From: a virus
Taxonomy: Duplodnaviria; Caudoviricetes
Direction: 5' to 3' (one strand)
Virus record (IMG/VR): IMGVR_UViG_3300042360_000367
Location: 1 to 52,007 of that record
Length of the DNA stretch: 52,007 bases
In this document: positions 1 through 52,007 of the stretch, piece by piece
Position numbering within the stretch: position 1 is the stretch's first letter
How the letters are laid out: the number at the start of each line of letters is the position of its first letter
Notes under the pieces: model-generated
Databases searched by the model: none
Told to the model about the DNA's origin: nothing
The model's input: only the letters and a program-made list of their open reading frames with translations
Translations under genes and position numbers: made by a program

Positions 1-159
1 GATGAGCTTGGTGCCGCCGGCCACGCGCAGGAGGTCCACGGTGTCGTTGAGGGCCAGCGCAGCGGGCAGCACGGTCGTGTCGTGTTCGAGCACGGCGTTG
101 CCGAAAGCCTGCATGTGCGCAGCGTTGTTGGAGAGGCCGTTGGCCTTGTACTGAGGCAT
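1..159 (-). CDS. Virion protein downstream of the capsid gene (possible decoration/cement protein), running off the window edge
   Basis: ATG at 159 preceded by GAAGGA; open frame MPQYKANGLSNNAAHMQAFGNAVLEHD... to position 1; directly follows the major capsid gene. Confidence 0.6.
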   Translation of the reverse strand, partial: MPQYKANGLSNNAAHMQAFGNAVLEHDTTVLPAALALNDTVDLLRVAGGTKLI

Positions 160-226
160 GGTGATTTCCTTCGGAAAGAGGAGGATGGCCGGCGCCGGAG
201 CGCCAGCCGTTCAGGGTTGCGGGGGA

Positions 227-1522
227 TCAGTTGCCGACGATGCGGCTCACCGAGTCGATGACGAACACGCCGTTGTCGGTCGCTTCCGCGTCACCGGCGG
301 CGTTCGGGAAGGCGAAGCGGAACTTCGCCTCGCCGCCCATGAACTCGCCCATGTACTCGTAGTTGCGGCCGGCGTTGTACTTGTTCTCGATGATGGCGGC
401 CTGCACGCCACTGTTCGAGGAGCCCTCGGCGCGCGCCAGGGCCTGCGCGCCCAGCAGCACCGCGCGTTCAACGCGGTGCGTGGTGCTCAGGCCTGCGGCC
501 ACCGTGCCCTCGGCTTCCGTCGCGGTCAGGCGGTTGGCCACCGGCACGTACTGGAACTTCGAGCCGGCGTTGAAGGCGATGGTGTGCTCCATCTTCTTCA
601 CGAGGATGCCGCGCCAGATGCCGCACTCGCCCATGAACAGCGCCGTGCCCTTGGCCCACTTCTGACGCTGCTCCACCGCGGCCTGGAAGGCGCGCAGGTT
701 GTTGCCCGCGCTGGCATCGGTGATGAGGTCGTTGTACTGGCCGGGGCTCAGGTACAGGCAGCCCTTGAGGGGGCTGTCATAGGCCTGATCGTCGCCGGTG
801 ATGCGCGGCGGCGGCAGCTTGGTGTCCAGGCTCTCCAGGTACAGGGCCAGGTTGTCCAGCGCCGCCAGGCTCCACTTGTCCGCGCTGTCGCAGGTCTGCA
901 GTTGCAGGCCGCCTTGCACGAGGTTGGTGCCGTCGATGACGAGGTGCCGGTTGTAGGTCGGCGCCTTCACCGGGTTCACCATGATCTCGGCGAAGTCCTC
1001 ATCGCTGGCCAGCGGGATGTCCCACGAGGAACCCGTCTGGAAGCCACGCGCGCCGGCCAGGTGGGTCAGTGCACGCTGCCAGATGAGGCGCGGGAAGTAG
1101 CCGGCGATGGCCGCGCGGGCGATGCGGCGCAGTTCGTGGCGGGTGCGCTGGCGGCTCATCTTGCCGCCGGCGTCCACGTTGAACGTGGCGAGGTCGATCA
1201 GCATGTCGAACGACGAAGAGCTCAGGCGCTTGCCTTTGCCCTCGGCGTTGCGGTCGCCCATGATGGGCTTGCCGCCGACGATGTTGAAGGCGTCGACCGT
1301 CACCTTGTCGCCCTTCGGGTCGGTGGACAGGTCGGTGATGCGCACGAACGGCATGTCAGCAGAGGTCTGCTGCTTCATGTTCGCTTCGGCGTCGCTCTGC
1401 TTCGGCGCGGGGCCGGTCAGGGCGTTGAGGTTGCCCGGGGCGCGGATCACCTGGGCGGTGACGGCCACGGAATACTGCTGCAGCGCGAGGTTCGCGCCGC
1501 GAGCGACGTTGGTTCCAGACAT
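227..1522 (-). CDS. Major capsid protein, N4-gp56/DUF4043-like
   Basis: 431 aa; motifs 'PFVRITDLS..KGDKVTVD', 'GDRNAEGKG', 'DAGGKMSRQRT', 'DNGVFVID'; position after portal and scaffold. Confidence 0.85.
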   Translation of the reverse strand: MSGTNVARGANLALQQYSVAVTAQVIRAPGNLNALTGPAPKQSDAEANMKQQTSADMPFVRITDLSTDPKGDKVTVDAFNIVGGKPIMGDRNAEGKGKRLSSSSFDMLIDLATFNVDAGGKMSRQRTRHELRRIARAAIAGYFPRLIWQRALTHLAGARGFQTGSSWDIPLASDEDFAEIMVNPVKAPTYNRHLVIDGTNLVQGGLQLQTCDSADKWSLAALDNLALYLESLDTKLPPPRITGDDQAYDSPLKGCLYLSPGQYNDLITDASAGNNLRAFQAAVEQRQKWAKGTALFMGECGIWRGILVKKMEHTIAFNAGSKFQYVPVANRLTATEAEGTVAAGLSTTHRVERAVLLGAQALARAEGSSNSGVQAAIIENKYNAGRNYEYMGEFMGGEAKFRFAFPNAAGDAEATDNGVFVIDSVSRIVGN

Positions 1523-1554
1523 GGTTCAGTTCCTTGAGGTTCGGATGGGTTGCT

Positions 1555-2550
1555 TCAGCCGAACTTGGCCAGGTGGTCCTCGATCTCCTGATCGGTCATC
1601 TCCTGCATGCGCGCCAGCATTCGCTGCGGTGGCATGCGGTCGAGCCGTTCTTCGGAGCCCGCGGCAGCACCGCCCTTCATGTCGCTCAGCGTGTTGGGCG
1701 TTTGACGCGCCGCGCGGCTGATGACTTCTTGAGGGTCGGCCCGGTTCGGGGTGGTTCTGGTGGTGCGTTGAGGGGCGGGTTCGTCCTCGATCTGGATGTC
1801 GTACTCATCGGCCACCAGGCGCGCGACGTGCGCAAAGCGCTCCGCCATGGGCTTGCCAGCCCACTTGCGCGAGTCCGAGAGCGCCACGTCCAGTTGCTGG
1901 GCGCGGCGGAACTTTTCGGGGTCGGTGGCTTGCCATGTGGCCAGGGCCGGCACGGCGTCGATGGCCGACTGCACGGGGTCGGCGTCTTCCTCGGCGGCTT
2001 CTTGGGCTGCAGGTGCCGCGGCGGTCTTGCCAGCGCCCTTCAGCGCTGCGAGCTCGTCACGGGTTTCCTTCAGCACCTTGGCCACGGCGGTAAGCGCGGG
2101 GAAGTCCTCGGCTGCATCGGCCAGCGCTTCGTCCAGGGGGTCGGCGGCTTCAGCGGCAGGCTTGCGCCCGGCTCTGAGGTCTTCGATCTCCTTGCGCAGG
2201 CGCTCGGCCTCCGCTTCGGCGGCCAGGCGCGCATCGCGCTCGCTGGCTTTATCGCGGCGGGCGGCTTGCAGCACCGCGTAGCTCAGCACCGTCTTCCCAT
2301 CCTTGCTCAGCACCCCGGAAGGGTTGGCCGGCTTTTCGGGCGTGGCGGCTGCGGGCGCAGCGGCGGCGGGTTCCTCGGCAGCGGTTGCTGCGGGTGCGTT
2401 TTCGGTTCCCTCGCCATCGTCGTCGTCACCCTGGGGGGCGGCGGCGCCATCGGCGTTGTCGTTGGCAGCGTCTTCTTCGGCTTGTGCCGCGTCCAGGGCC
2501 GCCTCGTACTCCGGGGTTCCGGGTTCCAGTTCGTTCAGGTTCACTCTCAC
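1555..2550 (-). CDS. Capsid scaffolding protein
   Basis: Acidic, Ala-rich N-terminus with coiled coil; lies between portal and capsid genes. Confidence 0.7.
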   Translation of the reverse strand: MRVNLNELEPGTPEYEAALDAAQAEEDAANDNADGAAAPQGDDDDGEGTENAPAATAAEEPAAAAPAAATPEKPANPSGVLSKDGKTVLSYAVLQAARRDKASERDARLAAEAEAERLRKEIEDLRAGRKPAAEAADPLDEALADAAEDFPALTAVAKVLKETRDELAALKGAGKTAAAPAAQEAAEEDADPVQSAIDAVPALATWQATDPEKFRRAQQLDVALSDSRKWAGKPMAERFAHVARLVADEYDIQIEDEPAPQRTTRTTPNRADPQEVISRAARQTPNTLSDMKGGAAAGSEERLDRMPPQRMLARMQEMTDQEIEDHLAKFG

Positions 2551-2587
2551 TCCTCATCCCGATTGACGGCCGGGTGCCAAGAACGAC

Positions 2588-2620
2588 AAAGCCCGCCGGG
2601 ATTGCTCCGGGCGGGCCTCG
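2588..2620 (-). terminator. Hairpin, possible intrinsic terminator or processing site between portal and scaffold
   Basis: Minus strand GCCCGCCCGGA-GCAA-TCCCGGCGGGC followed by TTTGTCGTT. Confidence 0.4.
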
Positions 2621-2732
2621 TGTTCGCCATCGCTGAATACCTCATCCACCCGGCGCGATGTAAGCCGGGCGGTGGGAACTTCCCCCTCTTACTCCCTGGC
2701 CGCGGGGGGCATGGCCAGGGACGAAACTGGTG

Positions 2733-4823
2733 TCAGGTCTGCGCGGCCTCGGCCAGCGCGGCCTCTAGGTCGGCGTCGCGGTTCGGCGTGGCCTCCTCGC
2801 GGTCGATGTTGTGCAGGTCGCGGGCCACGTTGTGGCCGATCTCGCGGGCCTTGGCGGCGTTGAGGGTGGCCACGGTATCGGCCACGCGCACGTCGGCGGT
2901 CAGCTTCGCCACCTCGGCCTCGGTCTTCGCGTCTTCCAGGGCCTTGGTCTTGGCCATCATTTCCTGCTGCTGCGCCTGCTGCTGCTGCTGCTGCTGGCGG
3001 TCGCCGGCAACCGGCACGCCCTTGGCGCGGCGCAGGTCGTCGGCAATGGCCTGGCGGTTGCTCAGGCTGCTGCCCTCGATGAACACCGGGCCCAGGATGG
3101 CCAGGGCCTGCGGGTCGCCGCGGAAGGCCTGCAGCATCGCGGCCACCTGTTGCTGCTCCTGCATGCGGAAGGCCGGGCTGGTCGGCACGTCGCTCAGGCC
3201 CACCTTCACCGGCGCGTCCTTCACGCGGTTGATCGGCGCACCGGTCTGCGCATCCCAGCTGTTGAGCACGATCACGCGCTTGTTCTGGCCGGCGCCCATG
3301 ACCACCTTCAGGTCTTCGTCGAGATGGTCTTCAACGATCATCTCCAGCACCTGCTCGTGCACCAGCTTGCGGCCAAAGCGGTAGTTGTCGTTGAGCTCGC
3401 CCATGGCGACGATGCCCTGCTCGGTCAGGCTGTTGATGGCCACGCCCGATGTCACGCCCTGCTGCGCCTGGCCGAGTTGCGTGCTGTAGACCCGTGGCAC
3501 CTCTTGGATCAGCGCCTTGCTGTCCTGCATCACGTCCACCTGAAACGGCTCCATGCGCAGGCCGTTGGCGATCTGGAAGGCGTTGGCGTTGCGCCGGTCA
3601 GGGTTCAGCACCGCCACCATATCCGGGCGGTTCATGGTCTTGGTGATGTCGGCGATGTTGTTGTATTCCTCGTCCAGCGCGTCCGAGTCCGCCACCAGTT
3701 GCCGCGCCTTGAGCATCCAGTTGATCATCTGGCGGCGCTCGTTGTACTCGTCCTGCGGGGTAATCATCCCTTCGATCAGGCCGTAGGGCGTGCGGTCCTC
3801 GTCGTCGCGGAAGGCGAAAAACGGCACGTAGGGGAAGTGCCGGCGGCGCGTGCCCTGGTCCAGCAGGCGGTGCGGGCCAGCGAACAGGGCCATGCGCACC
3901 TGCCGGGTGATGGCGCGGCTGATCTTGACCGTGCCGCGGCTCACCGCTTCGATGTGCAGCGGGTTGGTTTCGTCGTAGGCCAGGCGCTTGCCGGGGCCGA
4001 CGTGCAGCACCACCGTCTCGGCGGGCACCCGGTACCAGACTTCGTACATCTTGATGCGCTGGCGGCGCGTGTCGGCCCACTCGTCGCGGCGGATGCGCGT
4101 GCGGCGCTCGTTGCTGTAGCTGCGGTACAGGATGTTGTCGTGGTCCTCGGGCAGCGCGATGAGATCCCAGCCGTTCAGCGCCTGCTCAAGGATGCGGCGG
4201 TGCTCGGGCATCCAGGCGATGGCCTCGTCCAAGTCCATCCAGCGCTTGCGCACCAGCCAGCGGGCATCCTTCAGGCCCAGGTCGGTGGCGCGCATGTCCC
4301 ACCAGATTTCCGAGCGGTGCACGTCGGTCACGCGATACGGGTAGTCCAGCGGGTCGGCCGCGCGGCTGACTTCCACCCAGCCAATGCCGCCCTTGACCTG
4401 GCCGGCGTAGCCGTTGCTCACGGCCATGTCGATGTTGGCCTCGCGCGTGGCCTCCTTGTGCTTCTTGCTCAGGACATCGGCCACGTCCTGAAAGTCGTCG
4501 TCGTCGGCCTCGATGCGCACGTCACTGCGCGCCTTGGCTTCCTGGCCCAGCACGCCGTTGACCACCCCGTGGATGAGGTTGATCTGGCGCGGCTCGATGC
4601 CCCACTCGGTGCGGATCTTGTGCTCGGCCTCGGGCGTGAGCTGCTTGCCCATGTCGTAGTAGGCATGGGCCCGGTCGCTGCGGTCGCGCCAGTCGGGTTG
4701 GCTCTCGCAGTCCGACACCAGTTCCTCCAGCGCGTGGAGCGAGTAGCCATCCCTGGCTTCGTCGCGGGCGCTGGCGGCACCGTGCTCGCGCACAGGCTTG
4801 AGGGGGCGGGTTTCAAGCTGCAT
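2733..4823 (-). CDS. Portal protein (P22-like podoviral)
   Basis: Likely start MQLETRPLK at 4823, just after the TerL stop; motifs 'INLIHGVVNGVLGQE', 'GIGWVEV', 'PYVPFF', 'PQDEYNERR'; ~696 aa with Gln-rich C-terminal coiled coil. Confidence 0.85.
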   Translation of the reverse strand: MQLETRPLKPVREHGAASARDEARDGYSLHALEELVSDCESQPDWRDRSDRAHAYYDMGKQLTPEAEHKIRTEWGIEPRQINLIHGVVNGVLGQEAKARSDVRIEADDDDFQDVADVLSKKHKEATREANIDMAVSNGYAGQVKGGIGWVEVSRAADPLDYPYRVTDVHRSEIWWDMRATDLGLKDARWLVRKRWMDLDEAIAWMPEHRRILEQALNGWDLIALPEDHDNILYRSYSNERRTRIRRDEWADTRRQRIKMYEVWYRVPAETVVLHVGPGKRLAYDETNPLHIEAVSRGTVKISRAITRQVRMALFAGPHRLLDQGTRRRHFPYVPFFAFRDDEDRTPYGLIEGMITPQDEYNERRQMINWMLKARQLVADSDALDEEYNNIADITKTMNRPDMVAVLNPDRRNANAFQIANGLRMEPFQVDVMQDSKALIQEVPRVYSTQLGQAQQGVTSGVAINSLTEQGIVAMGELNDNYRFGRKLVHEQVLEMIVEDHLDEDLKVVMGAGQNKRVIVLNSWDAQTGAPINRVKDAPVKVGLSDVPTSPAFRMQEQQQVAAMLQAFRGDPQALAILGPVFIEGSSLSNRQAIADDLRRAKGVPVAGDRQQQQQQQAQQQEMMAKTKALEDAKTEAEVAKLTADVRVADTVATLNAAKAREIGHNVARDLHNIDREEATPNRDADLEAALAEAAQT

Positions 4824-4834
4824 CGTGGGCTTTC

Positions 4835-6313
4835 TCAGTCTTCCAGGCCGCGGAGTTGGCGGTAGGCGCTCGCGCCCTTGGAGTTGTTCACGCGCGCCAC
4901 TTGGATGCCGCTGACCACGAGGTATCGAGTTGCGTCCATGGCGTGGTCTTTCTCTTTGACGATGTTCCCGCGCTCGTCGCGCCGGTAGATGCGGTACTCG
5001 CTCAGCCAAGGCTTGAGGCTGCGAAACACCTTCAGCCGGCCGGTGGCTAGGCGCTGGTGCACCTCGTACAGGCCCGACTCGCGGCTGTTGTCCGCTTCGA
5101 TCAGGGGCAGGCCCAGGTCGCGGTAGATCTGCAGCAGCTGCTCGCCGTCCTTCTGGCTGCGGCCGCGGCTGGCCGGGTCGATCACGCCGGGTATCCACTT
5201 CCCGCGGGCGTGGATGCCAGCAACGTGGGTGCTGGGCTCCTGCTGGCCTTGGTAGTGCAGGCTGTAGAGGTACAGGCAATCGGAATCGCGGTCCAGCGCG
5301 CCGAACACGGCCGCGGTGCAGTTCCATCCCACGTCCAGGCCGTAGGCACGCGGCCAGTGGTCGGGGATGGCGAAGTCGTCCACCACGATCTGTTCTTCGG
5401 GCACCGGGTAGATGGCCCCGCTGCCAATGCTCGGGATGCCCTTGGAGCGCGCCTCCACCAAGTGCGGCTCGGCGTCGGCCAGCATCCGGCGCTTCTGGTC
5501 TGCGCTCAGGTGTGGCACGTCATCCCAGCCGGCCATCACGATGCCGCGGTCGCCGTTGATGCCGCGGCGGCCATCGGGGATGGCGGCATCCTCGCCCAGG
5601 TACTTCAGCACGTTGGGCGTCAGGCCCCGCAGCGGGGTGAACGTCTCGATCAGCAGCCCGTTCGTGGTCATCAGGCGCATGACGCACTCAGCCCGGATGC
5701 CCTCGTTGCTCTCCTCGTCCAGCCAGATGAGGTCTTTCTCGGTGCCCTGGAAGGCCTTGCGGCCCTGCTCGTAGCTCTTGAACGCTAGGCGGGATACCCC
5801 GCCGCTGATGTGGCGCACCTCGATGTAGTCCAGCGCCCCGTTCCCGTTGGGTCTGCGCACGGTGCGGATCAGGTCGTCGGCGGGGATCAGTCCAGTGCCG
5901 TAGTCGCTTTCCGGGCCCACCATCTTGTCCTGAATGATGTCCCGCACCGTTTCGTTGGTGTCGCCGGCCGCCCATGCGTCGATCGGCTTGTCGAATCGGT
6001 AGCCAGGCCACCAATCGGGATAGCGCCCGGTCAGGTGCAGCGTGGTTTCGTAACCTCCCCCGCCCTCGGTCTTGCCCACCCGGTTGGCGGCCATGAAGCA
6101 CCGGCTCGGCACCGTGGCGCCCAGCTTGAAGAACTCCATGTGCTGCACGTAGAGCTCGCGGCGCAGCGGGCCGGTGTCCGGGAAGTAGCTCCAGAGCTTG
6201 CGGCGCCGCGCCCGGCGCTCTCTCTCTTCCAGCAGTGCCAGCAGTTCAAGGCGCGCGGCCCGGGACTGCGGGATGGTTTCAGGCGGGCAGGCGAGCACGG
6301 AGGCGGGCTTCAA
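4835..6313 (-). CDS. terL: Terminase large subunit
   Basis: Walker A-like 'AANRVGKT', Walker B 'IWLDEE', nuclease motifs 'GLDVGW' and 'DHAMDATRY'; exact start uncertain. Confidence 0.92.
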   Translation of the reverse strand: MKPASVLACPPETIPQSRAARLELLALLEERERRARRRKLWSYFPDTGPLRRELYVQHMEFFKLGATVPSRCFMAANRVGKTEGGGGYETTLHLTGRYPDWWPGYRFDKPIDAWAAGDTNETVRDIIQDKMVGPESDYGTGLIPADDLIRTVRRPNGNGALDYIEVRHISGGVSRLAFKSYEQGRKAFQGTEKDLIWLDEESNEGIRAECVMRLMTTNGLLIETFTPLRGLTPNVLKYLGEDAAIPDGRRGINGDRGIVMAGWDDVPHLSADQKRRMLADAEPHLVEARSKGIPSIGSGAIYPVPEEQIVVDDFAIPDHWPRAYGLDVGWNCTAAVFGALDRDSDCLYLYSLHYQGQQEPSTHVAGIHARGKWIPGVIDPASRGRSQKDGEQLLQIYRDLGLPLIEADNSRESGLYEVHQRLATGRLKVFRSLKPWLSEYRIYRRDERGNIVKEKDHAMDATRYLVVSGIQVARVNNSKGASAYRQLRGLED

Positions 6314-6923
6314 TCTCTTCGTCGCTCAGGTCTTCGAGCGGCGTCTTGGGCTTTTCCTCCACGCCGATGCCGTAGGCCTCGCGCTCCAGCGCAATCAGCA
6401 CCCGCAGCGCCTCGGCCAGTTCCTTCACGCCCTTGATGCGCTGCGGCAGGCTGATGGCCTTGTGATAGGCCTCGTTCAGCTTGTCCTGGCCGCGCTCGTC
6501 GGGGTTGCGCAGCAGCTCGCCCAGGCTCTCGAACACGGCCGGGTCTGCGGCCTCCGCCTCGCACTCGGCAAGCAGGCGGATCACCAGGCTGCGCATGCGG
6601 GTGATGTCGCCGCGGTGCGCTAGGCGGATGGCTGCCACGTCGGCCGCTGCGGTCGCCACGATCTCGGCGGTGGTGACAGTCGTTTCCGCTGACACCTTCC
6701 CTGTCACCATGGCCTGTGCAACCATGGCGTCGGCCTTGGCCATCACCTTGGCGCGAAGGTCGCGCGGCACGCCCAGCTTCTCGAAGTGCTTGATGATGGC
6801 CGAGCGCGAAACCTTGATGCCGGTCTTCTCGGTGTACTCGGCGGCAAGCTGCTGCGGGCTCTTCAGCCCAGCGCGCCAGCCGGGCTCGATGGCCTCGTAG
6901 TCGACTTTCTTGGGGGCTGCCAT
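6279..6923 (-). CDS. terS: Terminase small subunit
   Basis: N-terminal HTH-like 'VDYEAIEPGWRAGLKS..QLAAEY....VSRSAIIK'; C-terminal 'LEREAYGI..LEDLSDEEI'; directly upstream of terL. Confidence 0.75.
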   Translation of the reverse strand: MAAPKKVDYEAIEPGWRAGLKSPQQLAAEYTEKTGIKVSRSAIIKHFEKLGVPRDLRAKVMAKADAMVAQAMVTGKVSAETTVTTAEIVATAAADVAAIRLAHRGDITRMRSLVIRLLAECEAEAADPAVFESLGELLRNPDERGQDKLNEAYHKAISLPQRIKGVKELAEALRVLIALEREAYGIGVEEKPKTPLEDLSDEEIEARLRARLPA

Positions 6924-6939
6924 GTTCAGGCCTGGCGCT

Positions 6940-7233
6940 TCAGGGCTTGCGCTCGCGCAGTTGATCCACCCCGCGGCGGATCTCCTTCATGTCGCCCTTG
7001 ATCTCCAAGATGGCGTTGCCGGTGCGGTTCTTCTCGGCCTCGAACTCGCGGGCGAGCATTTCCACGCGCATGTTCTGCACGGCTTGGGCTTCCTTGAGGT
7101 CGTGATAGGCCACGCTGCCCGCGGCCATGAAGCCCAGGAACGTCAAGATATGCCCTAAGTTGACCGTTGGGTCGAAGACCACCCTTCCCCGTTTCGGTCC
7201 ATGTTCGGGGGCGTCGTCAGGGGTGGTGCTCAT
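6940..7233 (-). CDS. Small membrane protein (one TM helix plus coiled coil)
   Basis: 'FDPTVNLGHILTFLGFMAAGSVAY' hydrophobic segment followed by a coiled coil. Confidence 0.6.
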   Translation of the reverse strand: MSTTPDDAPEHGPKRGRVVFDPTVNLGHILTFLGFMAAGSVAYHDLKEAQAVQNMRVEMLAREFEAEKNRTGNAILEIKGDMKEIRRGVDQLRERKP

Positions 7234-7242
7234 GCGAGGCTT

Positions 7243-9096
7243 TCAAGTGGGATTGCTGCGAAGCCGATTGCGCTCGCTGCGCGGTCCGGCCTGGGTGGAG
7301 TGCATCAGCCGGCGGGTCTTCGCTTCCCGGTTGAGTGCTTGGGCCATGGCTGGGTCACTCCATGGTTTGGTCTTGTCGCCGTAGAGCTCGGCTAGGGCCG
7401 CGGCCTCGATGGCCTCTTGGTGCTCTACGTACAGCAGGTACTCGATGCCTTCCAGCGTCTCGTCCGGCGCGACGGCGGCATTGATCGTGATGGCCTGGCC
7501 TGCCACCGTGGGCGTGGGCCAGATAAGCACGCTGCTGGTGCCGTTCACGGCAATGCAGGTGTCCGGCGTCGGGTTGGTGTCACGCGGGATCTCAACCGCG
7601 GCGTAGCGTTGGATCTCGGTGGCGGCTTCTTCGCCCACCCGGGCGTCAGGTACGCCCACCAACTGCACTCCGCTGGGCAGGGGCACCACGTAGACAGACT
7701 GCCCGGCCACGGTTGCCCCGAGTGAGATCCCGTTGAGCCGGTAGGCGCGGGTCTTGGTGAAGTGGCGCCGTGTGGCCTCCTGCAGAGCCTCCATGATCGA
7801 CGGCAGCAGCGCGTCGGGCATCTTGGGCGTCAGGTCTGCGGCCCAGGTCATCCACGGCTTGATGTTCGGGGGCGCCAGCAGCACCGCACCGTTGCTGATG
7901 GCCTCTCCGGCGCTGTTGGAAACCAGCACGCTGAAAGTTGCACCGCTGTCGCTTTGCGTAGGGGTGAAGCTGAAGGAGGCCTGCGTCGCGCCGGCGATGT
8001 CGATGCCGTTGCGCCTCCACTGGTAGGCAAGCGGCGCCGTGCCGGTGGCCGCAACGCTGAACGTAACCGGCTGGCCTTCGGTCACGGTCTGCGAAGCCGG
8101 CTGTGTGGCGATGCTCGGCGCCACCGCTGCGGCCGTCACCGTCAGGGTCACGGCGTTGGTGGTCACTGCCCCGGCGCTGTTGGTGGCCGTGGCGGTGAAG
8201 ATGGCGCCGCTGTCGCCCAGGGTCGAAGTCAGCGTGTAGCTGGCCCCGGTGGCACCGGAGATGGGCGCACCGTTGCGCGTCCACTGGATGGTCGGGGCCG
8301 GGGTGCCGCTGAACGCCGCGGTGAAGGTTGCGGGCAGGCCGGCCACCACGCTCTGGCTGGAAGGCTGTGAAGTCACGGCCGGCGCGATGCCCAGCAGGGT
8401 CACGCTCGCGCTCAGCGCCGGGCTGAAGTTGCCCGCTGCGTCGCGGCACCGCATCTCCAGCAGGTCGGTCGATGCTGGCGTGCGGCCCGTGAAGACCACC
8501 GAACGGCCGCCTCCGGCGATTTCAGTCCACGCGCCGGCACCACCCAGGCGCCACTGGTACGCGGTCACGCCAAAGGCGTCGGAGCCTGCCGGGCAGGTCG
8601 CGGTGTACCCGGTGCTGCTCAGACCCGTGATGGCGATGACGCCCGAGAGCCCCGGCGCATCCGTGTCGGTCGGGGCACCAGGGATGACTGCACCACCGCT
8701 GGCCACGTTGTCCTGCCACCACGGGCTGCCGGCCACGTAGATGCTGTTCGCACCGTAGCGCTCGGCGCGCACCTGCACCTCCATGTTGGTGGCTGGCGCC
8801 AGGCCCGTGGCTGCGAACGTCGAATTGCCAGGCGGCACCGGGTTGGTGTCGCCGGTTGCGTCAGCCCAGGTGCCCCCCACCTCGCGCACCTGAATGCGGT
8901 GGTGGGCGGTGGCGCCGCTGTTGTCCGTGAACGAGATGGTCGCCGTCGACCCGCTGGCCGGCTCGCCAACAATGCCCGTTGGAGCCGATGGCGTGACGAT
9001 GGCCGGCGTGTCGCCCAGCTGCACCCAGCTGAACTCCACCACCACGGGTGGCGCTGGTTCGCCAAGCTGTGCCCACGAAAACTCAACGACGGCCAT
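7243..9096 (-). CDS. Virion protein with FN3/Ig-like repeats and a C-terminal head-tail adaptor-like domain
   Basis: Two I-set-like repeats ('QP.SQ.V..G..ATF.....GT.....QW.RNG..I.GAT..S') preceded by FN3-like segments; C-terminal ~205 aa of different character. Confidence 0.65.
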   Translation of the reverse strand: MAVVEFSWAQLGEPAPPVVVEFSWVQLGDTPAIVTPSAPTGIVGEPASGSTATISFTDNSGATAHHRIQVREVGGTWADATGDTNPVPPGNSTFAATGLAPATNMEVQVRAERYGANSIYVAGSPWWQDNVASGGAVIPGAPTDTDAPGLSGVIAITGLSSTGYTATCPAGSDAFGVTAYQWRLGGAGAWTEIAGGGRSVVFTGRTPASTDLLEMRCRDAAGNFSPALSASVTLLGIAPAVTSQPSSQSVVAGLPATFTAAFSGTPAPTIQWTRNGAPISGATGASYTLTSTLGDSGAIFTATATNSAGAVTTNAVTLTVTAAAVAPSIATQPASQTVTEGQPVTFSVAATGTAPLAYQWRRNGIDIAGATQASFSFTPTQSDSGATFSVLVSNSAGEAISNGAVLLAPPNIKPWMTWAADLTPKMPDALLPSIMEALQEATRRHFTKTRAYRLNGISLGATVAGQSVYVVPLPSGVQLVGVPDARVGEEAATEIQRYAAVEIPRDTNPTPDTCIAVNGTSSVLIWPTPTVAGQAITINAAVAPDETLEGIEYLLYVEHQEAIEAAALAELYGDKTKPWSDPAMAQALNREAKTRRLMHSTQAGPRSERNRLRSNPT

Positions 9097-9105
9097 GGTC
9101 GGTCC

Positions 9106-10863
9106 TCAAGGCGATTTCGCGGACAGGCGAAGCTGCGTGGCTGTGTCGGCCAGCGTCACCGATGCAAGGGTGAACGTGGTGAACGTCCCGCCCATCGCTT
9201 GGTCCCCGCTGGTCGCCAGCACCACCCCTGCAGCGCTCAGCAGGCTGATGCGCGCCGTGGCACTGCCGCTCGGGCAGCGTGCGCGGAATCGCAGGTTGCT
9301 GTACGTGCCAGGCGGGAAGCTCTGCGTCAGCGGGAAATCGCGGTCCTGGTTCGTGCTGGTCAGCGTGGGCGTGGTGATGTAGGTCGCGTCGTCGGCCGTG
9401 TCCTCGTTGAGCATGGCTCCGAGGTCCGTGCCGGTGCTGGCCGTCCAGCCGCCCGAGGCCGTCACGCCCAGCGCGGGCCTGCCCGTGCCGGGGTACAGCG
9501 GGCCGGTCGCCAGCACCGTGCTGTAGACCGAACCGATCTTGTAGACGAGCCAGCCGTAGCGCGTGGTGCCTGACACCACCGTTGCGGCGGCCAGGCTCTT
9601 GGCGCCCGCGCTGGTGATGGTCAGCGGCGTGCAGGCAATCACGGTCGCGCTGCTGCCGGCCGAGTTTTGCCCTGCCTCGATCTGCGTGCCGCTGGGTGCG
9701 CTGTTGTCCAGGGTCAGCACGCCGAACAGCGTGCCGCTGGTGCCGTCCACCGTCGCGCCGATGATGGCCGTGGTGGAGGTGGGCGTGGTCTTGGTCGGGG
9801 TGCTCAGCTCAGGCAAGTTGCTGATGTTCAGCGTCACAGCCTGGCTTGCGCTGCCGTACACCACGTTGAAGCTGTAGCTCGCCTTGGCCTCGAAGTTGAA
9901 GCTGCCAGAGGCCAGCGTCACCACGCCTCCGCTGATGCTCAGCAGCCCGGCATCGGCCCCCGTAAGGGACCAAGACCCTGTGCCGCTGGCCGTCCACGTC
10001 CCCGCAGCGTTCTGGTTCTCCAGCGCGGTGTGCGTGATGCTGGCCGCGCCTGCTGCGCCCGTGGGGCCAGTGATAACAGGGGGCGCAGTAAACTCGTCCA
10101 GTTCCCACCATGCATTCGCGTAGGAAAGCATTTCGGCTTCGCTGAAGCCGGCGTTGTGGAACCTGAAGCTGTGCAGCCCCGGCGTGTTTGCGAAGTCGCT
10201 GCCGCTGAAAAACAGGTCCAGGGTCTTGGCCGTTGTGCCCGTGAACGTGCCCACCGCGCTCGCGGCAGTCGTGCTGTCGTCGGTGATGCGCTGGGCGCTG
10301 GCGTCGTCCCCGAGAATCACACGCCAGGCGCTGCAGGTGCCCGAGACTCGGCGGATGAACATCGCCACAGTTTTGTTGGCACCGACGTAGGTGCGCCCCT
10401 GCGTCCCGGGCGAAACAGTCGCCCCGGCCGTCTGCGGCTGGCAGATCCAGCCCGACGAGTCATGGAACACGGCCGCGCTGGCGATCGTGTTGAACCCGTC
10501 CTCGCACACCGAGAAGAAGTTGACCCCGCCCGACGTGCTGGGTACGGCCGACCCTGTGCTGAACAGCACGCAGGCTGTGTAGTCGCCAGAGCCGACCTGA
10601 AGGCCGAAGTCGGTGGCGTTGCCGTAGCGGCCCGCGATGCTGCCGTTTGAAACTTGACGCCCCGGGATGCCGTTGCGCGTGACGGCATTGATGACCTGCA
10701 GCTGCGGCACCGTTGGCTGAGTCGCGCCGACCCAATCGTAGGGTTGCCACAGAGAGCGCGTGTCATGCCCGGTGAAGTCGTAGGCAAGCCGCATGGAGGC
10801 GGCCAGCGGGTTGGTGGCGTTCTGCGCAAGCGGCGTGGTACGAGCGTTGTAACTGGCGGGCAT
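9106..10863 (-). CDS. Putative tail fibre or adhesin-like virion protein (lectin-like and cadherin-like domains)
   Basis: Thr/Gly/Ser-rich beta-strand protein; cadherin-like 'WSLTGADAGLLSI.....FNFEAKASYSFNV'. Confidence 0.55.
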   Translation of the reverse strand: MPASYNARTTPLAQNATNPLAASMRLAYDFTGHDTRSLWQPYDWVGATQPTVPQLQVINAVTRNGIPGRQVSNGSIAGRYGNATDFGLQVGSGDYTACVLFSTGSAVPSTSGGVNFFSVCEDGFNTIASAAVFHDSSGWICQPQTAGATVSPGTQGRTYVGANKTVAMFIRRVSGTCSAWRVILGDDASAQRITDDSTTAASAVGTFTGTTAKTLDLFFSGSDFANTPGLHSFRFHNAGFSEAEMLSYANAWWELDEFTAPPVITGPTGAAGAASITHTALENQNAAGTWTASGTGSWSLTGADAGLLSISGGVVTLASGSFNFEAKASYSFNVVYGSASQAVTLNISNLPELSTPTKTTPTSTTAIIGATVDGTSGTLFGVLTLDNSAPSGTQIEAGQNSAGSSATVIACTPLTITSAGAKSLAAATVVSGTTRYGWLVYKIGSVYSTVLATGPLYPGTGRPALGVTASGGWTASTGTDLGAMLNEDTADDATYITTPTLTSTNQDRDFPLTQSFPPGTYSNLRFRARCPSGSATARISLLSAAGVVLATSGDQAMGGTFTTFTLASVTLADTATQLRLSAKSP

Positions 10864-10865
10864 GC

Positions 10866-13739
10866 TTAGCTCCGTGGAATGATTGCCCAGCGCGGGTCAT
10901 AGGCGTACAGAACCGTGGCTGCATGCCAGGGCTGCACCACGCTCCACGCTGCTGCTGCGTTGGTGGCGCCGTTGACTGCCGCGATGGCCCCTGCCGAGAT
11001 CGACCCGTACCGCTCGCAAGTCACGCCGAACGTGCCCAGCGCGCCAGAGCCAGGGAAGCCGCTGGCCGGGTTCGCCGGCATGTCGGTCGGGTTTACGCCG
11101 CTGGCGTCAAAGTCGTAGGTGGCCCAAATGTCGGCCGCGCTTTGATACCAGGTGTTGTCGGTCTTGCGGTTCGGCACCCAGTAGTCGCCCAGGTGGCGAG
11201 GCTCTGTGCTGGTGGCAATCGCGATGGACGCGCGGGCAAACCAATCAGCCAGCGGCTTCGCGTTCGCGTAGCCCAGTTCATGCGCATGCGCCAGCGCCAC
11301 GGCGCAGTAGTTGTGCTGCCAAACGGCGGCCCACCCGTTGCCGTCTGACGGCTGGGGCGTGGCTATGAAGATGATGTTGTCTGACCACCCCATCGGGTTG
11401 GGCCGCGGAGTTGAAAGCGCGCCCGCCCACCAGGTCAAATGGTTGGTGTCCCAGGCCACCCGGATCGGGTTGGCCGTCATCATTCCAGGCACGCCATACA
11501 CGCCCGCGCGCTGCGCCAGCGCATCGGCTACGGACTGGTCGAACAGCGTTTTCTCCGGGCTGCCATCAAGGGCTGCCCACCCGGCGCGTGCCCGGTTGCG
11601 AATCTGCCACCCGACTGCGCGAAGCTGCACGCCGTTCAGCACCATGTCCGTGCTGGCTCGCCCGTTGCCGATGCTGTTGAACGATGCGCCGGGGTTGACG
11701 AAGAAGAATGAGTAGGCGCCGAGTTGCAGCAGCTTTTCGTGCCAGAAGTAGCTGCCGGTGGTCAGGTACTGTGTGAAGTAGAGGCCCGGCGTGTGCGCAT
11801 CATCGGCGCCCCACCCGTCTCGGCCGGTTTGCGGCGTCTCGTAGGTCAGTTCATCGCCCGCCGCAGGCGTGACGGCAAACCAGCACTGAGTGGGCCGCCC
11901 GCCGGCCATCTTGGACAGCACACGGCCGCGGCCTGGGGTGCCAGCTATGGTTTTGGCAGCGTTGCCTTCGCGGAAGTGCATGTTCCACCAGCCGGCGAAC
12001 TCGGCCTGAGTCTCGGCGTACTCGTGCATCGTGGCGCTGCCTGAGTAGAGCGCCAGAACATCCCACTTGGGCATGATGCCGATGTCTGACCGGCCGCCGG
12101 TGGCTGACATCGCGGCGGTCCAGTCACCCACTGCGCCCAGGCCGCGCGGCATGCTTGCAAGGCGCGCGGCATAGCTGGAAAGCGCCGACGTGTTCAGCGT
12201 GATCGAGGGGTCAAAGCGCGGGATGACGCCCGTTTCTGACAGGTAGGCCAGCCCGTGGCTGACGTTGGCGCGAGGCACCGCCGTGCCGCCCCAATAGGCG
12301 CGCGATGCAAACGAGCCCATGAACAGGTTGACCCCGCTCTGGTTCAGCCGCTCGACGGGAGCGCCCTGGCCAGTGCTGAAGATCACTTGCAGCCCGGTGT
12401 GCTCGCGCAGCTTCGTCACGTCGCTGCTCTCAAGGGCAAGGCGAACGTGGAAGCGGTTGATGCCGGGCCAGAACTGGACGAGGAACGTGGGCCGCATGCA
12501 GCGGTTGGCGGTCGGGCCCAGGTCGTAGGCCTTGGCCGCGTGGTCGTGCAGCAGCACCGTGGTGCACACCGGGCCGCGGGTCCAGTACCGCGGGCCGCTA
12601 CCGCCTGCAGCCGTTTCCGCGGCAAGGCTGGAATCGGAGAGCGCCGTCAGCATGGCGCGGGCCGATGCAGGCGCACCAGCCACTGACGTACCGCTCACGC
12701 GCACGTCGATGGTGGCGTCGAAGTCGAAGTCGGCAAGCATGGCCGCGCGACTCAGAGCCACCTCGGTCGGGGGGCTCGGGTGTTCGTCAAACGTCAGCGC
12801 GCGCTCGGTGGTGCCCAGCGTTGGCAGCACCACGCTGATGACGGCGAACTTCACCGTGCCGTCAATGTGCCGGGTCTTGATGTCGCACTGCGTTGTCAGC
12901 GGCGTGCCGTCCAGCAGCACGCGGGGATAGTCGAACTCCCCGTACCGGAAGGCCCGGCCGAACTGCAGCGGGTAGTCCGTGGCGCTGCCGCTTGGCAGGC
13001 TCACGCGCATCTCGTTGGCTGCGACGTAGACGGGCGGCTCAGGCGGCGGCGATTCGGCCACTGCCAGTGCTTGCGGGTTGCCGGTGATGGTGGCGCCAGC
13101 GGCCACCAAGGTCAGGCTGTAGTCGCCGGCCGTCGTGGGCGTGATGGTCAGCGCCTGGGTGGCGCCAGCGGCCAGCGTTCCGCTGCTCGGCGTCACGGTG
13201 ATGCCAGCCGGCGGCGTGATGCTCCAGGCCTGCGGCTGGTTGCCGGTGCTGACAATGGAGCCGGATGCGGCCGTGTCCACCACCAGGTTGTCGGGGGCCG
13301 TGAACGTCAGTTGGAATGTGGGCTCGATGCTCACCGGCAAGTCGGCGCGCGCCGTCACGCGCAGCTTGTCGGCCACGGCGTCGGCTGCATTGATGCGTCG
13401 TCCGGTCTGCGTGAGCAGCGTCGTGAGGCTCAGGTCAGAGGCCTCCAGCCGGTACACATCGACCGCGGTAGCAGTACGCACCACCGCGTGCGTGATCGTC
13501 GCGCCCGACACGTTGACGGTCGAAGCCTTGAGCGCGCCGAGCGTGAAGCCCCGCGGCGTCTCGGCGTCCAGAACGTGCGGCTCGTGCGTGGCCGTGTGCA
13601 CAAGCACCGCACCCGCGAAGTAGCGCACCGTCACGTCAGCCGTGCCGAAGGGCGCCAGCAGCGCGCTGCGCTGGTCTACTTGGCTGAGCGCCGCAGAGAC
13701 TGCGGACGCAACCGCGGGGGAAAGGATCTGCAGGGCCAT
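10866..13739 (-). CDS. Large virion-associated protein with a PcRGLX/YetA-like polysaccharide-lyase-type region (putative depolymerase)
   Basis: 957 aa; 'PLQFGRAFRYGE...PLTTQCDIKTRHIDGTVKFAVIS' resembles the RIFT-barrel N-terminus of that family; aromatic-rich C-terminal half. Confidence 0.5.
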   Translation of the reverse strand: MALQILSPAVASAVSAALSQVDQRSALLAPFGTADVTVRYFAGAVLVHTATHEPHVLDAETPRGFTLGALKASTVNVSGATITHAVVRTATAVDVYRLEASDLSLTTLLTQTGRRINAADAVADKLRVTARADLPVSIEPTFQLTFTAPDNLVVDTAASGSIVSTGNQPQAWSITPPAGITVTPSSGTLAAGATQALTITPTTAGDYSLTLVAAGATITGNPQALAVAESPPPEPPVYVAANEMRVSLPSGSATDYPLQFGRAFRYGEFDYPRVLLDGTPLTTQCDIKTRHIDGTVKFAVISVVLPTLGTTERALTFDEHPSPPTEVALSRAAMLADFDFDATIDVRVSGTSVAGAPASARAMLTALSDSSLAAETAAGGSGPRYWTRGPVCTTVLLHDHAAKAYDLGPTANRCMRPTFLVQFWPGINRFHVRLALESSDVTKLREHTGLQVIFSTGQGAPVERLNQSGVNLFMGSFASRAYWGGTAVPRANVSHGLAYLSETGVIPRFDPSITLNTSALSSYAARLASMPRGLGAVGDWTAAMSATGGRSDIGIMPKWDVLALYSGSATMHEYAETQAEFAGWWNMHFREGNAAKTIAGTPGRGRVLSKMAGGRPTQCWFAVTPAAGDELTYETPQTGRDGWGADDAHTPGLYFTQYLTTGSYFWHEKLLQLGAYSFFFVNPGASFNSIGNGRASTDMVLNGVQLRAVGWQIRNRARAGWAALDGSPEKTLFDQSVADALAQRAGVYGVPGMMTANPIRVAWDTNHLTWWAGALSTPRPNPMGWSDNIIFIATPQPSDGNGWAAVWQHNYCAVALAHAHELGYANAKPLADWFARASIAIATSTEPRHLGDYWVPNRKTDNTWYQSAADIWATYDFDASGVNPTDMPANPASGFPGSGALGTFGVTCERYGSISAGAIAAVNGATNAAAAWSVVQPWHAATVLYAYDPRWAIIPRS

Positions 13740-13777
13740 GTTTCAGGCCGAGGGAAATCTTTGCATGCGCGTTCCCC

Positions 13778-13813
13778 AAAAGCGAAACCCGCCGCGGTTT
13801 CCCGGGGCGGGTT
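13778..13813 (-). terminator. Rho-independent terminator closing the early-left operon and cassette array
   Basis: Minus strand AACCCGCCCCGG-GAAA-CCGCGGCGGGTT followed by TCGCTTTT. Confidence 0.7.
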
Positions 13814-13967
13814 GATGGTGGAAATTTCAGGGCGAGTTCGCCCAACCAGTCAGTGCTGTCTAGCAGCAGTCACCCGGCACAGCCGGGAAGCGTGGGGCCT
13901 GGAAGGCCCGATGACGTGGCGCCCTTGCGCGGGCTGGAGGGATTCTGCACCCAACTTGGGGAGGGTG

Positions 13968-14333
13968 TCACCCTTCGCGCTTTCCCAACCCAGCCAGCGT
14001 GCGCCGGCTCGGCGCCTTGGGCCAGCGCTTGCTCAGCAGTTCCCACAGCCGCGTCAGGCCGGCGGCGTCTGTCAGCACCTCGCCATCGATCTCGGCGGCC
14101 CACTGGTCGCTGCGGTGCTGCGGGTCGCGCATCAGGCGCAGGATCACGGTCTTGCCGTTGATGCAGCCGCCCAGCCAGTCCCCATGCACCGGGGCCAGCG
14201 GCGGGTAAGCCGGGGCCGGGCCGGCGATGCTGGCGGCCTCCCGCGCCGCGTTTCGGCGCTTGTGTGCGCCTGGCGTTGCGTTGTAGGCGGCCCAGCGGCT
14301 GCGGGGCCTGTGCACACTTCGGAAGGTTGGCAT
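13968..14333 (-). CDS. Hypothetical protein, first gene after the cassette array in transcription order
   Basis: 121-aa ORF; its ATG overlaps the attI-like L box. Confidence 0.6.
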   Translation of the reverse strand: MPTFRSVHRPRSRWAAYNATPGAHKRRNAAREAASIAGPAPAYPPLAPVHGDWLGGCINGKTVILRLMRDPQHRSDQWAAEIDGEVLTDAAGLTRLWELLSKRWPKAPSRRTLAGLGKREG

Positions 14334-14348
14334 ATCTACGGGTTAGGC
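14330..14348 (+). other. attI-like simple recombination site at the array boundary
   Basis: GCATATC (reverse complement GATATGC, 6/7 to GTTATGC), 5-bp spacer TACGG, then G|TTAGGC; same L-5bp-R layout as attI; no attC hairpin upstream. Confidence 0.5.
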
Positions 14349-14349
14349 G

Positions 14350-14541
14350 TCAAGGCAGCACCTTCAGCGTGCTGGCGTCGTAGCACTTAAAGCCTTCCCA
14401 CGCCCAGGTGCCGCGCAGCCGCTTCCCACCCTTGGCTTCGCAGTCGGCCTTGGCCGTCACCGCGCCAGTAAGCGTGAGCGCAATGACGACCAGCGCCGCC
14501 ACAATGAATACAGCCTTCAGTTGCTCTCTGCCTGTCAGCAT
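14350..14541 (-). CDS. Cassette 1: small membrane protein
   Basis: 63 aa, one TM helix and a Cys pair; fills the space between the GTT site and attC1. Confidence 0.65.
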   Translation of the reverse strand: MLTGREQLKAVFIVAALVVIALTLTGAVTAKADCEAKGGKRLRGTWAWEGFKCYDASTLKVLP

Positions 14542-14544
14542 GAC

Positions 14545-14643
14545 GCCTAACCCTTCGCTCAGCGCGACCCCGAACGGCGGGGTCTACCGTTGCGCCCTCC
14601 AGCGCCTCAGCGCCGCTCGGGTCGCGGTAGCTATGCGTTAGGC
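14545..14643 (+). repeat. attC site 1
   Basis: GCCTAAC-CCTTC-GCTCAGCGCGAC...GTCGCGGTAGC-TATGC-GTTAGGC. Confidence 0.8.
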
Positions 14644-14889
14644 GCTCTTGGCTGCAAAGTATTGGCGCTGCCAGTACGGCCAACGAATGCTGAAGCAAAT
14701 TAAAAGGTGCAAAAGACCAGGCCAAGGCCCTAGCACTCCGTCGCCTGTAGCGAACCAAACGTTGGCAATTACGAGGTTTGCCCAGAAGGCGCGGTCTTCG
14801 GCGCTCGTTGGCTCCGCGTTCGCGCCTAACCCCTCGCTCAGCCCCCGACCTGCGTCGGCGTTGTGGCTTGGGCTCGCTTCGTCTTTCAT
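14638..14889 (-). CDS. Cassette 2: small membrane protein starting inside attC2
   Basis: AAGGAGG SD and ATG inside attC2; stop is the TTA at the crossover. Confidence 0.7.
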   Translation of the reverse strand: MKDEASPSHNADAGRGLSEGLGANAEPTSAEDRAFWANLVIANVWFATGDGVLGPWPGLLHLLICFSIRWPYWQRQYFAAKSA

Positions 14890-14928
14890 GGTCTCGCCTC
14901 CTTGTCGGGGTTAGCTCGAACGTTAGCC
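14824..14928 (+). repeat. attC site 2
   Basis: GCCTAAC-CCCTC-GCTCAGCCCCCGAC...GTCGGGGTTAGC-TCGAAC-GTTAGCC. Confidence 0.85.
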
Positions 14929-15204
14929 GGCTACCAGCACGCCACGGGTGCGCAGGTAGTGCAGCGCCGCGTATCCCTCGCTGTCCGGCTGCGCGGCGTG
15001 GTCCACGATCACGCCAGGGAAGTCGCGGCCCATCACGTTGCGCGGCTCCAGCCACGACATCGGGCGCACCACTAGGTCATCGCGGCCTAGCTTCTTCGCC
15101 AGTTCCTGCGGGTACGCGGTGCGGCTGTTGCACCACACAAAGACCGCTCCCACCGGGGCCTCGGTCATCTGGCGTGTCGTGGTTCCTGTTCCTCTGTCGC
15201 TCAT
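14923..15204 (-). CDS. Cassette 3: hypothetical protein
   Basis: ATG at 15204 after AAAGGAACGAGG; MSDRGTGTTTRQ...GVIVDHAA; stop at the crossover. Confidence 0.7.
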   Translation of the reverse strand: MSDRGTGTTTRQMTEAPVGAVFVWCNSRTAYPQELAKKLGRDDLVVRPMSWLEPRNVMGRDFPGVIVDHAAQPDSEGYAALHYLRTRGVLVAG

Positions 15205-15231
15205 CCTCGTTCCTTTCGCGCCGGACACGCC

Positions 15232-15332
15232 GGCTAACTCGTCGCTCAACCGGAAACCCCCGGCAGGGCAGCGCTCGCGCGCTTCGTCACTTGCAGTAGC
15301 TGCCGGGGTTTCCGGTTAGCTCTGCGTTAGGC
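15232..15332 (+). repeat. attC site 3
   Basis: GGCTAAC-TCGTC-GCTCAACCGGAAACCCC...GGGGTTTCCGGTTAGC-TCTGC-GTTAGGC. Confidence 0.85.
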
Positions 15333-15746
15333 CGCTTGGGCACTTGGCAGGTACTCGGCCGGCACGTCCCGCAGTTCGCTGGTGTCGATGGTGTAGCCGA
15401 CCCGCTCTGCCTTCCGGAACTTGTGCGAGTGCTCGGACCACTTGAATTTGTATTCGTGACCCGCAGGCGCCCCAACATGGCGCACAACAAGCATGCCGCC
15501 CGGTGTGCGCCGCACAATCACCACGCGGCCCGCGTCTTCTTCGTTGCCACTTCGCCAGCGCCGCACACGCACCATGCGGCACTGCGGCAGCGCAGCGTCG
15601 GCCTCGGTCTGCGCTTGGCGCACAGCGGCATAGGCGGCGCCGTGTTCGGCTTCCAGCCGCTTCAGCGTGTCCCTCGCTGCGGCAACTTCGGCGGCTTTGG
15701 CGCTCAGCGCGGCCTCAGCTTCGATCACTGTCTTTGGCTTCTTCAC
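15327..15746 (-). CDS. Cassette 4: hypothetical protein
   Basis: GTG start after GGAGAG; 139 aa; stop at the crossover. Confidence 0.7.
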   Translation of the reverse strand: MKKPKTVIEAEAALSAKAAEVAAARDTLKRLEAEHGAAYAAVRQAQTEADAALPQCRMVRVRRWRSGNEEDAGRVVIVRRTPGGMLVVRHVGAPAGHEYKFKWSEHSHKFRKAERVGYTIDTSELRDVPAEYLPSAQAA

Positions 15747-15774
15747 TGTTTGCTCTCCAAGGTTGTAGCGGGCG

Positions 15775-15894
15775 GCCTAACCCATCGCTCAAAGCCGACC
15801 CCAAGGGGCCGGCGGCTTGGTTTGTGCTCGTGTGTTCCGTGGTCATCGTTGCTCCTGTGCAGCCCCTTGGGGCGGTTCAGCTCGATCGTTAGGC
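15775..15894 (+). repeat. attC site 4
   Basis: GCCTAAC-CCATC-GCTCAAAGCCGACCCCAAGGGG...CCCCTTGGGGCGGTTCAGC-TCGATC-GTTAGGC. Confidence 0.85.
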
Positions 15895-16161
15895 CTTTTG
15901 CCGCCGCACTTCTGCAATGGCGTTCGCTGCGTCGTCAGCCTGCCGCGCATAGAACATCGACAGTTTCTGTGCTGCCTCGGCCAGCTTGCGCAGGTCGCGT
16001 CGAATGCGGCGCTCCATCGCTGTATCGGTTCCAGGCACACCATGCAAACCGTCGTTCTGGTGCGTGTCTAGCACCGCCGCCACGGCGTCAAAGGTACGCC
16101 GGGCCTCGGCTGCGTTTTGCAGTTCATCGGCCAGTTGTCCAAGACTCTTTGCCATCGTCAT
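15889..16161 (-). CDS. Cassette 5: hypothetical coiled-coil protein
   Basis: GGAGAGG SD; 90 aa; stop at the crossover. Confidence 0.7.
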   Translation of the reverse strand: MTMAKSLGQLADELQNAAEARRTFDAVAAVLDTHQNDGLHGVPGTDTAMERRIRRDLRKLAEAAQKLSMFYARQADDAANAIAEVRRQKA

Positions 16162-16178
16162 CCTCTCCGGCCACCAGG

Positions 16179-16282
16179 GCCTAACTACTCGCTGAACCCC
16201 GCGACCCGCTACGGCGGGCCGCTCCTGTGTTTCTGCCTACTCCGCAGCGCCGCAGCGGTCGCGGTTAGCTCGAACGTTATGC
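16179..16282 (+). repeat. attC site 5
   Basis: GCCTAAC-TACTC-GCTGAACCCCGCGACC...GGTCGCGGTTAGC-TCGAAC-GTTATGC. Confidence 0.85.
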
Positions 16283-16558
16283 AGCACCAACAGCCGCGTC
16301 CCACTCGCGCCGCAGCTTGTCCAGAATCTCGGCGTCGTGTGTGCTGAGCGGCTGACCCACGCGCTGCGCGAGATTGAAGGCCACATCGCTAAGCTGGCCG
16401 CCCACAGCCTTAGTGGCAGCGTGTCGCTTGTCGCAGCCGGCAATCGCCAGCGCCTCAACGCGCTGCGCAAACGCATGTACGGTGCGCCCGGTCGGTGCGC
16501 CTTCGGGAGCGCCGCGCGTTACGTCGCGCCATTCTCTGTTCGCAGTTTTCCTGTCCAT
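16277..16558 (-). CDS. Cassette 6: hypothetical protein
   Basis: ATG at 16558 after AGGAGA; MDRKTANREW...; stop at the crossover. Confidence 0.7.
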   Translation of the reverse strand: MDRKTANREWRDVTRGAPEGAPTGRTVHAFAQRVEALAIAGCDKRHAATKAVGGQLSDVAFNLAQRVGQPLSTHDAEILDKLRREWDAAVGAA

Positions 16559-16591
16559 CTTCCATCTCCTGTAGTGCGCCACCAGGGCGCT

Positions 16592-16676
16592 GCATAACTC
16601 GCGTTTCGAGCAGACGCCCAGCGGCGTAGCTCACTCCGGCAGCGCCACGCGGGCGCTGCTCAAACTATCGTTAGGC
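16592..16676 (+). repeat. attC site 6
   Basis: GCATAAC-TCGC-GTTTCGAGCAGACGCCC...GGGCGCTGCTCAAAC-TATC-GTTAGGC. Confidence 0.85.
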
Positions 16677-16678
16677 CC

Positions 16679-16870
16679 TCAAGGCAAGCGAACAAAAGTC
16701 GGCGCCGGGTACGGGACCGTTTTCCAGCCGATCCATTGCTTGTCGGGTGGGCTCTGCGCTTCGTTGTCCTTGTGGCCCAGAATCTGGTAGTCCGTTTCCA
16801 GGACCACATCGCCATAGCTGCGCAGCACTTTGCCGCCTTTTTCAATCAGGGTGTGGTAATACTCGGTCAT
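16679..16870 (-). CDS. Cassette 7: hypothetical protein
   Basis: 63 aa; GGAGA SD; ATG overlaps the stop of an attC7-encoded leader ORF (ATGA). Confidence 0.65.
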   Translation of the reverse strand: MTEYYHTLIEKGGKVLRSYGDVVLETDYQILGHKDNEAQSPPDKQWIGWKTVPYPAPTFVRLP

Positions 16871-16889
16871 TGCGTTTCTCCACCAACGG

Positions 16890-17010
16890 GCCTAACCCGT
16901 CGCTCAACCGCCGACCCATCACGGCGGGTGTCTTGGTCTGGGTTCGTTTGCTCTGTGGTCATCGTTTTTCCTTTGCGCCGTGCTGGTCGGCTTTAGCTCG
17001 AACGTTAGGC
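16890..17010 (+). repeat. attC site 7
   Basis: GCCTAAC-CCGTC-GCTCAACCGCCGACC...GGTCGGCTTTAGC-TCGAAC-GTTAGGC. Confidence 0.85.
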
Positions 17011-17259
17011 CCCAATACGCTCGCCCAGCGCCTTCAGCTCTGCCCACATGGGGTCGCCTTCGGACAGCGCCTTGCTCAGTTCGCCGCAGGCCATCGCGTA
17101 GTCCAGGCACAGCGCGCGAAGCCGTTCAATCTCTGCTGCGTCGGCCTCTACGCGGTCGGCAGCTTGGCGCGCACGGTCAACAAACTGGTGCAGCCACACC
17201 GCGTCCACTGGGAAAGGCACGGGCATGCGCAGCACGCCCAACAACATCACATCGCTCAT
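17005..17259 (-). CDS. Cassette 8: hypothetical protein
   Basis: 84 aa; 'AADRVEADAAEIERLRA' coiled coil typical of phage early genes; stop at the crossover. Confidence 0.7.
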   Translation of the reverse strand: MSDVMLLGVLRMPVPFPVDAVWLHQFVDRARQAADRVEADAAEIERLRALCLDYAMACGELSKALSEGDPMWAELKALGERIGA

Positions 17260-17282
17260 GTTCTCTCGCTCCGGTAAGAGGG

Positions 17283-17352
17283 GCCTAACCCCTCATTGCA
17301 GAGCCGACCCACGCCGGCAAGCCGGCGCGGTCGGCTGAATTAGGCGTTAGCC
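17283..17352 (+). repeat. attC site 8
   Basis: GCCTAAC-CCCTC-ATTGCAGAGCCGACC-CACGCCGGCAAGCCGGCGC-GGTCGGCTGAAT-TAGGC-GTTAGCC (70 bp). Confidence 0.85.
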
Positions 17353-17583
17353 GGCTTGCAGGTCGGCGCCGTAGTCGCGCGCCAAGCAGTCGCGGTGCCC
17401 ATAGCTGACGGCGTGAGCGTTGTCGTACAGCTCTCCGTTCTCGCGTCGGTACTCGCTCCCGAACACGTACTTGAACGCCTCGCTCATCGGTTTGCCACAG
17501 CGTTCGCAGCCGCCCCAGTAATCCGAGCCGCGCCCGGTTCCTTCAATGCGCCGCACAGTGCGGCCGGTCGGCACACCCATCAC
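17347..17583 (-). CDS. Cassette 9 gene A: small Zn-binding-like protein
   Basis: CERC...HRDC motifs; stop at the crossover. Confidence 0.65.
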   Translation of the reverse strand: MMGVPTGRTVRRIEGTGRGSDYWGGCERCGKPMSEAFKYVFGSEYRRENGELYDNAHAVSYGHRDCLARDYGADLQAG

Positions 17584-17792
17584 AGCACCACGGCGGTTTG
17601 CTTGTGCGCCAGGGCGATCAAGCTGCCGGCGCGCACAGTGCGTTCAACGCTGCCGGCCAGCACAAAGCGAACGGTCTTTGCAGCAACAACCACACGATCA
17701 ATCTCGCTGCCGTCCCAGTACACCAAGCCGCTTTCGAGCTTGCTGGCTTCGATTGCGGGGAACTGTTGGCCTTTGATGTTGACGGTGTTCAT
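17580..17792 (-). CDS. Cassette 9 gene B: hypothetical protein
   Basis: 70 aa; GGAG SD; stop overlaps the start of gene A. Confidence 0.65.
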   Translation of the reverse strand: MNTVNIKGQQFPAIEASKLESGLVYWDGSEIDRVVVAAKTVRFVLAGSVERTVRAGSLIALAHKQTAVVL

Positions 17793-17893
17793 GTCTTGCT
17801 CCGGTTGGTGTTTCGATGGGTGTTATTGAATCACATAAACCAGCGCAGCACAAGCCCCTTCGCACAAGTTTTTGCATCACGTATACTCGCCGC

Positions 17894-18061
17894 ATGGAAG
17901 AACCAAAAAACCATGGTGGCCGCCCACCCGTGCCGCCTGAACAGCGCCTGGTGCAGCGCTCCATTCGCCTCACGCCTGCGCAGTGGGCCAAGATCGACGC
18001 GCAGGGGCTTGCGTGGCTTCGTGCGCTCATAGATCGTGCCCGCACTCCACCAGCCGGCTAA
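17894..18061 (+). CDS. Cassette 9 gene C: ribbon-helix-helix (Arc/CopG-like) regulator
   Basis: MEEPKNHGGRPP...VQRSIRLTPAQWAKI..GLAWLRALID; stop TAA lies in R'' of attC9 (canonical orientation); TATACT ends 6 nt before the ATG. Confidence 0.65.
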   Translation: MEEPKNHGGRPPVPPEQRLVQRSIRLTPAQWAKIDAQGLAWLRALIDRARTPPAG

Positions 18062-18121
18062 CCCTTCACTGAACGCGGACCCGTCACTGCGTGCCGGTCC
18101 GCTTTAGTTCAAACGTTAGGC
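18056..18121 (+). repeat. attC site 9
   Basis: GGCTAAC-CCTTC-ACTGAACGCGGACC...GGTCCGCTTTAGT-TCAAAC-GTTAGGC (66 bp). Confidence 0.85.
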
Positions 18122-18387
18122 GGCTCGTGGCGGGCCTGCAGTTGGCACTTCAGGCAAAGCGGCGCCATCTGCCGAACCGGCTTGCCGCGCGCCGTGCGCG
18201 CCTCCCACTCCATCACATCGCCGCTCAATTCCTGCGGGTAGCGCCACAGCCCGCACTTGCCGCACTGCTTCTGCCGCAGCCCGGCCTTGTGCTGCGCCTC
18301 GGCCCACTCGTGCCAGGCCAAGTAGCCCTCGGGCGCTTGGTCGCCGGGCTTGTAGTGCGCCTGTTCCAAGATGCAGGCAACCTTCAC
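18109..18387 (-). CDS. Cassette 10 gene A: Zn-ribbon protein
   Basis: 'PEGYLAWHEWAE..QCGKCGLW...CLKC'; reads a few codons into attC9. Confidence 0.65.
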   Translation of the reverse strand: MKVACILEQAHYKPGDQAPEGYLAWHEWAEAQHKAGLRQKQCGKCGLWRYPQELSGDVMEWEARTARGKPVRQMAPLCLKCQLQARHEPPNV

Positions 18388-18626
18388 GGCTCAATCCTCG
18401 CGTCACACTCGAATACGATGAATGGCGGCGGGGCCATCCAGACTTGCAGCGGAAACGTGCTGCGGTCGGTGCGGCGCAGGCAGTCTTCGCAGCCCTCGCG
18501 CCAGTCGCCGGGCTCGGGGTCGTAGCCTGCGCACCGCGCCACGTCTGCGGGCAGCCGCCTAACTCCTCGCTGAACCACCGGACCCGCGTCGGCGGCCGGC
18601 TTTGTCTCGTTTGCTTGCGTCATCAC
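18384..18626 (-). CDS. Cassette 10 gene B: Cys-rich small protein starting inside attC10
   Basis: AAGGAGG SD and GTG/ATG inside attC10; 'DVARCAG..CEDCLRR..C'. Confidence 0.7.
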   Translation of the reverse strand: MMTQANETKPAADAGPVVQRGVRRLPADVARCAGYDPEPGDWREGCEDCLRRTDRSTFPLQVWMAPPPFIVFECDARIEP

Positions 18627-18659
18627 GCCTCCTTGGTCCGGTTAGCTCGAACGTTAGGC
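18557..18659 (+). repeat. attC site 10
   Basis: GCCTAAC-TCCTC-GCTGAACCACCGGACC...GGTCCGGTTAGC-TCGAAC-GTTAGGC. Confidence 0.85.
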
Positions 18660-18971
18660 CCTCAAGGCTCGCAAAGCAGGGCACGCCTGCTCGCACACTT
18701 CGGCCAGCACAGCCGCCGCGATGTCGTCAAACGCTGTGTCTGATCTGCTCACGCGCCAGTGCACCGCACCCAAGGCGGCGCGCAACATTTGAATCTCCAT
18801 GTCGCGGTGTGCCAGCTCGGCCGCAATCGCACTCTTTGCGTGCAAGCCTTCCCCCGTCATCGCGCTCATGTGGCGCACAAAGAGTTCACCCTGGGCAACA
18901 TGGTCACGCTCCGCATACAGCGGGCCTAACCCCTCGCTCAGCCCCCGACCTGCACTGTCCCCGCCGCTCAT
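18654..18971 (-). CDS. Cassette 11: phage hypothetical protein
   Basis: MSGGDSAGRGLSEGLGPLYAERD..HMSAMTGEGLHAKSAIAAELAHRD; ATGA overlap with the upstream gene; stop at the crossover. Confidence 0.7.
   Translation of the reverse strand: MSGGDSAGRGLSEGLGPLYAERDHVAQGELFVRHMSAMTGEGLHAKSAIAAELAHRDMEIQMLRAALGAVHWRVSRSDTAFDDIAAAVLAEVCEQACPALRALRA
18924..18953 (+). repeat. Half attC (R''/L'' arm only)
   Basis: GCCTAACCCCTCGCTCAGCCCCCGACCTGC identical to the first 30 bp of attC2; no L'/R' arm follows. Confidence 0.75.
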
Positions 18972-20098
18972 GGCTGGCCTTTCAGGGCGGCGCCCTTGGG
19001 TGCGGGGCTGTAGTCCGGGCGCTTCCATGTGCCGCGAATGACGCTGATGCAGTCGTCGCTGTCGAGCATGTAGTCGCCCTCGGTGACGCAGTGGTCGTCC
19101 TCGGCCTTGATGGCGACGCACAGGCGCTCGCGCTCGGCTGCTAGCGCCTCCGCCAGCCCCTGCTGCACGGCATCGCGCGGGGGCTGCTCTGCCAGAGCGC
19201 CGGCCGCAAAGACACCCCCGGCCGCATCCTCAAGCGCGCACAGTTCCGCCATTTCGGCGGCGCTGCGCTCCGGCTGCTCTCGGCGCACACGGCCTGCATT
19301 CGGGCCGCCAGAAATAAGCCGCGACCGCTGCGCGGGTGTCAGGGTTAGGGGCTGCTCTGCGCGCTCGGCTGGCGTGGGGTGGGTGGCGGCTAGCTTGCGC
19401 AGTTTGCTGGCGAACAAGTAAGCGTTCTCAAGAAGATGCGCAGCCCGAGTGCACACCTCGCCGCGACGAGAGCTACCGCCGCGTAGATCGGCTGCCGTTT
19501 TCAGCCAAGCCGCAAGCTCGCCATCGTCGGGCAGTTCAGCGGGCGCCGGCTGCTCTTGTGCGGCTGGCGTGGGGTGGGTGGCGTAGAACGGGCGCCAGCC
19601 TGCGGCGCGCGCCTCGGCTTCAGTCAGCGGCGCGGGCGGCTGCGGCCCTTTGTGGAAGGCGGGGGCGTAGAAGTGGGGTGGCTCGCTGTCACGAACCCAC
19701 CACGCGGGTGCCGGCTGCTCTTGTGCGGCTGGCGTGGGGTGGGTGGCGGCAAACCGGGAAAGCATCAGGCGCTCAATGGCCCTGGCTACGGCTCGGTCGT
19801 ATTCCTGCGGTGCCATGTTGGCGCACATGATTTCGCTGCACGCCTCGTCAATCTCGGCATCCCGCAGGATGGCCGGCGCCGGCTGCTCTTGTGCGGGCGC
19901 TGCTGAAGGACACACCTGATGCCCGTTGCGAGCCCAAACGCAATCCTTGGGCGAGATTGCGCTTTGCTGCTCTTGTGCGGGCGGGTGGGCGTAGAGGGGC
20001 GTTCCCTCGGGCCGCGGCGCACCGTTCCACTCAAGCGTGTAGCGGCTCATGTGAACCTCGGCGACAAACGCCACCGGCCCGGCCTCGGTCTTGCTCAT
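18968..20098 (-). CDS. Modular early protein with repeated ATHPTPAAQEQPAPA linkers (Ead/Ea22-style mosaic)
   Basis: Start MSKTEAGP at 20098 overlapping the upstream stop; repeated linker peptides. Confidence 0.7.
   Translation of the reverse strand: MSKTEAGPVAFVAEVHMSRYTLEWNGAPRPEGTPLYAHPPAQEQQSAISPKDCVWARNGHQVCPSAAPAQEQPAPAILRDAEIDEACSEIMCANMAPQEYDRAVARAIERLMLSRFAATHPTPAAQEQPAPAWWVRDSEPPHFYAPAFHKGPQPPAPLTEAEARAAGWRPFYATHPTPAAQEQPAPAELPDDGELAAWLKTAADLRGGSSRRGEVCTRAAHLLENAYLFASKLRKLAATHPTPAERAEQPLTLTPAQRSRLISGGPNAGRVRREQPERSAAEMAELCALEDAAGGVFAAGALAEQPPRDAVQQGLAEALAAERERLCVAIKAEDDHCVTEGDYMLDSDDCISVIRGTWKRPDYSPAPKGAALKGQP
19545..19748. repeat. 39-bp perfect direct repeat (19545-19583, 19710-19748) with partial copies near 19366, 19878 and 19967
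   Basis: GCCGGCTGCTCTTGTGCGGCTGGCGTGGGGTGGGTGGCG. Confidence 0.85.
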
Positions 20099-20481
20099 GA
20101 TGCTCTCCGTTCTTCGTTGGCGGCCATCTGCGCCACGGCGAAGATGCTGTTGGGGGTGGTGGTAATGACCTGGCGCAGGGCGCGCAGCTTCTTCTTGTAG
20201 CGGCGCGTGCGCTCCGCATTCGTGAGCGTGCCGGGCCGGCGCGCGTCGGGCTGATTGCCCAGGGCGTACACGGCGCGCAGTTGGTCGCGCGTGTCTTCCT
20301 GCTTGCGCACCCAGCGGGCGATGTAGATGCAGCGCGTCAGTTGCACGCCCTTGTGCATCGTTGAGATTGAGGCTGACACCCTGAACTGGTCCGCCGCAGG
20401 CCAGAAGGCCTGCACCTCGGATCGCGTCATGGGGCCATGCTCGGCCAGAAGCGCGCGGATGGCTGCGTAGCTGGGTTTCAC
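20095..20481 (-). CDS. Hypothetical protein, winged-HTH-like
   Basis: GTG start overlapping the upstream TGA; 'IRALLAEHGPMTRSEV'. Confidence 0.6.
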   Translation of the reverse strand: MKPSYAAIRALLAEHGPMTRSEVQAFWPAADQFRVSASISTMHKGVQLTRCIYIARWVRKQEDTRDQLRAVYALGNQPDARRPGTLTNAERTRRYKKKLRALRQVITTTPNSIFAVAQMAANEERRAS

Positions 20482-21740
20482 GCCACCTCCAGCGCATCGA
20501 CGGCGGCGAACCAGCGGGCCCACCATTCCGGGCCCATCTTGGGGTGCGTGGGGAAGCGGCTCGCGCGGGCTTCGGCGGCCAGGGCGCGCAGGGTGTCGGC
20601 GGGCGTGGGCTCAGGTGTCAAGGATTCCTTGACAGTTGCCGGCTCCGGGTTCACCTCGGCCAGCCCCACGGCCTCGCCCGGGTCTGCGCGGTCGCCGCCC
20701 ATCTCGGCTGCAGTGGTGTGCGGGGCAGCGTCGGGATCGTCGGCGCGGATCGGGTCGCCCGGGTCGGTGGCGATGGCGTCCAGGGTGTCGCCCAGGGCCA
20801 GCAGGTTCGGCAGCGCGGCGGCCTTCTCGCGTGCCGTGGCGGCTGCGCAGCTGGTCTCGAACTCCGCTTGAAGCTCTGCCGCGCGCTTCAGGTCCAAGGC
20901 GGCCAGCCGGTCGCTCTCGGCTTGCTTGGCCGCAGCCTCCGCAGCCCGTGCCGCGGCCTCACGCGCGGCCAGTTCCTCGGCGGCCTTGCGGATGGCGGCG
21001 GCCTCGGCAGCGATGCGGCGTTCCTGCTCGGCGAGCTCGGCGGCCCGGCGCTCGTTTTCCAGCCTGATGGCCTCCTGCCGCGCCGCCTCGGCCTCGCGCG
21101 CCGTAGCCTGGGCGTGCAGCACCTGCATCTGTTCCAGCGCGCGGGCCTTGGCGCCGGCCAGGGCTTCGGCACGGGCGGCGTCGGTGTCGCTCACGTCGCT
21201 GTCGGTCAGCATCTGGATGCCCCGGGCGATACGCTCGGCCGTCATGCCCACTTCCTGGCAGCGCAGCAGGTAGCCGGCGATGGTCTGCAGGCGCGCGGCG
21301 TGGCGCTCCTGGGCCTCGCGCTCGATGCGCTCTTTCTCGGCCTTCTCAGCAGCCCGGCGCTGCTCGTCGGCCTTGATCTGCGCGTCTATCGGCGCCTCCA
21401 GGGCTTCGATCTCGGCCGTGATGCGCGCGGCCTCGGTGTCGATCAGCTTGCCGTAGGCCAGCGCCGGGGCCTTGAAGTCCTTGCGGCGCTTCTCCAGCGT
21501 CGTGCGCAGCGTCACGCAGCGCAGGCGGTCGGCGCGGGCCGCTTGGTCGCCCTTCGTGGTCTTCAGGTCGTAGGTCTTGCCGGCCAGTTCCGCCTTCAGC
21601 GCGGCCAGGCCTGCCTCGGTGGCGCTGTACTTCACCAGCGGGGTGCCGTTGACGATCTGCGCGCGGTCCACCACCTCGTCAGCCACTTCGGCGCGGCGGG
21701 CGATGGTGTCCACGATCTCGGGAAGGGGGGTGTCAAACAC
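20478..21740 (-). CDS. Coiled-coil phage protein of the recombination module
   Basis: GTG at 21740 after GGAG; 'LEKRRKDFKAPALAYGKLIDTEAARI..IEALEAPIDAQIK'. Confidence 0.7.
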   Translation of the reverse strand: MFDTPLPEIVDTIARRAEVADEVVDRAQIVNGTPLVKYSATEAGLAALKAELAGKTYDLKTTKGDQAARADRLRCVTLRTTLEKRRKDFKAPALAYGKLIDTEAARITAEIEALEAPIDAQIKADEQRRAAEKAEKERIEREAQERHAARLQTIAGYLLRCQEVGMTAERIARGIQMLTDSDVSDTDAARAEALAGAKARALEQMQVLHAQATAREAEAARQEAIRLENERRAAELAEQERRIAAEAAAIRKAAEELAAREAAARAAEAAAKQAESDRLAALDLKRAAELQAEFETSCAAATAREKAAALPNLLALGDTLDAIATDPGDPIRADDPDAAPHTTAAEMGGDRADPGEAVGLAEVNPEPATVKESLTPEPTPADTLRALAAEARASRFPTHPKMGPEWWARWFAAVDALEVA

Positions 21741-21942
21741 GGGTGTCGCTCCACTGTTCGTTCGTGAGATCCGGCCGCGGGTCGCGGTAGCCGTCCACAC
21801 GGCACCGCTGCTGCGGCAGGAGGATTGAGGGGTGGGCCCGGGGCCGCTTCACGGCGCACTGCGGGCAGTTCACGCCGTACTTGGCGCGCAGTGCCTTGCG
21901 GTGGTCGTCAAGGGCCCGGAAGCCTTCGATGGCGTCACCCAC
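21733..21942 (-). CDS. Small Cys-containing hypothetical protein
   Basis: CPQC motif; tightly packed in the operon. Confidence 0.55.
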   Translation of the reverse strand: MGDAIEGFRALDDHRKALRAKYGVNCPQCAVKRPRAHPSILLPQQRCRVDGYRDPRPDLTNEQWSDTRV

Positions 21943-21945
21943 GGC

Positions 21946-22704
21946 CTAGAACTCCGCAGGCGCGAGGGCGCGCTTCGGCTCCACGGGCGCCGTGGGCAAA
22001 TCCCAGGGGGCGTCCATGTCGGGGGTGGTGGGGGCGGCAGGGGCGGCCGGGCCGGCGATGCGGTGCGTTCGGTCGAACTCGGCGATCACCTCGGCGTAGT
22101 ACGCACGCGCATGCTTCGCCTTCTCGACCATCGCGGCCTCAATCGCCATGTCGCGGTCAATCGCCCAAGTCGTCACGCGCAAGTGCTCTGCGATGTGCGA
22201 GACAACGTGCAGCGGCAGCGGCTCAAAGTTGCCGATCAGTTCCTTCGGCGTGTCAACCAAGCAGTAGGCGACGCGGAAGCGCGGCCGGTTGTAGAGGCGC
22301 ATGTAGACGCGGCCCTGAAACTCGTACAGCTTCCGTTGCGCTTCGGCCACGTCATCTACGCTGATCGGGTAGGTCGCGGCAGACCATGCCGACTTGATGT
22401 CTACGACCTCGGCCGGGTCCAAATGGTCGCACTCGCCTGTGAAAAACTCATCTTCAAGGCGCTGCTTGTTCTTCACCACCGACCGGCCAAAGACGCGATT
22501 GAACAGCGCCGATGATTCGGACTCAACAAGGTTCCCCTTCTCAAGTTTCTTGTCCGAAACCGCGAAGTCAACGCCCAGGATTTCCTGCGCGGCCATGTTG
22601 CGGATTGCAGTTTTCGCGCCGACAGACAGAACCTCGCTCTTGGACTTCGGCTCGGTCATCAGCAAGCCAAAGCTGCTGGCGCGGAATAGAACATTGCGCT
22701 TCAT
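21946..22704 (-). CDS. YqaJ/lambda-exonuclease-like nuclease
   Basis: 'FRASSFGLLM', 'KGNLVE', 'TGECD...VVDIKS' (PD-(D/E)xK), 'YEFQGRVYM'; adjacent to ERF. Confidence 0.75.
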   Translation of the reverse strand: MKRNVLFRASSFGLLMTEPKSKSEVLSVGAKTAIRNMAAQEILGVDFAVSDKKLEKGNLVESESSALFNRVFGRSVVKNKQRLEDEFFTGECDHLDPAEVVDIKSAWSAATYPISVDDVAEAQRKLYEFQGRVYMRLYNRPRFRVAYCLVDTPKELIGNFEPLPLHVVSHIAEHLRVTTWAIDRDMAIEAAMVEKAKHARAYYAEVIAEFDRTHRIAGPAAPAAPTTPDMDAPWDLPTAPVEPKRALAPAEF

Positions 22705-23471
22705 CACTGCGCCCCCGCCGCGCGAAGCGCCGCACCGCGGGCCTGCACGGCTGCGGCGAACAGCTTGTAGGCTTCCACGTCGCCAGCGCCGCGGAAGTGC
22801 TTGGCGCCGTCCTTGGACACGCGATCCAGTTCCTGCAGGCTCTGCGCCAGCGCAGCGCGGCCGGACCAAACTTCCAGCGGGTCAGAGCCGCCGCCGTCAG
22901 CGCCGCCCGCACCGTCATCGTCAGCATCGGTCGCGGCAAGGCCCAGGATGGCCGTGGCGGTGTAGCGCTCCAAGTAGGTCTTGGTGCTCCCTCGGGCCTG
23001 GATGGCGTTGCGGCCAGGGCCGGTGTCAGGTGCGCCGCCCATTGAGACTGACTCGACGTGCCCCAGCGCGTGCTTGAGGTAGCACGTCACTTCGAGCCAG
23101 TCCTTCTCGTCCTTCGTCAGCTTCCAGCTGATGCTGAGGCCGTGCTTGGACAGGGCCGGCGTCGTGGCGCTCACCACGTCAAACAGGTTCGCATGCTTGC
23201 CGCCCTGCAGGGGACCGCTGGCGATGGTCTTGCTCTTGATGATGGTCACGGCCTCGGACTTGAAGCCGGCCACGGCGGCAGCGTGCGCGCGGGCGGCCTC
23301 GGCGGCTTCGTGGCGCTCCTTCAGGTCCATCAGCTTTTCGACATAGGCCAAGTCGGCGCCGCGCTCCACTGCGATCTGCAGCAGTTGCGCGGGCGATGCC
23401 GCCACCAGCGCGCGGGGCTGCTGCACAACCTGCGCCTCTGCGGTGGGGATGAGTTCAAGGGTGTCGTTCAC
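22704..23471 (-). CDS. erf: ERF-family single-strand annealing protein
   Basis: 'PALSKHGLS', 'VTCYLKHALGHVES', 'QARGSTKTYLERYT..AILGL...DDDG'. Confidence 0.85.
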   Translation of the reverse strand: MNDTLELIPTAEAQVVQQPRALVAASPAQLLQIAVERGADLAYVEKLMDLKERHEAAEAARAHAAAVAGFKSEAVTIIKSKTIASGPLQGGKHANLFDVVSATTPALSKHGLSISWKLTKDEKDWLEVTCYLKHALGHVESVSMGGAPDTGPGRNAIQARGSTKTYLERYTATAILGLAATDADDDGAGGADGGGSDPLEVWSGRAALAQSLQELDRVSKDGAKHFRGAGDVEAYKLFAAAVQARGAALRAAGAQ

Positions 23472-23481
23472 GGGGTTTCCT

Positions 23482-23754
23482 TCAGAGAGCCCGTGCCAAA
23501 GCGGCCAGGGCGGTGGAGATGCGGCGGCCGATCAGGCGCCAGCGGGTGATGGGGTGGGGGTTGCGGTACGGTCCTTCCACAGCGCCGGAAGACAGCAGCA
23601 ACTCGCCCAGCGGGGTGGTGGCCGTGTCGCGCTCGGCCTGCTTGGCGTCCAAGTGCTGCTCGGTCAGCGCGCGGGTCATGTGCGGGTAGTGCGAGGGTTC
23701 GACGTTGCAATCGAACGCGGCCAGCAGTTCTGCGGGAGTAGCGACGCGGCGCAT
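23482..23754 (-). CDS. Hypothetical protein
   Basis: MRRVATPAELLAAF...; coupled to neighbouring genes. Confidence 0.55.
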   Translation of the reverse strand: MRRVATPAELLAAFDCNVEPSHYPHMTRALTEQHLDAKQAERDTATTPLGELLLSSGAVEGPYRNPHPITRWRLIGRRISTALAALARAL

Positions 23755-23933
23755 CACGCGCCCCCCGTCAGCACGTTGATGGCGTGCACGCCCAGCGCCG
23801 TGCCGCAGCCGATGGCCAGGAGCCACCGGGCAATGCACGCCAGGGCCTGCTCGGCGGCTTCCTGGGCGCGGGCGTTGTAGGCGTTCATCGCCTGCGCGGC
23901 CTCGTCGGCTTCGCGGATCTCGGCGGGGCTCAT
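23754..23933 (-). CDS. Small membrane protein
   Basis: MSPAEIREAD... with a C-terminal hydrophobic helix. Confidence 0.55.
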   Translation of the reverse strand: MSPAEIREADEAAQAMNAYNARAQEAAEQALACIARWLLAIGCGTALGVHAINVLTGGA

Positions 23934-24199
23934 GCGGCACCACCCTTCTCGCGCTCGACCAGCATGGCGTCGGCCATCACAAAGGACAGGCGGGCAACAA
24001 CAGCAGCCAACTCCGGGAACTGGCCTTCTGACGAGGCGTGAGAGCCCGCCAGCAGCGTCGTCATCGCCTTGATGGCTGCGTAGTCCCGCAGGCTCATGCC
24101 GGGGTCCACAGTCACAGCTTCGCGCTCGCCATAGTCGTGGTTGAACTGCGTGCCGAGTTGAGGGAACGCCGGCCCGCCGGTGTTGATCGGCGCGCTCAT
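23930..24199 (-). CDS. Conserved phage early protein
   Basis: 'TGGPAFP...GMSLRDYAAIKAM...ADAML' motif common in proteobacterial phages. Confidence 0.7.
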   Translation of the reverse strand: MSAPINTGGPAFPQLGTQFNHDYGEREAVTVDPGMSLRDYAAIKAMTTLLAGSHASSEGQFPELAAVVARLSFVMADAMLVEREKGGAA

Positions 24200-24483
24200 A
24201 CGCCCCTCCGCTCGACCATCGCGTACAGCGTGGAACCCGGGCCGTACTGGCGCACGTAGTCGGCCATCGCGGCACCAAGGCGCACGCTGTTCACCGTGTC
24301 CGCGATGCGCCACGCGCAGGCCAGCGCCTGCACGAAGCTGCCGCCGTAGGCCTGCATCGCGGCCAGCGTCGTGCGGCGCTCGGCCTCAGTCATGGAGATC
24401 CACACCGGCATGCGCTTGGCGTCACCCACGGCAACGTCGGCGCGCTGGGCCGGCGTCAGCAGGGAGTCCAGCAGGGCGCTCAC
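24196..24483 (-). CDS. Hypothetical protein
   Basis: 'MQAYGGSFVQALACAWRIAD..N..RL'; coupled starts and stops. Confidence 0.65.
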   Translation of the reverse strand: MSALLDSLLTPAQRADVAVGDAKRMPVWISMTEAERRTTLAAMQAYGGSFVQALACAWRIADTVNSVRLGAAMADYVRQYGPGSTLYAMVERRGV

Positions 24484-24782
24484 GCTGCCACCTCGCCCAG
24501 CTTCGCCAGCTCACGGGTGCAGTACGCGATGTTCGCGGCCTTGGCCGCCTGCCGCGTGTACTCGGTGTAGTAGTCGCACTCCGGGTAGGCCGGGTCGAAG
24601 CCCTGCTGCGCTTCGGTCAGCGCAGCCTGCAGCCGGGCGCGCTTGTCGGCCACCGCCTCGGCGGCCATCGGGATGTAGTGGGCGCGCTGACGGGCCCGCT
24701 CCGCAGCGTGGCGGGCCTTGATGCCGTCAACGATGGCCTGCAGGTCAGCTTGGACCGCAGGCGGGGCAAAAGTCGTTTGCAC
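24480..24782 (-). CDS. First gene of the early-left operon, hypothetical
   Basis: GTG at 24782 after GGAG; downstream of the OL operators. Confidence 0.6.
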   Translation of the reverse strand: MQTTFAPPAVQADLQAIVDGIKARHAAERARQRAHYIPMAAEAVADKRARLQAALTEAQQGFDPAYPECDYYTEYTRQAAKAANIAYCTRELAKLGEVAA

Positions 24783-24821
24783 TTCGCGTCTCCAACGCCG
24801 GGATGGCGTGAGACGCAAATC

Positions 24822-24860
24822 TAGCAAACTACTTTGCTATCTGCAAGCAAGATTTTTTGC
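24822..24860. promoter_or_regulatory. OL operators and PL region
   Basis: GCAA-N6-TTGC at 24824-24837 and 24847-24860. Confidence 0.75.
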
Positions 24861-24894
24861 CTGCCCCTAGATTGGCCTTGCGGCCAAAGTCAGC

Positions 24895-25395
24895 TCACCG
24901 GCAATTCGTCGTCACCATGTTGCCGATGGCGGTGCTGGTGCAGTTCACCGTCTGCCTTGGCGGCGGCGTGTTGGCGCGCAGGGATTCCCAGAATGCACGG
25001 TTGGCCTCCGCGCTGGCCTGCTGCCTCTGCAAGTTCATGCGCTCAATCTCCAACGCATAGCGCAAGTCGATGTCACGGCCTGGCACGTCCGGGCGCTCAA
25101 AGGTGAACTGCTGGGTAAGGCCCAGCAGGCGTAGATCGGCCGTCAGCACGTCGATGCTGGCCGTGGCGCCGCTGGCCCACTTCACGCGCGTTCCCTGCAG
25201 CCGTTTCGTGCCGGCCCGGCGGTCCTCGTCGGTGACTTGGTACTCCAGCGTCACCGGGGTGTATCCGAACAGCTGCGAGCCCTGGTACACGGCCGCGCCG
25301 GGCGGGTCCGACTGGTAGGTGACTTTCAGCACGGTGCTGCAACCCCCCGCCAGCAGCGCGGCAGACAGCAGCGCCAGAAGGCGCTTCTTCATCAC
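24895..25395 (-). CDS. Lipoprotein with a PEGA-like domain (lysogen-expressed; possible superinfection exclusion)
   Basis: Signal peptide with lipobox-like LAGGC; 'SDPPGAAVY....GYTP'; downstream of cI. Confidence 0.7.
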   Translation of the reverse strand: MMKKRLLALLSAALLAGGCSTVLKVTYQSDPPGAAVYQGSQLFGYTPVTLEYQVTDEDRRAGTKRLQGTRVKWASGATASIDVLTADLRLLGLTQQFTFERPDVPGRDIDLRYALEIERMNLQRQQASAEANRAFWESLRANTPPPRQTVNCTSTAIGNMVTTNCR

Positions 25396-25415
25396 GAGAT
25401 CTCCCTGTTGTGAGT

Positions 25416-26024
25416 TCAGATTTCCGAGCGCTCGATCAGCGTCATCACTGCCAGGATTCGCAGGCCATGCGTCTCCGAGTGCAAGCTGACGTAGGCGTCA
25501 TCAAGCGCCTGCGCGTGCCAGGTGCCGCCAGCACCCTGGGCGTAGCGGCGCACGTAGCGCCCACCCTCTTTGTCCTCCACCAGCACGCACTGGCGAGGCC
25601 GGGCTACATCGGCCCGCTTAAAGACCATCTTCGTGCCCGCAGGCACTTTGTCTCCCAACGCTCCATCCGGCATCATCACGGCAAATTCGCTGGGCAGTGC
25701 TCCCGACTGCATCAACAACTCCCATGTCACGATGTCGGGAATTGTTACTGCCTCGGGGCTCAGAAGCTGAGCCTGCCCGGGAATACGGCCTCCCACATTC
25801 TGGGGATGGCCTTCAGATTTCGGTGAGAAATCTCCGCGCAAAAGTGCGTCCGCGCTAGTTCTCATCACTCTGGCGAGTGACGCCAGATAACGCGGGTTGT
25901 GCACGTTGCCGGCCATCAGGTTCTCGATGTTCTGACGTGACGTGCCCACCAGCCTCGCCATCTGCGGGGCGTTCAGTTCTTCGGCCTGCATGAACTGCAG
26001 CACCTGTTCGGCGAGTGTTTTCAC
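25416..26024 (-). CDS. cI: CI-like repressor (XRE HTH plus degenerate S24 domain)
   Basis: 'LNAPQMARLVGTSRQNIENL...LASLARVM' HTH; divergent from the cro-like gene; GTG start at 26024. Confidence 0.85.
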   Translation of the reverse strand: MKTLAEQVLQFMQAEELNAPQMARLVGTSRQNIENLMAGNVHNPRYLASLARVMRTSADALLRGDFSPKSEGHPQNVGGRIPGQAQLLSPEAVTIPDIVTWELLMQSGALPSEFAVMMPDGALGDKVPAGTKMVFKRADVARPRQCVLVEDKEGGRYVRRYAQGAGGTWHAQALDDAYVSLHSETHGLRILAVMTLIERSEI

Positions 26025-26087
26025 GCAAAGCATTTTGCGGCGCTTGCAAGCAATCTTGTTTGCCTCTAGACTGGCAAACAAATTTGC
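26025..26087. promoter_or_regulatory. OR operators between cI and cro
   Basis: GCAA-N6-TTGC at 26025-26038, 26050-26063 and 26074-26087. Confidence 0.8.
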
Positions 26088-26099
26088 ACCCAGGCCGCT

Positions 26100-26387
26100 A
26101 TGCGCTACATCACCGTCAGTGACCTCCTCGCCGATTACTTCAACGGCAGCCCTACCGAACTTGCCGCCGCGCTTGGTGGCGATGTCAAGCGGCAGAACGT
26201 GGAGTATTGGCGGCTGCACAACCGCGTGCCCGCTCAGCATCGGCCGCCGATCGAACGGTTGACGAGGGGCAAGGTTACCTGCGAACGCTTGTCGCGTGAT
26301 GGTGCCATCTGGTCGCGCGTGCCGGATGACTCATGGCCGCACAAGGACGGCCGCCCCTGCCTGGACGTGGCCAAGGCCGTCGCCTGA
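26100..26387 (+). CDS. cro: Cro-like (YdaS-type) regulator
   Basis: 'GSPTELAAALG..VKRQNVEYW....VPA....IERLTRGKVTCERL'. Confidence 0.8.
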   Translation: MRYITVSDLLADYFNGSPTELAAALGGDVKRQNVEYWRLHNRVPAQHRPPIERLTRGKVTCERLSRDGAIWSRVPDDSWPHKDGRPCLDVAKAVA

Positions 26388-26467
26388 CCCATGCCCCCAC
26401 CTGTCTCCAGCGTGCACTGGCCGGCGCCTATCGCCGGGCGCTCTCCTCCCTTGCGCCGCACGCTTTG

Positions 26468-26502
26468 CCCCGGCTGGCTGATGCCGGCCGGGGGTTTTTC
26501 TT
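26468..26502 (+). terminator. tR1-like intrinsic terminator
   Basis: CCCCGGCTGGC-TGAT-GCCGGCCGGGG then GTTTTTCTT. Confidence 0.65.
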
Positions 26503-26666
26503 CGGGGCGCATGCCCTACCCGCGCCGCACTACGCGGGCTTCGTGGCCGAGCACTTCGAGCGCCTTGCGCTGGTACTCCATCGCCACGGCTTCGCGGATG
26601 CGGTTGAGCCAGTACGCCAGCGAGGCCGCTGCCATCGCATGCACCTGCAACTGAGTGTCGTCGCCC

Positions 26667-26918
26667 ATGAGTGAACCCCTGCTGAGTCGTCCTGCGAACC
26701 CGAACCGTCTTGAGGCCGAAGTCCGTCCGATGGTCCCCGTGGAGGTTCTTGCCGTGCTCGATGCCGTGTGCACCGACGAAGGGAAGGACCGTACCAAGAA
26801 GGTCAACGAGATCCTCCGCGCCTGGGCTCAGAAGGAATATCGCAGGGCCAGTCTCGTGATGAACACCTCGCGTGGCAATCCTCCGCTTCTGGATGACATG
26901 CCGGAGGACTCGGCATGA
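26667..26918 (+). CDS. Small regulator in the CII position
   Basis: RHH-like 'EVRPMVPVEVLAVLDAV......RTKKVNEIL'. Confidence 0.6.
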   Translation: MSEPLLSRPANPNRLEAEVRPMVPVEVLAVLDAVCTDEGKDRTKKVNEILRAWAQKEYRRASLVMNTSRGNPPLLDDMPEDSA

Positions 26919-27205
26919 CGCGCCCTGCCCTGAACGACAAGCAGATCGCGCGCATGGCCTTCCGCATCGCCATGTTTCAGCGCCGCGGCTTGAGCGAGCG
27001 CGCGGCCGAGAAGCTGGCCGACCGCTTGGCAGACCGCGACGACGACCGCGACGACCGGCGCGTGTGCCTGGAGTGCGAGCACCTGCAGCGCTCCGGTGCG
27101 TGCTTCGCTGCCGCGCAGGGCTGGCTTCCCCACACCTCGCCCAGGCACGCGCCTGTTCCTGACCTTCTCCAGCGCTGCGAGCGCTTCAGCTTTCAAACCC
27201 CATGA
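26915..27205 (+). CDS. Hypothetical Cys-containing protein
   Basis: 'DDRRVCLECEHL...C..LQRCERF'. Confidence 0.65.
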   Translation: MTRPALNDKQIARMAFRIAMFQRRGLSERAAEKLADRLADRDDDRDDRRVCLECEHLQRSGACFAAAQGWLPHTSPRHAPVPDLLQRCERFSFQTP

Positions 27206-28038
27206 CGCAAGCACTCATCAAGTACGAAGCCGCCTGCTACGCCATCGCCGAGTGCGTGCGCGTGGACGAGGTGAAGGAATGGGCCGACAAGGCCGCCGCG
27301 ATGCAGGCCTACGGGCGCATGGCGAAGGACCAGACCTTGCAGGCGCAGGCGGCCGAGATCCGCATTCGCGCCGAGCGCCGGCTGGGTGAACTCATCACGG
27401 CGCAGAAGGCCGAGGGCGGGCTGAACCGCGGCGCAGCCGGGCTTGGCATCAACCAGCACACGCCCAAGGAGGTGCCCTCGTTGGCGACGAGGGCACCTCA
27501 AACGAGGGCACCTGCGCTGGCCGAGGCGGGCATCAGCTACGACCTGTCCAGCCGCGCGCAACGGCTGGCCGCTGTGCCCGAGCAGGTCTTTGAAGCAGAG
27601 CTCGCCGCCAAGCGCGAACGCGACCTGAAGGACGGTGCACGGGTCAGTGCTCGCCTTGAAGCCGCCGGCGCCAAGGTGCTGAAGCAGCAGACGGCACAAG
27701 AGGCCGAAGCCGCGCGCCAGGCCGAAGAGGCGCACGGCGACCTTGACACGGTGGCGGCCCTGGAAGAGGCGCTGCGCGAGATCGAGGCGCTGACCGGCGA
27801 AGTAAAGGCGGCCGAAGCCGACGACCTGAAGGCCGAGGCCATCAAGTGGCGCCGCGCCTACGACCACGCGGTGCGCCAGCAGTCCGAAGCGATGGACCGC
27901 GCCAAGGAATCGACCGACCGCGAGAAGTGGGTGATGCGGCAACTGATGCGCTGCGGCAAGGCCGTGGGCCAGGAAGACCCGTCCAAGATCGCCGCCGCCG
28001 TTGAGGCAGTGGCCCGCCAGCAGAAGGTGGCCGCATGA
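27202..28038 (+). CDS. Hypothetical DNA-binding or coiled-coil protein
   Basis: 'AEIRIRAERRLGEL', 'LAEAGISYDLSSRAQRLA'. Confidence 0.7.
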   Translation: MTQALIKYEAACYAIAECVRVDEVKEWADKAAAMQAYGRMAKDQTLQAQAAEIRIRAERRLGELITAQKAEGGLNRGAAGLGINQHTPKEVPSLATRAPQTRAPALAEAGISYDLSSRAQRLAAVPEQVFEAELAAKRERDLKDGARVSARLEAAGAKVLKQQTAQEAEAARQAEEAHGDLDTVAALEEALREIEALTGEVKAAEADDLKAEAIKWRRAYDHAVRQQSEAMDRAKESTDREKWVMRQLMRCGKAVGQEDPSKIAAAVEAVARQQKVAA

Positions 28039-29534
28039 AAGTCTCTCTCCGCGATTACCAGGCGCGCGCGTTCGACCTTGCGCGCGATGCAGTGCGTCAG
28101 GGCCATAAGCGCATCCTCATCGTGGCCCCCACCGGCGGCGGCAAGACCGTGCTGGCGTCGGCCCTCATGGAGATGGTGAAGGAGAAGGGGAACCGCGCCG
28201 CGTTCGTGGTGGACCGGCTCTCCCTGATCCAGCAGACCAGCGACACCTTCGACCGCTACGGGCTTGACCACGGCGTCATCCAGGGCGGCCACGTCCGGTT
28301 CCGCCCGTCGATGCCGCTGCAGTTGTGCAGCGTGCAGACGCTGGCCCGCCGCCGCTGGCCAGAAACGCAAGTGGACGTGTTCGATGAGGCGCACGTTCTG
28401 CACGCATGCCACAAGGCCCGCCTGCAGCAAGACGAGTCGGTGGTGATCGGCTTGACCGCCACGCCTTTTACCAAGGGCCTGGGCAAGTGGTTCGATGTCG
28501 TCATCAACGTGACGACCACGCGCGAACTGATAGACCAGAAGTGGCTTTCCCCGTACCGCGTTTTCTCGTGCGTCGAGCCCGACATGAGTGGCGTCGCGGT
28601 GAAGTCCACCGGCGAGTGGGACGACACCCAGGCCAGCAAGAAGGCGCTGGAAGTGGTGGGCGACGTGGTGGCCGAGTACCTGAAGCACGGCGAGAGCCGC
28701 AAGTTCATTTGCAGCGCGGTAGACACCACGCACGTTGAGGAACTGCAGCGCCAGTTTCTGGCCGCGGGCATCAACGTGGCCAGCTACACCTACAAGGACA
28801 AGGACGAAGACCGCGCGGATGTCACGCTGGAGTTCCGAAAGCCTGACAGCAGCATTCGCGGCCTCATCACTGTCACTGCTGCCTCGCGTGGGTTCGACGT
28901 GCCTGACGTGGGCTGCATCATCATGGCCCGGCCCCTGCGCAAGAGCTTGGCCGAGCACATCCAGCTGCTGGGCCGCGGCCTTCGCATCGCGGACAACAAG
29001 ACGGACTGCCTGGTGCTGTGCCACTCAGGGAACATGGCCCGGTTTTGGGCTGACACCGAAGAGTTCTTCGACAACGGCTTAGCCGAACTGGACGACGGCA
29101 AGCCCAAGGACAAGAAGAAGGCCGAGAAGAAGGTTGAGGCCGAGCCGGTCAAGTGCGGAAGCTGCGGCCACCTGCACCGGCCGATGCCGTTCTGCCCGAA
29201 CTGCGGCCACGAGTACCCGAAGAAGGCCGCGGTGCAGCATGTGCCTGGCACGCTGAAGGAACTCATCGCTCACGGCGACCAGGGCCTGCTGCGCAAGAAG
29301 CTGTGGCCGCAGATCGTGTCTTACGTGCTGGAAGGCACGCAGGACATGGAGCGCGCGCAGCGCAAGGCGCAGGCCATGTACCACGAGCTTACTGGCACGT
29401 TCGCCAAGGCGCGCGTCGAGACGACGACGCCCGAGCCGTGCACGGCCGAGGTCCGCAATCGCATCCGGGCGAACCAGATCCGCTGGGCCAAGGGCCGCCA
29501 GAAGGCCGCGCAGCGCGAGGCGGTGCCGGCATGA
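28035..29534 (+). CDS. Superfamily 2 (DEAH) helicase with Zn ribbon
   Basis: 'LRDYQ', 'APTGGGKT', 'DEAH', 'GLTATP', 'QLLGRGLR', CxxC...CxxC. Confidence 0.92.
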   Translation: MKVSLRDYQARAFDLARDAVRQGHKRILIVAPTGGGKTVLASALMEMVKEKGNRAAFVVDRLSLIQQTSDTFDRYGLDHGVIQGGHVRFRPSMPLQLCSVQTLARRRWPETQVDVFDEAHVLHACHKARLQQDESVVIGLTATPFTKGLGKWFDVVINVTTTRELIDQKWLSPYRVFSCVEPDMSGVAVKSTGEWDDTQASKKALEVVGDVVAEYLKHGESRKFICSAVDTTHVEELQRQFLAAGINVASYTYKDKDEDRADVTLEFRKPDSSIRGLITVTAASRGFDVPDVGCIIMARPLRKSLAEHIQLLGRGLRIADNKTDCLVLCHSGNMARFWADTEEFFDNGLAELDDGKPKDKKKAEKKVEAEPVKCGSCGHLHRPMPFCPNCGHEYPKKAAVQHVPGTLKELIAHGDQGLLRKKLWPQIVSYVLEGTQDMERAQRKAQAMYHELTGTFAKARVETTTPEPCTAEVRNRIRANQIRWAKGRQKAAQREAVPA

Positions 29535-30442
29535 GCTTTGAGCAGGCACTCCGCTTCGCTGGCCTGCGCCCGCGCAGCAGCGACATCAAGGCCGATGGCG
29601 TCATCCGCCGCTGCCCGACCGAAAGCAAGCCAGGCAAGCGCAACGGCTGGTTTGTGCTGCACCCGGATGGCCATGGCTCCTGGGGTGATTGGGGCAGCGG
29701 CGGCGGCGAGGCGCTGGGCCACTGGAAGGACGAACACGCGAAGGTCGATGCGGCTGCTGTGGCGCGCATGGCCGAGCAGACACGCCAGCAGCGCGAGCGC
29801 GAGCGCGCGCACCGACTGCAGGCCATGCGCAGCGCCCGCACGTTCTGGGCTGCTGCGCGCCCGCTGAACCGGCCGCACAAGTACATCGCCGACAAGGGCC
29901 TGAGCCCGCTGGGCTGCGCGAGCCTGCGCACGCACGACGGGCTGCTGGTGGTGCCTGTGTGGCTGGGTGAATGGCTCATCAGCGTGCAGACCATCACCGC
30001 AGACGGCGCCAAGCGTTTCTGGCCGGGTGCGCCTGTCAAGGCGGGGTGCCTGGTGCTGGATCGCCAGCGCCCGGCCGTCACCGTGGTGTGCGAGGGCTTG
30101 GCCACCGGCCTTGCGGTGTTTCAGAGCATGCGCCAGGCGCGCGTGGTGGTGGCCTTTGACGCCGGCAACCTGCTGCCGGTGGTGGGGCGCTTGAAGCTGT
30201 CGGGCAGCGTGGTGATCGGCGCCGACAACGACCACGCCACGCTGGCCCGCCGCGGCTTCAACCCCGGCCTGGACAAGGCGCGCAACGCGGCCGAGTTGAT
30301 CGGCTGCGGTGTGGCCTACCCCACGGGCATTGAAGGCAGCGACTGGGCTGATTTCCTCAAGGAACTTGGCGAAGGCTCGCCGCGGAAGCTGGAACGCGCG
30401 GTGCTGGCCCAGGCCCGCTACGTGATGGAGCCTGTGCCGTGA
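29531..30442 (+). CDS. TOPRIM-domain primase
   Basis: 'CEGLATG', 'VAFDAGNL', 'ADND', 'SDWAD'. Confidence 0.85.
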   Translation: MSFEQALRFAGLRPRSSDIKADGVIRRCPTESKPGKRNGWFVLHPDGHGSWGDWGSGGGEALGHWKDEHAKVDAAAVARMAEQTRQQRERERAHRLQAMRSARTFWAAARPLNRPHKYIADKGLSPLGCASLRTHDGLLVVPVWLGEWLISVQTITADGAKRFWPGAPVKAGCLVLDRQRPAVTVVCEGLATGLAVFQSMRQARVVVAFDAGNLLPVVGRLKLSGSVVIGADNDHATLARRGFNPGLDKARNAAELIGCGVAYPTGIEGSDWADFLKELGEGSPRKLERAVLAQARYVMEPVP

Positions 30443-30731
30443 GCGGGCCTCGATGCCCCGCGCGGACGCCAAGCAGACACCGGCGCGCGGGACACGACAC
30501 CTCTACCGGGGGCAAGACGCGGAAGCAGAGGGGCGGGGTGGCGAAGGCAGCGCCCCAGCGTCGAGCGGCTACCGGGTCTATGTGGCTCCAGACGGCACGT
30601 AGTGAAGGACTCATCCGGCAGGCTGGGTCCGTCCACCAAACGGCACCAACGAAGAAAGCATTTGGCTGTTTCTCTATGAGCGCTACTACCTCACCTACGC
30701 ACGCGACGCGCCGGCCGGCAGGGGGCACGCT

Positions 30732-31214
30732 GTGAAGTGGACCGTCGAACTCCGCGAGCTTGCCGCCGCGCACCGCGCCTTGCTGGCCTTGTGGGCGCAG
30801 ATCAAGCCGCTGCTGGCCGCCGGCAAGTACCTGATCGTCACCATCAAGACGGACAGCCGCAGCCTGGCGCAGAACCGGCTCATGTGGTCCTGCCTGCGCG
30901 ACCTGAGCGAGCAGGTGGAGTGGGACGGCGGCAGGTTCGATGAGGAAGGCTGGAAAGACCTCATCACCGCGACGCTCCACGGGCAGCGCGTGGTGCGCGA
31001 CCTTGAGTGCACGGGCTTGGTGTCGCTGAGCCGCGGCCGGTCCACCAGCGAAATGACTATCGCCGAGATGGTCGAGGTGATCGACTACGCCCACGCCTTT
31101 GGCGACCTGCGCGGGGTGAAGTGGAGCAAGACCTCGCTTGGCCGCGACTGGCCCGAATGCACAACTGGTGTGCGCCCGGTGCGCGCGAAGAAGGCGCAGG
31201 AGGTGCAGGCGTGA
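30732..31214 (+). CDS. ninB: NinB-family recombination protein
   Basis: 'RSLAQNRLMWSCLRDLSEQVEW', 'WKDLITA', 'STSEMTIAEM.EVIDY..AFG'. Confidence 0.85.
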   Translation: MKWTVELRELAAAHRALLALWAQIKPLLAAGKYLIVTIKTDSRSLAQNRLMWSCLRDLSEQVEWDGGRFDEEGWKDLITATLHGQRVVRDLECTGLVSLSRGRSTSEMTIAEMVEVIDYAHAFGDLRGVKWSKTSLGRDWPECTTGVRPVRAKKAQEVQA

Positions 31215-32437
31215 AGCCCGCCTACTACAACGAGTTCGACCCCTACGCGGCGCAATGGCTGCGCAACCTGATCGCCGCTGGCCGAATCGCGCCCGGCGAC
31301 GTTGACGAACGGAGCATCACCGATGTCCGACCTGACGACCTGCGAGGCTACGGCCAGTGCCACTTCTTCGCCGGCATCGGCGGCTGGAGCGTTGCACTGC
31401 GACTCGCCGGCATCCCCGATGACCGACCTGTTTGGACAGGTTCTTGCCCCTGCCAGCCCTTCAGCGCCGCGGGCAAGCAGCGTGGCAGCAACGATGAGCG
31501 CCACCTATGGCCTGCGTTCTTCGACCTCATCCGCGAGTGCCGCCCTTCAAGGGTCTTTGGCGAGCAGGTTGCCGGAGCAGCTGGCTACGCCTGGTGGGAC
31601 CATGTGGCAGCAGACCTGGAAAGCGAAGACTACGCCGCTGCGGCGGCGGATATTGGCGCACACAGCGTCGGCGCGTTCCACATCCGCCAGCGGCTCTACT
31701 GGGTGGCCCACGCCGGATGCCAGCGCCTGCAACAGCGCGGGCGACACAACCTGGCAGGACCGGCGGCAGGCGATGAAAGCCAAGCACGGGAACGGCAACG
31801 GGTTTGGCTTGACGCTGGGGCAGGCCAGCACGCTGGCATCCTGGGCCACGCCGACCCGCAGCGACCATCAGGGCGCAGCCTCACCGGAAGCGGTGAAGGA
31901 ATGGGCCAGCCGGGGGCACAACCTGCCCGAGCAGGCGCAGATGGCGGCGTGGGCAACTCCGGGAGCGGGCGACGACCGGGGAGCGAACCCGCGCTGGCAG
32001 GAAGCTGCGCAACGACACGCCGCGAAGGGCCAGCACAAGCAAATGGGCCTGCGGGATCAGTGCCGGCTTTCGGCCTGGCCAACACCGCAAGAGCATGTGA
32101 TCGACGCGAAGAAAAAGCCGCCGATCATGGAGGGTCGCAAAGCGACCGACCCGCAGATTGGGCTGGCGGACGTAGCTGTGCACTTGACCCCTGGGGCGCC
32201 GTCGAATGGCTCCAGTGCAGCGACGGCAAGGCCCGGCCAACTCAACCCGGCCTTTTCCCTCTGGTTGATGGGGTACGAGATGGCCGCTTGGCTGTTGGCA
32301 GCGCCCTCGGACAAGGCGCAGCCGCGCTCAGCGAAGCCCAAGCGCAGCACCGATTCAGCCGCGTCGGCGTCCTGAAGGGCGCAGGCAACGCCATCGTGCC
32401 GCAGGTTGCGGCTGCGTTTGTGAGGGCCGCCGCATGA
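31211..32437 (+). CDS. C5-cytosine DNA methyltransferase, catalytic frame
   Basis: 'FFAGIGG' (motif I), 'GSCPCQPFS' (IV), 'GEQV' (VI), 'HIRQRLYWV' (VIII), 'GNAIVPQVA' (X). Confidence 0.88.
   Translation: MKPAYYNEFDPYAAQWLRNLIAAGRIAPGDVDERSITDVRPDDLRGYGQCHFFAGIGGWSVALRLAGIPDDRPVWTGSCPCQPFSAAGKQRGSNDERHLWPAFFDLIRECRPSRVFGEQVAGAAGYAWWDHVAADLESEDYAAAAADIGAHSVGAFHIRQRLYWVAHAGCQRLQQRGRHNLAGPAAGDESQARERQRVWLDAGAGQHAGILGHADPQRPSGRSLTGSGEGMGQPGAQPARAGADGGVGNSGSGRRPGSEPALAGSCATTRREGPAQANGPAGSVPAFGLANTARACDRREEKAADHGGSQSDRPADWAGGRSCALDPWGAVEWLQCSDGKARPTQPGLFPLVDGVRDGRLAVGSALGQGAAALSEAQAQHRFSRVGVLKGAGNAIVPQVAAAFVRAAA
31323..32375 (+). CDS. Nested alternative-frame ORF, putative second MTase subunit (TRD repeats and motif IX)
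   Basis: ATG at 31323 with GGAG upstream; four W(P/A)TP repeats; ends in 'GQLNPAFSLWLMGY'. Confidence 0.65.
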   Translation: MSDLTTCEATASATSSPASAAGALHCDSPASPMTDLFGQVLAPASPSAPRASSVAATMSATYGLRSSTSSASAALQGSLASRLPEQLATPGGTMWQQTWKAKTTPLRRRILAHTASARSTSASGSTGWPTPDASACNSAGDTTWQDRRQAMKAKHGNGNGFGLTLGQASTLASWATPTRSDHQGAASPEAVKEWASRGHNLPEQAQMAAWATPGAGDDRGANPRWQEAAQRHAAKGQHKQMGLRDQCRLSAWPTPQEHVIDAKKKPPIMEGRKATDPQIGLADVAVHLTPGAPSNGSSAATARPGQLNPAFSLWLMGYEMAAWLLAAPSDKAQPRSAKPKRSTDSAASAS

Positions 32438-32808
32438 CCGCGGCCCAGGTTCTGTGCATCCCCATGCCCCTGCACATTCACAGCGAGGCCAACGGCAGCC
32501 ATGGCCACCACATGGCCCGCGCCCGCAAGGTGAAAGCGCAGCGCCAGGCCGTCGCGTGGTGCCTCAAGCCCCACAAGGTGCCGACACTGCCTGCCACCGT
32601 GACCCTGGTGCGGATCTCGCCAGGAAAGCTGGACGAGCACGACAACCTGCCGCGCGCTTTCAAGGCCGTGGTCGATGAGCTCGCCAAGTGGATGGGCGTG
32701 AAGGACAACGACGCGCGCCTGACATGGCAGTACGCCCAGCGCAGCGAAGGCCGCAGCCGCTACGCCTGCGAGATCGTCATTGAAAGCCGATTCGAGGTGC
32801 AGCCGTGA
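32434..32808 (+). CDS. RusA-like Holliday junction resolvase or endonuclease
   Basis: 'LDEHDNLPRAFKAVVDEL....GVKDND'. Confidence 0.65.
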   Translation: MTAAQVLCIPMPLHIHSEANGSHGHHMARARKVKAQRQAVAWCLKPHKVPTLPATVTLVRISPGKLDEHDNLPRAFKAVVDELAKWMGVKDNDARLTWQYAQRSEGRSRYACEIVIESRFEVQP

Positions 32809-33062
32809 CCGAAGACCGCGACACCCTTGCCGCCCGGCTGCTGGCCGAGCACGACGCGGCATGCGCAGAACTGGCAGTTCTGACACCGCGCCAGCGCGAG
32901 TGCCTGGGGCTGGTTGCCAAGGGCTACGGCTACAAGCAGGCCGGTGAGGCAATGGGCGTGACGCTGCACGCTGCACGGGCGCACATGCGCCTGGTGTGCC
33001 GCGCGCTGGACTGCAACGCGACCGAAGCCATCGTGCTGGCCGCGCAGGCGAGGTGGGTGTGA
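32805..33062 (+). CDS. LuxR-type HTH protein
   Basis: 'LTPRQRECLGLVAKGYGYKQAGEAMGVT'. Confidence 0.75.
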   Translation: MTEDRDTLAARLLAEHDAACAELAVLTPRQRECLGLVAKGYGYKQAGEAMGVTLHAARAHMRLVCRALDCNATEAIVLAAQARWV

Positions 33063-33262
33063 TGGCCGCCTGGCGCACCCCTGGCTTCCAGTTCTACACG
33101 CCCGAGATGCGCGCGTGGCTTGGTGGCTACCGGCCCCGCATCGCCGCAGAACTGTGCGCACCTGCTGCTGGCAAGCCCCGCGACGCGGAGGCCGCCGAGC
33201 GCCTGCGCGATGCGCGCGAGCGTGGCAGCGATGCGTGGCGCGTGAAGGAGGGCAAGCGGTGA
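33062..33262 (+). CDS. Hypothetical protein
   Basis: Coupled small ORF MAAWRTPG... Confidence 0.45.
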   Translation: MAAWRTPGFQFYTPEMRAWLGGYRPRIAAELCAPAAGKPRDAEAAERLRDARERGSDAWRVKEGKR

Positions 33263-33462
33263 AGTGCGCCGACTGCAAGCGCCTGCTGCGCGCCAAGCCC
33301 GCGCTGGAGATCTCCACGCGCGAAGGCGTGCTGCGGTTCGGGCCGGTGTGCGCCAAGCGCTACATCGTGCGCCCCACGCGCACGGCATGGAAGGTGGTCG
33401 AGAAGCGCGCCGTGGTGGCGCCGCCGGTGGACCCGAGACAACTCACATTGGAACTTGCATGA
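33259..33462 (+). CDS. Small Zn-finger protein
   Basis: GTG after AAGGAGG; 'CADC...FGPVCAK'. Confidence 0.6.
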   Translation: MKCADCKRLLRAKPALEISTREGVLRFGPVCAKRYIVRPTRTAWKVVEKRAVVAPPVDPRQLTLELA

Positions 33463-34613
33463 GCGTGAAGATTCTGCACGGGGACTGCCGCGAGGTGCTG
33501 AAAACGCTGGCCGACAACAGCGTGCACTGTTGCGTTACATCGCCGCCGTACTTTGGCCTGCGCGACTACGGGAACGCCGCACAGATTGGGCTGGAGCCCA
33601 CGCCCGCCGAGTTCGTGGCTGCGATGGTCGAAGTCTTCCGCGAGGTGCGGCGCGTGCTGCGCGATGACGGCACGCTTTGGCTGAACCTCGGGGACAGCTA
33701 CGCGGGCGGCGGCGGCGGCAACTACAGCAAAAGCCAGAAGCAGACTGCGCACGGTGAACACATCACCAACGTCCGCAATCGCTCCGATTGGCTTGATGCC
33801 GTTGCACTGAAGCCGAAAGACCTCATCGGAATCCCCTGGCGTGTTGCCTTCGCCCTTCAGGCTGACGGCTGGTATCTGCGCCAGGACATCATCTGGCACA
33901 AGCCGAACCCGATGCCTGAGAGCGTGCGCGACCGCTGCACCAAGGCACATGAGTACGTGTTCCTGCTGAGCAAGAGCGAACGGTACTTCTACGACCACGC
34001 AGCGATGCAAGAGCCCGTGACGCCATCGACGGTCGCGCGGCTTTCGCAGGACGTTGAGGCACAAGCTGGCAGCGAGCGCGTGCCGGGTAAGACCAACGGA
34101 CCGATGAAAGCCGTGGGCCGCGCGCCTGGCAACGTCAACCCGCCGAAGGGGCAACTTGCCTATGAGGCTGGCGACGAATCGCATCGCACAAAGGGTGGCC
34201 TGCTCGCCTACAGCGAGCGGCAGCGCAGCAAGCGCGACAGTTTCAAACGCGATGACAGCAAGCGGGCCGAGGTGATTCCCGGGCAGACGGTGGGGACGCA
34301 CCGCGCTGACCGCCCTGAAAGTGCATGGGACACCGCCACGCGCAACAAGCGCAGCGTGTGGACCATCGCCACGCAGCCCTTCAGCGAAGCCCACTTCGCC
34401 ACGATGGCCCCGGAACTGGCCGAGACGTGCATCAAGGCCGGCTGCCCCGAGGGCGGCACGGTGCTGGACCCGTTCGGCGGCGCTGGCACCACGGGCCTCG
34501 TGGCCGATCAGCTTCAGCGCAGCGCCGTGCTGTGCGAACTGAACCCGGAATACATCAAGATCGCGCGCCGCCGCATCGCCGCTGACGCCCCGCTTTTCGC
34601 CGAGGTGGAGTGA
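33459..34613 (+). CDS. Beta-class amino (N4C/N6A) DNA methyltransferase
   Basis: 'TSPPY' before 'VLDPFGGAGTT'; 'IIWHKPNPMPES..DR.T..HEY'. Confidence 0.9.
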   Translation: MSVKILHGDCREVLKTLADNSVHCCVTSPPYFGLRDYGNAAQIGLEPTPAEFVAAMVEVFREVRRVLRDDGTLWLNLGDSYAGGGGGNYSKSQKQTAHGEHITNVRNRSDWLDAVALKPKDLIGIPWRVAFALQADGWYLRQDIIWHKPNPMPESVRDRCTKAHEYVFLLSKSERYFYDHAAMQEPVTPSTVARLSQDVEAQAGSERVPGKTNGPMKAVGRAPGNVNPPKGQLAYEAGDESHRTKGGLLAYSERQRSKRDSFKRDDSKRAEVIPGQTVGTHRADRPESAWDTATRNKRSVWTIATQPFSEAHFATMAPELAETCIKAGCPEGGTVLDPFGGAGTTGLVADQLQRSAVLCELNPEYIKIARRRIAADAPLFAEVE

Positions 34614-35062
34614 TGCTGACCACCCGCAAGCACCCACCCCGCCCGGTCAAGACCGTGGAGCACGTCACCCTGGCGCCGCGCCCCATCGCGCGGGGTAGCG
34701 GGCTGCTGGCCCTGGCCATGGCGCTGCCCGAGCCCGAGCCCGTGGTGGAGCGCGTGCCCCTGGCCGACGAGAAGCGCCACATGGGCCGCGTGGCCGCCCT
34801 GGGCTGCCTGCTGTGCGGCCAGCCGGCGCAGCTGCACCACGTCCGCGAAGGCCAGGGCATGAGCCAGCGCGCAAGCAACTTCCTCGTGGTGCCGCTGTGC
34901 GAGCCCCATCACACCGGCAGCGCCGGCCTTCACGGGCTGGGCAGCCGCGGCTTCGAGCGCCGCTACCGCATGGACGAGATGGACCTGCTGGCCATCGTCA
35001 TCGCGCGCCTTGGCCACACCGAACCCCCCACCCGCCGCGCTGCGGCATTGATCGAAGGATGA
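34613..35062 (+). CDS. Ref/DUF968-like HNH nuclease
   Basis: 'CLLCGQPAQLHH......QRAS...VPLCEPHH'. Confidence 0.7.
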   Translation: MLTTRKHPPRPVKTVEHVTLAPRPIARGSGLLALAMALPEPEPVVERVPLADEKRHMGRVAALGCLLCGQPAQLHHVREGQGMSQRASNFLVVPLCEPHHTGSAGLHGLGSRGFERRYRMDEMDLLAIVIARLGHTEPPTRRAAALIEG

Positions 35063-35667
35063 ACCACCCCATGAACCGCATCGACTCCCCCCGCACCGAC
35101 GACAACGCCATCGAGCAGGAGATCAAGGCCAAGGGCCTGACCGCGCCGCGCGTCACGCCGACTGACATCGCCCAGGCCATCACCATGCACGAGTTCGTCA
35201 GGCACGTCGCACCGTGCGGGCAGGTGCTGCGGTGGTGCGTCATCACCACGCCGAACGGCTTTGCCGTCACTGGCCGGCCCTCTGTGGCGGTGTCACCCGA
35301 GAACGACGACGCGGCCATCGGGGAAAAGGTGGCGTTCGAGAACGCGAAGCAGGAACTGTGGCCGCTGCTGGGCTACGCGCTGAAGGAGAAGCTGGCCGCC
35401 GAGGCCCAGCTGGCCGCGAGCATGCCCAAGGCCCCGCCCGGCTGGGAGAACTACACCGGCACGAAGCAGCTGCAGGCCATGCCCATGACGCGCGGCGAAT
35501 ACAACGCCTACCGCGGCTGGGAACTGCCGGCCAACGAGAACGGCGCCGACGCCGGCTACTTGGTCGAGTACATCGACGGCGGCAAGGCCAACGACTCGCG
35601 CCACGCGGGCTACATCTCGTGGTCCCCGGCTGACGTGTTCGAGCGCGCCTACAAGCGCATCGGCTGA
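35059..35667 (+). CDS. N4 gp49/Sf6 gp66-family domain fused to a 'YTGTK..WSPADVFE' domain
   Basis: 'APRVTP..I', 'NGFAVTG.....SPENDDAAIG...A..NA...LWPLLGY'; second domain 'GYLVEY..G...YISWSPADVFERAY'. Confidence 0.7.
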   Translation: MNHPMNRIDSPRTDDNAIEQEIKAKGLTAPRVTPTDIAQAITMHEFVRHVAPCGQVLRWCVITTPNGFAVTGRPSVAVSPENDDAAIGEKVAFENAKQELWPLLGYALKEKLAAEAQLAASMPKAPPGWENYTGTKQLQAMPMTRGEYNAYRGWELPANENGADAGYLVEYIDGGKANDSRHAGYISWSPADVFERAYKRIG

Positions 35668-35693
35668 CCCCGCAACCCCACCCCACCCGCAGC

Positions 35694-36365
35694 ATGACCC
35701 TACCTGAAGACCGCCCCGACATCGGCGAAAAGTACAGCCGCGCCACGGAGAGCTCGCACCTTGAGGTGACGCCCGATCGCTTCGGCGACGTGGACATGCT
35801 CATCGCGTCGGGGTGGACGTCTGACGGCCTGGGAGCGCGGCTGTACCGCCTGCGCATGGAGTGGGACTTCCTGAACCAGCGCGAGCTCGCCGCGGCCAGC
35901 CTTTCCACGGCGCACGCCATCAGCATGAACCGGCTGAAAAGCCTGCGCAGCACGATGGACGCGCTGATGGTCTTTGCCCTGCAGCACGCCGCGCGCACCC
36001 GCATCACGGCCGGGGACCGCGAGGTGCGCCTGATTGCCGCGCGGGCCCTGGATATGTGGATCTGCCCGAACTGCAAGCACTGCACCGGGCGCGGGTTCAC
36101 TGGCGGGTTCGGCGTGCCGATGGTGCTGTGCACCGCCTGCGCTGGCACCGGCAAGCGCCCGTTGCGCCTGGGTTCGGTGGAGTCGACCAACCGCTTTGGC
36201 TTGTCCCTGATGGGCGTCATGGACCGCAAGACCGAAACCTTCACGGCGCAGATGCGCGAGTTCTTGCGCTACCGCAGCCGGCACGCCGTGGGCCGCGACG
36301 AGGCCGGGCGGGACATCGAGCAGCGCCTGAAAACGCTGCGCAGCACTGAGGCGCAGGAGGATTAA
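35694..36365 (+). CDS. Putative Q-like late antiterminator with Zn finger
   Basis: 'CKHCTGRG...CTACAGTG' repeats; last gene of the nin-like region. Confidence 0.55.
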   Translation: MTLPEDRPDIGEKYSRATESSHLEVTPDRFGDVDMLIASGWTSDGLGARLYRLRMEWDFLNQRELAAASLSTAHAISMNRLKSLRSTMDALMVFALQHAARTRITAGDREVRLIAARALDMWICPNCKHCTGRGFTGGFGVPMVLCTACAGTGKRPLRLGSVESTNRFGLSLMGVMDRKTETFTAQMREFLRYRSRHAVGRDEAGRDIEQRLKTLRSTEAQED

Positions 36366-36599
36366 GTGAGCGACCCCCTGATGAGCGCTGACGAGATCCG
36401 CCGGGTGGCCGGCGGCTACGTGCAGCCGTCGAAGCAACTGGCCGAACTGAAGCGCCAAGGCTTCTGGCGCGCACGCCGCGCCCGGCTGACTGGCGAGGTG
36501 ATCCTTGAGCGCGCACACTACGAGGCCGTGTGCAGCGGCCAGGATGCGCGCCCCTCGCTGGCGCGACCCGAGCACACGCCCACACTGAGGCCCGCATGA
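36366..36599 (+). CDS. xis: Excisionase-like protein (DUF4224 type)
   Basis: 'MSADEIRRVAGGYVQPSKQLAEL..QG'; stop overlaps the int start. Confidence 0.65.
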   Translation: MSDPLMSADEIRRVAGGYVQPSKQLAELKRQGFWRARRARLTGEVILERAHYEAVCSGQDARPSLARPEHTPTLRPA

Positions 36600-37600
36600 C
36601 CCGATCATCCGGCCTGCCGCGGCGGGTCTACCTGAAGCACGGCCGCTACTGGTTCGTGGCCGTCGACAACAAGTGGCACAGCCTGACGCGCGAGCGCGAG
36701 GGCCTGCCCGCCATGTTCCGCGCGCTGGCCGCCATCACCGAGCAGGCGCGCGCCGGTGACATGATGCCGGCCGTGGTGTCGCGCTGGCTGGAAGAAAAGG
36801 CGGCTGCAGGCGATTGGTCCGAAGACACCAAGACCGACATGGACCGGGTGGCCGCCGCCATCTCCAAGCGCTTTCTGGACTTCCGGCCCTACCAAGTCAC
36901 CACGCCGGTGTGCGCCGAGTACCTCAAGACGTACCTGAAGAAGCCGCGCACCTACAACCTGCACCGCAGCGTGTTGCGCCAGGTGATGGCCGCGGCAGCG
37001 CGCGAGGGGCTGCGCGAGGGGCACAACCCCATCGACAACATCCCGCAGCGCAAGCTGGCCAAGCGCGTGCGCATCGTGACGCCGGCCGAGATCGACGCCA
37101 TGGCCGCGGCGCTGATGAAGGCCAAGCGCGGCGGCCCGGCCCACGTCCGCATGCTCGGGCTGTGCCTGAAGACCGGCCAGCGCATCGGCGACGTGCTGAA
37201 GTTCCGCGCCCAGGACTGCACCGACGAGGGCGTGATCGTTGACCAGGGCAAGACCGGGGCCCCGCTGGTGGTGGAGTGGGACGCCGAGCTCAAGGCGCTG
37301 GTGGACGAGTGCTTTGCAGGCCGGGACCGCATCGGGTTCCTGCTGGTGCAGAGCACCGGCCAGCCCTACCGCTACTCGGGCGTGCGCAGCGCCTGGGTGC
37401 GGGCCATGGAGCGCGCCGGCATCGAAGACCTGCACATCCATGACCTGCGCGGCGAAGCCGGTGCGCGCCTGGCCGACATGCTGGGCCCCTACGCCGCACA
37501 GCTGCTGCTGGGCCATGCCAGCGTGAAGATGACCGAGCAGTACATCGCAGGCAAGACGCGCAAGCGCGCCAAGCCCGCGCCCATGAAAAAGAGCGTCTAA
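36596..37600 (+). CDS. int: Phage tyrosine integrase
   Basis: 'TGQRIGD', 'HDLR', 'LLGH', 'TEQY'; N-terminal arm-binding 'LPRRVYLKHGRYWF'. Confidence 0.92.
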   Translation: MTRSSGLPRRVYLKHGRYWFVAVDNKWHSLTREREGLPAMFRALAAITEQARAGDMMPAVVSRWLEEKAAAGDWSEDTKTDMDRVAAAISKRFLDFRPYQVTTPVCAEYLKTYLKKPRTYNLHRSVLRQVMAAAAREGLREGHNPIDNIPQRKLAKRVRIVTPAEIDAMAAALMKAKRGGPAHVRMLGLCLKTGQRIGDVLKFRAQDCTDEGVIVDQGKTGAPLVVEWDAELKALVDECFAGRDRIGFLLVQSTGQPYRYSGVRSAWVRAMERAGIEDLHIHDLRGEAGARLADMLGPYAAQLLLGHASVKMTEQYIAGKTRKRAKPAPMKKSV

Positions 37601-37803
37601 GAGACGCCCCAAAACCCGCGCCAATCCTGGCGTACCATGGCCCCCAGGAATTAGACGAATCGCCCGGAAACCCGCGCCAATCCTAGAAACCCCGACTGCC
37701 TTCTAAGCAGCAGGTCGGGGGTTCGAGTCCCTCCGGGCAGGCCACATGCACATTTTGGTGATAGCGGTTACTAACGTGTCTAATTTCCGGGGTTCTGTCT
37801 AAT
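37595..37803. repeat. attP arm and accessory repeats
   Basis: AAACCCGCGCCAATCCT at 37612 and 37668; GTCTAA at 37595, 37651 (inverted), 37778 and 37797, on both sides of the core. Confidence 0.65.
37695..37744 (+). other. attP core: 3' half of tRNA-Arg(TCT)
   Basis: CTGC-CTTCTAA-GCAG anticodon arm, GGGGGTTCGAGTCCCTCC T-arm, ends GCCA; no D-arm or 5' acceptor strand upstream. Confidence 0.88.
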
Positions 37804-37817
37804 CTGTGGAGCCTGAA

Positions 37818-38162
37818 ATGAACCGCCGCAACCTACTCAAGACCTTCCTCGCCGCCCCGGCCATCATCCGCAGCGGGGTGCTGATGCCAGTGGTGCCGCT
37901 GGTGGCTGCGCCGCTTTCGGGCATCGCGGTGCTGCGTCAGCACGAGATCCTGACGGGCACCGAGGTGCTGCGGCGCCAAGCCATGCTGGATGACCCGCTG
38001 GCGTTCCAGGCCGACCGCGTGTGGGTGCAGGACCATGCGGGGCGCAACGTGTACGACTCGGCCAGCGGCCCCATCTTCTACGCCGACCCCAGCCCGCACG
38101 TCAGGCGCCTGCAGCAGTCGCATCACGCGGCATTCATGGCTGCTATCGGGGTCCGCGCATGA
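37818..38162 (+). CDS. Hypothetical protein with a twin-arginine-like N-terminus
   Basis: MNRRNLLKTFLAAPAIIR; GGAG SD. Confidence 0.6.
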   Translation: MNRRNLLKTFLAAPAIIRSGVLMPVVPLVAAPLSGIAVLRQHEILTGTEVLRRQAMLDDPLAFQADRVWVQDHAGRNVYDSASGPIFYADPSPHVRRLQQSHHAAFMAAIGVRA

Positions 38163-38509
38163 AGCACAACACCTCCACCCTCACCGGGGCGCTGCTGGAT
38201 GCGGCCGTGTCGAAGGCAGAGGGCCAAGAGCCCGAGATCGTGCCGTACCGTGTCAGCGGCGGCATGGGCATCACGTTCGTGCGCGACGAGCCGGTGTGCC
38301 AAGTCGGCGCGCAGCACTTCGAGCCGTCGTCGCGCTGGGAGCACGGCGGGCCGATCATCGAGCGCGAGCTTCTTTCATTGCATCCGACAAATGAAGGCTG
38401 GTGCGCGTTTGTCGGCTTGCACGACCATGAGCACACCGGCCCCACGCCCTTGGTGGCCGCCATGCGCGCCTACGTGGCCGCGAAGCTGGGTGACGAGGTG
38501 GAACTGTAG
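38159..38509 (+). CDS. DUF2591/NinX-like phage protein
   Basis: 'LTGALLDAAVSKAEG...PSSRWEHGGPIIERE...GPTPLVAAMRAYVA.KLGDEVEL'. Confidence 0.75.
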   Translation: MKHNTSTLTGALLDAAVSKAEGQEPEIVPYRVSGGMGITFVRDEPVCQVGAQHFEPSSRWEHGGPIIERELLSLHPTNEGWCAFVGLHDHEHTGPTPLVAAMRAYVAAKLGDEVEL

Positions 38510-38721
38510 GCGACTGCTTAAAAATGTGGCACACTGCCGCCCATTGAACGAAACCCGCCGGCAACGGCAGAAGGGCTCCGGCCCGGTTCAACGGCTCCAG
38601 CGGGGTAGACGTGCTGGCGTTCAGAGGTCGCGCGGCCATGCGGCAGCGAAGCCCCTTCCGGCCCGGCCAGGCTTGAAGGGGCTTCTGCTTTTTGGGGCGC
38701 TGCCTCGCCTACAATTTTGCT

Positions 38722-39008
38722 CGCACCCTCACGCGCTCTCAATCGGGAAAGCTGCCGGTGGCCAACGCGGGAAGCCGCGAACGGGCTTTGTGAGGGTGCA
38801 TCCTCCGGCCTGCCTGTTGAAGCGCCTTACCCCGTACCAGTCAAGTGGTGCCGTCACAAGCGGGGGCAACGGGCAGGCCAGAGGGTGTAGCGCAGGCTGA
38901 TGCGCAGCGAGATTGGCCGATGGAAACTCGGCAGCGCAGCTTTGCGATGGCCACGAGGTTCGACCCCTTAGCGCAAAGCAAGCCGGGGATCAGCACCGGC
39001 CACCCTCT
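38722..39008 (+). ncRNA. Candidate structured ncRNA ending in a tRNA-like domain
   Basis: TACAAT at 38710; three consecutive closed stems (38723-38799, 38807-38879, 38881-39007); the last has acceptor-, D- and T-like arms with complementary loops. Confidence 0.5.
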
Positions 39009-39249
39009 ACTTCTCTGCTGCCGCGCGCACGGTCGCTGCATGCCGGTCGGCGCACTCGCGGTACATGCTCCCCCACTCGGTCAGCGTGCGCAGCACTGCC
39101 GCGCCGGTGCCGTCAGCGGGCAGCGGCAGAGGCGGGCAAGGCTGGCGCAGGCTGGCCGGCAGGGTCGGTGCCGCGGGCGGCTGCTTCCACGAGGCGCAGC
39201 CCTGCGTCATCAAGGCACACGTTGCGATACACAGGCTTTTCGACCACAC
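39007..39249 (-). CDS. o-spanin (Rz1-like lipoprotein)
   Basis: Lipobox-like 'TQGC', Pro-rich; overlaps the i-spanin in another frame. Confidence 0.75.
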   Translation of the reverse strand: MWSKSLCIATCALMTQGCASWKQPPAAPTLPASLRQPCPPLPLPADGTGAAVLRTLTEWGSMYRECADRHAATVRAAAEK

Positions 39250-39484
39250 GCTCGATCTCCTTGGTCAACACGCGGCGCTGCGCCGCGATGGCCGCCACCT
39301 CGGCGGCGTGGCGGGCGGCTGATTCGTCGGCCACCCGGGCCTGCAGGCGCTGGGCCTCGGCTTGGGCTTCCAGCCGGGCCGCGTCGGCAGCAGCCCAGCG
39401 CCAGGCCTGCACCTTGAATCCGCCGCCGAACCCGGCCAGCAGCCCCGCCAGCAGGGCAGCAGCCAGCAGCGCGGGAACGCTCAC
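39113..39484 (-). CDS. i-spanin (Rz-like)
   Basis: N-terminal TM helix, coiled coil, 'VEKPVYRNVCLDDAGLRL'. Confidence 0.75.
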   Translation of the reverse strand: MSVPALLAAALLAGLLAGFGGGFKVQAWRWAAADAARLEAQAEAQRLQARVADESAARHAAEVAAIAAQRRVLTKEIERVVEKPVYRNVCLDDAGLRLVEAAARGTDPAGQPAPALPASAAAR

Positions 39485-39870
39485 GCCGGGTACTCCTTGC
39501 GCGACAACTCGAAGTGAGGCCCGTCGCCCCACTTCTTCCAGTCCCCGCCCCAGACAATAGGCACCTTCAACTCGGCGGCCACGGCCTTGACGTGCGCGCC
39601 CAGCGTTGCGTACAGCGGCCAGTCCCAGCGCCCGGCGCCGGCCACGGTGGCCATCAGGTCGACGGCGTGCCCGGTCAGGTGCCGGCCGTTCATGGTCTGC
39701 GACGCACCGGCGGCCATCAGTTCGGCCTGGCGCTTCTTGGTGCGCAGGCCCTCGATGACGATGAAGCGCAACTTGTCGGCGCGGCCGTCCATGCGCTCCC
39801 ACGCGATGCGCACCACGCGCGCCAGGTCAGGGTGCACGCCCTGCAGGTTCTTCTCGCTGCGGGCGTCCAT
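39481..39870 (-). CDS. Endolysin, M15-family (L-Ala-D-Glu) peptidase
   Basis: 'LQGVHPDL', 'IEGLRT..RQ', 'HLTGHAVD', 'WGGDW....DGPHFEL'. Confidence 0.88.
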   Translation of the reverse strand: MDARSEKNLQGVHPDLARVVRIAWERMDGRADKLRFIVIEGLRTKKRQAELMAAGASQTMNGRHLTGHAVDLMATVAGAGRWDWPLYATLGAHVKAVAAELKVPIVWGGDWKKWGDGPHFELSRKEYPA

Positions 39871-40088
39871 CACTCGCCCTCCCGCGTCTTGGGTTGGTCG
39901 ATCAGGCGGCCCAGCAGGAACAGCGCGCCCAGCACCGCGGGCACGCGCTCGGGGCCGACACCCAGCGCGGTGAGCACCGCGGTCTGCATCTCGGTGGGCA
40001 GGCTGCCCCAGGCCACGGCGGCCGCGGCCACCTGCACACTCAGCATGCGCCAGGACTGGCGCCAGTTCGGGATCGGTTTCAGCTTCAT
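39870..40088 (-). CDS. Holin
   Basis: 'IPNWRQSWRMLSVQ' with two hydrophobic helices; directly upstream of the endolysin. Confidence 0.7.
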   Translation of the reverse strand: MKLKPIPNWRQSWRMLSVQVAAAAVAWGSLPTEMQTAVLTALGVGPERVPAVLGALFLLGRLIDQPKTREGE

Positions 40089-40348
40089 GCCTTGCTCCCC
40101 ATGGTGAAGGCGGTTGCGGCCAGGAAACCCCCGGCCATGGTGAAAGCAATGTCCAGCGCGGCCTCGCGCAGGTCTTCGCGGTGCATGCGCCAGCCGCGGC
40201 GCCACCAGCCGTAGAGCTCGCGGCCCACGGCGGCCAGCAGACACACGGCCAGCGCCACCTCCCAGCCCAGCGGCAGGCATGGCAGGGTGATGAAGAAGCC
40301 GATCCACGCATGGGTCAGCTTGTCGGGGGGTAGCAGTCGTGCCGGCAT
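40085..40348 (-). CDS. Small membrane protein
   Basis: 'DKLTHAWIG...AAVGRELY...D..FT.AGG'. Confidence 0.6.
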   Translation of the reverse strand: MPARLLPPDKLTHAWIGFFITLPCLPLGWEVALAVCLLAAVGRELYGWWRRGWRMHREDLREAALDIAFTMAGGFLAATAFTMGSKA

Positions 40349-40467
40349 AGGCGCGCTCCTCGGGTGTCGGCTCGCGCCGGGGGTGGACGTGGCTGCGCCG
40401 CTGGCCCTGTTTCCAGGGCAAGCGGGCAGTCAGCGGGTGCGGTGCCGGCGTTGCGCCGGCGCGAAGG

Positions 40468-40584
40468 TCAGGGCCTGCTGAACAGCGCGGCCAGGGCGGC
40501 CACGATCAGCAGGCCCCACGGGCCCAGGGTCCAGGCCAGCGTAAGAAGCCCGGCGAGCACGGACCAGCCGCCGAGGTTGTTCAT
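40468..40584 (-). CDS. Tiny hydrophobic protein
   Basis: MNNLGGWSVLAGLL...; ATGA overlap with the giant gene's stop. Confidence 0.45.
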   Translation of the reverse strand: MNNLGGWSVLAGLLTLAWTLGPWGLLIVAALAALFSRP

Positions 40585-43500
40585 TCCTGCGGCTCCAGCT
40601 GCTGGAAGCGCTCGGCCAAGCCCGGCCGCATCTCGCGCGGCGCAGACTTCAACAGGCGAACAGACTTCTCGGTGGTCATGCTCTTCAAGCGCTCGCGCAC
40701 TTGGCTCGGGGTGATGCGGATGGGCGAGCCGGGGTTCTTCCGGTTCCATGAATCTAGCCGTTCCAGCGCCTCGCGCAATCCGGCGGGATCGGAACGGGCC
40801 AGGGCTTTCGCCATCGCGGTGACGATCTCGGTTTCCACCTGGCGCACCAAGGCCACAGCGCGGGCGCTTTCCCCTGCCACCTGCTGCGCCTTCTGCACCA
40901 CCTTGGGCTGGAAGCCCGCGGCCTTGAACCCGGCATCGGCCATGGTGGTCTTGACCACCATGTTCTCGCGCGTGTCCGGGTACATGCCGGTCTGCGCCAT
41001 CATCCCGCCCTTCACCGCGTTCTGCACGGCGATGGGCGAAGCCAGCACCAGGGCCTCCTTCATGCGGCCCTCGGCGGCCTTCCCGATGGCGTCGAACATC
41101 CGCGCCACGAAACTGCCAGCCGCACCGGCCACGTCGGCCACGTCGCGGGCGTAGCTGTCCTTCTTCAGGAACACGCCCGTGCCCGGGATGATGTTGTGCA
41201 GGCCCAGGCGGCCGGACACGTCGAACGGCGCACCGGGCAGGCCGGTGATGCCCTTGGCCAGGAAATCGGCCACCGGCTGGCCCAGGTCTTCACCCACCAG
41301 GGCGATCAGCTGCCGCGCGATCCACTGGTTGCGCTCGAAGCGCAGCGAGAAATTCTTGTCGAACACCCGCTGCATCACGCCGTCGATCACGTCCTCCACG
41401 TCTTCCATGAACGGCAGGCCATCCAGGCCCGCCATCACGGCGATCATCACCAGCGCGGCCAGCAGCGCGCGGCGGCCCTGCGGGGTCTTGGCGTTGCGCG
41501 CCAGGTGCTCCACCATGCTCACGCTGTAGGTCTTGAACGTGAACAGCAGCGCACCCACCGCCCCGCGGGCCCAGCGCGGCCGGTTGCCCTTGTTGTAGAG
41601 GAACTGCGTCTCGCGCACCGCCTTGATGGCGAACTCGTAGGGCCGCGACATCCCCTCCTCTTGCGCCGTGCGGTACGCCGCGATGAAGGTCAGGCGCCGG
41701 TTGAACAACTCCGCGAAGCTGAACGGCTTGCCCCACGCCAGGGTCAGGCGCGAGATCCCGTTGTTCACGCGCGCCCCGGCGTTGCCCAGCAGCGTACCGT
41801 CGCCGGACTGAAGCTGCGCCTTGCCGCTGGCCTGCGCCTGCAGGAAGAACACCTCCTGCGGCGCCACGATGCCGTCCTCGGCCGCGCGGTTCAGCGCCTC
41901 CGTCAGGCCCTTGTCCTTGGGGAACTCGCGCCGGCCCACGTCCTTCAGCGCCGCGGCCATGCGCACACCGGCCTTGCCCACCCCGCCGAACTGGGTCAGG
42001 TAGGGCAGCGTCACCATGAACGGCTGCGTGGCGTTGACGATGGCCGAAGCGATGCTGCCGCCCAGGAACTGCGCGAACAGCACGGAGCGCAGTGCCTGCG
42101 CCTCCTCCTGCGGGTTCTTGACGTACTCGTTCAGGCGAACGGCGTAGTCCTTCAACTGGCCCTTGCTCTGCGGGATCTCCTCGATGGCCCGCTCGGCCGC
42201 GCCAGCGTGCAGGTTGCTGGAGGCCTGGCGCGCGTTGGAGTAGATGAACGAGGCCAGCACGCGGCCCACGTCCTCGCTGAAACCCGGCACGCCCTTGCGG
42301 TGGATCAGCCGCTTCATGCCCGATCGGTTGGCCTTGGCCACCTGCAGCCACTTCTGGAACAGGCTGCTCTTGGCCACTTCGTCGCTCAGGCCCAGCTTGT
42401 CGCCGAACAGTTCCAGCGTCTCGGGCGTGACACCCGCGAACAGCTTGAACTCCTCCTCCGAGGTGGTGCCCTGCTTGATGTCGGCATCGGGGAAGTTCTC
42501 ACGCATCAGGCGCACGGCCTTGGCGCGCTCGCTGCGGCTCTCGTACATGCCGAAGAACTGGCGCACGCCATCCGGCGTCACCACGTCCAGGGTGTACTGC
42601 CCGAAGCGCGAAAGCGGCGCGTAGCCGCGGTCCTTCAGGTCTTCCACCCGGTCGGCAATGTCGATGATGCCGTTGCCACGCGCGTTCATCGCGTCGGCGT
42701 TCTCGGGCTGCTGCTCTGCCAGGTCGAACAGCCGGTCGCGGATGAGCTCGGCTGCCGTCATCAGGTCGGGCTCAGCCAGCACCTGCTCGCGCAGGTCTGC
42801 CACCTCCTCGCCACCCACGCGCAGCATGGTCGTGATGGTGAGATCGTCCAGGCTCTTGTCGGTGGCGCTGCGGAACTCGCGGTACAGCGCAATCTGGCGC
42901 GGGTTCAGCCCAAACATCTTGCGCAGCTCGCCATCGGACCACACCACGCCGGGCTTGAGCACCTCGTTGCGGTACCGGGTTTCGACGTTGGCCTCGAACT
43001 GATCTAGCGGCAGGCCTTGCCACATCTTCAGCACGCGCGGGTTCAGCAGCCGGCGGCGCAGCATCTCTTGCGCCTTGTCCTCGGCGCTCAGCTGTGCGGC
43101 CTGCGCCTCAAGGTCCACCATGCGCACCGGCTTGCCGTCCAAGTCGCGGCCCCAGCCCAGCGTGCCCTCGAACACCGGTGCGCCCAAGGCCTTCACGTCG
43201 GCCGGCGGCAGCGGGGCTTTCAGGATGTCGGTGATGCTCTCCAGCTTGGGCAGGATGCTCGGCGCGAGGTTGGCCGCCTCGGTGGCGTAGTGGCTGATGT
43301 CGTCCATGAAGTTCTGGATCGACTCGAACACCGGCCGGAAGCTGCGCTCACGCTCTGCCAGGTTGTATGGCGTGCCCACGGTCTTGTGCCACCAGTGCAG
43401 GCGGCCCAAGCTGTTGCCGAACCAGTCGCCCACCACGTACCCGGCGGGCAGGCGCACGTCGCGCAGCGCGGCGCCGGGCTTGGACAGGGCGGCGGTCAAG

Positions 43501-46500
43501 GCCTTGGTGGCGACGCTCGGGCTGCGGCTGAAGACGGTGCCACGCCCACCGGCCAGCGTTTCCGCCACGGCCTGCAGGTCAACGCCGGCCAGGTCGTCCG
43601 CGCTGATGTAGCTCGAACCGTTTTCCTCGCGGAACGGGATGCCCGCATCGGTCAGGCGCTTGTAGATGGCCAGCGCATTGGTGCTGCGGATGCTCTCGGA
43701 CTGCCAGCCCATGCCGCGCTTCTGCGCGATGTTCAGCGCCTGCAGGTACATGGTGGTGGCGGCGCCAGTCCCGGCCGGGAAGCCTTCAGCGCCCACTTCC
43801 AGCGACGAGGTGTAGACCGTCGATCCGTCGTCGCGGTTGAACTCGCGCACGTTCAGCGCGGCCCACTGCTTGCCTTCCTCGCGCGAAAGCACGAAGTTGT
43901 CCCGCGTGCCGGTCACAGTCGTGGCTGGTGTGGTGTCGAAGTCGGCGAACTTGTAGCTGCTGGTGAGATCCCTCCAGGCCCGGTCAAGGTCGGCGCCGGC
44001 GGCTTGGTCGGCTCGGCTGAACCGAATGTCAGGGTCTGCCGGGTCGAACGTGCCGCGGTTGCCCACTGCGCTCTTGATCTGCTCGGGGCGGAAGGCGATG
44101 TAGTACCCCTTTTCCGGGTCATGGATGCCGTCGTGCTCCGGCCCAGGCTTTGCGGGCCAGATGGCCGGGTTCTGGATCGACAAGTACACCGGCATCACAT
44201 TGGGCGTCGAGGCGATGTCGCGGGCAACGCCGATCTTGTCCAGCACGCCCCAGGCGTTGCCGTTGGTCGCCAATTCGCGCGTCAGCGCCTCCGGCCCCTC
44301 CTGCGCCGCGCGCATCACGCTGCGCCAGCGGCTGGCGGTCCCCATGTCCTCGCGGGCATCGCGCAGCGCAGCCTTGGTGCCAAGCCGCTGCACCACCTTG
44401 CGGGCGTCAGCGGCCGTCAGCGGGCGGTCTAGCTGCCATCGCTGGTTCTGCCACGCGAACCCAGCGCCGTTGAACGATGCCGCCCACTCCAGCTCCTGGA
44501 AGGTGGGCAAGTCGCCGCGCGCATCTGCCGCGCCCAGGCCGCCAGCGACTTTTGGGTCAGCGGTGAAGTAGAAACCCTTTCCGTACCAGGCGCGGTCCGA
44601 CTGCTTGGCCGTGTCGAATGCATCGAAGCTCTCGCGGGTGCCATGATACACCACCAGCGGCTTGCCCTCGGCGTCCACCACCTTGCTTTCGCCGAACCAC
44701 TTGCGGAAGGCCTCGCTGGTGGTCTGCGCGGCCCGGCTGAACGCCGCTTCCCCCACCCGGAACAGCGGCCCGCCGGTGCGGCTCACGTCCTCGGCACGCT
44801 TCACCAGGGCCAGCACGTCAGCATCGGTCCACGTCTTGGGCTCGATGGCGTCGGCCACGCGAGTCCACTTCAGCGCGTAGAACACGTCGGCCAGCTTGCG
44901 CAGCGCCGCGCGCATCGCGGCCACCAGGCGCGGCACGCCCTTCAGTGCCAGCACGTCGGCCACCGGCATGTCGGCCAAGGCTTCTTCTGTCGCCAGCACC
45001 TTGGAGGTGGCCAAGCGATCCGCGATCTTCTTGTCGGCCAACTCGCGCACCGCCGCATTGGTCTGGTAAATGCTGAGAAGCATCAGCCCCCGGGCGTCGG
45101 GGTTCGGCATCAGGGACCGCAGGCCGTAGTGGCGCAGTTCATGGTGCGCCATGACAAACTGCAGGCGCTCCAGGCTGGCGATGTTGCCCGGGAAGATGAA
45201 CACCTCGCCCTCGTGGAAGGCGCCCTCCACGTCGGCACTCGCGCCAGCGCTGCGGATCTTGCTCAGCAGGCTTGCCGGGGCTTGGTCGACACGCTCCAGC
45301 AGGGTGATGCGCGGGGCCTTCGGCATCGCGCGCAGCAGGGCGTCGCGGGCCGCTTCGGCGTCGGCCATGGCCACACCGCGGCCAGCGCCGCGGCTGAAGA
45401 CGGCCGGCGCCTTTACCCCGTACTCGGCCATGACTTCGCCTGCGATCTGCATCACCCGGTCGTAGTCGGTCAGATACCGCTCGGTGCGCTTGCTGTACCC
45501 GACAGTGGCCTTGATGGTGTCGATCAGACTGCCGGCGATGCTGCCCACGCGCTGCAGCAGCGTTTTGTTCTTTGCGCCCAGCGCCTGCCAGAAACCGCGG
45601 TCCATGAAGCCATCGGACAGCACTTCACCGATGAACTCTTCGCGCTGCTTGTCGGCGTTGCCGGCGTTCTTGGCGACAGGGCTGTTGACGAACTCTGCAG
45701 CGTAGCGGCCTTGATCGACGTAGGGCCGGATGGCCTGCACGAGCTGGTCGTACAGGTCCGGCCGCTCAACGCGCAGCCGGTGGGCCAACTCGTGCCCCAA
45801 GACCGAAAGGTGCGGCCGGTCGTTGCCGGTCGCGCGCAGGAAGATCGTGCCGTTGACGTATGCGCCGTTGAAGAACCCGAAGGTCCGGCGCTGGTCGTCT
45901 AGAAGGTCGGGTCGAAGGTCGAACCCTTGGAACCGCTGGCCGAAGGCTTCTGCGATGCGTCCAAGTGCCTCATTTCCAGGAACGAGTCTTCCGACATATG
46001 GAAGAACTGAATCTGCTCCGGCCCCCCGTGCGACCTTGGCAACGGCACGGTTAAGCACCCCGATGTTCCGGGCTGCGTCTGCGGAGGTGTCTTCCTGGCT
46101 TCCATCCTGCGCAGTGTACTCACCATCGTTGGTGTTGAACATCGCCACGTTGCCAGCGTCGTCGGTGCGGGTCGAACCTTCCGGCTTGTCAATCACCACC
46201 ATCCGCGCGTTGGCGCCCGTGTTCACTGGCAACGTCGGGTCCATGAAACTGCCTTCGGCCAGCTTTTCCTCGGTGCCGCCCAGGCTCTCCAGCCACTCGC
46301 GGAACTCGGTCGCGCGCTTGTTCTGGTTGGTGAAGGCAGACTCGCCCATCAGGGCCACCAGCCGGCCGCCTGGCTTCAGCAGGTCGAAGGCGTGGCGAAC
46401 GTGCTGGATGTCCCGGCCTTCGCTGAAAGGCGGGTTCATCAGGATGCGGTCGTAGCCACCTTCCTTCAGCCCCAGGAAGTCCTGCGCCACCACATTGAAG

Positions 46501-49500
46501 CCCTTGGCCTCCAGCAGTTCGCGGCGGTCGCTCGACACCTCGCCCACGTCGGGCTCAACCTCCGCGGCCCGGATGCGCTCGGCAATGTGGCCCATGCCGG
46601 CGCTTGGTTCGAGCACTCGCATGCCGGGCTCGATGCCTGCGGCGGCCACCATCTCGTCGGCCGTGCCTTCTGGCGTCGGGAAAAAGTCCAGGCCGTCGTT
46701 GCGCCGGCCGACCATGGCCCGCTCAAGCTGCTTCACCTTGTCCGGTGCTGCAGCCTGCTCGCGCAGCCCGATGAACTCGCGCAGCGCGGCGCGGAACTCG
46801 GCAGGCGTCTCGATGCCCATGCGGGCCAGGGCCTTGCGGCGGTCGTAGGCGCTCTCAAACTGCCACGGCACCGACACCTTGGCGCCGCGGCGGTTGGCGC
46901 GGCCCATCTTCTCCACGAGCTCGGCGCCGAAGTCGGCATCCAGCGTGATGCGCTTGTCGCCGTCGCCAGTCCACAGCCCGCGGGCCATGGCTTCGCTCGG
47001 GCTCATGATGACGGTCCACTCGCCGCGCTTGATGCTCCAGGGAATCGCCTTCCCGCGGTAGCCGCTGCGCGCGATGGCGCGCTCTGCCGCGTCCTTGCTG
47101 GGCAGCACGACCCGGCCGCCGTCGTTTTTGCTGAACACGCCCACGCGGTAGAAATTGCCGGGCTCTTTTACCCAGGCCGTGAAGGCGTCCGACACGTCAT
47201 CGGCCACCCGCATGATCTGCTCGCCCAGCTTCTTGGTGCCATCCACCTCCAGCAGCTGACGGGCCAGCGATGCCAGGTCGGAACGGAACGCCGTGAAGGT
47301 CGGGAACTCGGCATAGTCGGCCGTCTCTGCGGTCGGCGGCTCGCCCTTGCGCTTCTCCTGTTCGGCGTAGCTCTCGTGCTTGGCGCGGATCTCGGCATCC
47401 TTGGCCGTGCGCACGTAGCCCTGCAGCAGTTCGACCTGCACCTTCTGGCGCACGCGGTCCAGAAACTTCGCGGTGCCCGCCTCGATGGCGCCGGCGATGT
47501 TGCGCATGGTCTTGGCCAAGGCCTTGTCGGACTGCGCCGCGGCCTCGGCGCTGGCAGCGAAGCCGGCGCGGCGCGCGGTGTTGGCCTTGCGTTCACGGCC
47601 CAGGCTCTCGTCGGCGCGTTCTTCCAGCCGATCGGCCATCTCGGTCAGGCGCTCGACGGCTGACTGGCTGCGGTCGTCTTGGAAGGCGTCGCGGCGCTCC
47701 TTGGCAGCCTCCACAGCGGCGGTGTTGTCACCACCGGCCAGGGTCACAAAAGCCTGCGCCTGCTCGCGCGTGGTGAACTGGAAGCCCGGGATCGCGCCGC
47801 CGCCGCGGTAGCTGCTGTAGTAACCACCGATGCGCTTGGCGCCGGCGTTGAGGGTGTCGTAGTCCTCGCGGCTGACGCGCTCGGCCAGGCGCACCACAAA
47901 CAGGTCCGTGCCTTTCTTGGTGTGCTTTGTGGCGATGATCTCGCCGTCGACCGTCTGCCCGGCCACGTTCACGCGCGTGCGCTGATCCTCGGCAGCGTTC
48001 TTGCGCCGGCTGCGCGTTTCGTCGGCCAGCATCAGGTCGAACTCGGCGCGCTGCTCAGGGGTGAGCATGGACAAGCGAACCTCGGTCGTGGTCTTGCCGT
48101 CCCGCGTGTGGTACGACATGAAACGGCGGTACTCGTCCAGCGTCTTCGGGTCTTTGATGGCTTCGGCCATCTTGCCCACCCGGGCTACAGCTTCTTCCTC
48201 GGCCGCCTTGCGCTCGGCTGCGTACTGCGCCAGCGCGTCAGCGTCGGTGGCCTCGACCATCTGGCGAACCGCCCGCTCCTGACTGCCTTCGCCCATGCCG
48301 TAGGAATAGCTGCGGCCCAGGCTGTACGTGGACAATCCCTCACGCCACAAAGCCTCCACCACCACGGGTTTGGTTTCGGACTTGTAGCGGTAGGCGAACA
48401 TGCTGCCGCCCATCTTCAACAGGTCGGCTTTCGTCTTGGTGGAAAGCTCCGCCATGATGGCGGCCTTGTTCGACCCCCAGGCATCGAAGCCGGCCTTGAA
48501 CTCTTCGGGCGTGGCTTGGCCTGCCGCGATGCGCTGCCACAAGTTGGCTTCGGCATCCAGGGCGCTGACGGGCGTGCTTGCGGCTTCAGGCTTGACGATT
48601 TCCACCGCCACCATGCCGCCCTCGCGCATGACGCTGCGCACGCCATCAAAGGTGCCCTTGAAGTCTTTTGGAACAGCCCTCCATTCCTCCATCGTCATCT
48701 TGATGGGTTCGCGCGCCGGGGCAACTGGCGGCGGGGCTTGGCGGGAAATAGCTTCCTCGCGCTTACTCTGGAATTGCTCGGCGGTTTCTCGCTCAACCTT
48801 GCTGGCCTGAAGTAGCAAGGCGTCGATGCGGTCTTTGTATTCCGCTGCCAGTTTCACGCTCTTGGCGTCCTCGCGCAGCTTCTCCAGTATCAAGCGAGCG
48901 TCAATGGAGTTCTTGTTCTCCAATCGGCTTTGGATGTTATTCAGGCTCTTCGTGATGCGCTCATGGTGTTGCTTGAACTCGTCGTACTCCATCGGATAGA
49001 GGTATCCAAAGTCAGTCCACAAGCCATCTACCGCAACGCGGCGTTCTGCCTGCGAAATGCCAGTGATGACGCCAACAGGCATTGGCAGGGTGGTGCCTAC
49101 TTTGACCTGCTGGCCTCGACGGAAAATCACCGGCCGCATTTGCCCGGTTGTCTCGTCAATGCGCTCCAGCGTGATCGTGTTGCGGTCGTTTCCAGCTTCT
49201 GCCGGCGCCTGCTCGGCCTCGGGTGCTGCGGCCGGCGCATCGGCGAACATATCGCCCATGCCGCTCATCTGGGTGTCGGCGTCCTGGCCCAGTTGGAAGT
49301 CGTCCACCGTGGCGTCGGCGCGGGCCTTCAGGTCGCGGGCCTCGGCTTCTTTGCGCAGGCGCTCCTGCTCAGCGGCGCGCGTGGCAGCGGCAGCGCGGGT
49401 GGCCGCTTCCTCGCGGTCGGCCTTGGCGCGCAGGTCTTCGGGGGTCTGCGCGGTCAGCAGATCCGCCTCGGCCGCCCGCTGCACCCGCTCAAACAAGACG

Positions 49501-52007
49501 CGGGCCACTTCTCCCAACTTGCGGAACTCGCCAGATTCCAGGATCGACGTTGGAAGTTCTTCAACCCAGGTGGCGGTGGCGCCGCCACTGCGCTGCGAAT
49601 GCTCGGCGTAGGCAACAGCACCCGGGCCAGCCGGGAACTCTTGCACTGTAACGATGTAGCGGCCGGTTGCCTGCCGTGCGTAGGTGGAAGACTGCTGGCG
49701 CTTGGTGACTTCGATCTCTACCGACTCGCGCGCAAGAAGTTTGGACGCACCACGGGAAAGCGTCAGCCCTTCGCCTGCGCCTTCTTGGCCCGGGTTGCCA
49801 GTAGCTTCCCGGTCATCTTCGCCACCTCGTCCCGTTGCGCCGGCGTCAGGTCTTTCAGCAGCGCCGCGGTCTTGGGTGAGAGCTTGCCGGATGGCGGCTT
49901 GGACTGCGGTTTCGTATTCATCGGCGCTTTGCCCTTCAGTGAGTCGCGCAGCATCCTCGCGGATACCCTCGGTGTCAATCCCGGCCAGTTCAGCCTCGGC
50001 CAGCAGCGCCTCGGTCGCGGCCTGCATCTCTGGCGTGGCGCGGTTGTAGCCCGAGCGCTCCAGTTCATCGGCGCTGAACTCGGCCAGTTCGTCTTCGCTC
50101 AGGCCATCGAATGCGGCTTCTTCGGCAGCGCGCTCGCGCTCCATGATGGCTTCTGTGCCCTGCTCGCTGTAGTGCTGGCGGAACCCGCCGAACTCTTCCT
50201 TAATGGCCGCGCGTAGCCAGCGCACGCCGCCGTCGCTGCGCACCTCGTCCAGCGGCACATAGCCGAGCTCGCGCAGGGTGTTGCGGGCCATCTCGTCCAG
50301 CGGACGCCCGGCCTGCGTGAACAGCATCTTGCCGCCGATGTTCTTGTTGCCTTCGCCGATGGTGTCGCTGCGCTCGCGCATGCTCAGGCCGCCCAGCTTG
50401 GCGATAGCCACCAGCAGAGAGTCGTTCTCCACGTCCACACCGCCACCGGACGCCAGGCGCCGGCCGTTGCGTTCTGCCGCGGCCATCTCCTTATCGGTGG
50501 CTTGGCGCAGGATGTAGCCGCCCTGCACCTTCTTCAGGCGCTGGGTGTTGCCGGCTTTGGCCGCCTCGGCGCCCTTGCGGGTCTTGAAGACCTTGGCCGG
50601 CGCAGCAGCAGGCGCAGCGTCCACGGGAGGCAGCCGCCCCCAATGCTTCTCTCGCACAAGGTAGCCGCCTTGGACCTTCATCGTCGCGCCGTCCAGCTTC
50701 AGCGCTTCCTCGCCCGTGATGCCCTTCACCACCACGCCGCGCAGAACCTTGCCCTTGCCGGTGGTGTGCTCGATGGCAGTGTAGCCGGCGGGCGGGGCGG
50801 GCGGGGCGGGCTGGGCCGGCGCTGGTGACGGGGCGGGAGCATTGCGGGCGGAATACTCGGCGGCCACCGCGGCGGGGACCGGCTTGCCTTCAGCCATTGC
50901 TGCACGCACCAGTCGTTCGTGCGTGGCTTGGGTGTCAGCGAGGTACGCCCCATCGTCCTTGCCGGCGTAGCTCTCATCCCAATGGGGGTTGCCGTTGGAC
51001 TGCTTGCCAAACTCGGTCGCGGTCATCCGCCACGGTTCAGCCTTGCCCGAGTCGGCTGACTGCGCCGCACGGTTCTCGGCTGGCACGCGCGGGTTCACCC
51101 CATCGGCTTCCACCTCACCGCCGGCTCGGGTTCCGGGAACACCGGCCGGGGCCTCTGCTGCTCCTGCGCCTGCTGCCGGCGCTGGTTCTTCTGCTCGCGG
51201 GGCTTCGGGGGCTTGGGGTTCGACTGCTGCATTGATGGGTGCATCGGCGCCGGCAGCTTCTGGTGCCCCTGAAGCGGACTGCGGCCCGGGCGCTTGCGCG
51301 ATAGAGCCGGCGGGCGTCGATGCGGTGTCGATTGTATTGACGGGCGCCTCGGGCTTGATAACCCAGCCCGTGCTCACGCGCGCCAGGCGGTAGCCGTCGC
51401 CGAGCTCCTTCAGGCGCTTGTTCGCGCCCACCTTGGCCGCCCAGGCTGCGCCCTTCGGGTTCAGGATGTCGGTGCTCTCGCGCGGCTCGAAGTCGGGCTG
51501 CTCGGGCATGCGTCCGGCGGCCTTGGTGTCGGCGTAGTCCTGCGCGCTCTGGCGCTCCATGTTTGCCAGCGCCGCGTCGGCGTCGATGGGCGGCAGGGTC
51601 AGTGCAGGCCCGGCAGCGCCTCCATCTCCAGCAGGGCCAGCTTCTCCGCTGCTGGGAACAGTTGCGGCGGCAGCGGGCTGAACTCCTCCGTCTGCATCAG
51701 GCAGTGGCCCCACAGCCACGCCGCTTCCCACAGCAGCAGGTGCCCCTGCATCACCGGCTCCAGCAGCCACTCCGGCAGTTTCTGCCACGTCAGGCTGTTC
51801 GACATCGGGCCTCTCCGTCGCTGCGTTGGTGCCTGCGGGCGCCAGCGCCGGCTCGATGCGGGTGCGCAGTTCCTGCACGCCCGTCTCGTCCACCGGCTGG
51901 CGGAAGAACCCGCGCTTGTTCAGCGCCTGCGTGACGCGGGCCAGGAAGCCCGGCACCTGCGCGGTGGGCATGGCGCCGGCCTGCTCGCGCACGCGCGCTG
52001 CGGCCTT
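40581..52007 (-). CDS. Giant polyvalent (DarB-like, probably injected) protein, 5' end beyond the window
   Basis: Frame open to the window edge (>3800 aa); N6A-MTase (FFPTP, LEPSAGMG, NPPF), two HExxH motifs, ART-like (VVYHGT..GFYFT..PVYL..QIKS), PLxRFG motif. Confidence 0.88.
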   Translation of the reverse strand, partial: KAAARVREQAGAMPTAQVPGFLARVTQALNKRGFFRQPVDETGVQELRTRIEPALAPAGTNAATERPDVEQPDVAETAGVAAGAGDAGAPAAVGSGVAVGPLPDADGGVQPAAAATVPSSGEAGPAGDGGAAGPALTLPPIDADAALANMERQSAQDYADTKAAGRMPEQPDFEPRESTDILNPKGAAWAAKVGANKRLKELGDGYRLARVSTGWVIKPEAPVNTIDTASTPAGSIAQAPGPQSASGAPEAAGADAPINAAVEPQAPEAPRAEEPAPAAGAGAAEAPAGVPGTRAGGEVEADGVNPRVPAENRAAQSADSGKAEPWRMTATEFGKQSNGNPHWDESYAGKDDGAYLADTQATHERLVRAAMAEGKPVPAAVAAEYSARNAPAPSPAPAQPAPPAPPAGYTAIEHTTGKGKVLRGVVVKGITGEEALKLDGATMKVQGGYLVREKHWGRLPPVDAAPAAAPAKVFKTRKGAEAAKAGNTQRLKKVQGGYILRQATDKEMAAAERNGRRLASGGGVDVENDSLLVAIAKLGGLSMRERSDTIGEGNKNIGGKMLFTQAGRPLDEMARNTLRELGYVPLDEVRSDGGVRWLRAAIKEEFGGFRQHYSEQGTEAIMERERAAEEAAFDGLSEDELAEFSADELERSGYNRATPEMQAATEALLAEAELAGIDTEGIREDAARLTEGQSADEYETAVQAAIRQALTQDRGAAERPDAGATGRGGEDDREATGNPGQEGAGEGLTLSRGASKLLARESVEIEVTKRQQSSTYARQATGRYIVTVQEFPAGPGAVAYAEHSQRSGGATATWVEELPTSILESGEFRKLGEVARVLFERVQRAAEADLLTAQTPEDLRAKADREEAATRAAAATRAAEQERLRKEAEARDLKARADATVDDFQLGQDADTQMSGMGDMFADAPAAAPEAEQAPAEAGNDRNTITLERIDETTGQMRPVIFRRGQQVKVGTTLPMPVGVITGISQAERRVAVDGLWTDFGYLYPMEYDEFKQHHERITKSLNNIQSRLENKNSIDARLILEKLREDAKSVKLAAEYKDRIDALLLQASKVERETAEQFQSKREEAISRQAPPPVAPAREPIKMTMEEWRAVPKDFKGTFDGVRSVMREGGMVAVEIVKPEAASTPVSALDAEANLWQRIAAGQATPEEFKAGFDAWGSNKAAIMAELSTKTKADLLKMGGSMFAYRYKSETKPVVVEALWREGLSTYSLGRSYSYGMGEGSQERAVRQMVEATDADALAQYAAERKAAEEEAVARVGKMAEAIKDPKTLDEYRRFMSYHTRDGKTTTEVRLSMLTPEQRAEFDLMLADETRSRRKNAAEDQRTRVNVAGQTVDGEIIATKHTKKGTDLFVVRLAERVSREDYDTLNAGAKRIGGYYSSYRGGGAIPGFQFTTREQAQAFVTLAGGDNTAAVEAAKERRDAFQDDRSQSAVERLTEMADRLEERADESLGRERKANTARRAGFAASAEAAAQSDKALAKTMRNIAGAIEAGTAKFLDRVRQKVQVELLQGYVRTAKDAEIRAKHESYAEQEKRKGEPPTAETADYAEFPTFTAFRSDLASLARQLLEVDGTKKLGEQIMRVADDVSDAFTAWVKEPGNFYRVGVFSKNDGGRVVLPSKDAAERAIARSGYRGKAIPWSIKRGEWTVIMSPSEAMARGLWTGDGDKRITLDADFGAELVEKMGRANRRGAKVSVPWQFESAYDRRKALARMGIETPAEFRAALREFIGLREQAAAPDKVKQLERAMVGRRNDGLDFFPTPEGTADEMVAAAGIEPGMRVLEPSAGMGHIAERIRAAEVEPDVGEVSSDRRELLEAKGFNVVAQDFLGLKEGGYDRILMNPPFSEGRDIQHVRHAFDLLKPGGRLVALMGESAFTNQNKRATEFREWLESLGGTEEKLAEGSFMDPTLPVNTGANARMVVIDKPEGSTRTDDAGNVAMFNTNDGEYTAQDGSQEDTSADAARNIGVLNRAVAKVARGAGADSVLPYVGRLVPGNEALGRIAEAFGQRFQGFDLRPDLLDDQRRTFGFFNGAYVNGTIFLRATGNDRPHLSVLGHELAHRLRVERPDLYDQLVQAIRPYVDQGRYAAEFVNSPVAKNAGNADKQREEFIGEVLSDGFMDRGFWQALGAKNKTLLQRVGSIAGSLIDTIKATVGYSKRTERYLTDYDRVMQIAGEVMAEYGVKAPAVFSRGAGRGVAMADAEAARDALLRAMPKAPRITLLERVDQAPASLLSKIRSAGASADVEGAFHEGEVFIFPGNIASLERLQFVMAHHELRHYGLRSLMPNPDARGLMLLSIYQTNAAVRELADKKIADRLATSKVLATEEALADMPVADVLALKGVPRLVAAMRAALRKLADVFYALKWTRVADAIEPKTWTDADVLALVKRAEDVSRTGGPLFRVGEAAFSRAAQTTSEAFRKWFGESKVVDAEGKPLVVYHGTRESFDAFDTAKQSDRAWYGKGFYFTADPKVAGGLGAADARGDLPTFQELEWAASFNGAGFAWQNQRWQLDRPLTAADARKVVQRLGTKAALRDAREDMGTASRWRSVMRAAQEGPEALTRELATNGNAWGVLDKIGVARDIASTPNVMPVYLSIQNPAIWPAKPGPEHDGIHDPEKGYYIAFRPEQIKSAVGNRGTFDPADPDIRFSRADQAAGADLDRAWRDLTSSYKFADFDTTPATTVTGTRDNFVLSREEGKQWAALNVREFNRDDGSTVYTSSLEVGAEGFPAGTGAATTMYLQALNIAQKRGMGWQSESIRSTNALAIYKRLTDAGIPFREENGSSYISADDLAGVDLQAVAETLAGGRGTVFSRSPSVATKALTAALSKPGAALRDVRLPAGYVVGDWFGNSLGRLHWWHKTVGTPYNLAERERSFRPVFESIQNFMDDISHYATEAANLAPSILPKLESITDILKAPLPPADVKALGAPVFEGTLGWGRDLDGKPVRMVDLEAQAAQLSAEDKAQEMLRRRLLNPRVLKMWQGLPLDQFEANVETRYRNEVLKPGVVWSDGELRKMFGLNPRQIALYREFRSATDKSLDDLTITTMLRVGGEEVADLREQVLAEPDLMTAAELIRDRLFDLAEQQPENADAMNARGNGIIDIADRVEDLKDRGYAPLSRFGQYTLDVVTPDGVRQFFGMYESRSERAKAVRLMRENFPDADIKQGTTSEEEFKLFAGVTPETLELFGDKLGLSDEVAKSSLFQKWLQVAKANRSGMKRLIHRKGVPGFSEDVGRVLASFIYSNARQASSNLHAGAAERAIEEIPQSKGQLKDYAVRLNEYVKNPQEEAQALRSVLFAQFLGGSIASAIVNATQPFMVTLPYLTQFGGVGKAGVRMAAALKDVGRREFPKDKGLTEALNRAAEDGIVAPQEVFFLQAQASGKAQLQSGDGTLLGNAGARVNNGISRLTLAWGKPFSFAELFNRRLTFIAAYRTAQEEGMSRPYEFAIKAVRETQFLYNKGNRPRWARGAVGALLFTFKTYSVSMVEHLARNAKTPQGRRALLAALVMIAVMAGLDGLPFMEDVEDVIDGVMQRVFDKNFSLRFERNQWIARQLIALVGEDLGQPVADFLAKGITGLPGAPFDVSGRLGLHNIIPGTGVFLKKDSYARDVADVAGAAGSFVARMFDAIGKAAEGRMKEALVLASPIAVQNAVKGGMMAQTGMYPDTRENMVVKTTMADAGFKAAGFQPKVVQKAQQVAGESARAVALVRQVETEIVTAMAKALARSDPAGLREALERLDSWNRKNPGSPIRITPSQVRERLKSMTTEKSVRLLKSAPREMRPGLAERFQQLEPQE
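51599..51805 (-). CDS. Candidate overprinted small gene inside the giant ORF
   Basis: GGAG 7 nt before the ATG; Trp/Leu-rich 68 aa over an Ala/Gly linker of the main frame. Confidence 0.45.
   Translation of the reverse strand: MSNSLTWQKLPEWLLEPVMQGHLLLWEAAWLWGHCLMQTEEFSPLPPQLFPAAEKLALLEMEALPGLH

What the first reader, a model, noticed from the sequence alone, without database searches (positions are those of the whole stretch)
14330..18971. Phage-borne inverted integron cassette array in the early-left operon
Seen: ten complete attC-type imperfect palindromes (66-121 bp) at 14545, 14824, 15232, 15775, 16179, 16592, 16890, 17283, 18056 and 18557, separated by 1-3 small genes. Each has R'' (G(C/G)(C/A)TAAC), a short spacer, an L'' box with an extra base, L', a TCGAAC-like spacer and R' (GTTA(G/T)(G/C)C). 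Established: this is the top-strand layout of integron attC sites such as the aadA attC (CTAAC-AATTC-GTTCAAGC...GCTTAAC-TCAAGC-GTTAG), and cassette genes normally run in that direction. Here 13 of 14 genes run opposite, co-directional with the phage PL operon and closed by the 13778 terminator. The cargo looks like phage early accessory genes rather than typical bacterial cassette cargo, and no intI is present in the window. Inference: the phage uses a host integron integrase in trans to acquire, excise and reorder accessory genes, with PL replacing Pc. intI genes are commonly SOS-induced, the same stress that induces many prophages. In a host integron these cassettes would be antisense to Pc and probably silent, so host arrays could store them.
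Basis: partly seen in the sequence, partly recalled or inferred. Interest (0 to 1): 0.96.

Follow-up and report, generated by a model that had tools for sequence, protein, structure and literature searches.

The report
Reverse-reading integron platform in a phage
This lake phage carries its own docking site and ten gene cassettes of the type bacteria use in integrons, with the genes on the opposite strand; other phages hold identical cassettes in a different order, so phages likely trade small genes using an integron enzyme borrowed from the host or from another phage.

Summary
Confirmed and extended. A covariance model built only from bacterial attC sites finds all ten sites on +, and 13 of 14 cargo genes lie on the bottom strand. 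Genes are inverted in 224 of 292 viral cassettes but canonical in 181 of 254 bacterial ones. A different phage holds c2, c3 and c6 at 100% identity, with c2/c3 swapped and 11 other cassettes inserted at G|TT.

(1) The array has its own attI-like site (14330-14348), overlapping the start of a conserved 121-aa ORF (g0) in the intI position; 12 of 13 loci found by g0 alone carry attC sites upstream. (2) Related viral records encode intact IntI in that position. (3) Four attC sites contain a ribosome-binding site and start codon.

The window has no IntI (record 81% complete), so the enzyme likely acts in trans; recombination is untested. Host storage is rare. Phage attC clusters are published (Qi 2023); seven searches found no paper on this layout. 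This scan has noted inverted phage arrays on other DNA before.

The parts
14330..14348 (+). attI-like site: 7-nt L-type box, 5-nt spacer, R box; crossover G|TT at 14342/14343; overlaps the g0 start codon
   Evidence: Conserved in 11 g0 loci, each followed by a different first cassette; a close relative matches 92% up to exactly 14348, then diverges
13968..14333 (-). g0, 121-aa ORF of no known family, in the position intI holds in IntI-bearing phages; ATG 8 nt from G|TT
   Evidence: 130 homologs; attC upstream in 12 of 13 loci found by g0 alone; no Pfam, PHROG or PADLOC hit
14545..14643 (+). attC 1 (99 bp)
   Evidence: 45.0 bits
14824..14928 (+). attC 2 (105 bp); holds RBS and ATG (14889) of g2 on the bottom strand
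   Evidence: 58.4 bits
15232..15332 (+). attC 3 (101 bp)
   Evidence: 37.2 bits
15775..15894 (+). attC 4 (120 bp); holds RBS and ATG (15846) of a 43-aa leader ORF overlapping the g4 start
   Evidence: 61.1 bits
16179..16282 (+). attC 5 (104 bp)
   Evidence: 56.6 bits
16592..16676 (+). attC 6 (85 bp)
   Evidence: 31.8 bits
16890..17010 (+). attC 7 (121 bp); holds RBS and ATG (16962) of a 31-aa leader whose stop overlaps the g7 start
   Evidence: 71.2 bits
17283..17352 (+). attC 8 (70 bp)
   Evidence: 40.9 bits
18056..18121 (+). attC 9 (66 bp)
   Evidence: 49.3 bits
18557..18659 (+). attC 10 (103 bp); holds RBS and start (18626/18623) of g10b
   Evidence: 68.6 bits
18924..18975 (+). Half attC (left arm only), read as the N-terminus of g11; g11 ATG at 18971 overlaps the stop of the upstream 376-aa ORF
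   Evidence: 97% identical over 33 nt to attC 2; the same half site closes the G006 array beside a different gene
14350..14541 (-). g1, 63 aa (cassette c1, 14343-14637)
   Evidence: 87% homolog is the first cassette of G006 behind a different attI
14638..14889 (-). g2, 83 aa (c2, 14638-14922); stop TAA in R'
   Evidence: 100% identical in G006, order swapped with c3
14923..15204 (-). g3, 93 aa (c3, 14923-15326); stop TAA in R'
   Evidence: 100% in G006; other neighbours in L452 and in lake contigs
15327..15746 (-). g4, 139 aa (c4); stop TAA in R'
   Evidence: Same body with a hybrid attC in G006
15889..16161 (-). g5, 90 aa (c5); stop TAA in R'
   Evidence: weak phrog_18628 hit, E 0.003
16277..16558 (-). 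g6, 93 aa (c6); stop TAA in R'
   Evidence: 100% in G006 and G007
16679..16870 (-). g7, 63 aa (c7)
   Evidence: Same body with a different attC in G006
17005..17259 (-). g8, 84 aa (c8); stop TAA in R'
   Evidence: Homologs in L001, L055, L128
17347..17792 (-). g9a (78 aa, stop TAA in R') and g9b (70 aa), cassette c9
17894..18061 (+). g9c, 55 aa, the only top-strand gene; sigma-70-like site at 17859-17887 upstream
   Evidence: Homologs in L062, L023, L061
18109..18626 (-). g10a (92 aa) and g10b (80 aa), cassette c10
18654..18971 (-). g11, 105 aa; stop TAA in R' of attC 10
   Evidence: phrog_34533, E 6e-10
13778..13815 (-). Hairpin with T-rich tail, candidate terminator of the leftward operon
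   Evidence: -26.4 kcal/mol, z -2.7 for 13770-13825; not called by the terminator scan
24818..24846 (-). Candidate leftward early promoter (PL-like), picked by eye
   Evidence: Sequence; below the scanner threshold; weak

Best explanation
The region is a phage-borne integron platform (an attI-like site, the linked ORF g0 and ten attC cassettes) whose genes lie on the bottom strand and are likely read from the phage's own early leftward transcription, and whose cassettes are likely inserted, excised and reordered at G|TT by an IntI supplied in trans, from the Burkholderiales host or from a co-resident IntI-encoding phage. Shown: the site anatomy, the strand of the genes, identical cassettes in different order and company in other phages, the conserved docking site, and IntI genes in the same position in related viral records. 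Inferred: intI lies on the bottom strand next to attI, so a phage that reads intI as the end of an early operon transcribes through the array on the bottom strand. Only cassettes with inverted genes would then be expressed, and a phage-specific cassette pool would evolve, with stops in R' and translation starts inside attC. Phages with g0 in place of intI would depend on another genome's enzyme. The role of g0 is unknown; my best guess is an accessory factor for recombination or for obtaining IntI.
For: Model from bacterial attC: 10 of 10 sites on +. Orientation: window 9 of 9 inverted; viral 224 inverted, 12 canonical, 56 unclear of 292; bacterial 181 canonical, 18 inverted, 55 unclear of 254; 58 of 65 viral contig groups mostly inverted. 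G006, which otherwise shares only short stretches with the window, has 17 cassettes, 6 matching ours: c2, c3 and c6 are 100% identical over full length, with c3 before c2. L452: attI, another cassette, then c3. Of 24 pairs flagged with a changed upstream neighbour, 15 share only 2-4 nt before the TT (two of the 24 are truncated same-neighbour cases). The attI is conserved with 11 different first cassettes. IntI over cut-off in 2 of 50 viral records, both with capsid and tape-measure genes; 28 viral IntI loci, the six catalytic positions checked invariant in 29 of 29 full-length proteins (25 viral, 4 host), attI motif upstream in 20 of 28; their cassettes 24 inverted, 3 canonical, 4 unclear. 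c3 lies behind that attI motif in lake contigs. 4 of 5 bacterial genomes with this attC type have IntI over cut-off. RBS-ATG inside attC on the bottom strand: 125 of 424 viral vs 20 of 433 bacterial sites. IntI1 recombined 5 of 6 other phage attC sites (Qi 2023, PMC9892861).
Against: No recombination, excised circle or transcript was observed. The record is 81% complete, so an intI could lie in the missing part. c4 and c7 carry different attC sites in G006, with breakpoints inside the arms, and the c6 junction shares 54 nt, so a second, homology-based process may also act; the phage has Erf and an exonuclease. Phage attC sites fold more weakly (-0.26 vs -0.40 kcal/mol per nt; bottom strand more stable in 342 of 424 vs 421 of 433), and sites 2 and 10 fold no better than shuffles. 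Orientation rests on my own ORF score, with 19-22% unclear. The window attI differs in register from the one host attI located with a cassette array behind it. The c3 contigs are short and of depth about 4, and intI itself was not seen on them. Many arrays have neither g0 nor intI next to the left end. Pairs and loci are not independent.
Confidence: 0.8

Rival explanations
1. The attC-like arms act only as short homology patches, and the phage's Erf/exonuclease system shuffles the genes without IntI.
For: Erf and exonuclease genes lie 3-4.5 kb away. The attC of c4 and c7 was swapped inside the arms, and the c6 junction shares 54 nt. The half site at 18924 sits beside different genes in the window and in G006. 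No IntI in the record.
Against: 15 of 24 flagged junctions share only 2-4 nt. A non-palindromic attI is conserved with different first cassettes. The extrahelical-base geometry is kept. Intact IntI genes sit beside the same kind of array in other viral records.
Confidence: 0.08
2. Another tyrosine recombinase (the phage's own integrase at 36596-37600, or host XerCD) works these sites.
For: The phage encodes a tyrosine integrase. Earlier scan notes describe inverted arrays with non-IntI recombinases in other phage groups (unchecked).
Against: The integrase has no TIGR02249 match and lies beside what looks like a tRNA 3' half (attP-like, by eye). The sites are the same family as chromosomal attC arrays in genomes with IntI, next to it in G004. 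IntI-bearing viral records carry IntI and a separate prophage integrase side by side.
Confidence: 0.06
3. The array is a passively captured piece of a host chromosomal integron, as described for Vibrio phage Va_90-11-286_p16, and is now inert.
For: The attC arms match host sites at 26-33 of 36 and 19-28 of 30 nt. Such capture is published (PMC9892861).
Against: Host cassettes are canonical and longer (median 588 vs about 400 bp), with 126-132-bp attC sites. 0 DNA matches between viral and bacterial cassettes. 100%-identical cassettes in a different order imply recent movement.
Confidence: 0.03

Closest known systems
Phage-borne CALINs and integrons (Qi et al. 2023, PMC9892861)
   Same: Clusters of attC sites between small genes in a phage with no intI; the authors showed that IntI1 recombines 5 of 6 such sites.
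   Different: Their 17 CALINs are small (2-4 sites where a number is given) and their complete integrons are captured host or class 1 pieces. In TJE1 I find the genes on the top strand, i.e. canonical; PH101 and P12002L were not resolved. The text I read describes no wholesale inversion, no dedicated phage attI, no attI-linked ORF and no shuffling between phages.
Sedentary chromosomal integrons of Rubrivivax-like Burkholderiales
   Same: Same attC family, G|TT junctions, IntI family TIGR02249, and an attI resembling that of many intI-less phages.
   Different: Genes canonical; attC 126-132 bp with a long inner hairpin; intI has a LexA box. Phage sites are 57-120 bp, often hold RBS and ATG, and viral intI genes have a LexA-like box in 1 of 28 loci.
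Inverted integron-integrase group (Treponema; passage in Cury 2016, PMC4889954)
   Same: intI and cargo genes can end up transcribed in the same direction.
   Different: There intI is flipped relative to attC. In the IntI-bearing viral loci intI keeps the canonical strand relative to attC, and the cargo genes are the inverted part.
Short ORFs in attI1 and attC that aid translation (ORF-11; passages in PMC8876359)
   Same: Recombination sites supply translation signals and coupling.
   Different: Here the signals lie on the bottom strand and often start the cassette's own gene.

Membership tests
Integron attC site | R'' and R' boxes with conserved AAC/GTT that pair | tested here: met
   6-7 of 7 pairs in all ten
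Integron attC site | L''/L' pairing with an extrahelical base at 16 and T at 23/24 of the bottom strand | tested here: met
   L score 5-7 of 7 with base 16 looped out; bottom G in 6, C in 4; top A at 23-25 in 8 of 10
Integron attC site | Length 57-141 bp; bottom strand more stable and purine-rich | tested here: met
   66-121 bp; 8 of 10 more stable; purine fraction 0.57
Integron attC site | Hit to an attC covariance model | tested here: met
   Own model from 44 bacterial sites: 10 of 10. IntegronFinder's model was not available
Integron attC site | Recombined by IntI as a folded bottom strand | not testable with these tools
   Needs an assay; junction evidence
Complete integron | intI gene next to the array | tested here: not met
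   g0 occupies that position; no TIGR02249 match in the record, which is 81% complete
Complete integron | attI site at the head of the array | tested here: met
   Comparative only: conserved site with 11 different first cassettes; activity untested
Complete integron | Cassette genes on the top strand, read from Pc | tested here: not met
   13 of 14 genes on the bottom strand
CALIN (Cury 2016) | Cluster of attC sites with no nearby intI | tested here: met
   fits formally, but the term covers neither the attI nor the inversion
Inverted integron-integrase group | intI in the same orientation as attC | tested here: not met
   No intI in the window; in all 18 IntI-bearing viral loci with an attC detected upstream, intI is opposite to the attC top strand

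The most novel reading that the evidence does not exclude
Phages of Burkholderiales run their own integron economy. A phage IntI lineage and IntI-less 'hitchhiker' platforms share one cassette pool; g0 recruits or switches on an IntI in trans; and ordinary phage early genes become cassettes by acquiring attC arms whose built-in RBS and ATG start the gene. Phages would then be a place where new cassettes are made. Hints: the same gene body with different attC sites (c4, c7), a half site fused to different genes, and a gene found outside any detected cassette in viral locus L024 but as an inverted cassette in a host array (72% identity).
Probability: 0.3. Interest if true: 0.94.

Novelty: new variant of a known kind. 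Interest (0 to 1): 0.83.

Why it matters
Integrons are treated as bacterial devices, and phage attC clusters were reported as rare (17 CALINs in 10,705 genomes, PMC9892861). One 18-mer alone found 118 viral loci here. If IntI shuffles these arrays, phages use site-specific recombination to trade accessory genes between otherwise unrelated genomes, which would be a defined mechanism for part of phage mosaicism. The reversed strand would keep phage cassettes silent in host arrays and host cassettes silent in phage arrays. The swapped attC sites and half sites make cassette genesis, which I recall as an open question, directly testable. g0 is a new candidate factor tied to attI.

Tried and rejected
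Rfam gave only Betaproteobacteria-1 RNA; no tRNA genes. Relatives found through the exonuclease (8 loci) showed no arrays. My first three attC detectors missed 3-5 window sites and were replaced; the early counts (80 of 86, 139 of 162 inverted) are superseded. g0 function: no Pfam, PHROG or PADLOC hit; model pLDDT 70; no Foldseek hit at E<=0.001; best VIA-align Z 3.6, with an integrase arm-binding domain at Z 3.1, not credible; Atlas top score 0.78; no hit in GenBank phages. The ORF next to the G006 attI did not match the g0 profile (probability 2.9). g0 and IntI in the same genome: 4 of 4 against a background of 178 of 401, too few to count, and two of those g0 copies are broken. No RNA holder listed. 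Both read layings were contigs, so circles could not be seen. The array has no match in GenBank phages; the c3 start was not found in the metagenome scan. Virus Rctr41k has an IntI-like gene but no attC hit. The PH101 sites were not located. PADLOC gave no defence genes among the cargo beyond two weak g5 hits.
Full report
Setting. The window is a 52-kb virus record, 81% complete. It has a P22-like portal, capsid, terminase, Erf, exonuclease, Cro-like, helicase, primase, NinB, lysis genes and a prophage-type tyrosine integrase. The integrase has no match to the integron-integrase model. Near-identical DNA occurs in lake metagenomes (contigs laid). The attC type points to Rubrivivax-like Burkholderiales as hosts; this is inferred.

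The observation. All ten sites are real. A covariance model built from 44 attC sites of bacterial loci scores them at 31.8-71.2 bits on +, far above any other hit. Plus is the top strand by the criteria in Nivina 2016 (PMC5027507; part 1 of 7 and passages read): extrahelical base at 16, T at 23/24 of the bottom strand, and a more stable, purine-rich bottom strand. The aadA7 control in the Qi 2023 supplement shows the same asymmetry. Thirteen of 14 genes lie on the bottom strand, and 8 of 11 cassette units end with a TAA supplied by R'.

Inversion is a phage trait. One strand-neutral ORF score of my own gave 224 inverted, 12 canonical and 56 unclear among 292 viral cassettes, and 181 canonical, 18 inverted and 55 unclear among 254 bacterial ones. 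By contig group, 58 of 65 viral groups are mostly inverted; 94 of 103 bacterial loci, which overlap and were not de-duplicated, are mostly canonical. Phage sites are shorter, and 125 of 424 hold an RBS-ATG on the bottom strand against 20 of 433 bacterial sites. By eye, host sites already contain a GGAGG and an ATG on the bottom strand, separated by an inner arm that many phage sites lack. That phage sites arose by losing this arm is inference.

The cassettes move. G006 shares only the cassettes and short stretches with the window. Its 17 cassettes run c1-like, c3, c2, one other, c4, eight others, c6, two others, c7. c2, c3 and c6 are identical over their full length. G007 keeps c4-c11 in our order. 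A closer relative matches g0 and attI up to base 14348, then has another cassette, then c3. Among 51 near-identical cassette pairs from different contigs, 27 kept their upstream neighbour. Of the other 24, 15 share only 2-4 nt before the TT, 3 share 8-12, 4 share 44-54, and 2 are truncated same-neighbour cases. The short overlaps fit site-specific recombination and are hard to explain by homology. Against a pure IntI picture, c4 and c7 have the same body but a different attC in G006, and the half site at 18924 sits beside different genes, so a second process exchanges attC arms.

A docking site and its gene. The left end is a conserved non-palindromic site with an L-type box, a 5-nt spacer and an R box. 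It overlaps the start of g0, whose ATG lies 8 nt from G|TT. g0 has 130 close homologs and a wider family (152 representatives). Of 13 viral loci found by g0 alone, 12 have attC sites upstream and the last is cut at g0. Eleven show the same site, each with a different first cassette. No function could be assigned to g0. Many arrays have other genes at this position, so g0 is not universal.

Where the enzyme is. Two of 50 viral records with this attC type encode IntI over the cut-off; both carry capsid and tape-measure genes. A search with one of them gave 28 viral loci, some redundant and not all checked for virion genes. The six catalytic positions that I located by motif (recalled, not from a call) are invariant in all 29 full-length proteins aligned, 25 viral and 4 host. 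Identity to the host enzymes is 41-59%, and their cassettes are mostly inverted, 24 of 31. In these loci intI follows attI on the bottom strand, often ahead of an excisionase-like ORF and a prophage integrase. Twenty of 28 share their own attI motif, and 1 of 28 has a LexA-like box against 4 of 4 host genes. My tree had only four host sequences and does not establish a phage clade. In lake run X10 a 327-nt contig has 170 nt of c3 directly behind that attI motif, and X9 shows the same join with 30 nt (depth about 4). This links our cassette pool to IntI-type platforms. Host IntI is also plentiful, in 178 of 401 family genomes, and the host attI found in G004 resembles that of many intI-less phages. 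Either source is open.

Mechanism. Shown: the layout, the movement, the shared pool and IntI genes in cis elsewhere. Inferred: an integron placed so that intI ends a phage early operon is transcribed through its array on the bottom strand, which selects for inverted cargo with stops in R' and starts in attC. Platforms with g0 borrow the enzyme. New cassettes land farthest from the presumed promoter, about 10 kb from a PL-like site picked by eye, the reverse of the Pc logic; some cassettes, such as c9, may carry their own promoters. SOS co-induction is unproven, as the CI-like protein gave no peptidase hit. Host storage happens but rarely: no DNA matches against 434 bacterial cassette records, and one inverted cassette with a 60-bp attC in the G004 array, whose gene is 72% identical to one in viral locus L024.

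Prior knowledge. Qi 2023 (PMC9892861; parts 1-4 of 7 and supplement part 1 of 2 read; figures and the Dryad annotation file not seen, and these could show orientations) reports phage CALINs and IntI1 activity on them. TJE1 is canonical by my check. Passages only were read in PMC4889954, PMC8876359, PMC13492144 and PMC13366799. Seven searches found no paper on inverted phage arrays with a dedicated attI or on phage IntIs of this layout; most subscription papers are not covered. This scan's notes record inverted phage arrays repeatedly (unchecked); the lines shown did not mention g0 or an IntI in cis.

Verdict. A real and active-looking phage variant of the integron. It works like an integron but is not a complete one by definition: it has no intI, and its genes are on the bottom strand. 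Interest 0.83.

Noticed in passing
window 37703-37745: Stretch resembling a tRNA 3' half just downstream of the integrase, a likely attP core (by eye; ARAGORN called no tRNA).
   Followed up: no
window 25416-26033: CI-like repressor with HTH hits only and no peptidase S24 hit; induction may need an antirepressor.
   Followed up: partly
window 40581-51992: At least 3803-aa polyvalent protein with an ART-PolyVal domain and a weak methyltransferase hit, running off the end of the window.
   Followed up: no
window 30455-30577: Betaproteobacteria-1 RNA (Rfam RF02932), between primase and NinB.
   Followed up: no
window 18968-20098: 376-aa ORF with internal repeats 165-168 bp apart; short pieces are shared with G006, suggesting modular assembly next to the half attC.
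   Followed up: no
window 34596-37600 vs. the array: The integrase lies at the end of the rightward arm (36596-37600), far from the array, whereas in several other phages xis/int directly follow attI-g0 or attI-intI.
   Followed up: partly
L400:1219-11183: A viral locus with two arrays (20 attC hits), one on each side of g0.
   Followed up: no
L457:6818 and 16259: The G004 host array has a second attI-like site, in the segment right after the phage-type inverted cassette.
   Followed up: partly
L359:900-1322: Host intI is followed by an ORF that looks like error-prone polymerase DnaE2 (recalled resemblance, not confirmed by a scan).
   Followed up: no
L443, L444: Viral loci with an IntI-type attI but a match to only the last 48 aa of IntI, possibly a stage of intI loss.
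   Followed up: no
L128:3001-3370: A Roseateles MAG contig has an inverted cassette whose protein begins like that of the first cassette of IntI phage G035; probably phage DNA in the bin.
   Followed up: no
L455:4680-5678: Virus Rctr41k encodes an IntI-like protein (47% identity) with no attC hit nearby.
   Followed up: partly

Follow-up and report, generated by a model that had tools for sequence, protein, structure and literature searches.

An attC cassette array in a temperate phage

The window, by which we mean the whole 52,007-nt stretch analysed (IMGVR_UViG_3300042360_000367), is a temperate phage without an integron integrase, on a contig 81% complete. The phage comes from a lake. The window carries an array of 11 units, each organised as TT-body-attC-G, with 10 complete canonical attC sites on the plus strand and a half site in the eleventh (Table 1). 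The main ORF lies on the minus strand in 11/11 units, co-directional with the phage early operon. The c11 ORF start and the stop of the phage gene upstream of it overlap.

Table 1 Features of the array and its surroundings in the window.
Feature	Position	Strand	Details
Anchor gene	13968..14333	-	121 aa; start codon inside entry site
attI-like entry site	14330..14348	+	L-box-like GCATATC, 5-nt spacer, G|TT at 14342/14343
Cassette c1	14343..14637	+	ORF 14350-14541 (-), 63 aa; attC 14545-14643
Cassette c2	14638..14922	+	ORF 14638-14889 (-), begins in attC loop, weak coding score; attC 14824-14928
Cassette c3	14923..15326	+	ORF 14923-15204 (-), 93 aa; attC 15232-15332
Cassette c4	15327..15888	+	ORF 15327-15746 (-); leader ORF begins at 15846, within attC loop; attC 15775-15894
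Cassette c5	15889..16276	+	ORF 15889-16161 (-); attC 16179-16282
Cassette c6	16277..16670	+	ORF 16277-16558 (-); attC 16592-16676; GTTATGC variant
Cassette c7	16671..17004	+	ORF 16679-16870 (-); leader from 16962 in attC loop, leader stop overlaps ATG; attC 16890-17010
Cassette c8	17005..17346	+	ORF 17005-17259 (-); attC 17283-17352
Cassette c9	17347..18115	+	ORFs 17347-17583 (-) and 17580-17792 (-); promoter-like site 17859-17887 (+); 55-aa ORF 17894-18061 (+); attC 18056-18121
Cassette c10	18116..18653	+	ORF 18384-18623 (-), begins in attC loop; second ORF 18109-18387 (-), ends inside neighbour's attC; attC 18557-18659
Terminal unit c11	18654..18971	-	105-aa ORF, phrog_34533; N-terminus encoded by attC half site (18924 to about 18955; R' arm absent)
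Early-left operon	18968..26024	-	exonuclease, Erf, HTH repressor-like gene; points into array from far end
Phage integrase	36596..37600	+	334 aa; PF00589 and phrog_1; ordinary phage integrase, not IntI

Searches with TIGR02249 and an IntI profile detected no IntI on the window contig, and the 334-aa integrase matched neither; no IntI was found in G000-G005 either. With 10 attC sites and no IntI match on its contig, the window has the make-up of a CALIN. No intI adjoins the array, and the main cassette ORFs do not lie on the attC top strand to be read from a Pc at the attI end, as they would in a complete integron. GenBank phages gave one 66-nt match to the window, an Rfam search had no match inside the array, and a tRNA search found none. 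The anchor protein has 169 homologues, no PHROG, NCBIfam or Pfam match, and a best Atlas score of 0.78, under the useful range.

The complete attC sites of the window (66-121 nt, n = 10) carry R''/R' core boxes and fall within the 57-141 bp that such sites are reported to span (PMC3053210). The strict core-box consensus was found in 8/11 at each end; the three deviants, c3, c6 and c9, depart from GTTRRRY and also from RYYYAAC at their own far end, to which they are complementary. The attC hairpins fold on the bottom strand. Scored with an extra-base model of the L'' arm that was specific to this analysis, the plus polarity fitted better than the minus in 9/10 sites, c1 being tied. Placing the attC sites on the minus strand would give the ORFs a normal orientation, but this polarity was rejected on the basis of the fit and of the attC that accompanies each body.

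Cassette ends, entry site and reversed genes

The sequence-only reading had observed that the sequence at each G|TT crossover is the reverse complement of R'' at the far end of the same cassette, and had taken this to indicate units that existed as circles. All 11 own-end matches were recovered exactly as described (11, 9, 10, 10, 8, 10, 9, 10, 11, 11 and 9 nt). These lengths add up to 108, where permuted pairings average 72.5; 28 of 39,916,800 pairings reach 108 (exact p = 7e-7), and for c1-c10 the own-end sum was 99 versus 60 for the ends as assembled. The signal was confined to positions 5-11, with none at positions 12-16 (10/55 matches, p = 0.97). The bottom-strand folding permutation proposed in that reading bore out the own-end pairing as well: own ends summed to -310.3 kcal/mol versus -262.2 kcal/mol as assembled, with 2/500,000 permutations reaching the own value. 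Own ends ranked first, ties included, in 8/10 cassettes (a flat tie for c2), second in c3 and fifth in c5.

Own-end pairing also exceeded as-assembled pairing in 134/156 bacterial cassettes and 89/118 other viral cassettes, and bacterial cassettes of the same attC type had longer matches still (mean 11.3 versus 9.4 nt). Own-end complementarity is therefore generic, an ordinary cassette property. What stands of the circle reading is that the units are integron-type cassettes moving at G|TT, which other evidence shows; complementarity alone cannot prove circles, because the inverted ends are part of the cassette body and would be kept under any mode of movement. Being symmetric, these ends are silent on which attC travels with the gene. 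Circles are an established IntI intermediate (PMC3053210, PMC4889954) and are likely for the window cassettes too. No self-joined circle junction was present among the joints listed across six runs (15 of 27, plus 3), in contigs that drop rare forms.

Comparison among relatives shows, at the level of sequence, that each unit retains the attC on its right, that neighbours are exchanged at G|TT and that entry takes place at a single fixed site. The relative G006 carries c2, c3 and c6 (285, 404 and 394 nt) at 100% identity, with c2 located after c3 and breakpoints at G|TT; c3 has other left neighbours in G006 and L001. In seven near-identical body pairs with different left context, 1-4 letters were common left of the junction, and 6/7 pairs kept the right attC at >=90% identity. 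A homologue of c3 occurs without a 5' attC (L394), and a contig bearing the label Roseateles sp. (L149) has one of c8 inside a cassette. The exceptions to G|TT exchange lie in G006: c4 is present as a 98% unit whose attC right arm is chimeric; c1, also the first cassette there, and the identical c7 body have other attCs; and the c5 attC stands behind two other bodies, giving one attC with three bodies. The c11 half site has a different body in that relative, where the ends of unit g10 are mismatched. Crossovers at G|TT agree with what single-strand IntI recombination of these attC sites would produce.

The GTT lies 8 nt beyond the anchor CAT in 38/39 loci found by protein homology, with 32 different first cassettes; because the loci overlap and one genome contributed several of them, these and the other locus and cassette counts are not independent. 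Sequence conservation stops at the G|TT of the entry site, where an identical 32-nt left half in 22 loci joins right sides of 18 kinds; these have 8 different R' hexamers, TT alone being common. One cassette occupies the entry site in L005, whereas in L010 it follows an attC. None of the 39 loci had an empty entry site; L437 lacks the conserved site, and the anchor protein there seems to be cassette-borne itself. The conservation is partly due to overlap with the start codon. By comparison among relatives, the entry site appears to behave like attI. Next to five host intI genes, no attI site could be located with confidence.

The phage context, the reversed ORFs and the entry site had gone unmentioned in the sequence-only reading, whose matches were correct. 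By longest ATG ORF, 97/119 viral cassettes were antisense versus 20/154 bacterial ones; a codon model gave 112/126 versus 56/156. A test of open frames running to R'' did not discriminate (85 reverse versus 88 forward of 127 viral cassettes). Genes past the far end of the array were co-directional in 36/38 loci. A ribosome site and start were found on the bottom strand of 48/64 long viral attC sites versus 25/139 bacterial ones. A consensus scan of 13600-26500 returned two promoter-like sites, neither within an attC, and a terminator count at shuffle level. An origin as flipped host cassettes was rejected: no whole body occurred in both polarities among 186 viral and 258 bacterial bodies, which yielded one 136-nt partial minus match, and the one within-viral minus pair was an artefact of the detector calling the site on the other strand.

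Source of the integrase and competing explanations

The best explanation, to which we give a probability of about three in four, is a phage-borne attC cassette array behind a fixed attI-like site, with genes facing the early operon, that is likely rearranged by an IntI from outside the phage. IntI would bind the folded bottom strand, excise a unit as a circle with its own two ends paired, and reinsert it at the entry site. A chromosomal integron of a Burkholderiales host would be the most likely source of the enzyme, which the SOS response would induce together with the prophage; alternatively, it would come from an IntI-bearing phage sharing the cell. Genomes with the window attC motif had IntI matches in 10/10 cases, above cut-off in 8, and CTGT-N8-ACAG was found upstream of intI in 4/5 cases. 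Transcription would enter from the far end, so that a Pc would not be needed; long attC loops would give the ribosome site and start codon, and R', which supplies a TAA stop in 8/11 window units, would end the frames. Homologous exchange within attC arms may act as a second, lesser route, leading to chimeric sites.

A variant of this explanation, sharing its probability, leaves the system unchanged and draws the integrase mainly from co-resident IntI-carrying phages; we consider it possible, although on the unlikely side. IntI relatives are encoded in 52 viral loci, and 34/45 near full-length viral IntIs form one branch (97/94) apart from the bacterial rows, in a midpoint-rooted tree with only 7 such rows. 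Relatives of >=100 nt, up to 90% identical, were found in phage-IntI loci for 14/186 viral cassette bodies, whereas only 4 had same-strand matches among the 258 bodies from bacterial genomes, three of them on two phage-like contigs. Relatives of viral cassette genes are more numerous next to phage-borne IntIs than within host arrays, and this favours phages as suppliers of the enzyme. Yet the arms of 6/10 window attCs are clearly closer to host chromosomal attCs than to phage-IntI ones, in a comparison biased by fetching the host set with the window motif, and the entry sites of phage-IntI loci differ in sequence from that of the window. Where the IntI is phage-borne, the neighbouring arrays show both polarities (22 forward and 20 reverse by longest ORF), a point against the best explanation.

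Shuffling mainly by homologous recombination between hairpin repeats, carried out by Erf and exonuclease as in PeSL exchange and leaving the attC likeness as a relic, appears improbable. The two genes do lie upstream of the array, chimeric attCs and body swaps occur, and PeSL exchange is described as yielding mini-circles without an integrase (PMC2839356); however, first cassettes have only GTT in common at the entry site, the changed junctions have only the 1-4 common letters noted above, and complete units are identical from TT through G. An enzyme encoded by the phage is slightly less probable still; candidates would be the 334-aa integrase, the anchor protein and some gene beyond the recovered sequence. 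The incomplete contig could lack the enzyme gene, and the entry site and anchor gene show tight linkage. Against this, the 334-aa integrase matches no IntI profile, the complete record G016 gave no tyrosine recombinase or PF00589 match, the cassettes shared with G006 follow another entry site there, and the anchor protein has no family and its apparent cassette-borne copy in L437. A host chromosomal integron fragment captured once and now passive is very improbable, being largely refuted by the variation of first cassettes among loci. Captures of such fragments have been described (PMC9892861) and the window attC arms resemble Burkholderiales chromosomal attCs, but host cassettes are forward where those of the window are reversed, the two gene pools scarcely overlap, and cassette order differs among relatives.

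Place among known cassette systems

The setting, comprising reversed cassettes, an entry site and no integron integrase, is the main finding, the end complementarity being ordinary. Integrons are known as bacterial tools; the phages here appear to use the same recombination for accessory genes without the cost of the enzyme. Cassettes of the relatives include DNA methyltransferases, RNA ligases and HNH nucleases, plausibly counter-defence genes, and chromosomal integrons are reported to store anti-phage genes (bioRxiv 10.1101/2024.07.02.601686). As a tentative proposal, held at somewhat under even odds, Burkholderiales temperate phages may run a cassette economy of their own, in which phage genes become reversed cassettes with the attC loop as start signal, in a pool apart from that of the host, with a phage-owned attI and a borrowed integrase. 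If so, such phages would be a place where new cassettes arise and cassette birth can be caught. The first formation of cassettes is described as an open question in the field (PMC8618304, PMC4889954), for which c3, a phage gene both free and in a cassette, and the c5 attC, behind three genes, are concrete cases.

Phage attC clusters are already published; our searches turned up no publication that deals with reversed genes or with a phage attI that is conserved. In the work of Qi et al. 2023 (PMC9892861), IntI1 recombined 5/6 of the phage attCs, and methyltransferase cassettes were among those described. Like the window, these phage CALINs are attC clusters in a phage without intI, and methyltransferase cassettes also occur in the window's relatives; unlike the window system, they come, in the text available to us, with no description of antisense ORFs, of an entry site conserved among related phages or of shuffling between relatives. 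The PeSLs of T4-type phages (Arbiol et al. 2010, PMC2839356), as described there, are likewise hairpin repeats placed between small early genes, where they provide expression signals and promote the shuffling of modules. They are, however, promoter-terminator units swapped by repeat recombination, whereas the window has attC sites swapped at one nucleotide, and the consensus scan did not find an early promoter and terminator stem-loop at each repeat.

Sedentary chromosomal integrons of Burkholderiales (Rubrivivax, Roseateles and relatives) match the window in attC arms, extra-base polarity and own-end complementarity. In contrast to it, they possess intI and have forward ORFs in 132/147 cassettes (two phage-like loci left out); their cassettes are longer (median 600 versus 417 nt), with almost no genes in common. 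IntI also inserts cassettes at GWT outside integrons, termed attG (Loot et al., bioRxiv 10.1101/2022.09.11.507474), and by analogy the entry site may have originated as such a secondary insertion site. Unlike attG, the window-type entry site is kept across many phages, is reused for at least 32 first cassettes and has an L-box-like left half.

Inverted ends of the cassettes

The sequence-only reading had assigned a G|TT crossover and a complementary far-end box to each of the 11 cassette units c1–c11, and took their complementarity as a sign that the units had existed as circles. All 11 positions and boxes were located in the window, and the match lengths between the two ends of one cassette were reproduced (11, 9, 10, 10, 8, 10, 9, 10, 11, 11 and 9 nt for c1–c11). 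Only 28 of the 39,916,800 possible pairings scored as well (p = 7e-7). Circularised sites folded to a sum of -310.3 kcal/mol versus -262.2 kcal/mol as assembled; 2 of 500,000 permutations reached the circularised sum. The array contains 10 complete attC sites, the eleventh being a half site, and the signal is absent beyond position 11 in the window units.

For comparison, arrays carrying one 17-nt attC motif were collected from viral contigs (127 unique cassettes in 42 loci, nine of the cassettes being the window's) and bacterial genomes (156 cassettes in 48 loci, from the first 70 loci >1 kb only), using the same detector. The mean own-end match was 11.3 nt in the bacterial set versus 9.4 nt in the viral set. 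Own-end complementarity is thus confirmed in the window, yet is a generic property of cassettes. The inverted ends belong to the cassette body and are therefore kept under any mode of movement; they are a record of cassette construction, not of the latest movement. Movement at G|TT stands on other evidence. The complementarity alone cannot prove circles, and no circle junction was present among the joints listed from sequencing runs.

Features of the window and of related loci
Feature	Location	Remark
Anchor gene	13968..14333 (-)	left of array
Entry site (attI-like)	14330..14348	G|TT at 14342/14343
Cassette units c1–c11	14343..18971	
c3 piece	14920-15333	seen in four runs
c3 protein start	15204-15170	GTGTTT run
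c9	17780-18061 (part)	promoter-like site and 55-aa ORF, + strand
Betaproteobacteria-1 RNA	30455-30577	Rfam RF02932, 62.7 bits
3803-aa protein	40581-51992	methyltransferase-like and ART-PolyVal domain matches
Complete phage (L003)	G002:C1:29497-29946	an integrase lies ~1 kb beyond the anchor gene
Two attC arrays flanking anchor gene (L002)	reverse strand, 4166-6225 and about 8350-14750	same polarity; one attC sequence present ~4 times

Reversed cassette genes and the entry site

Judged by the extra base in its L'' arm, the attC has the + strand as its top strand in 9 of 10 window sites (c1 was tied), and the main ORF lies on the - strand in every unit. A TAA stop formed by R' ends the ORF in 8 of 11 units, the attC loop holds a ribosome site and start codon in c2, c4, c7 and c10, and the c11 ORF starts within the half site. 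Although polarity and flank counts are non-independent, since loci overlap and genomes recur, the longest ATG ORF was antisense in 97/119 viral versus 20/154 bacterial cassettes (ties left out). A window-trained codon model, less reliable for bacterial cargo, gave 112/126 and 56/156, and long attCs carried a bottom-strand start signal at 48/64 viral versus 25/139 bacterial sites. Long ORFs beyond the far end of the array were co-directional with the cassette ORFs in 36/38. PHROGs matches were found for 37 of the 48 flanking ORFs scanned (68 in all; 25/30 loci covered), many with structural or recombination functions, and for 28/76 reversed cassette ORFs.

The + strand ORF of c9 is the only plausible forward gene of the array, and its promoter-like site may be a source of internal transcription. 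In the Atlas, the neighbours of the ORF are small proteins of viruses (0.96), and weaker leads resemble CcdA, MobC and NikA; L002 carries a module 77% similar. The GTGTTT run at the start of the c3 protein may be a decayed P-loop.

Entry-site loci were fetched by protein similarity to the anchor gene, independently of the DNA site; 39 of 40 were scored (L436 lacks the gene start), some being the same contig in two collections. In 38/39, GTT lies exactly 8 nt beyond the anchor start codon, and the sequence after it comes in 32 different versions. The left half (32 nt) is identical in 22 loci, where it is joined to 18 different right sides, with eight different R' hexamers sharing TT alone. Left of a variable 5-nt spacer stands an inverse-core-like box (GCATATC, GCATATT or, in L418, GCATAAC), three bases of which are the anchor start codon. 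In the lone exception, L437, the anchor gene itself appears to be carried as a cassette. Other phage arrays that lack an integrase begin with a second type of entry site, in which CTA and then an A/C-rich run precede GTT (L042, L043, L056, L061, L064, L066, L378).

Cassette movement and the source of the enzyme

In the relative G006, which has 19 units behind an entry site unlike the window's, c2, c3 and c6 match the window units at 100% over their full length, TT to G, with c3 before c2. In locus L001, where the entry site is the window's, a different first cassette precedes c3. The listed flanks of the c3 piece differ from the window in runs X2 and X6. Among 195 records, 13 near-identical body pairs were found; left context differs in seven, with 1–4 letters common left of the junction and the right attC retained in six. 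A single movement mechanism is disfavoured, because c4 has a chimeric attC in the G006 comparison, c1 and c7 are paired with other attCs there, the c5 attC is common to three bodies, and a different body, itself out of frame with its leader, also precedes the half site of the terminal unit. We infer homologous exchange within attC arms for these swaps.

The viral cassette pool has very little in common with that of the hosts. A c3 homologue (73% identical) lies in a gene cluster of another phage; it has no attC 5', and the contig ends on its 3' side. On this one case, phage genes may turn into cassettes.

TIGR02249 and a profile from 52 IntI sequences detected no integron integrase in the window (record about 81% complete), and none was present in five relatives, only one of which is at least 90% complete; G016, a complete record with such cassettes, had zero tyrosine recombinase matches. 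A host IntI is our first choice as enzyme source. All ten bacterial genomes with the attC motif had IntI matches (eight above cut-off), and CTGT-N8-ACAG, the LexA box, lies upstream of intI in 4/5. On a phage-like contig labelled Roseateles sp. there are a c8 homologue and a cassette that viral locus L067 also carries in identical form; the genome so labelled has two IntIs, though its binning is possibly wrong. An IntI borne by other phages comes a close second: such enzymes occur in 52 viral loci, 34 on one branch (34/45 near full-length), and their neighbouring arrays have cassette gene families in common with integrase-less arrays, but are mixed in polarity. Several of these contigs (L440-L491) have an entry site in common whose end reads GAATTTAA|GTT, and 45/46 have no CTGT-N8-ACAG within 250 nt upstream of the match. 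The contig of L174, labelled Sulfuritalea sp., has a reversed array adjoining lysis genes, and IntI is encoded in the genome to which it is assigned; this is likely a prophage inside an enzyme-bearing host.

Phage setting and relation to known integrons

The window spans the entire 52,007-base record. Its genes include those for capsid, portal, terminase, Erf, exonuclease, helicase, lysis and a phage integrase, and the cassette array ends a leftward early operon. In L003, the position of the integrase places the array between recombination genes and int. The runs with the best matches carry a lake-water label, and the RF02932 match is consistent with a betaproteobacterial host. The 3803-aa protein, starting near the contig end, may be cut.

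Qi et al. 2023 (PMC9892861) reported 17 CALINs (attC clusters without intI) among 10,705 phage genomes, with attCs active with IntI1. An attG preprint (10.1101/2022.09.11.507474), PMC8876359, PMC3053210, PMC4889954, PMC8618304 and PMC2839356 were also consulted. A literature search covering few subscription journals listed no paper that describes phage cassettes with reversed genes or an attI conserved among phages. By definition the window array is a CALIN; it lacks two features of a complete integron, yet would function like one.

Follow-up and report, generated by a model that had tools for sequence, protein, structure and literature searches.

The lake phage IMGVR_UViG_3300042360_000367 carries an array of 11 integron-type cassettes at 14343 to ~19000 of the 52,007-nt window (i.e., the whole stretch of DNA analyzed, a record that is 81% complete), with the attC sites on the plus strand and the genes on the minus strand. 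In 8 of the 11 cassettes, the minus-strand open reading frame (ORF) ends on the TTA directly after the crossover G, that is, on the TAA of the R' core (Table 1; P = 0.009 against a 1/3 frame null). The observation, first made in a sequence-only reading, is thereby confirmed, and the interpretation given with it is supported in part. Specifically, the finding is real and has now been counted against a bacterial control, genes meet the junction in three registers, of which the stop on the core TAA is one, and the stop codon itself is an inherited feature of the core. We conclude that this antisense array is probably shuffled by IntI, with junctions selected to end translation safely beside any neighbor.

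The array contains 10 complete attC sites (66–121 nt, spacers of 5–6 nt) with R''-L''-L'-R' boxes and RYYYAAC ... GTTRRRY cores, and an 11th attC without R'; attC length in general ranges from about 57 to 141 nt. All 10 complete sites have the extra base at L'' position 4 (with 5–7 of 7 L''/L' pairs) and a bottom strand that folds more stably. In addition, the first bases of all 11 cassettes are complementary to the cassette's own R'' over 8–11 nt. With 10 complete sites in 4.1 kb, the array fits the definition of a CALIN (at least two clustered attC sites, no IntI nearby). No window cassette was called as the canonical promoterless type, whose gene lies on the top strand of attC, is read from Pc, and runs opposite to intI. 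Coding-model gene calls are antisense for 10 of the 11 window cassettes, and 1 is uncalled.

The phage genes in the array appear to continue the minus-strand gene run of the phage, with overlapping starts and stops. An assembly artifact is unlikely because a contig from another lake run covers 14920–18496 with 0 differences. Searches of the array against Rfam and, by blastn, against cultured phages gave no match, a promoter and terminator scan of the array came out near chance, and no cassette protein received a function above the NCBIfam or Pfam cut-off. The presumed host of the phage is assigned from attC type only.

Table 1. Cassettes, genes, attC sites, and related features of the array (crossover G positions begin with 14342, upstream of cassette 1)
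Feature	Position	Strand	Remarks
Cassette 1	14343..14637	+	gene 14350–14541 on minus, TGA end 7 nt inside; attC 14545–14643; crossover G 14637
Cassette 2 gene	14638..14889	-	83 aa; RBS and ATG inside own attC; stop = R' TAA; coding score −3.9
attC of cassette 2	14824..14928	+	R'' at 14824; crossover G 14922
Cassette 3 gene	14923..15204	-	93 aa; stop = R' TAA; same end beside different neighbors in other contigs
attC of cassette 3	15232..15332	+	crossover G 15326
Cassette 4 gene	15327..15746	-	139 aa; large family ending near same position; stop = R' TAA
Predicted leader ORF, 43 aa	15715..15846	-	starts inside cassette 4 attC, overlaps gene start
attC of cassette 4	15775..15894	+	crossover G 15888
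Cassette 5 gene	15889..16161	-	90 aa; stop = R' TAA; phrog_18628, E 0.003
attC of cassette 5	16179..16282	+	crossover G 16276
Cassette 6 gene	16277..16558	-	93 aa; stop = R' TAA; read-through-type tails in some relatives
attC of cassette 6	16592..16676	+	crossover G 16670
Cassette 7 gene	16679..16870	-	63 aa; TGA end 8 nt inside cassette
Predicted leader ORF, 31 aa	16867..16962	-	starts inside cassette 7 attC; TGA overlaps ATG of gene
attC of cassette 7	16890..17010	+	crossover G 17004
Cassette 8 gene	17005..17259	-	84 aa; stop = R' TAA; relative in L128 likewise stops at TAA
attC of cassette 8	17283..17352	+	crossover G 17346
Cassette 9 gene pair	17347..17792	-	overlapping 17580–17792 and 17347–17583; second stops at R' TAA
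Possible small divergent ORF, cassette 9	17894..18061	+	ends at TAA of R''; unproven, coding score −2.7
attC of cassette 9	18056..18121	+	crossover G 18115
Cassette 10 last gene	18109..18387	-	92 aa; crosses crossover, stops in neighbor's attC (counter-example)
Cassette 10 first gene	18384..18626	-	start inside own attC, behind RBS
attC of cassette 10	18557..18659	+	crossover G 18653
Cassette 11 gene	18654..18971	-	105 aa; phrog_34533 family; stop = R' TAA
Terminal attC	18924..19010	+	left arm intact; right arm decayed, without GTT; end coordinate approximate
Phage tyrosine integrase (phrog_1)	36530..37600	+	~18 kb from array; without IntI-specific insertion

All eight TAA-ending genes are backed by homologues or coding scores. 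Coding scores are positive in seven of the eight; the exception, cassette 2, has two divergent homologues (53% over 94% of the length and 66% over 57%). We found 43 homologues for the cassette 3 gene (a tblastn search with it gave no match), 151 clusters in the cassette 4 family, 45 for cassette 6, and, for cassette 11, a phrog_34533 match (E = 6e-10) together with 136 phage records. The weakest homology is that of cassette 5 (a phrog match) and cassette 9 (a single 30% match). The remaining three cassettes end at TGA (1 and 7) or have a gene that crosses the crossover (10). A TAA-terminated ORF alone carries no weight as evidence, given that one in cassette 10 (18116–18406) is spurious (coding score −17.9 vs +21.1). 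Open-frame length alone was likewise discarded as a criterion, since cassette 10 stays open throughout in frame 0 although its genes lie in other frames.

The antisense stops had been proposed to mirror those of normal cassettes, and a census of viral cassettes and of cassettes with the same attC family in Burkholderiales chromosomes bears this out. A stop in R' was found in 67 of 144 viral antisense genes and a stop in R'' in 82 of 228 bacterial sense genes, a difference in share that is borderline (P = 0.05). Viral cassettes are antisense in 144 of 147 cases and sense in none, and the bacterial ones are sense in 228 of 294 (228 of the 243 called), with the limits that gene calls come from our own Markov models, that 51 of the 294 are uncalled, and that a few genomes make up most of the bacterial set. 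Together with starts and RBSs inside attC, these orientations favor the suggestion that the inverted orientation is original and not the result of a flip. Unique cassettes with a self-complement of <7 nt (50 of 186 viral and 14 of 308 bacterial) did not enter the counts; most of them reflected intermediate sites that had been missed. Four window cassettes were entered manually, and the bacterial gene model was retrained strand-blind on cassettes because the first one left 161 of 294 uncalled.

Nearly all viral antisense genes (140/144) stop no more than 20 nt from the crossover or run across it. Besides the stop on the core TAA, the second register, used by 36 of 144, has the stop just before that TAA, often as a TGA seven bases in, which mirrors the bacterial arrangement. 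In the third register, 37 of 144 genes cross the crossover, 36 of them in the Pro-Asn frame with a stop inside the neighbor's attC; the one other read-through call falls in the third frame. These 37 genes therefore depend on the neighbor for their ends. As such, the idea that a gene stays intact whichever neighbor it lands beside is supported for the TAA class but not for the read-through genes, cassette 10 included. Relatives of cassette 3 have the same core TAA end in 8 of 28 loci examined (out of 42, the remainder being near-duplicates or short matches), with at least six different downstream sequences. This gene end is kept across relatives at 72–100% identity, and relatives without attC (L374, L398, and L404) end at about the same place. 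In the cassette 4 family, the modal tail is six residues, as in the query (29/123), and tails range from 1 to 35 residues. Counted by family, 115 families split 59/28/28 by frame (P = 2e-4), and internal genes of multi-gene cassettes have the TAA in only 6 of 37 cases.

That the phage wrote this stop into the core is an overstatement, because the TAA is part of the near-palindromic core in bacterial members of the attC family too. It could be a by-product, the core placing TAA on both strands and packed phage genes running into it without selection. The first bases are GTTA in 291 of 294 cassettes from bacteria and 136 of 147 from viruses, minus-strand stops at +7 occur no less often in bacterial cassettes (97/294) than in viral ones (34/147), and single gene families switch register between +7/+10/+13 and TAA. 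In addition, the search anchor forces TTA in the census, and in unanchored cassettes the enrichment is modest (TAA share 40/97; frame share 42/97, P = 0.026). We nevertheless consider a by-product unlikely, since it leaves unexplained the single frame of the read-throughs, the conserved end of cassette 3, and the properties of the viral attCs, which lie far above the bacterial ones. Specifically, a stop closes the Pro-Asn frame after no more than 60 nt in 136 of 143 viral vs 108 of 284 bacterial attCs, this stop overlaps a start in 54 of 132 vs 29 of 248, and the bottom strand carries an RBS and start in 60 of 143 vs 28 of 284.

Consistent with units that move at G|TT, a sister record (G020) holds cassettes 2, 3, and 4 at 98.1–99.7% identity in another order, and the matches break off between −9 and +13 nt relative to the crossovers. 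In two further lake runs, contigs carry cassette 3, 6, or 7 and then other sequence; joints of this type were not counted as excised circles because they are short-sided and originate in the attC repeats that other organisms carry. The recombinase of the array attCs is likely an IntI borrowed from the host. All five bacterial genomes reached through loci with the array's attC family hold an IntI that exceeds the TIGR02249 cut-off. Complete integrons, with such an IntI immediately next to antisense cassettes, occur in 3 of 50 related viral records (relatives G032, G035, and G037). The window itself holds no complete integron: its recombinase has neither a TIGR02249 match nor the IntI-specific insertion, three phage IntI queries gave no significant match in it (best E = 0.017), and it contains no recognizable attI. 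At the upstream junction of cassette 1, there is no attC and no match to the attI-like motif of the IntI-bearing relatives.

Shuffling by the phage's own non-IntI tyrosine recombinase, or by homologous recombination between attC repeats, would draw on the phrog_1 integrase, Erf-like annealing protein, and exonuclease that the window encodes, and 47 of the 50 related viral records, including all 7 that are ≥90% complete, lack an IntI over the cut-off. We regard this as very unlikely, given that breakpoints sit at the crossover G instead of spreading across the repeats, that the IntI-type extra base and strand bias are retained, that most of those 47 records lack any TIGR02249 match (5/50 at E ≤ 0.001), and that the recombinase adjoining the array, where present, is a true IntI. 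The phrog_1 integrase is probably a bystander.

It is highly improbable that ordinary bacterial cassettes were captured and their genes flipped afterwards or by chance. In favor of this, chromosomal arrays of Burkholderiales share the attC family, and bacterial integrons do contain some antisense cassettes (Xanthomonas symE). Against it, no viral cassette is sense, and the cargo families occur in cultured phages without attC of the array's family nearby (3/3 regions checked). Among the 150 matches listed (of 432) in five host-type genomes, all are attC-sized except for a 95-nt piece on a prophage-like contig. Moreover, phage-type cassettes (L128 and L158) account for 6 of the 12 antisense calls in bacteria, and none of the other 6 stops at R'. 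Inside a bacterial array, phage-type cassettes remain antisense.

The sedentary chromosomal integrons of Rubrivivax and other Burkholderiales (L129, L143, L165, and L174) share with the phage array the attC arm consensus, the IntI/attC polarity, the self-complementary cassette ends, and stops in the core. They differ in that genes are sense with almost no read-through, 85 of 228 stop >20 nt from the core, attCs are longer and more stable, and the median cassette length is 470 nt vs 329 nt in the viral set. Toxin-antitoxin cassettes are antisense to attC in bacterial integrons, as rare exceptions that are not under the array promoter. In the preprint text considered here, the Xanthomonas symE/sRNA-Xcc1 cassettes, likewise with a gene opposite to attC polarity, are such rare exceptions outside array-promoter control (bioRxiv 2025.06.18.660453), whereas in the present array inversion is the rule.

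Phage CALINs and integrons have been published, with 5 of 6 phage attCs recombining with attI1 under IntI1 (Qi et al. 2023, PMC9892861). Those CALINs resemble our array as attC clusters without IntI in a phage, and most of the complete integrons reported there represent host-type or class 1 pieces. The main text, to which this comparison refers, describes no antisense genes, R' stops, attC-internal starts, or fixed read-through frame; antisense cases may occur in the supplementary annotations. A literature search by title and abstract start found no paper on an inverted phage cassette design. Secondary-site (attG) insertion by IntI offers a route for attC DNA into a phage operon but, as presented in the preprint text considered (Loot et al., bioRxiv 2022.09.11.507474), covers existing cassettes only, not ends complementary over 8–13 nt with a gene start in attC.

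In the selected, IntI-shuffled array that we favor, cassette borders would have been set where ordinary phage genes naturally end, and selection would then have retained the junctions that end translation safely beside any neighbor. Because the genes are antisense, each runs toward its own cassette's crossover, the last point before foreign sequence. A host-derived IntI would likely shuffle the array, acting on the folded bottom strand, which here would be the coding strand. Phage attCs supply an early stop in the Pro-Asn frame, and this stop frequently overlaps a start codon; the third frame, not reliably closed by attC, may have been removed by selection.

More tentatively, it is possible that Betaproteobacteria phages possess a mirror-image integron system of their own and make cassettes by fitting attC sites to ordinary phage genes, that some lineages encode an IntI where the early operon ends, and that finished cassettes spill into host chromosomal integrons. 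If so, one hairpin would act as RBS plus start or as leader, the core as stop, and one frame as translated joint. The origin of gene cassettes is a long-standing open question, and the same gene families with and without attC, bordered at the gene end, offer natural before-and-after pairs; with matched attC-bearing and attC-free versions of the cassette 3 gene, the genesis of cassettes could be tested directly. The precise gene-by-gene mosaicism of early regions in phages may also stem from integron recombination, and natural attCs that double as translation starts, stops, and joints could be useful for engineered gene shuffling.

Two smaller features of the array concern cassettes 9 and 11. 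A promoter-like site (17859–17887) precedes the possible divergent ORF of cassette 9, and the ATG of the cassette 11 gene overlaps the TGA of the upstream gene (18968–20497).

The minus-strand ORFs of cassettes 2, 3, 4, 5, 6, 8, 9 and 11 end on the TTA that follows the crossover G (at 14638, 14923, 15327, 15889, 16277, 17005, 17347 and 18654), exactly where a sequence-only reading had placed them, and 8 of 11 stops at this position would be improbable under a one-in-three frame null (p = 0.009). Genes in cassettes 1 and 7 end 7-8 nt short of the core TAA. The cassette 10 gene runs across its junction and would be extended by 1 to 14 residues according to the neighbor. The frame used neither by core-TAA stops nor by read-through genes is open for at least 19 codons in 7 of 10 neighbors, and crossing in it almost never occurs. 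Cassettes 7 and 11 share their first 15 bases, cassette 1 begins similarly, and the shared bases are read in different frames, giving a TGA stop in one of cassettes 7 and 11 and the core TAA in the other.

We found that 11 crossover points and 11 R'' boxes alternate along the array, with 8-11 nt of complementarity between each cassette's start and its R''. Ten of the attC sites (66-121 nt) are complete. Each of them has an extra base at position 4 of L'' and folds more stably on the bottom than on the top strand; the right arm of the eleventh is decayed. Array polarity is that of the plus strand, as in bacterial arrays linked to IntI, and four window attCs carry a start behind a ribosome-binding site on the bottom strand. 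The gene upstream of cassette 11 (509 aa, repeat-containing) and the cassette 11 start overlap within the terminal attC. An AT-richer intergenic stretch of cassette 9 holds a promoter-like site as well as a possible small divergent ORF; since this ORF ends at the TAA of R'', cassette 9 may use the core stop on both strands.

Features of the window and of compared loci
Feature	Location	Remark
Terminal attC	window 18924-19010	left arm matches the cassette 2 left arm exactly for ~30 nt
First bases of cassette 7	window 16671-16686	
First bases of cassette 11	window 18654-18669	
First bases of cassette 1	window 14343-14358	
Intergenic stretch of cassette 9	window 17793-18061	
Betaproteobacteria-1 RNA	window 30455-30577 (+)	Rfam, above gathering score
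3803-aa ORF	window 40581-51992 (-)	
Viral IntI locus	L058 3491-4600	shared attI-like junction motif
Viral IntI locus	L076 3495-4475	shared attI-like junction motif
Viral IntI locus	L072 1300-2286	shared attI-like junction motif
First junction of sister phage	L084 ~3940-4040, reverse strand	
Phage-type cassettes in chromosomal array	L158 ~1000-2540, reverse strand	
Antisense array of prophage-like contig	L128 430-3050, reverse strand	

Homologues do not show these ORFs to be spurious or to end normally elsewhere. A Markov coding score that was trained with the long ORFs found in viral loci, and that separates known genes from shadows, is positive in seven of the eight TAA-stop genes. The exception, cassette 2 (-3.9), has two divergent homologues, both keeping the attC-encoded N-terminus and ending in Ala. 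Cassette 3 has 43 homologues, many of exactly 93 aa. For cassette 4 (151 clusters), 1-35 residues follow the anchor in 123 aligned relatives, the commonest end being that of the query (29 of 123). The best 27 of the 45 cassette 6 homologues include 20 with Ala or Gly as the last residue and several with Asn-containing tails of the read-through type. The cassette 11 family is present in 136 cultured-phage records; three cultured-phage regions, two with a homologue of cassette 11 and one with a homologue of cassette 10, have overlapping starts and stops and lack attC of the window family. Cassettes 5 and 9 are supported mainly by the coding score.

An 18-nt arm motif, which itself requires TTA, retrieved 118 viral stretches together with at least 240 from genomes, with Rubrivivax and other Burkholderiales supplying many of the latter. 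Once duplicates were removed and self-complementarity was required, the set comprised 294 bacterial and 136 viral cassettes, to which the 11 of the window were added. A first gene-calling model called 119 of the 136 viral cassettes, all antisense (54 stopping at TAA, 27 reading through). A second, self-trained and strand-blind model called 144 of 147 antisense and none sense, with 67 stops at TAA, 36 within 20 nt, 37 through and 4 far. Counted by family (n = 115), these classes hold 56, 30, 24 and 5, and the frames divide 59/28/28 (p = 2e-4). Ordinary cassettes often stop in R'', and our bacterial count upholds this: of the 294, 228 are sense, 12 are antisense, 3 are mixed and 51 received no call. 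Among the sense genes, 82 end on the R'' TAA, 60 end near it, 85 end far from it and 1 reads through. The available portions of the ACID (PMC2674596) and permafrost (PMC13323075) papers do not address the topic. Half of the 12 antisense calls in bacteria belong to phage-type cassettes at loci L128 and L158, and no stop at R' occurs among the remaining six.

Against the reading that stops were written into the core, this TAA belongs to the ordinary core of the attC family, with GTTA at the start of 291 of 294 bacterial cassettes. Without anchored cassettes, the TAA stop accounts for 40 of 97 and frame 0 for 42 of 97 (p = 0.026). Viral and bacterial core-stop rates differ only marginally (p = 0.05). 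Read-through genes, a quarter of viral genes, are spread over 24 of 50 loci, and gene families change register. In viral core-TAA genes the last residue is set by the core; 54 of 61 end in Ala and 10 in Ala-Ala, an end reminiscent of a ClpXP degradation signal.

The further suggestion that each gene stays intact beside any neighbor applies to the TAA class, but not to read-through genes. The sister phage (record G020) carries cassettes 2, 3 and 4 with 98-99.7% identity, arranged as 1', 3, 2, other, ..., 4; the aligned stretches terminate -9 to +13 nt from the crossovers. Of the 28 examined loci with relatives of cassette 3, eight show the core-TAA end, and the sequence beyond it is of six or more kinds (in one of the eight, L387, the upstream R'' is unconfirmed). 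Contigs from other lake runs carry cassettes 3, 6 or 7 and then unrelated sequence. These results show neighbor-independence of the TAA class.

Several features separate viral from bacterial cassettes. The gene end lies across the core or no more than 20 nt from it in 140/144 viral versus 143/228 bacterial cases, and viral read-through uses a single frame in 36/37. That frame is closed within 60 nt in 136/143 viral versus 108/284 bacterial attCs, its stop overlapping a start in 54/132 versus 29/248, and a bottom-strand ribosome-binding site with a start is found in 60/143 versus 28/284. Few genomes supply most of the bacterial sites, so these contrasts do not compare independent samples.

The window recombinase, ~18 kb from the array, lacks the IntI insertion; recombinases of such a kind near attC are not IntI, according to the accessible text of Cury et al. 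(PMC4889954). True IntI is found in 5/5 bacterial genomes tested and in 3/50 viral records (G032, G035 and G037), but in none of the seven viral records with at least 90% completeness. In the three viral records, intI comes immediately after the first antisense cassette and is encoded on the same strand as the cargo; their IntIs are 53-61% identical among themselves and 48-57% to bacterial IntIs. We infer that the remaining viral records would use host IntI. A second tyrosine-recombinase-like gene adjoins IntI in L058 and L076. The first junction of the sister phage resembles the post-intI junction of bacterial locus L364 and, by this likeness, is a possible attI remnant, which the window lacks.

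Alongside the observed attC anatomy, antisense genes, unit-wise reordering, three junction registers and IntI in relatives and host-type genomes, we propose that IntI would act on window-type attC sites, that cassette borders would have been fitted at native gene ends, and that selection would retain junctions that terminate safely. For such borders speaks that the attC-less relatives L374, L398 and L404 have roughly the same end position; L374 is located at a contig end. The inversion might reflect intI at the end of the phage early gene run combined with canonical intI/attC polarity, giving antisense cargo; transcription that would make the bottom strand non-template; or a replication bias on bottom-strand folding, a bias described in the consulted part of PMC8946536. 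Phage CALINs and their activity were established by Qi et al. 2023 (PMC9892861), whose available text mentions neither antisense cargo nor stops in R'. A literature search, mostly outside subscription journals, returned no paper on an inverted phage cassette design. The observation is real.

The record (52,007 nt, 81% complete, 67% G+C) encodes a portal, tail or virion proteins, an Erf-like protein, an exonuclease and a phrog_1 integrase, and metagenome runs containing the region are from lake water; four of them were analyzed, with the possible source run excluded. On one side of the attC-like run a structural gene ends at 13739; on the other, minus-strand early-type genes begin at 18968. The C-terminal part of the 3803-aa ORF matches a DarB-like antirestriction family, and the Rfam RNA fits a betaproteobacterial host. 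In a betaproteobacterial MAG (L158), two phage-type antisense cassettes, presumably methyltransferase-like (with its start in attC) and Lar-like, lie within a mostly sense chromosomal array, a possible phage-to-host cassette transfer. The prophage-like contig L128, from a Roseateles MAG, has one cassette gene in common with L058 and also holds a relative of window cassette 8.

What the first reader, a model, noticed from the sequence alone, without database searches (positions are those of the whole stretch)
14824..18659. attC sites doubling as translation-initiation modules
Seen: the variable central part of attC2 (AAGGAGGCGAGACC-ATG, 14889) and attC10 (AAGGAGGC-GTG-ATG, 18626) contains a strong SD and start codon on the bottom strand. 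The proteins read through L''/R'', giving N-termini such as 'GRGLSEGLG' and 'PVVQRGVRR'. By polarity each attC belongs to the cassette on its left, so the RBS travels with its gene. Inference: recombination site, RBS and N-terminal peptide are one dual-coded element, and the mRNA hairpin may regulate translation.
Basis: partly seen in the sequence, partly recalled or inferred. Interest (0 to 1): 0.8.

Follow-up and report, generated by a model that had tools for sequence, protein, structure and literature searches.

The report
Phage integron sites that start genes
A lake phage carries ten integron-type swappable gene cassettes written backwards, and in two of them the recombination site itself holds the ribosome-binding sequence and the only plausible start codon, so the gene likely carries its own translation start when moved; related phages encode their own integron integrase, which likely does such shuffling.

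Summary
Observation confirmed, with limits. The window is a temperate phage with ten attC sites of the family found in Rubrivivax-type host chromosomal integrons, but its genes lie on the bottom strand (viral cassettes 126 bottom, 0 top, 43 unclear; host 141 top, 19 bottom, 254 unclear). Only attC2, attC10 and a half-site read through into their gene; the attC10 start is likely ATG 18623, not GTG 18626. SD+start+read-through occurs in 75 of 249 viral sites, 2 of 584 host sites, about 10 after loop shuffling. For all three genes, homologues without attC start a few residues before the conserved core, where the window has no start codon. Cassette 2 with attC2 sits in another order in another phage, joined exactly at G|TT. 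Loops also swap between genes, so the link is not fixed. Hairpin regulation is not supported: loop starts are predicted as open as ordinary starts. Beyond the finding: a phage clade of true integron integrases with an attI-like site heads such reversed arrays, and one phage-type cassette sits inside a host integron. This window encodes no IntI. The scan noted reversed layouts before in at least 11 other genomes. No expression data.

The parts
14342..14348 (+). Bare core site GTTAGGC, left boundary of the array, no L' partner; not the attI motif of IntI-bearing phages
14350..14541 (-). Cassette 1 gene, 63 aa, ATG just after R'' of attC1
   Evidence: homologue in L035
14545..14643 (+). attC1, no loop start
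14638..14889 (-). Cassette 2 gene, 83 aa, starts inside attC2 (LSEGLG frame), stops on TAA in R' of attC1; small hydrophobic protein family
14824..14928 (+). attC2, opened loop with SD and ATG on the bottom strand
14897..14903 (-). SD AAGGAGG of attC2, 7 nt before ATG 14889
14923..15204 (-). Cassette 3 gene, own SD-ATG after R'', stops in R' of attC2
15232..15332 (+). attC3, no loop start
15327..15746 (-). Cassette 4 gene, own SD-GTG
15715..15846 (-). 43-codon ORF from an SD-ATG in the attC4 loop, LSDGLG frame, out of frame with the cassette 4 gene
15775..15894 (+). attC4; 86% identical to a site in IntI-bearing phage locus L525
15889..16161 (-). Cassette 5 gene, own start
16179..16282 (+). 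attC5, SD-like CAGGAG in the loop but no start codon
16277..16558 (-). Cassette 6 gene, own SD-ATG
16592..16676 (+). attC6 (found by the first detector, missed by the profile detector)
16679..16870 (-). Cassette 7 gene, own SD-ATG
16867..16962 (-). 31-codon ORF from an ATG in the attC7 loop (VERRVR frame) whose TGA overlaps the ATG of the cassette 7 gene; possible translational coupling
16890..17010 (+). attC7
17005..17259 (-). Cassette 8 gene, own start
17283..17352 (+). attC8, short, no loop start
17347..18061 (.). Cassette 9 body: two bottom-strand ORFs, a sigma70-like site (17859-17887, +) and one top-strand ORF ending on TAA of R''; 17799-18062 is 86% identical to IntI-bearing phage locus L541
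18056..18121 (+). attC9, short, no loop start
18109..18387 (-). Second gene of cassette 10, GTG overlapping the TGA of the first
18384..18623 (-). First gene of cassette 10, 79 aa, starts inside attC10 (VQRGVRR frame), core begins LPADVARC 2 nt after R''
18557..18659 (+). attC10, opened loop with SD and ATG on the bottom strand
18628..18634 (-). SD AAGGAGG of attC10, 4 nt before ATG 18623
18654..18971 (-). 105-aa gene (phrog_34533) reading MSGGDSAGRGLSEGLG through a half-site; ATG overlaps the TGA of the upstream gene; stops in R' of attC10
18924..18943 (+). Half-site: R''-spacer-L'' without L'/R'
36530..37600 (+). Phage tyrosine integrase; not an integron integrase (no TIGR02249 hit)

Best explanation
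The array is a set of integron cassettes whose phage genes lie on the attC bottom strand, and in attC2, attC10 and the half-site at 18924 the site likely supplies the translation start, so that a cassette moved at the R' G|TT crossover, likely by an integron integrase acting in trans, would carry its own ribosome-binding site. Steps: (1) shown: the sites belong to the attC family of Burkholderiales chromosomal integrons and the genes are reversed. (2) Shown by alignment, direction inferred: the phage sites lack the long inner stem of the host sites, and the SD matches a GGAGG already present in the host's 5' arm, so shortening the stem exposes it. (3) Shown by comparison: where R'' sits at the place of the gene's native Met, an in-frame loop start is present; translation itself is untested. 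(4) Shown by comparison: cassettes change neighbours exactly at G|TT and carry their attC along. (5) Inferred: the enzyme is the IntI of a co-infecting phage or of the host, as this record has none. (6) Shown by comparison, mechanism open: loops are also exchanged between genes within the R''-L'' arm. The upstream gene's TAA in R' lies 27-45 nt before most loop starts; coupling is possible, repression by the hairpin is not predicted.
For: Orientation: viral 126 bottom / 0 top / 43 unclear of 169; host 141 top / 19 bottom / 254 unclear of 414. SD+start+read-through: 75 of 249 viral, 2 of 584 host, shuffle 9.9 +/- 3.2; the two host cases lie on small phage-like contigs. Genes without own start: 49 of 72 have an in-frame loop start, against 39 of 169 with own start, p 8e-11; one vote per gene cluster 44 of 66 against 33 of 150, p 6e-10. 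Homologue N-termini for three families. Crossover: among 30 pairs sharing the right flank but not the loop, the 4 nt after GTT carry the same non-consensus variant in 12 of 19 informative pairs, the spacer before GTT in 0 of 24. L035 holds cassettes 3-2 with attC 100% identical. Contigs of three lake runs leave the window at 15333. Recombinogenic fold kept: crude pfold above 0.1 in 79% of 75 loop-start sites. Phage IntI: 9 of 9 tested over the TIGR02249 cut-off, a clade of 13 at 100/100 apart from 34 bacterial IntI, reversed cassettes upstream 16 bottom / 0 top / 5 unclear, two complete phage records.
Against: No RNA, ribosome or protein evidence. Gene calls rest on a codon model trained on this phage, which leaves 254 of 414 host cassettes unclear; by longest ORF alone the viral split is weak (93 bottom, 76 top). 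The SD-ATG spacing in attC10 is short (4 nt). attC2 has a low predicted folding probability (1e-4) and attC10 0.04. 18 of 72 genes without own start have no loop start by my thresholds, and 5 have one out of frame. 12 of 17 same-gene pairs have a different attC, which bottom-strand recombination does not explain. Avoidance of the TAG frame at R'' is also seen in host sites (4 of 61, against 2 of 94 viral), so it does not show selection in phages. Sites are related and were collected with patterns from this window. The window lacks IntI and the attI motif; the record is 81% complete.
Confidence: 0.78

Rival explanations
1. The SD-ATG motifs are by-products of the purine-rich attC bottom strand, and the genes start downstream of R'' or are not expressed.
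For: Bottom strands are known to be purine-rich (PMC5027507, passages). 199 of 584 host sites also hold an SD plus start codon in the loop. 169 of 241 viral genes keep their own start.
Against: Loop shuffles keep the composition and give about 10, not 75. In three window genes the first downstream start codon lies inside the conserved core. In-frame loop starts concentrate on genes lacking their own.
Confidence: 0.07
2. The sites serve mainly as short homology linkers for the phage's own Erf/exonuclease recombination; no integron integrase is needed.
For: The window encodes an Erf-like annealing protein and an exonuclease and no IntI. Loop swaps break at varied points: the R''-L'' spacer stays with the gene in 6 of 8 same-gene pairs, while 8 same-loop pairs share a non-consensus spacer across different genes.
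Against: Neighbour changes map between the spacer and the 4-nt tail, at GTT. Related phages encode IntI and an attI-like site. A phage-type cassette lies cleanly inside a host integron. The recombinogenic fold is kept.
Confidence: 0.1
3. As in the best explanation, but the mRNA hairpin also works as a switch that hides the SD until a ribosome ending on the TAA in R' opens it.
For: The stop codon lies in the 5' arm; removing that arm lowers the predicted opening cost from 12.7 to 7.5 (attC10) and 6.6 to 3.8 kcal/mol (attC2). attC hairpins affect downstream translation in class 1 integrons (review PMC8876359, passages).
Against: Median drop over 77 sites is only 9.5 to 8.3 kcal/mol; loop starts are as open as ordinary starts (p 0.66). 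attC2 and attC10 fold like shuffles as DNA. attC removal mostly had little effect in PMC11511950 (passages).
Confidence: 0.2
4. Polarity is functionally inverted: recombination is on the top strand at R'', so the layout is canonical and the start module belongs to the upstream cassette.
For: Some same-loop pairs switch gene right at R''. Top-strand recombination exists at 1,000-10,000-fold lower frequency (PMC5027507).
Against: With a shared right flank the loop differs in 35 of 37 pairs. The extrahelical base matches host sites of canonical polarity. intI and the attI-like site sit as bottom-strand recombination predicts. Two reading frames are in use (55 VR, 47 LG), which free exchange at R'' would break.
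Confidence: 0.05

Closest known systems
CALINs and integrons in phage genomes (Qi, Rajabal, Ghaly, Tetu, Gillings 2023, PMC9892861; main text parts 1-4 of 7 and supplement part 1 of 2 read)
   Same: attC clusters between small phage genes, no integrase nearby; five phage sites there recombined with IntI1 on the bottom strand.
   Different: The text read does not report genes on the bottom strand or starts inside attC. In TJE1 the flanking gene is on the top strand; one site detected in MW202573 is reversed. Its complete integrons are pieces of host or class 1 integrons, not a phage IntI clade.
Sedentary chromosomal integrons of Rubrivivax and related Burkholderiales (loci)
   Same: Near-identical R''/L'' and L'/R' arms; same polarity.
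   Different: Host sites are 126-132-nt full hairpins with genes on the top strand; phage sites are shorter (median 100 nt), with open A-richer loops and genes on the bottom strand.
ORF-11/17/18 in attI1 and short ORFs inside attC that help downstream translation (review PMC8876359, passages; Jacquier 2009 seen only as cited)
   Same: A recombination site carries translation signals.
   Different: Those are top-strand leader ORFs serving the next cassette by coupling. Here the site is on the gene's 5' side, belongs to the same cassette and is fused in frame.
attG integration of cassettes (Loot et al., bioRxiv 10.1101/2022.09.11.507474, passages)
   Same: IntI inserts cassettes at GWT in genomes; a TAAC stop offers GTT on the opposite strand, a possible entry route into phage operons (inference).
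   Different: It does not describe phage genes becoming cassettes.
Inverted-integrase ('reverse') integrons, e.g. Treponema denticola (type described in PMC13323075 passage; Treponema example recalled)
   Same: intI and cassette genes point the same way.
   Different: There intI is inverted relative to attC. In the phages here intI and attC are canonical to each other and the cargo genes are inverted.

Membership tests
attC site | R'' RYYYAAC and R' GTTRRRY, complementary, with 5-nt and 5-6-nt spacers | tested here: met
   10 sites; 0 hits in 1.39 Mb of shuffled sequence; R' of attC2 has one mismatch
attC site | L''/L' pairing with an extrahelical base in L'' | tested here: met
   same place as in host sites
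attC site | Bottom strand folds into the recombinogenic hairpin | tested here: inconclusive
   crude pfold 0.03-1.0 for nine sites, 1e-4 for attC2; attC2 and attC10 not better than shuffles, attC4 and attC7 z -2.9 and -2.5
attC site | Crossover at G|TT in R' | tested here: met
   comparative only:
attC site | Recombined by an IntI in an assay | not testable with these tools
   needs an attC x attI assay
Canonical integron cassette | Gene on the top strand, upstream of its attC, read from Pc | tested here: not met
   8 of 8 window cassettes scored are bottom-strand; one extra top-strand ORF in cassette 9
CALIN | Two or more attC sites, no integron integrase nearby | tested here: met
   record 81% complete
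Complete integron (this window) | intI and attI next to the array | tested here: not met
   no TIGR02249 hit for the 36530-37600 integrase, no IntI tblastn hit, no attI motif
Complete integron (related phages L525-L545) | IntI over the family cut-off, attI-like site, attC array | tested here: met
   activity untested
Translation initiation region | SD with a start codon at working distance, used by ribosomes | tested here: inconclusive
   sequence and homologue evidence met; use by ribosomes not testable here
Translational attenuator | Structure that hides the SD in one state | tested here: not met
   prediction only

The most novel reading that the evidence does not exclude
Temperate phages of Burkholderiales run their own mirror-image integron: a phage-specific IntI clade with its own attI, transcribed behind an array of reversed, self-starting cassettes. 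attC start modules get joined to ordinary phage genes in place of their native Met, which makes new cassettes, and these can pass into host chromosomal integrons. Phages would then be a cassette factory, and the origin of integron cassettes becomes directly testable.
Probability: 0.35. Interest if true: 0.9.

Novelty: new variant of a known kind. Interest (0 to 1): 0.75.

Why it matters
Integron cassettes are taught as promoterless genes followed by their attC and read on the top strand, and how new cassettes arise is open (recalled; treated as unresolved in the PMC8352920 passages). Here the same host-type site is used backwards and also supplies the start of translation. Each of three gene families shows both states, plain phage gene and attC-headed cassette, which is what a cassette-making process would leave. 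A phage IntI clade gives an enzyme to test, and one reversed cassette in a host integron shows exchange between the pools. Practical use: N-terminal LSEGLG / VERxVR peptides in phage proteins flag attC sites, and start calls for these genes need care.

Tried and rejected
Rfam: no match in the array. Pfam, NCBIfam, PHROGs: no function for the array proteins apart from phrog_34533 and one sub-cut-off hit. Word-index search and the protein atlas found no relative of the cassette 2 core; the exhaustive search then found 13 hits, of which 3 long or repetitive ones were left out. Cultured phage records: one weak hit only. Sequencing runs: no RNA holder listed. Most joints have short sides and may come from other organisms' sites; only the repeated contig end at 15333 was used. 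Frame test at R'': not discriminating. The window's left boundary as a true attI: not supported; only a loose likeness of some viral boundaries to host sites. The window integrase as the shuffling enzyme: no IntI family hit. The IntI-like gene in L018/L524 is truncated and may be an assembly chimera; L542 is frameshifted. The window's capsid protein has no match in five IntI-bearing records, so they are not close relatives by that gene. PH101: only the first 50 kb were scanned and its published sites were not found there; P12002L was not retrieved. Literature searches listed no paper on reversed phage cassettes with starts in attC or on a phage IntI clade; the library lacks most subscription papers, bioRxiv supplements are closed, and the Dryad annotation file of PMC9892861 was not seen.


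Full report
Setting. The window is a whole virus record of 52,007 bases, linear, 81% complete, with capsid, portal, terminase, helicase, Erf-like annealing protein, exonuclease, methyltransferases and a tyrosine integrase. The integrase has no integron-integrase hit. Eight listed runs hold half or more of the array's words, all lake water metagenomes, five of them possible sources of this DNA.

The array. Ten attC sites lie between 14545 and 18659, with a bare GTTAGGC at 14342 and a half-site at 18924. The + strand is the top strand: R'', 5-nt spacer, L'' with an extra C, loop, L', spacer, R'. The genes run on the bottom strand, and most stop on the TAA of the next R'. In attC10 the ATG at 18623 is the likely start, not the GTG at 18626. 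Only attC2 and attC10 read through into their gene. attC4 and attC7 hold short ORFs from loop starts; that of attC7 ends on the main gene's ATG. The gene at 18654-18971 reads through the half-site.

Where the sites come from. Exact patterns from the conserved arms gave 55 and 117 viral stretches and 240 listed genomic ones, mostly Rubrivivax and other Burkholderiales. Four of five host genomes tested carry an IntI over the TIGR02249 cut-off; in three, intI lies on the strand opposite the top strand of the array, so my polarity is the canonical one. A profile detector found 268 viral sites (median 100 nt) and 407 genomic sites (median 129 nt), with no hit in 1.39 Mb of shuffled DNA. attC2 and attC10 align with host sites over both arms; the inner stem is missing, and the SD matches a GGAGG or GCGGCGG stretch of the host's 5' arm. 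The direction host to phage is inferred.

Orientation. With a codon model trained on 12 genes of this phage, viral cassettes are 126 bottom, 0 top, 43 unclear of 169; host cassettes 141 top, 19 bottom, 254 unclear of 414. By longest ORF the host is top in 364 of 414, while the viral split is only 93 to 76. Of the 19 host 'bottom' calls, 3 lie on a phage-like contig, 14 look like spurious short or antisense ORFs, one is PIN-like and one is the phage-type cassette below (read by eye). Not all phage arrays are reversed: TJE1 is canonical, while the one site detected in MW202573 is reversed.

Is the loop start real? SD, start codon, read-through of 30 codons or more and a coding score occur together in 75 of 249 viral sites and 2 of 584 host sites; shuffling the loops gives 9.9 +/- 3.2. 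Without the SD condition the counts are 102, 5 and 38.8. Of 276 viral sites, 35 had no clear gene. Of 72 genes without their own start, 49 have an in-frame loop start, 5 an out-of-frame one, 18 none; of 169 with their own start, 39, 30 and 100 (p 8e-11). One vote per gene cluster gives 44, 5, 17 against 33, 28, 89 (p 6e-10). Homologues agree. For the attC10 gene, 31 of 55 parsed homologues have six residues or fewer before the core LPADVARC and 10 have attC-like N-termini, one of them the window's near-copy. Of 80 protein-anchored viral loci, 16 were duplicates and 5 lacked the motif; of 59 left, 51 have no site, 5 have a site or half-site 2 nt before the core with no start in between (one is identical to the window), and 3 have a short site and keep their own SD-ATG. 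The half-site gene's family starts a few residues before YAERD in most of 86 parsed homologues; 4 carry attC peptides by pattern and 3 more by eye, in both frames. The attC2 gene has a family too: of 10 members read, 4 start just before the core and 4 carry attC-like peptides by eye. In all three window genes the first downstream ATG/GTG/TTG lies inside the core. One test failed to discriminate: loop ATGs avoid the frame that meets TAG in R'' in viral (2 of 94) and host sites (4 of 61) alike. No expression data exist.

Does the start travel with its gene? Locus L035 holds window cassettes 3 and 2, bodies and attC sites 100% identical, in the order 3-2, joined at G|TT and followed by an unrelated cassette. 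Among 30 pairs that share the right flank but not the loop, the four bases after GTT carry the same non-consensus variant in 12 of 19 informative pairs, the spacer before GTT in 0 of 24. Contigs of three runs leave the window at 15333, the end of attC3. But the link is loose over longer times: 12 of 17 same-gene pairs have a different attC, 17 of 23 multi-member gene clusters carry more than one loop type, and 30 of 100 loop types serve more than one gene, one of them 8 genes, all in frame. Breakpoints of these swaps vary within the R''-L'' arm. Top-strand IntI events, crossovers at L, or phage homologous recombination could make them; I cannot tell which.

Hairpin control. The cost of opening the ribosome footprint is 9.5 kcal/mol for 77 loop starts, 10.6 for 22 ordinary starts in the window (p 0.66) and 41 for 60 host hairpins; removing the R' arm lowers the median to 8.3. 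attC2 and attC10 fold like shuffled DNA. The loop has been opened rather than turned into a switch. The recombinogenic fold is still favoured in 79% of 75 loop-start sites, though attC2 itself scores 1e-4 (crude).

The enzyme. One of 256 viral loci held an IntI-like gene. Searching with it gave 22 viral loci; 20 have an intact-looking frame with the IntI insertion and catalytic motifs, 12 have attC sites upstream with the bottom strand co-directional with intI, none the other way. Nine of nine tested pass the TIGR02249 cut-off. Thirteen of 17 distinct viral proteins form a clade (100/100) apart from 34 bacterial IntI, 30 of them the best matches from 151 genomes of the host family (three duplicates and one short row dropped). 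A conserved motif, variable on the cassette side of AAC and constant towards the intI ATG, is found by pattern in 14 of 21 viral loci and 0 of 34 bacterial loci; I read it as attI. Cassettes next to it are 16 bottom, 0 top, 5 unclear, and loop starts occur in L525, L526, L530, L533 and L545. Two of these records are complete tailed phages with intI beside the phage integrase. The window shares a cassette body and an attC with two of them at 86%. Host IntI is the other candidate; three of four host genes have a LexA-like box (pattern recalled).

Exchange with the host. One reversed cassette with a 60-nt site, 73% identical in protein to a viral cassette gene, lies between canonical cassettes about 10 kb from intI in G005:C7 (510533-511061). 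It is one of 414 host cassettes, and the direction of transfer is inferred from its layout.

Known and new. Phage CALINs, attG integration and leader ORFs in attI and attC are published (PMC9892861 parts 1-4 and supplement part 1; 10.1101/2022.09.11.507474, PMC8876359, PMC5027507, PMC2727003, PMC11511950, PMC8352920, PMC13323075 as passages). Ten searches listed no paper on reversed phage cassettes starting in attC or on a phage IntI clade; subscription papers and some supplements were out of reach. Earlier notes of this scan report the reversed layout in at least 11 other genomes; they are leads, not support, and my reading was set down before I saw them. None listed describes an intact phage IntI clade.

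Verdict. Real, statistically firm and a new variant of the integron cassette. Dual coding and co-mobility are supported, hairpin regulation is not. Interest 0.75.

Noticed in passing
L525-L545 (IMG/VR), e.g. G162:C1 and G163:C1: Clade of phage-encoded integron integrases with a conserved attI-like motif directly before the ATG, at the end of reversed cassette arrays and next to the phage's own integrase.
   Followed up: yes
G005:C7:510533-511061 (L431:12034-12562): Phage-type reversed cassette inside a bacterial chromosomal integron, homologous to a viral cassette in L119.
   Followed up: partly
window 17347-18061: Cassette 9 is divergent: two bottom-strand ORFs, a sigma70-like site and a 55-aa top-strand ORF (looks like a small DNA-binding protein, recalled; no Pfam hit) ending canonically in R''; shared with L541. 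It may hold a promoter for the cassettes downstream.
   Followed up: partly
host loci L424-L434: Host attC lengths cluster at 126, 129 and 132 nt, 407 of 584 hold a bottom-strand ATG in the loop, and SD-ATG pairs avoid the TAG frame of R'' (4 of 61). Unexplained.
   Followed up: no
L060: Near-copies of window attC5 and attC9 each occur twice in one phage, on different genes.
   Followed up: partly
L058-L174: 20 of 93 R''-L'' pattern matches lack a detected L'/R' half; several still lie in reading frames, leaving LSEGLG or VERGVR peptides in ordinary-looking genes. Some are detector misses or chance.
   Followed up: partly
L518:1016-1075 (TJE1): In the published TJE1 CALIN the methylase gene reads into the top strand of attC and stops in its loop, and the next ATG overlaps R'.
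   Followed up: partly
window 30455-30577: Rfam Betaproteobacteria-1 RNA motif at the start of an ORF.
   Followed up: no
window 40581-51992: 3,803-aa ORF with methyltransferase-like PHROG matches, running to the record end.
   Followed up: no
window 18968-20497: Upstream 509-aa ORF with internal repeats of about 50 nt; its TGA overlaps the ATG of the half-site gene.
   Followed up: no
L221:4148-4165 (G005:C7): One whole attC is inverted inside a host array.
   Followed up: no
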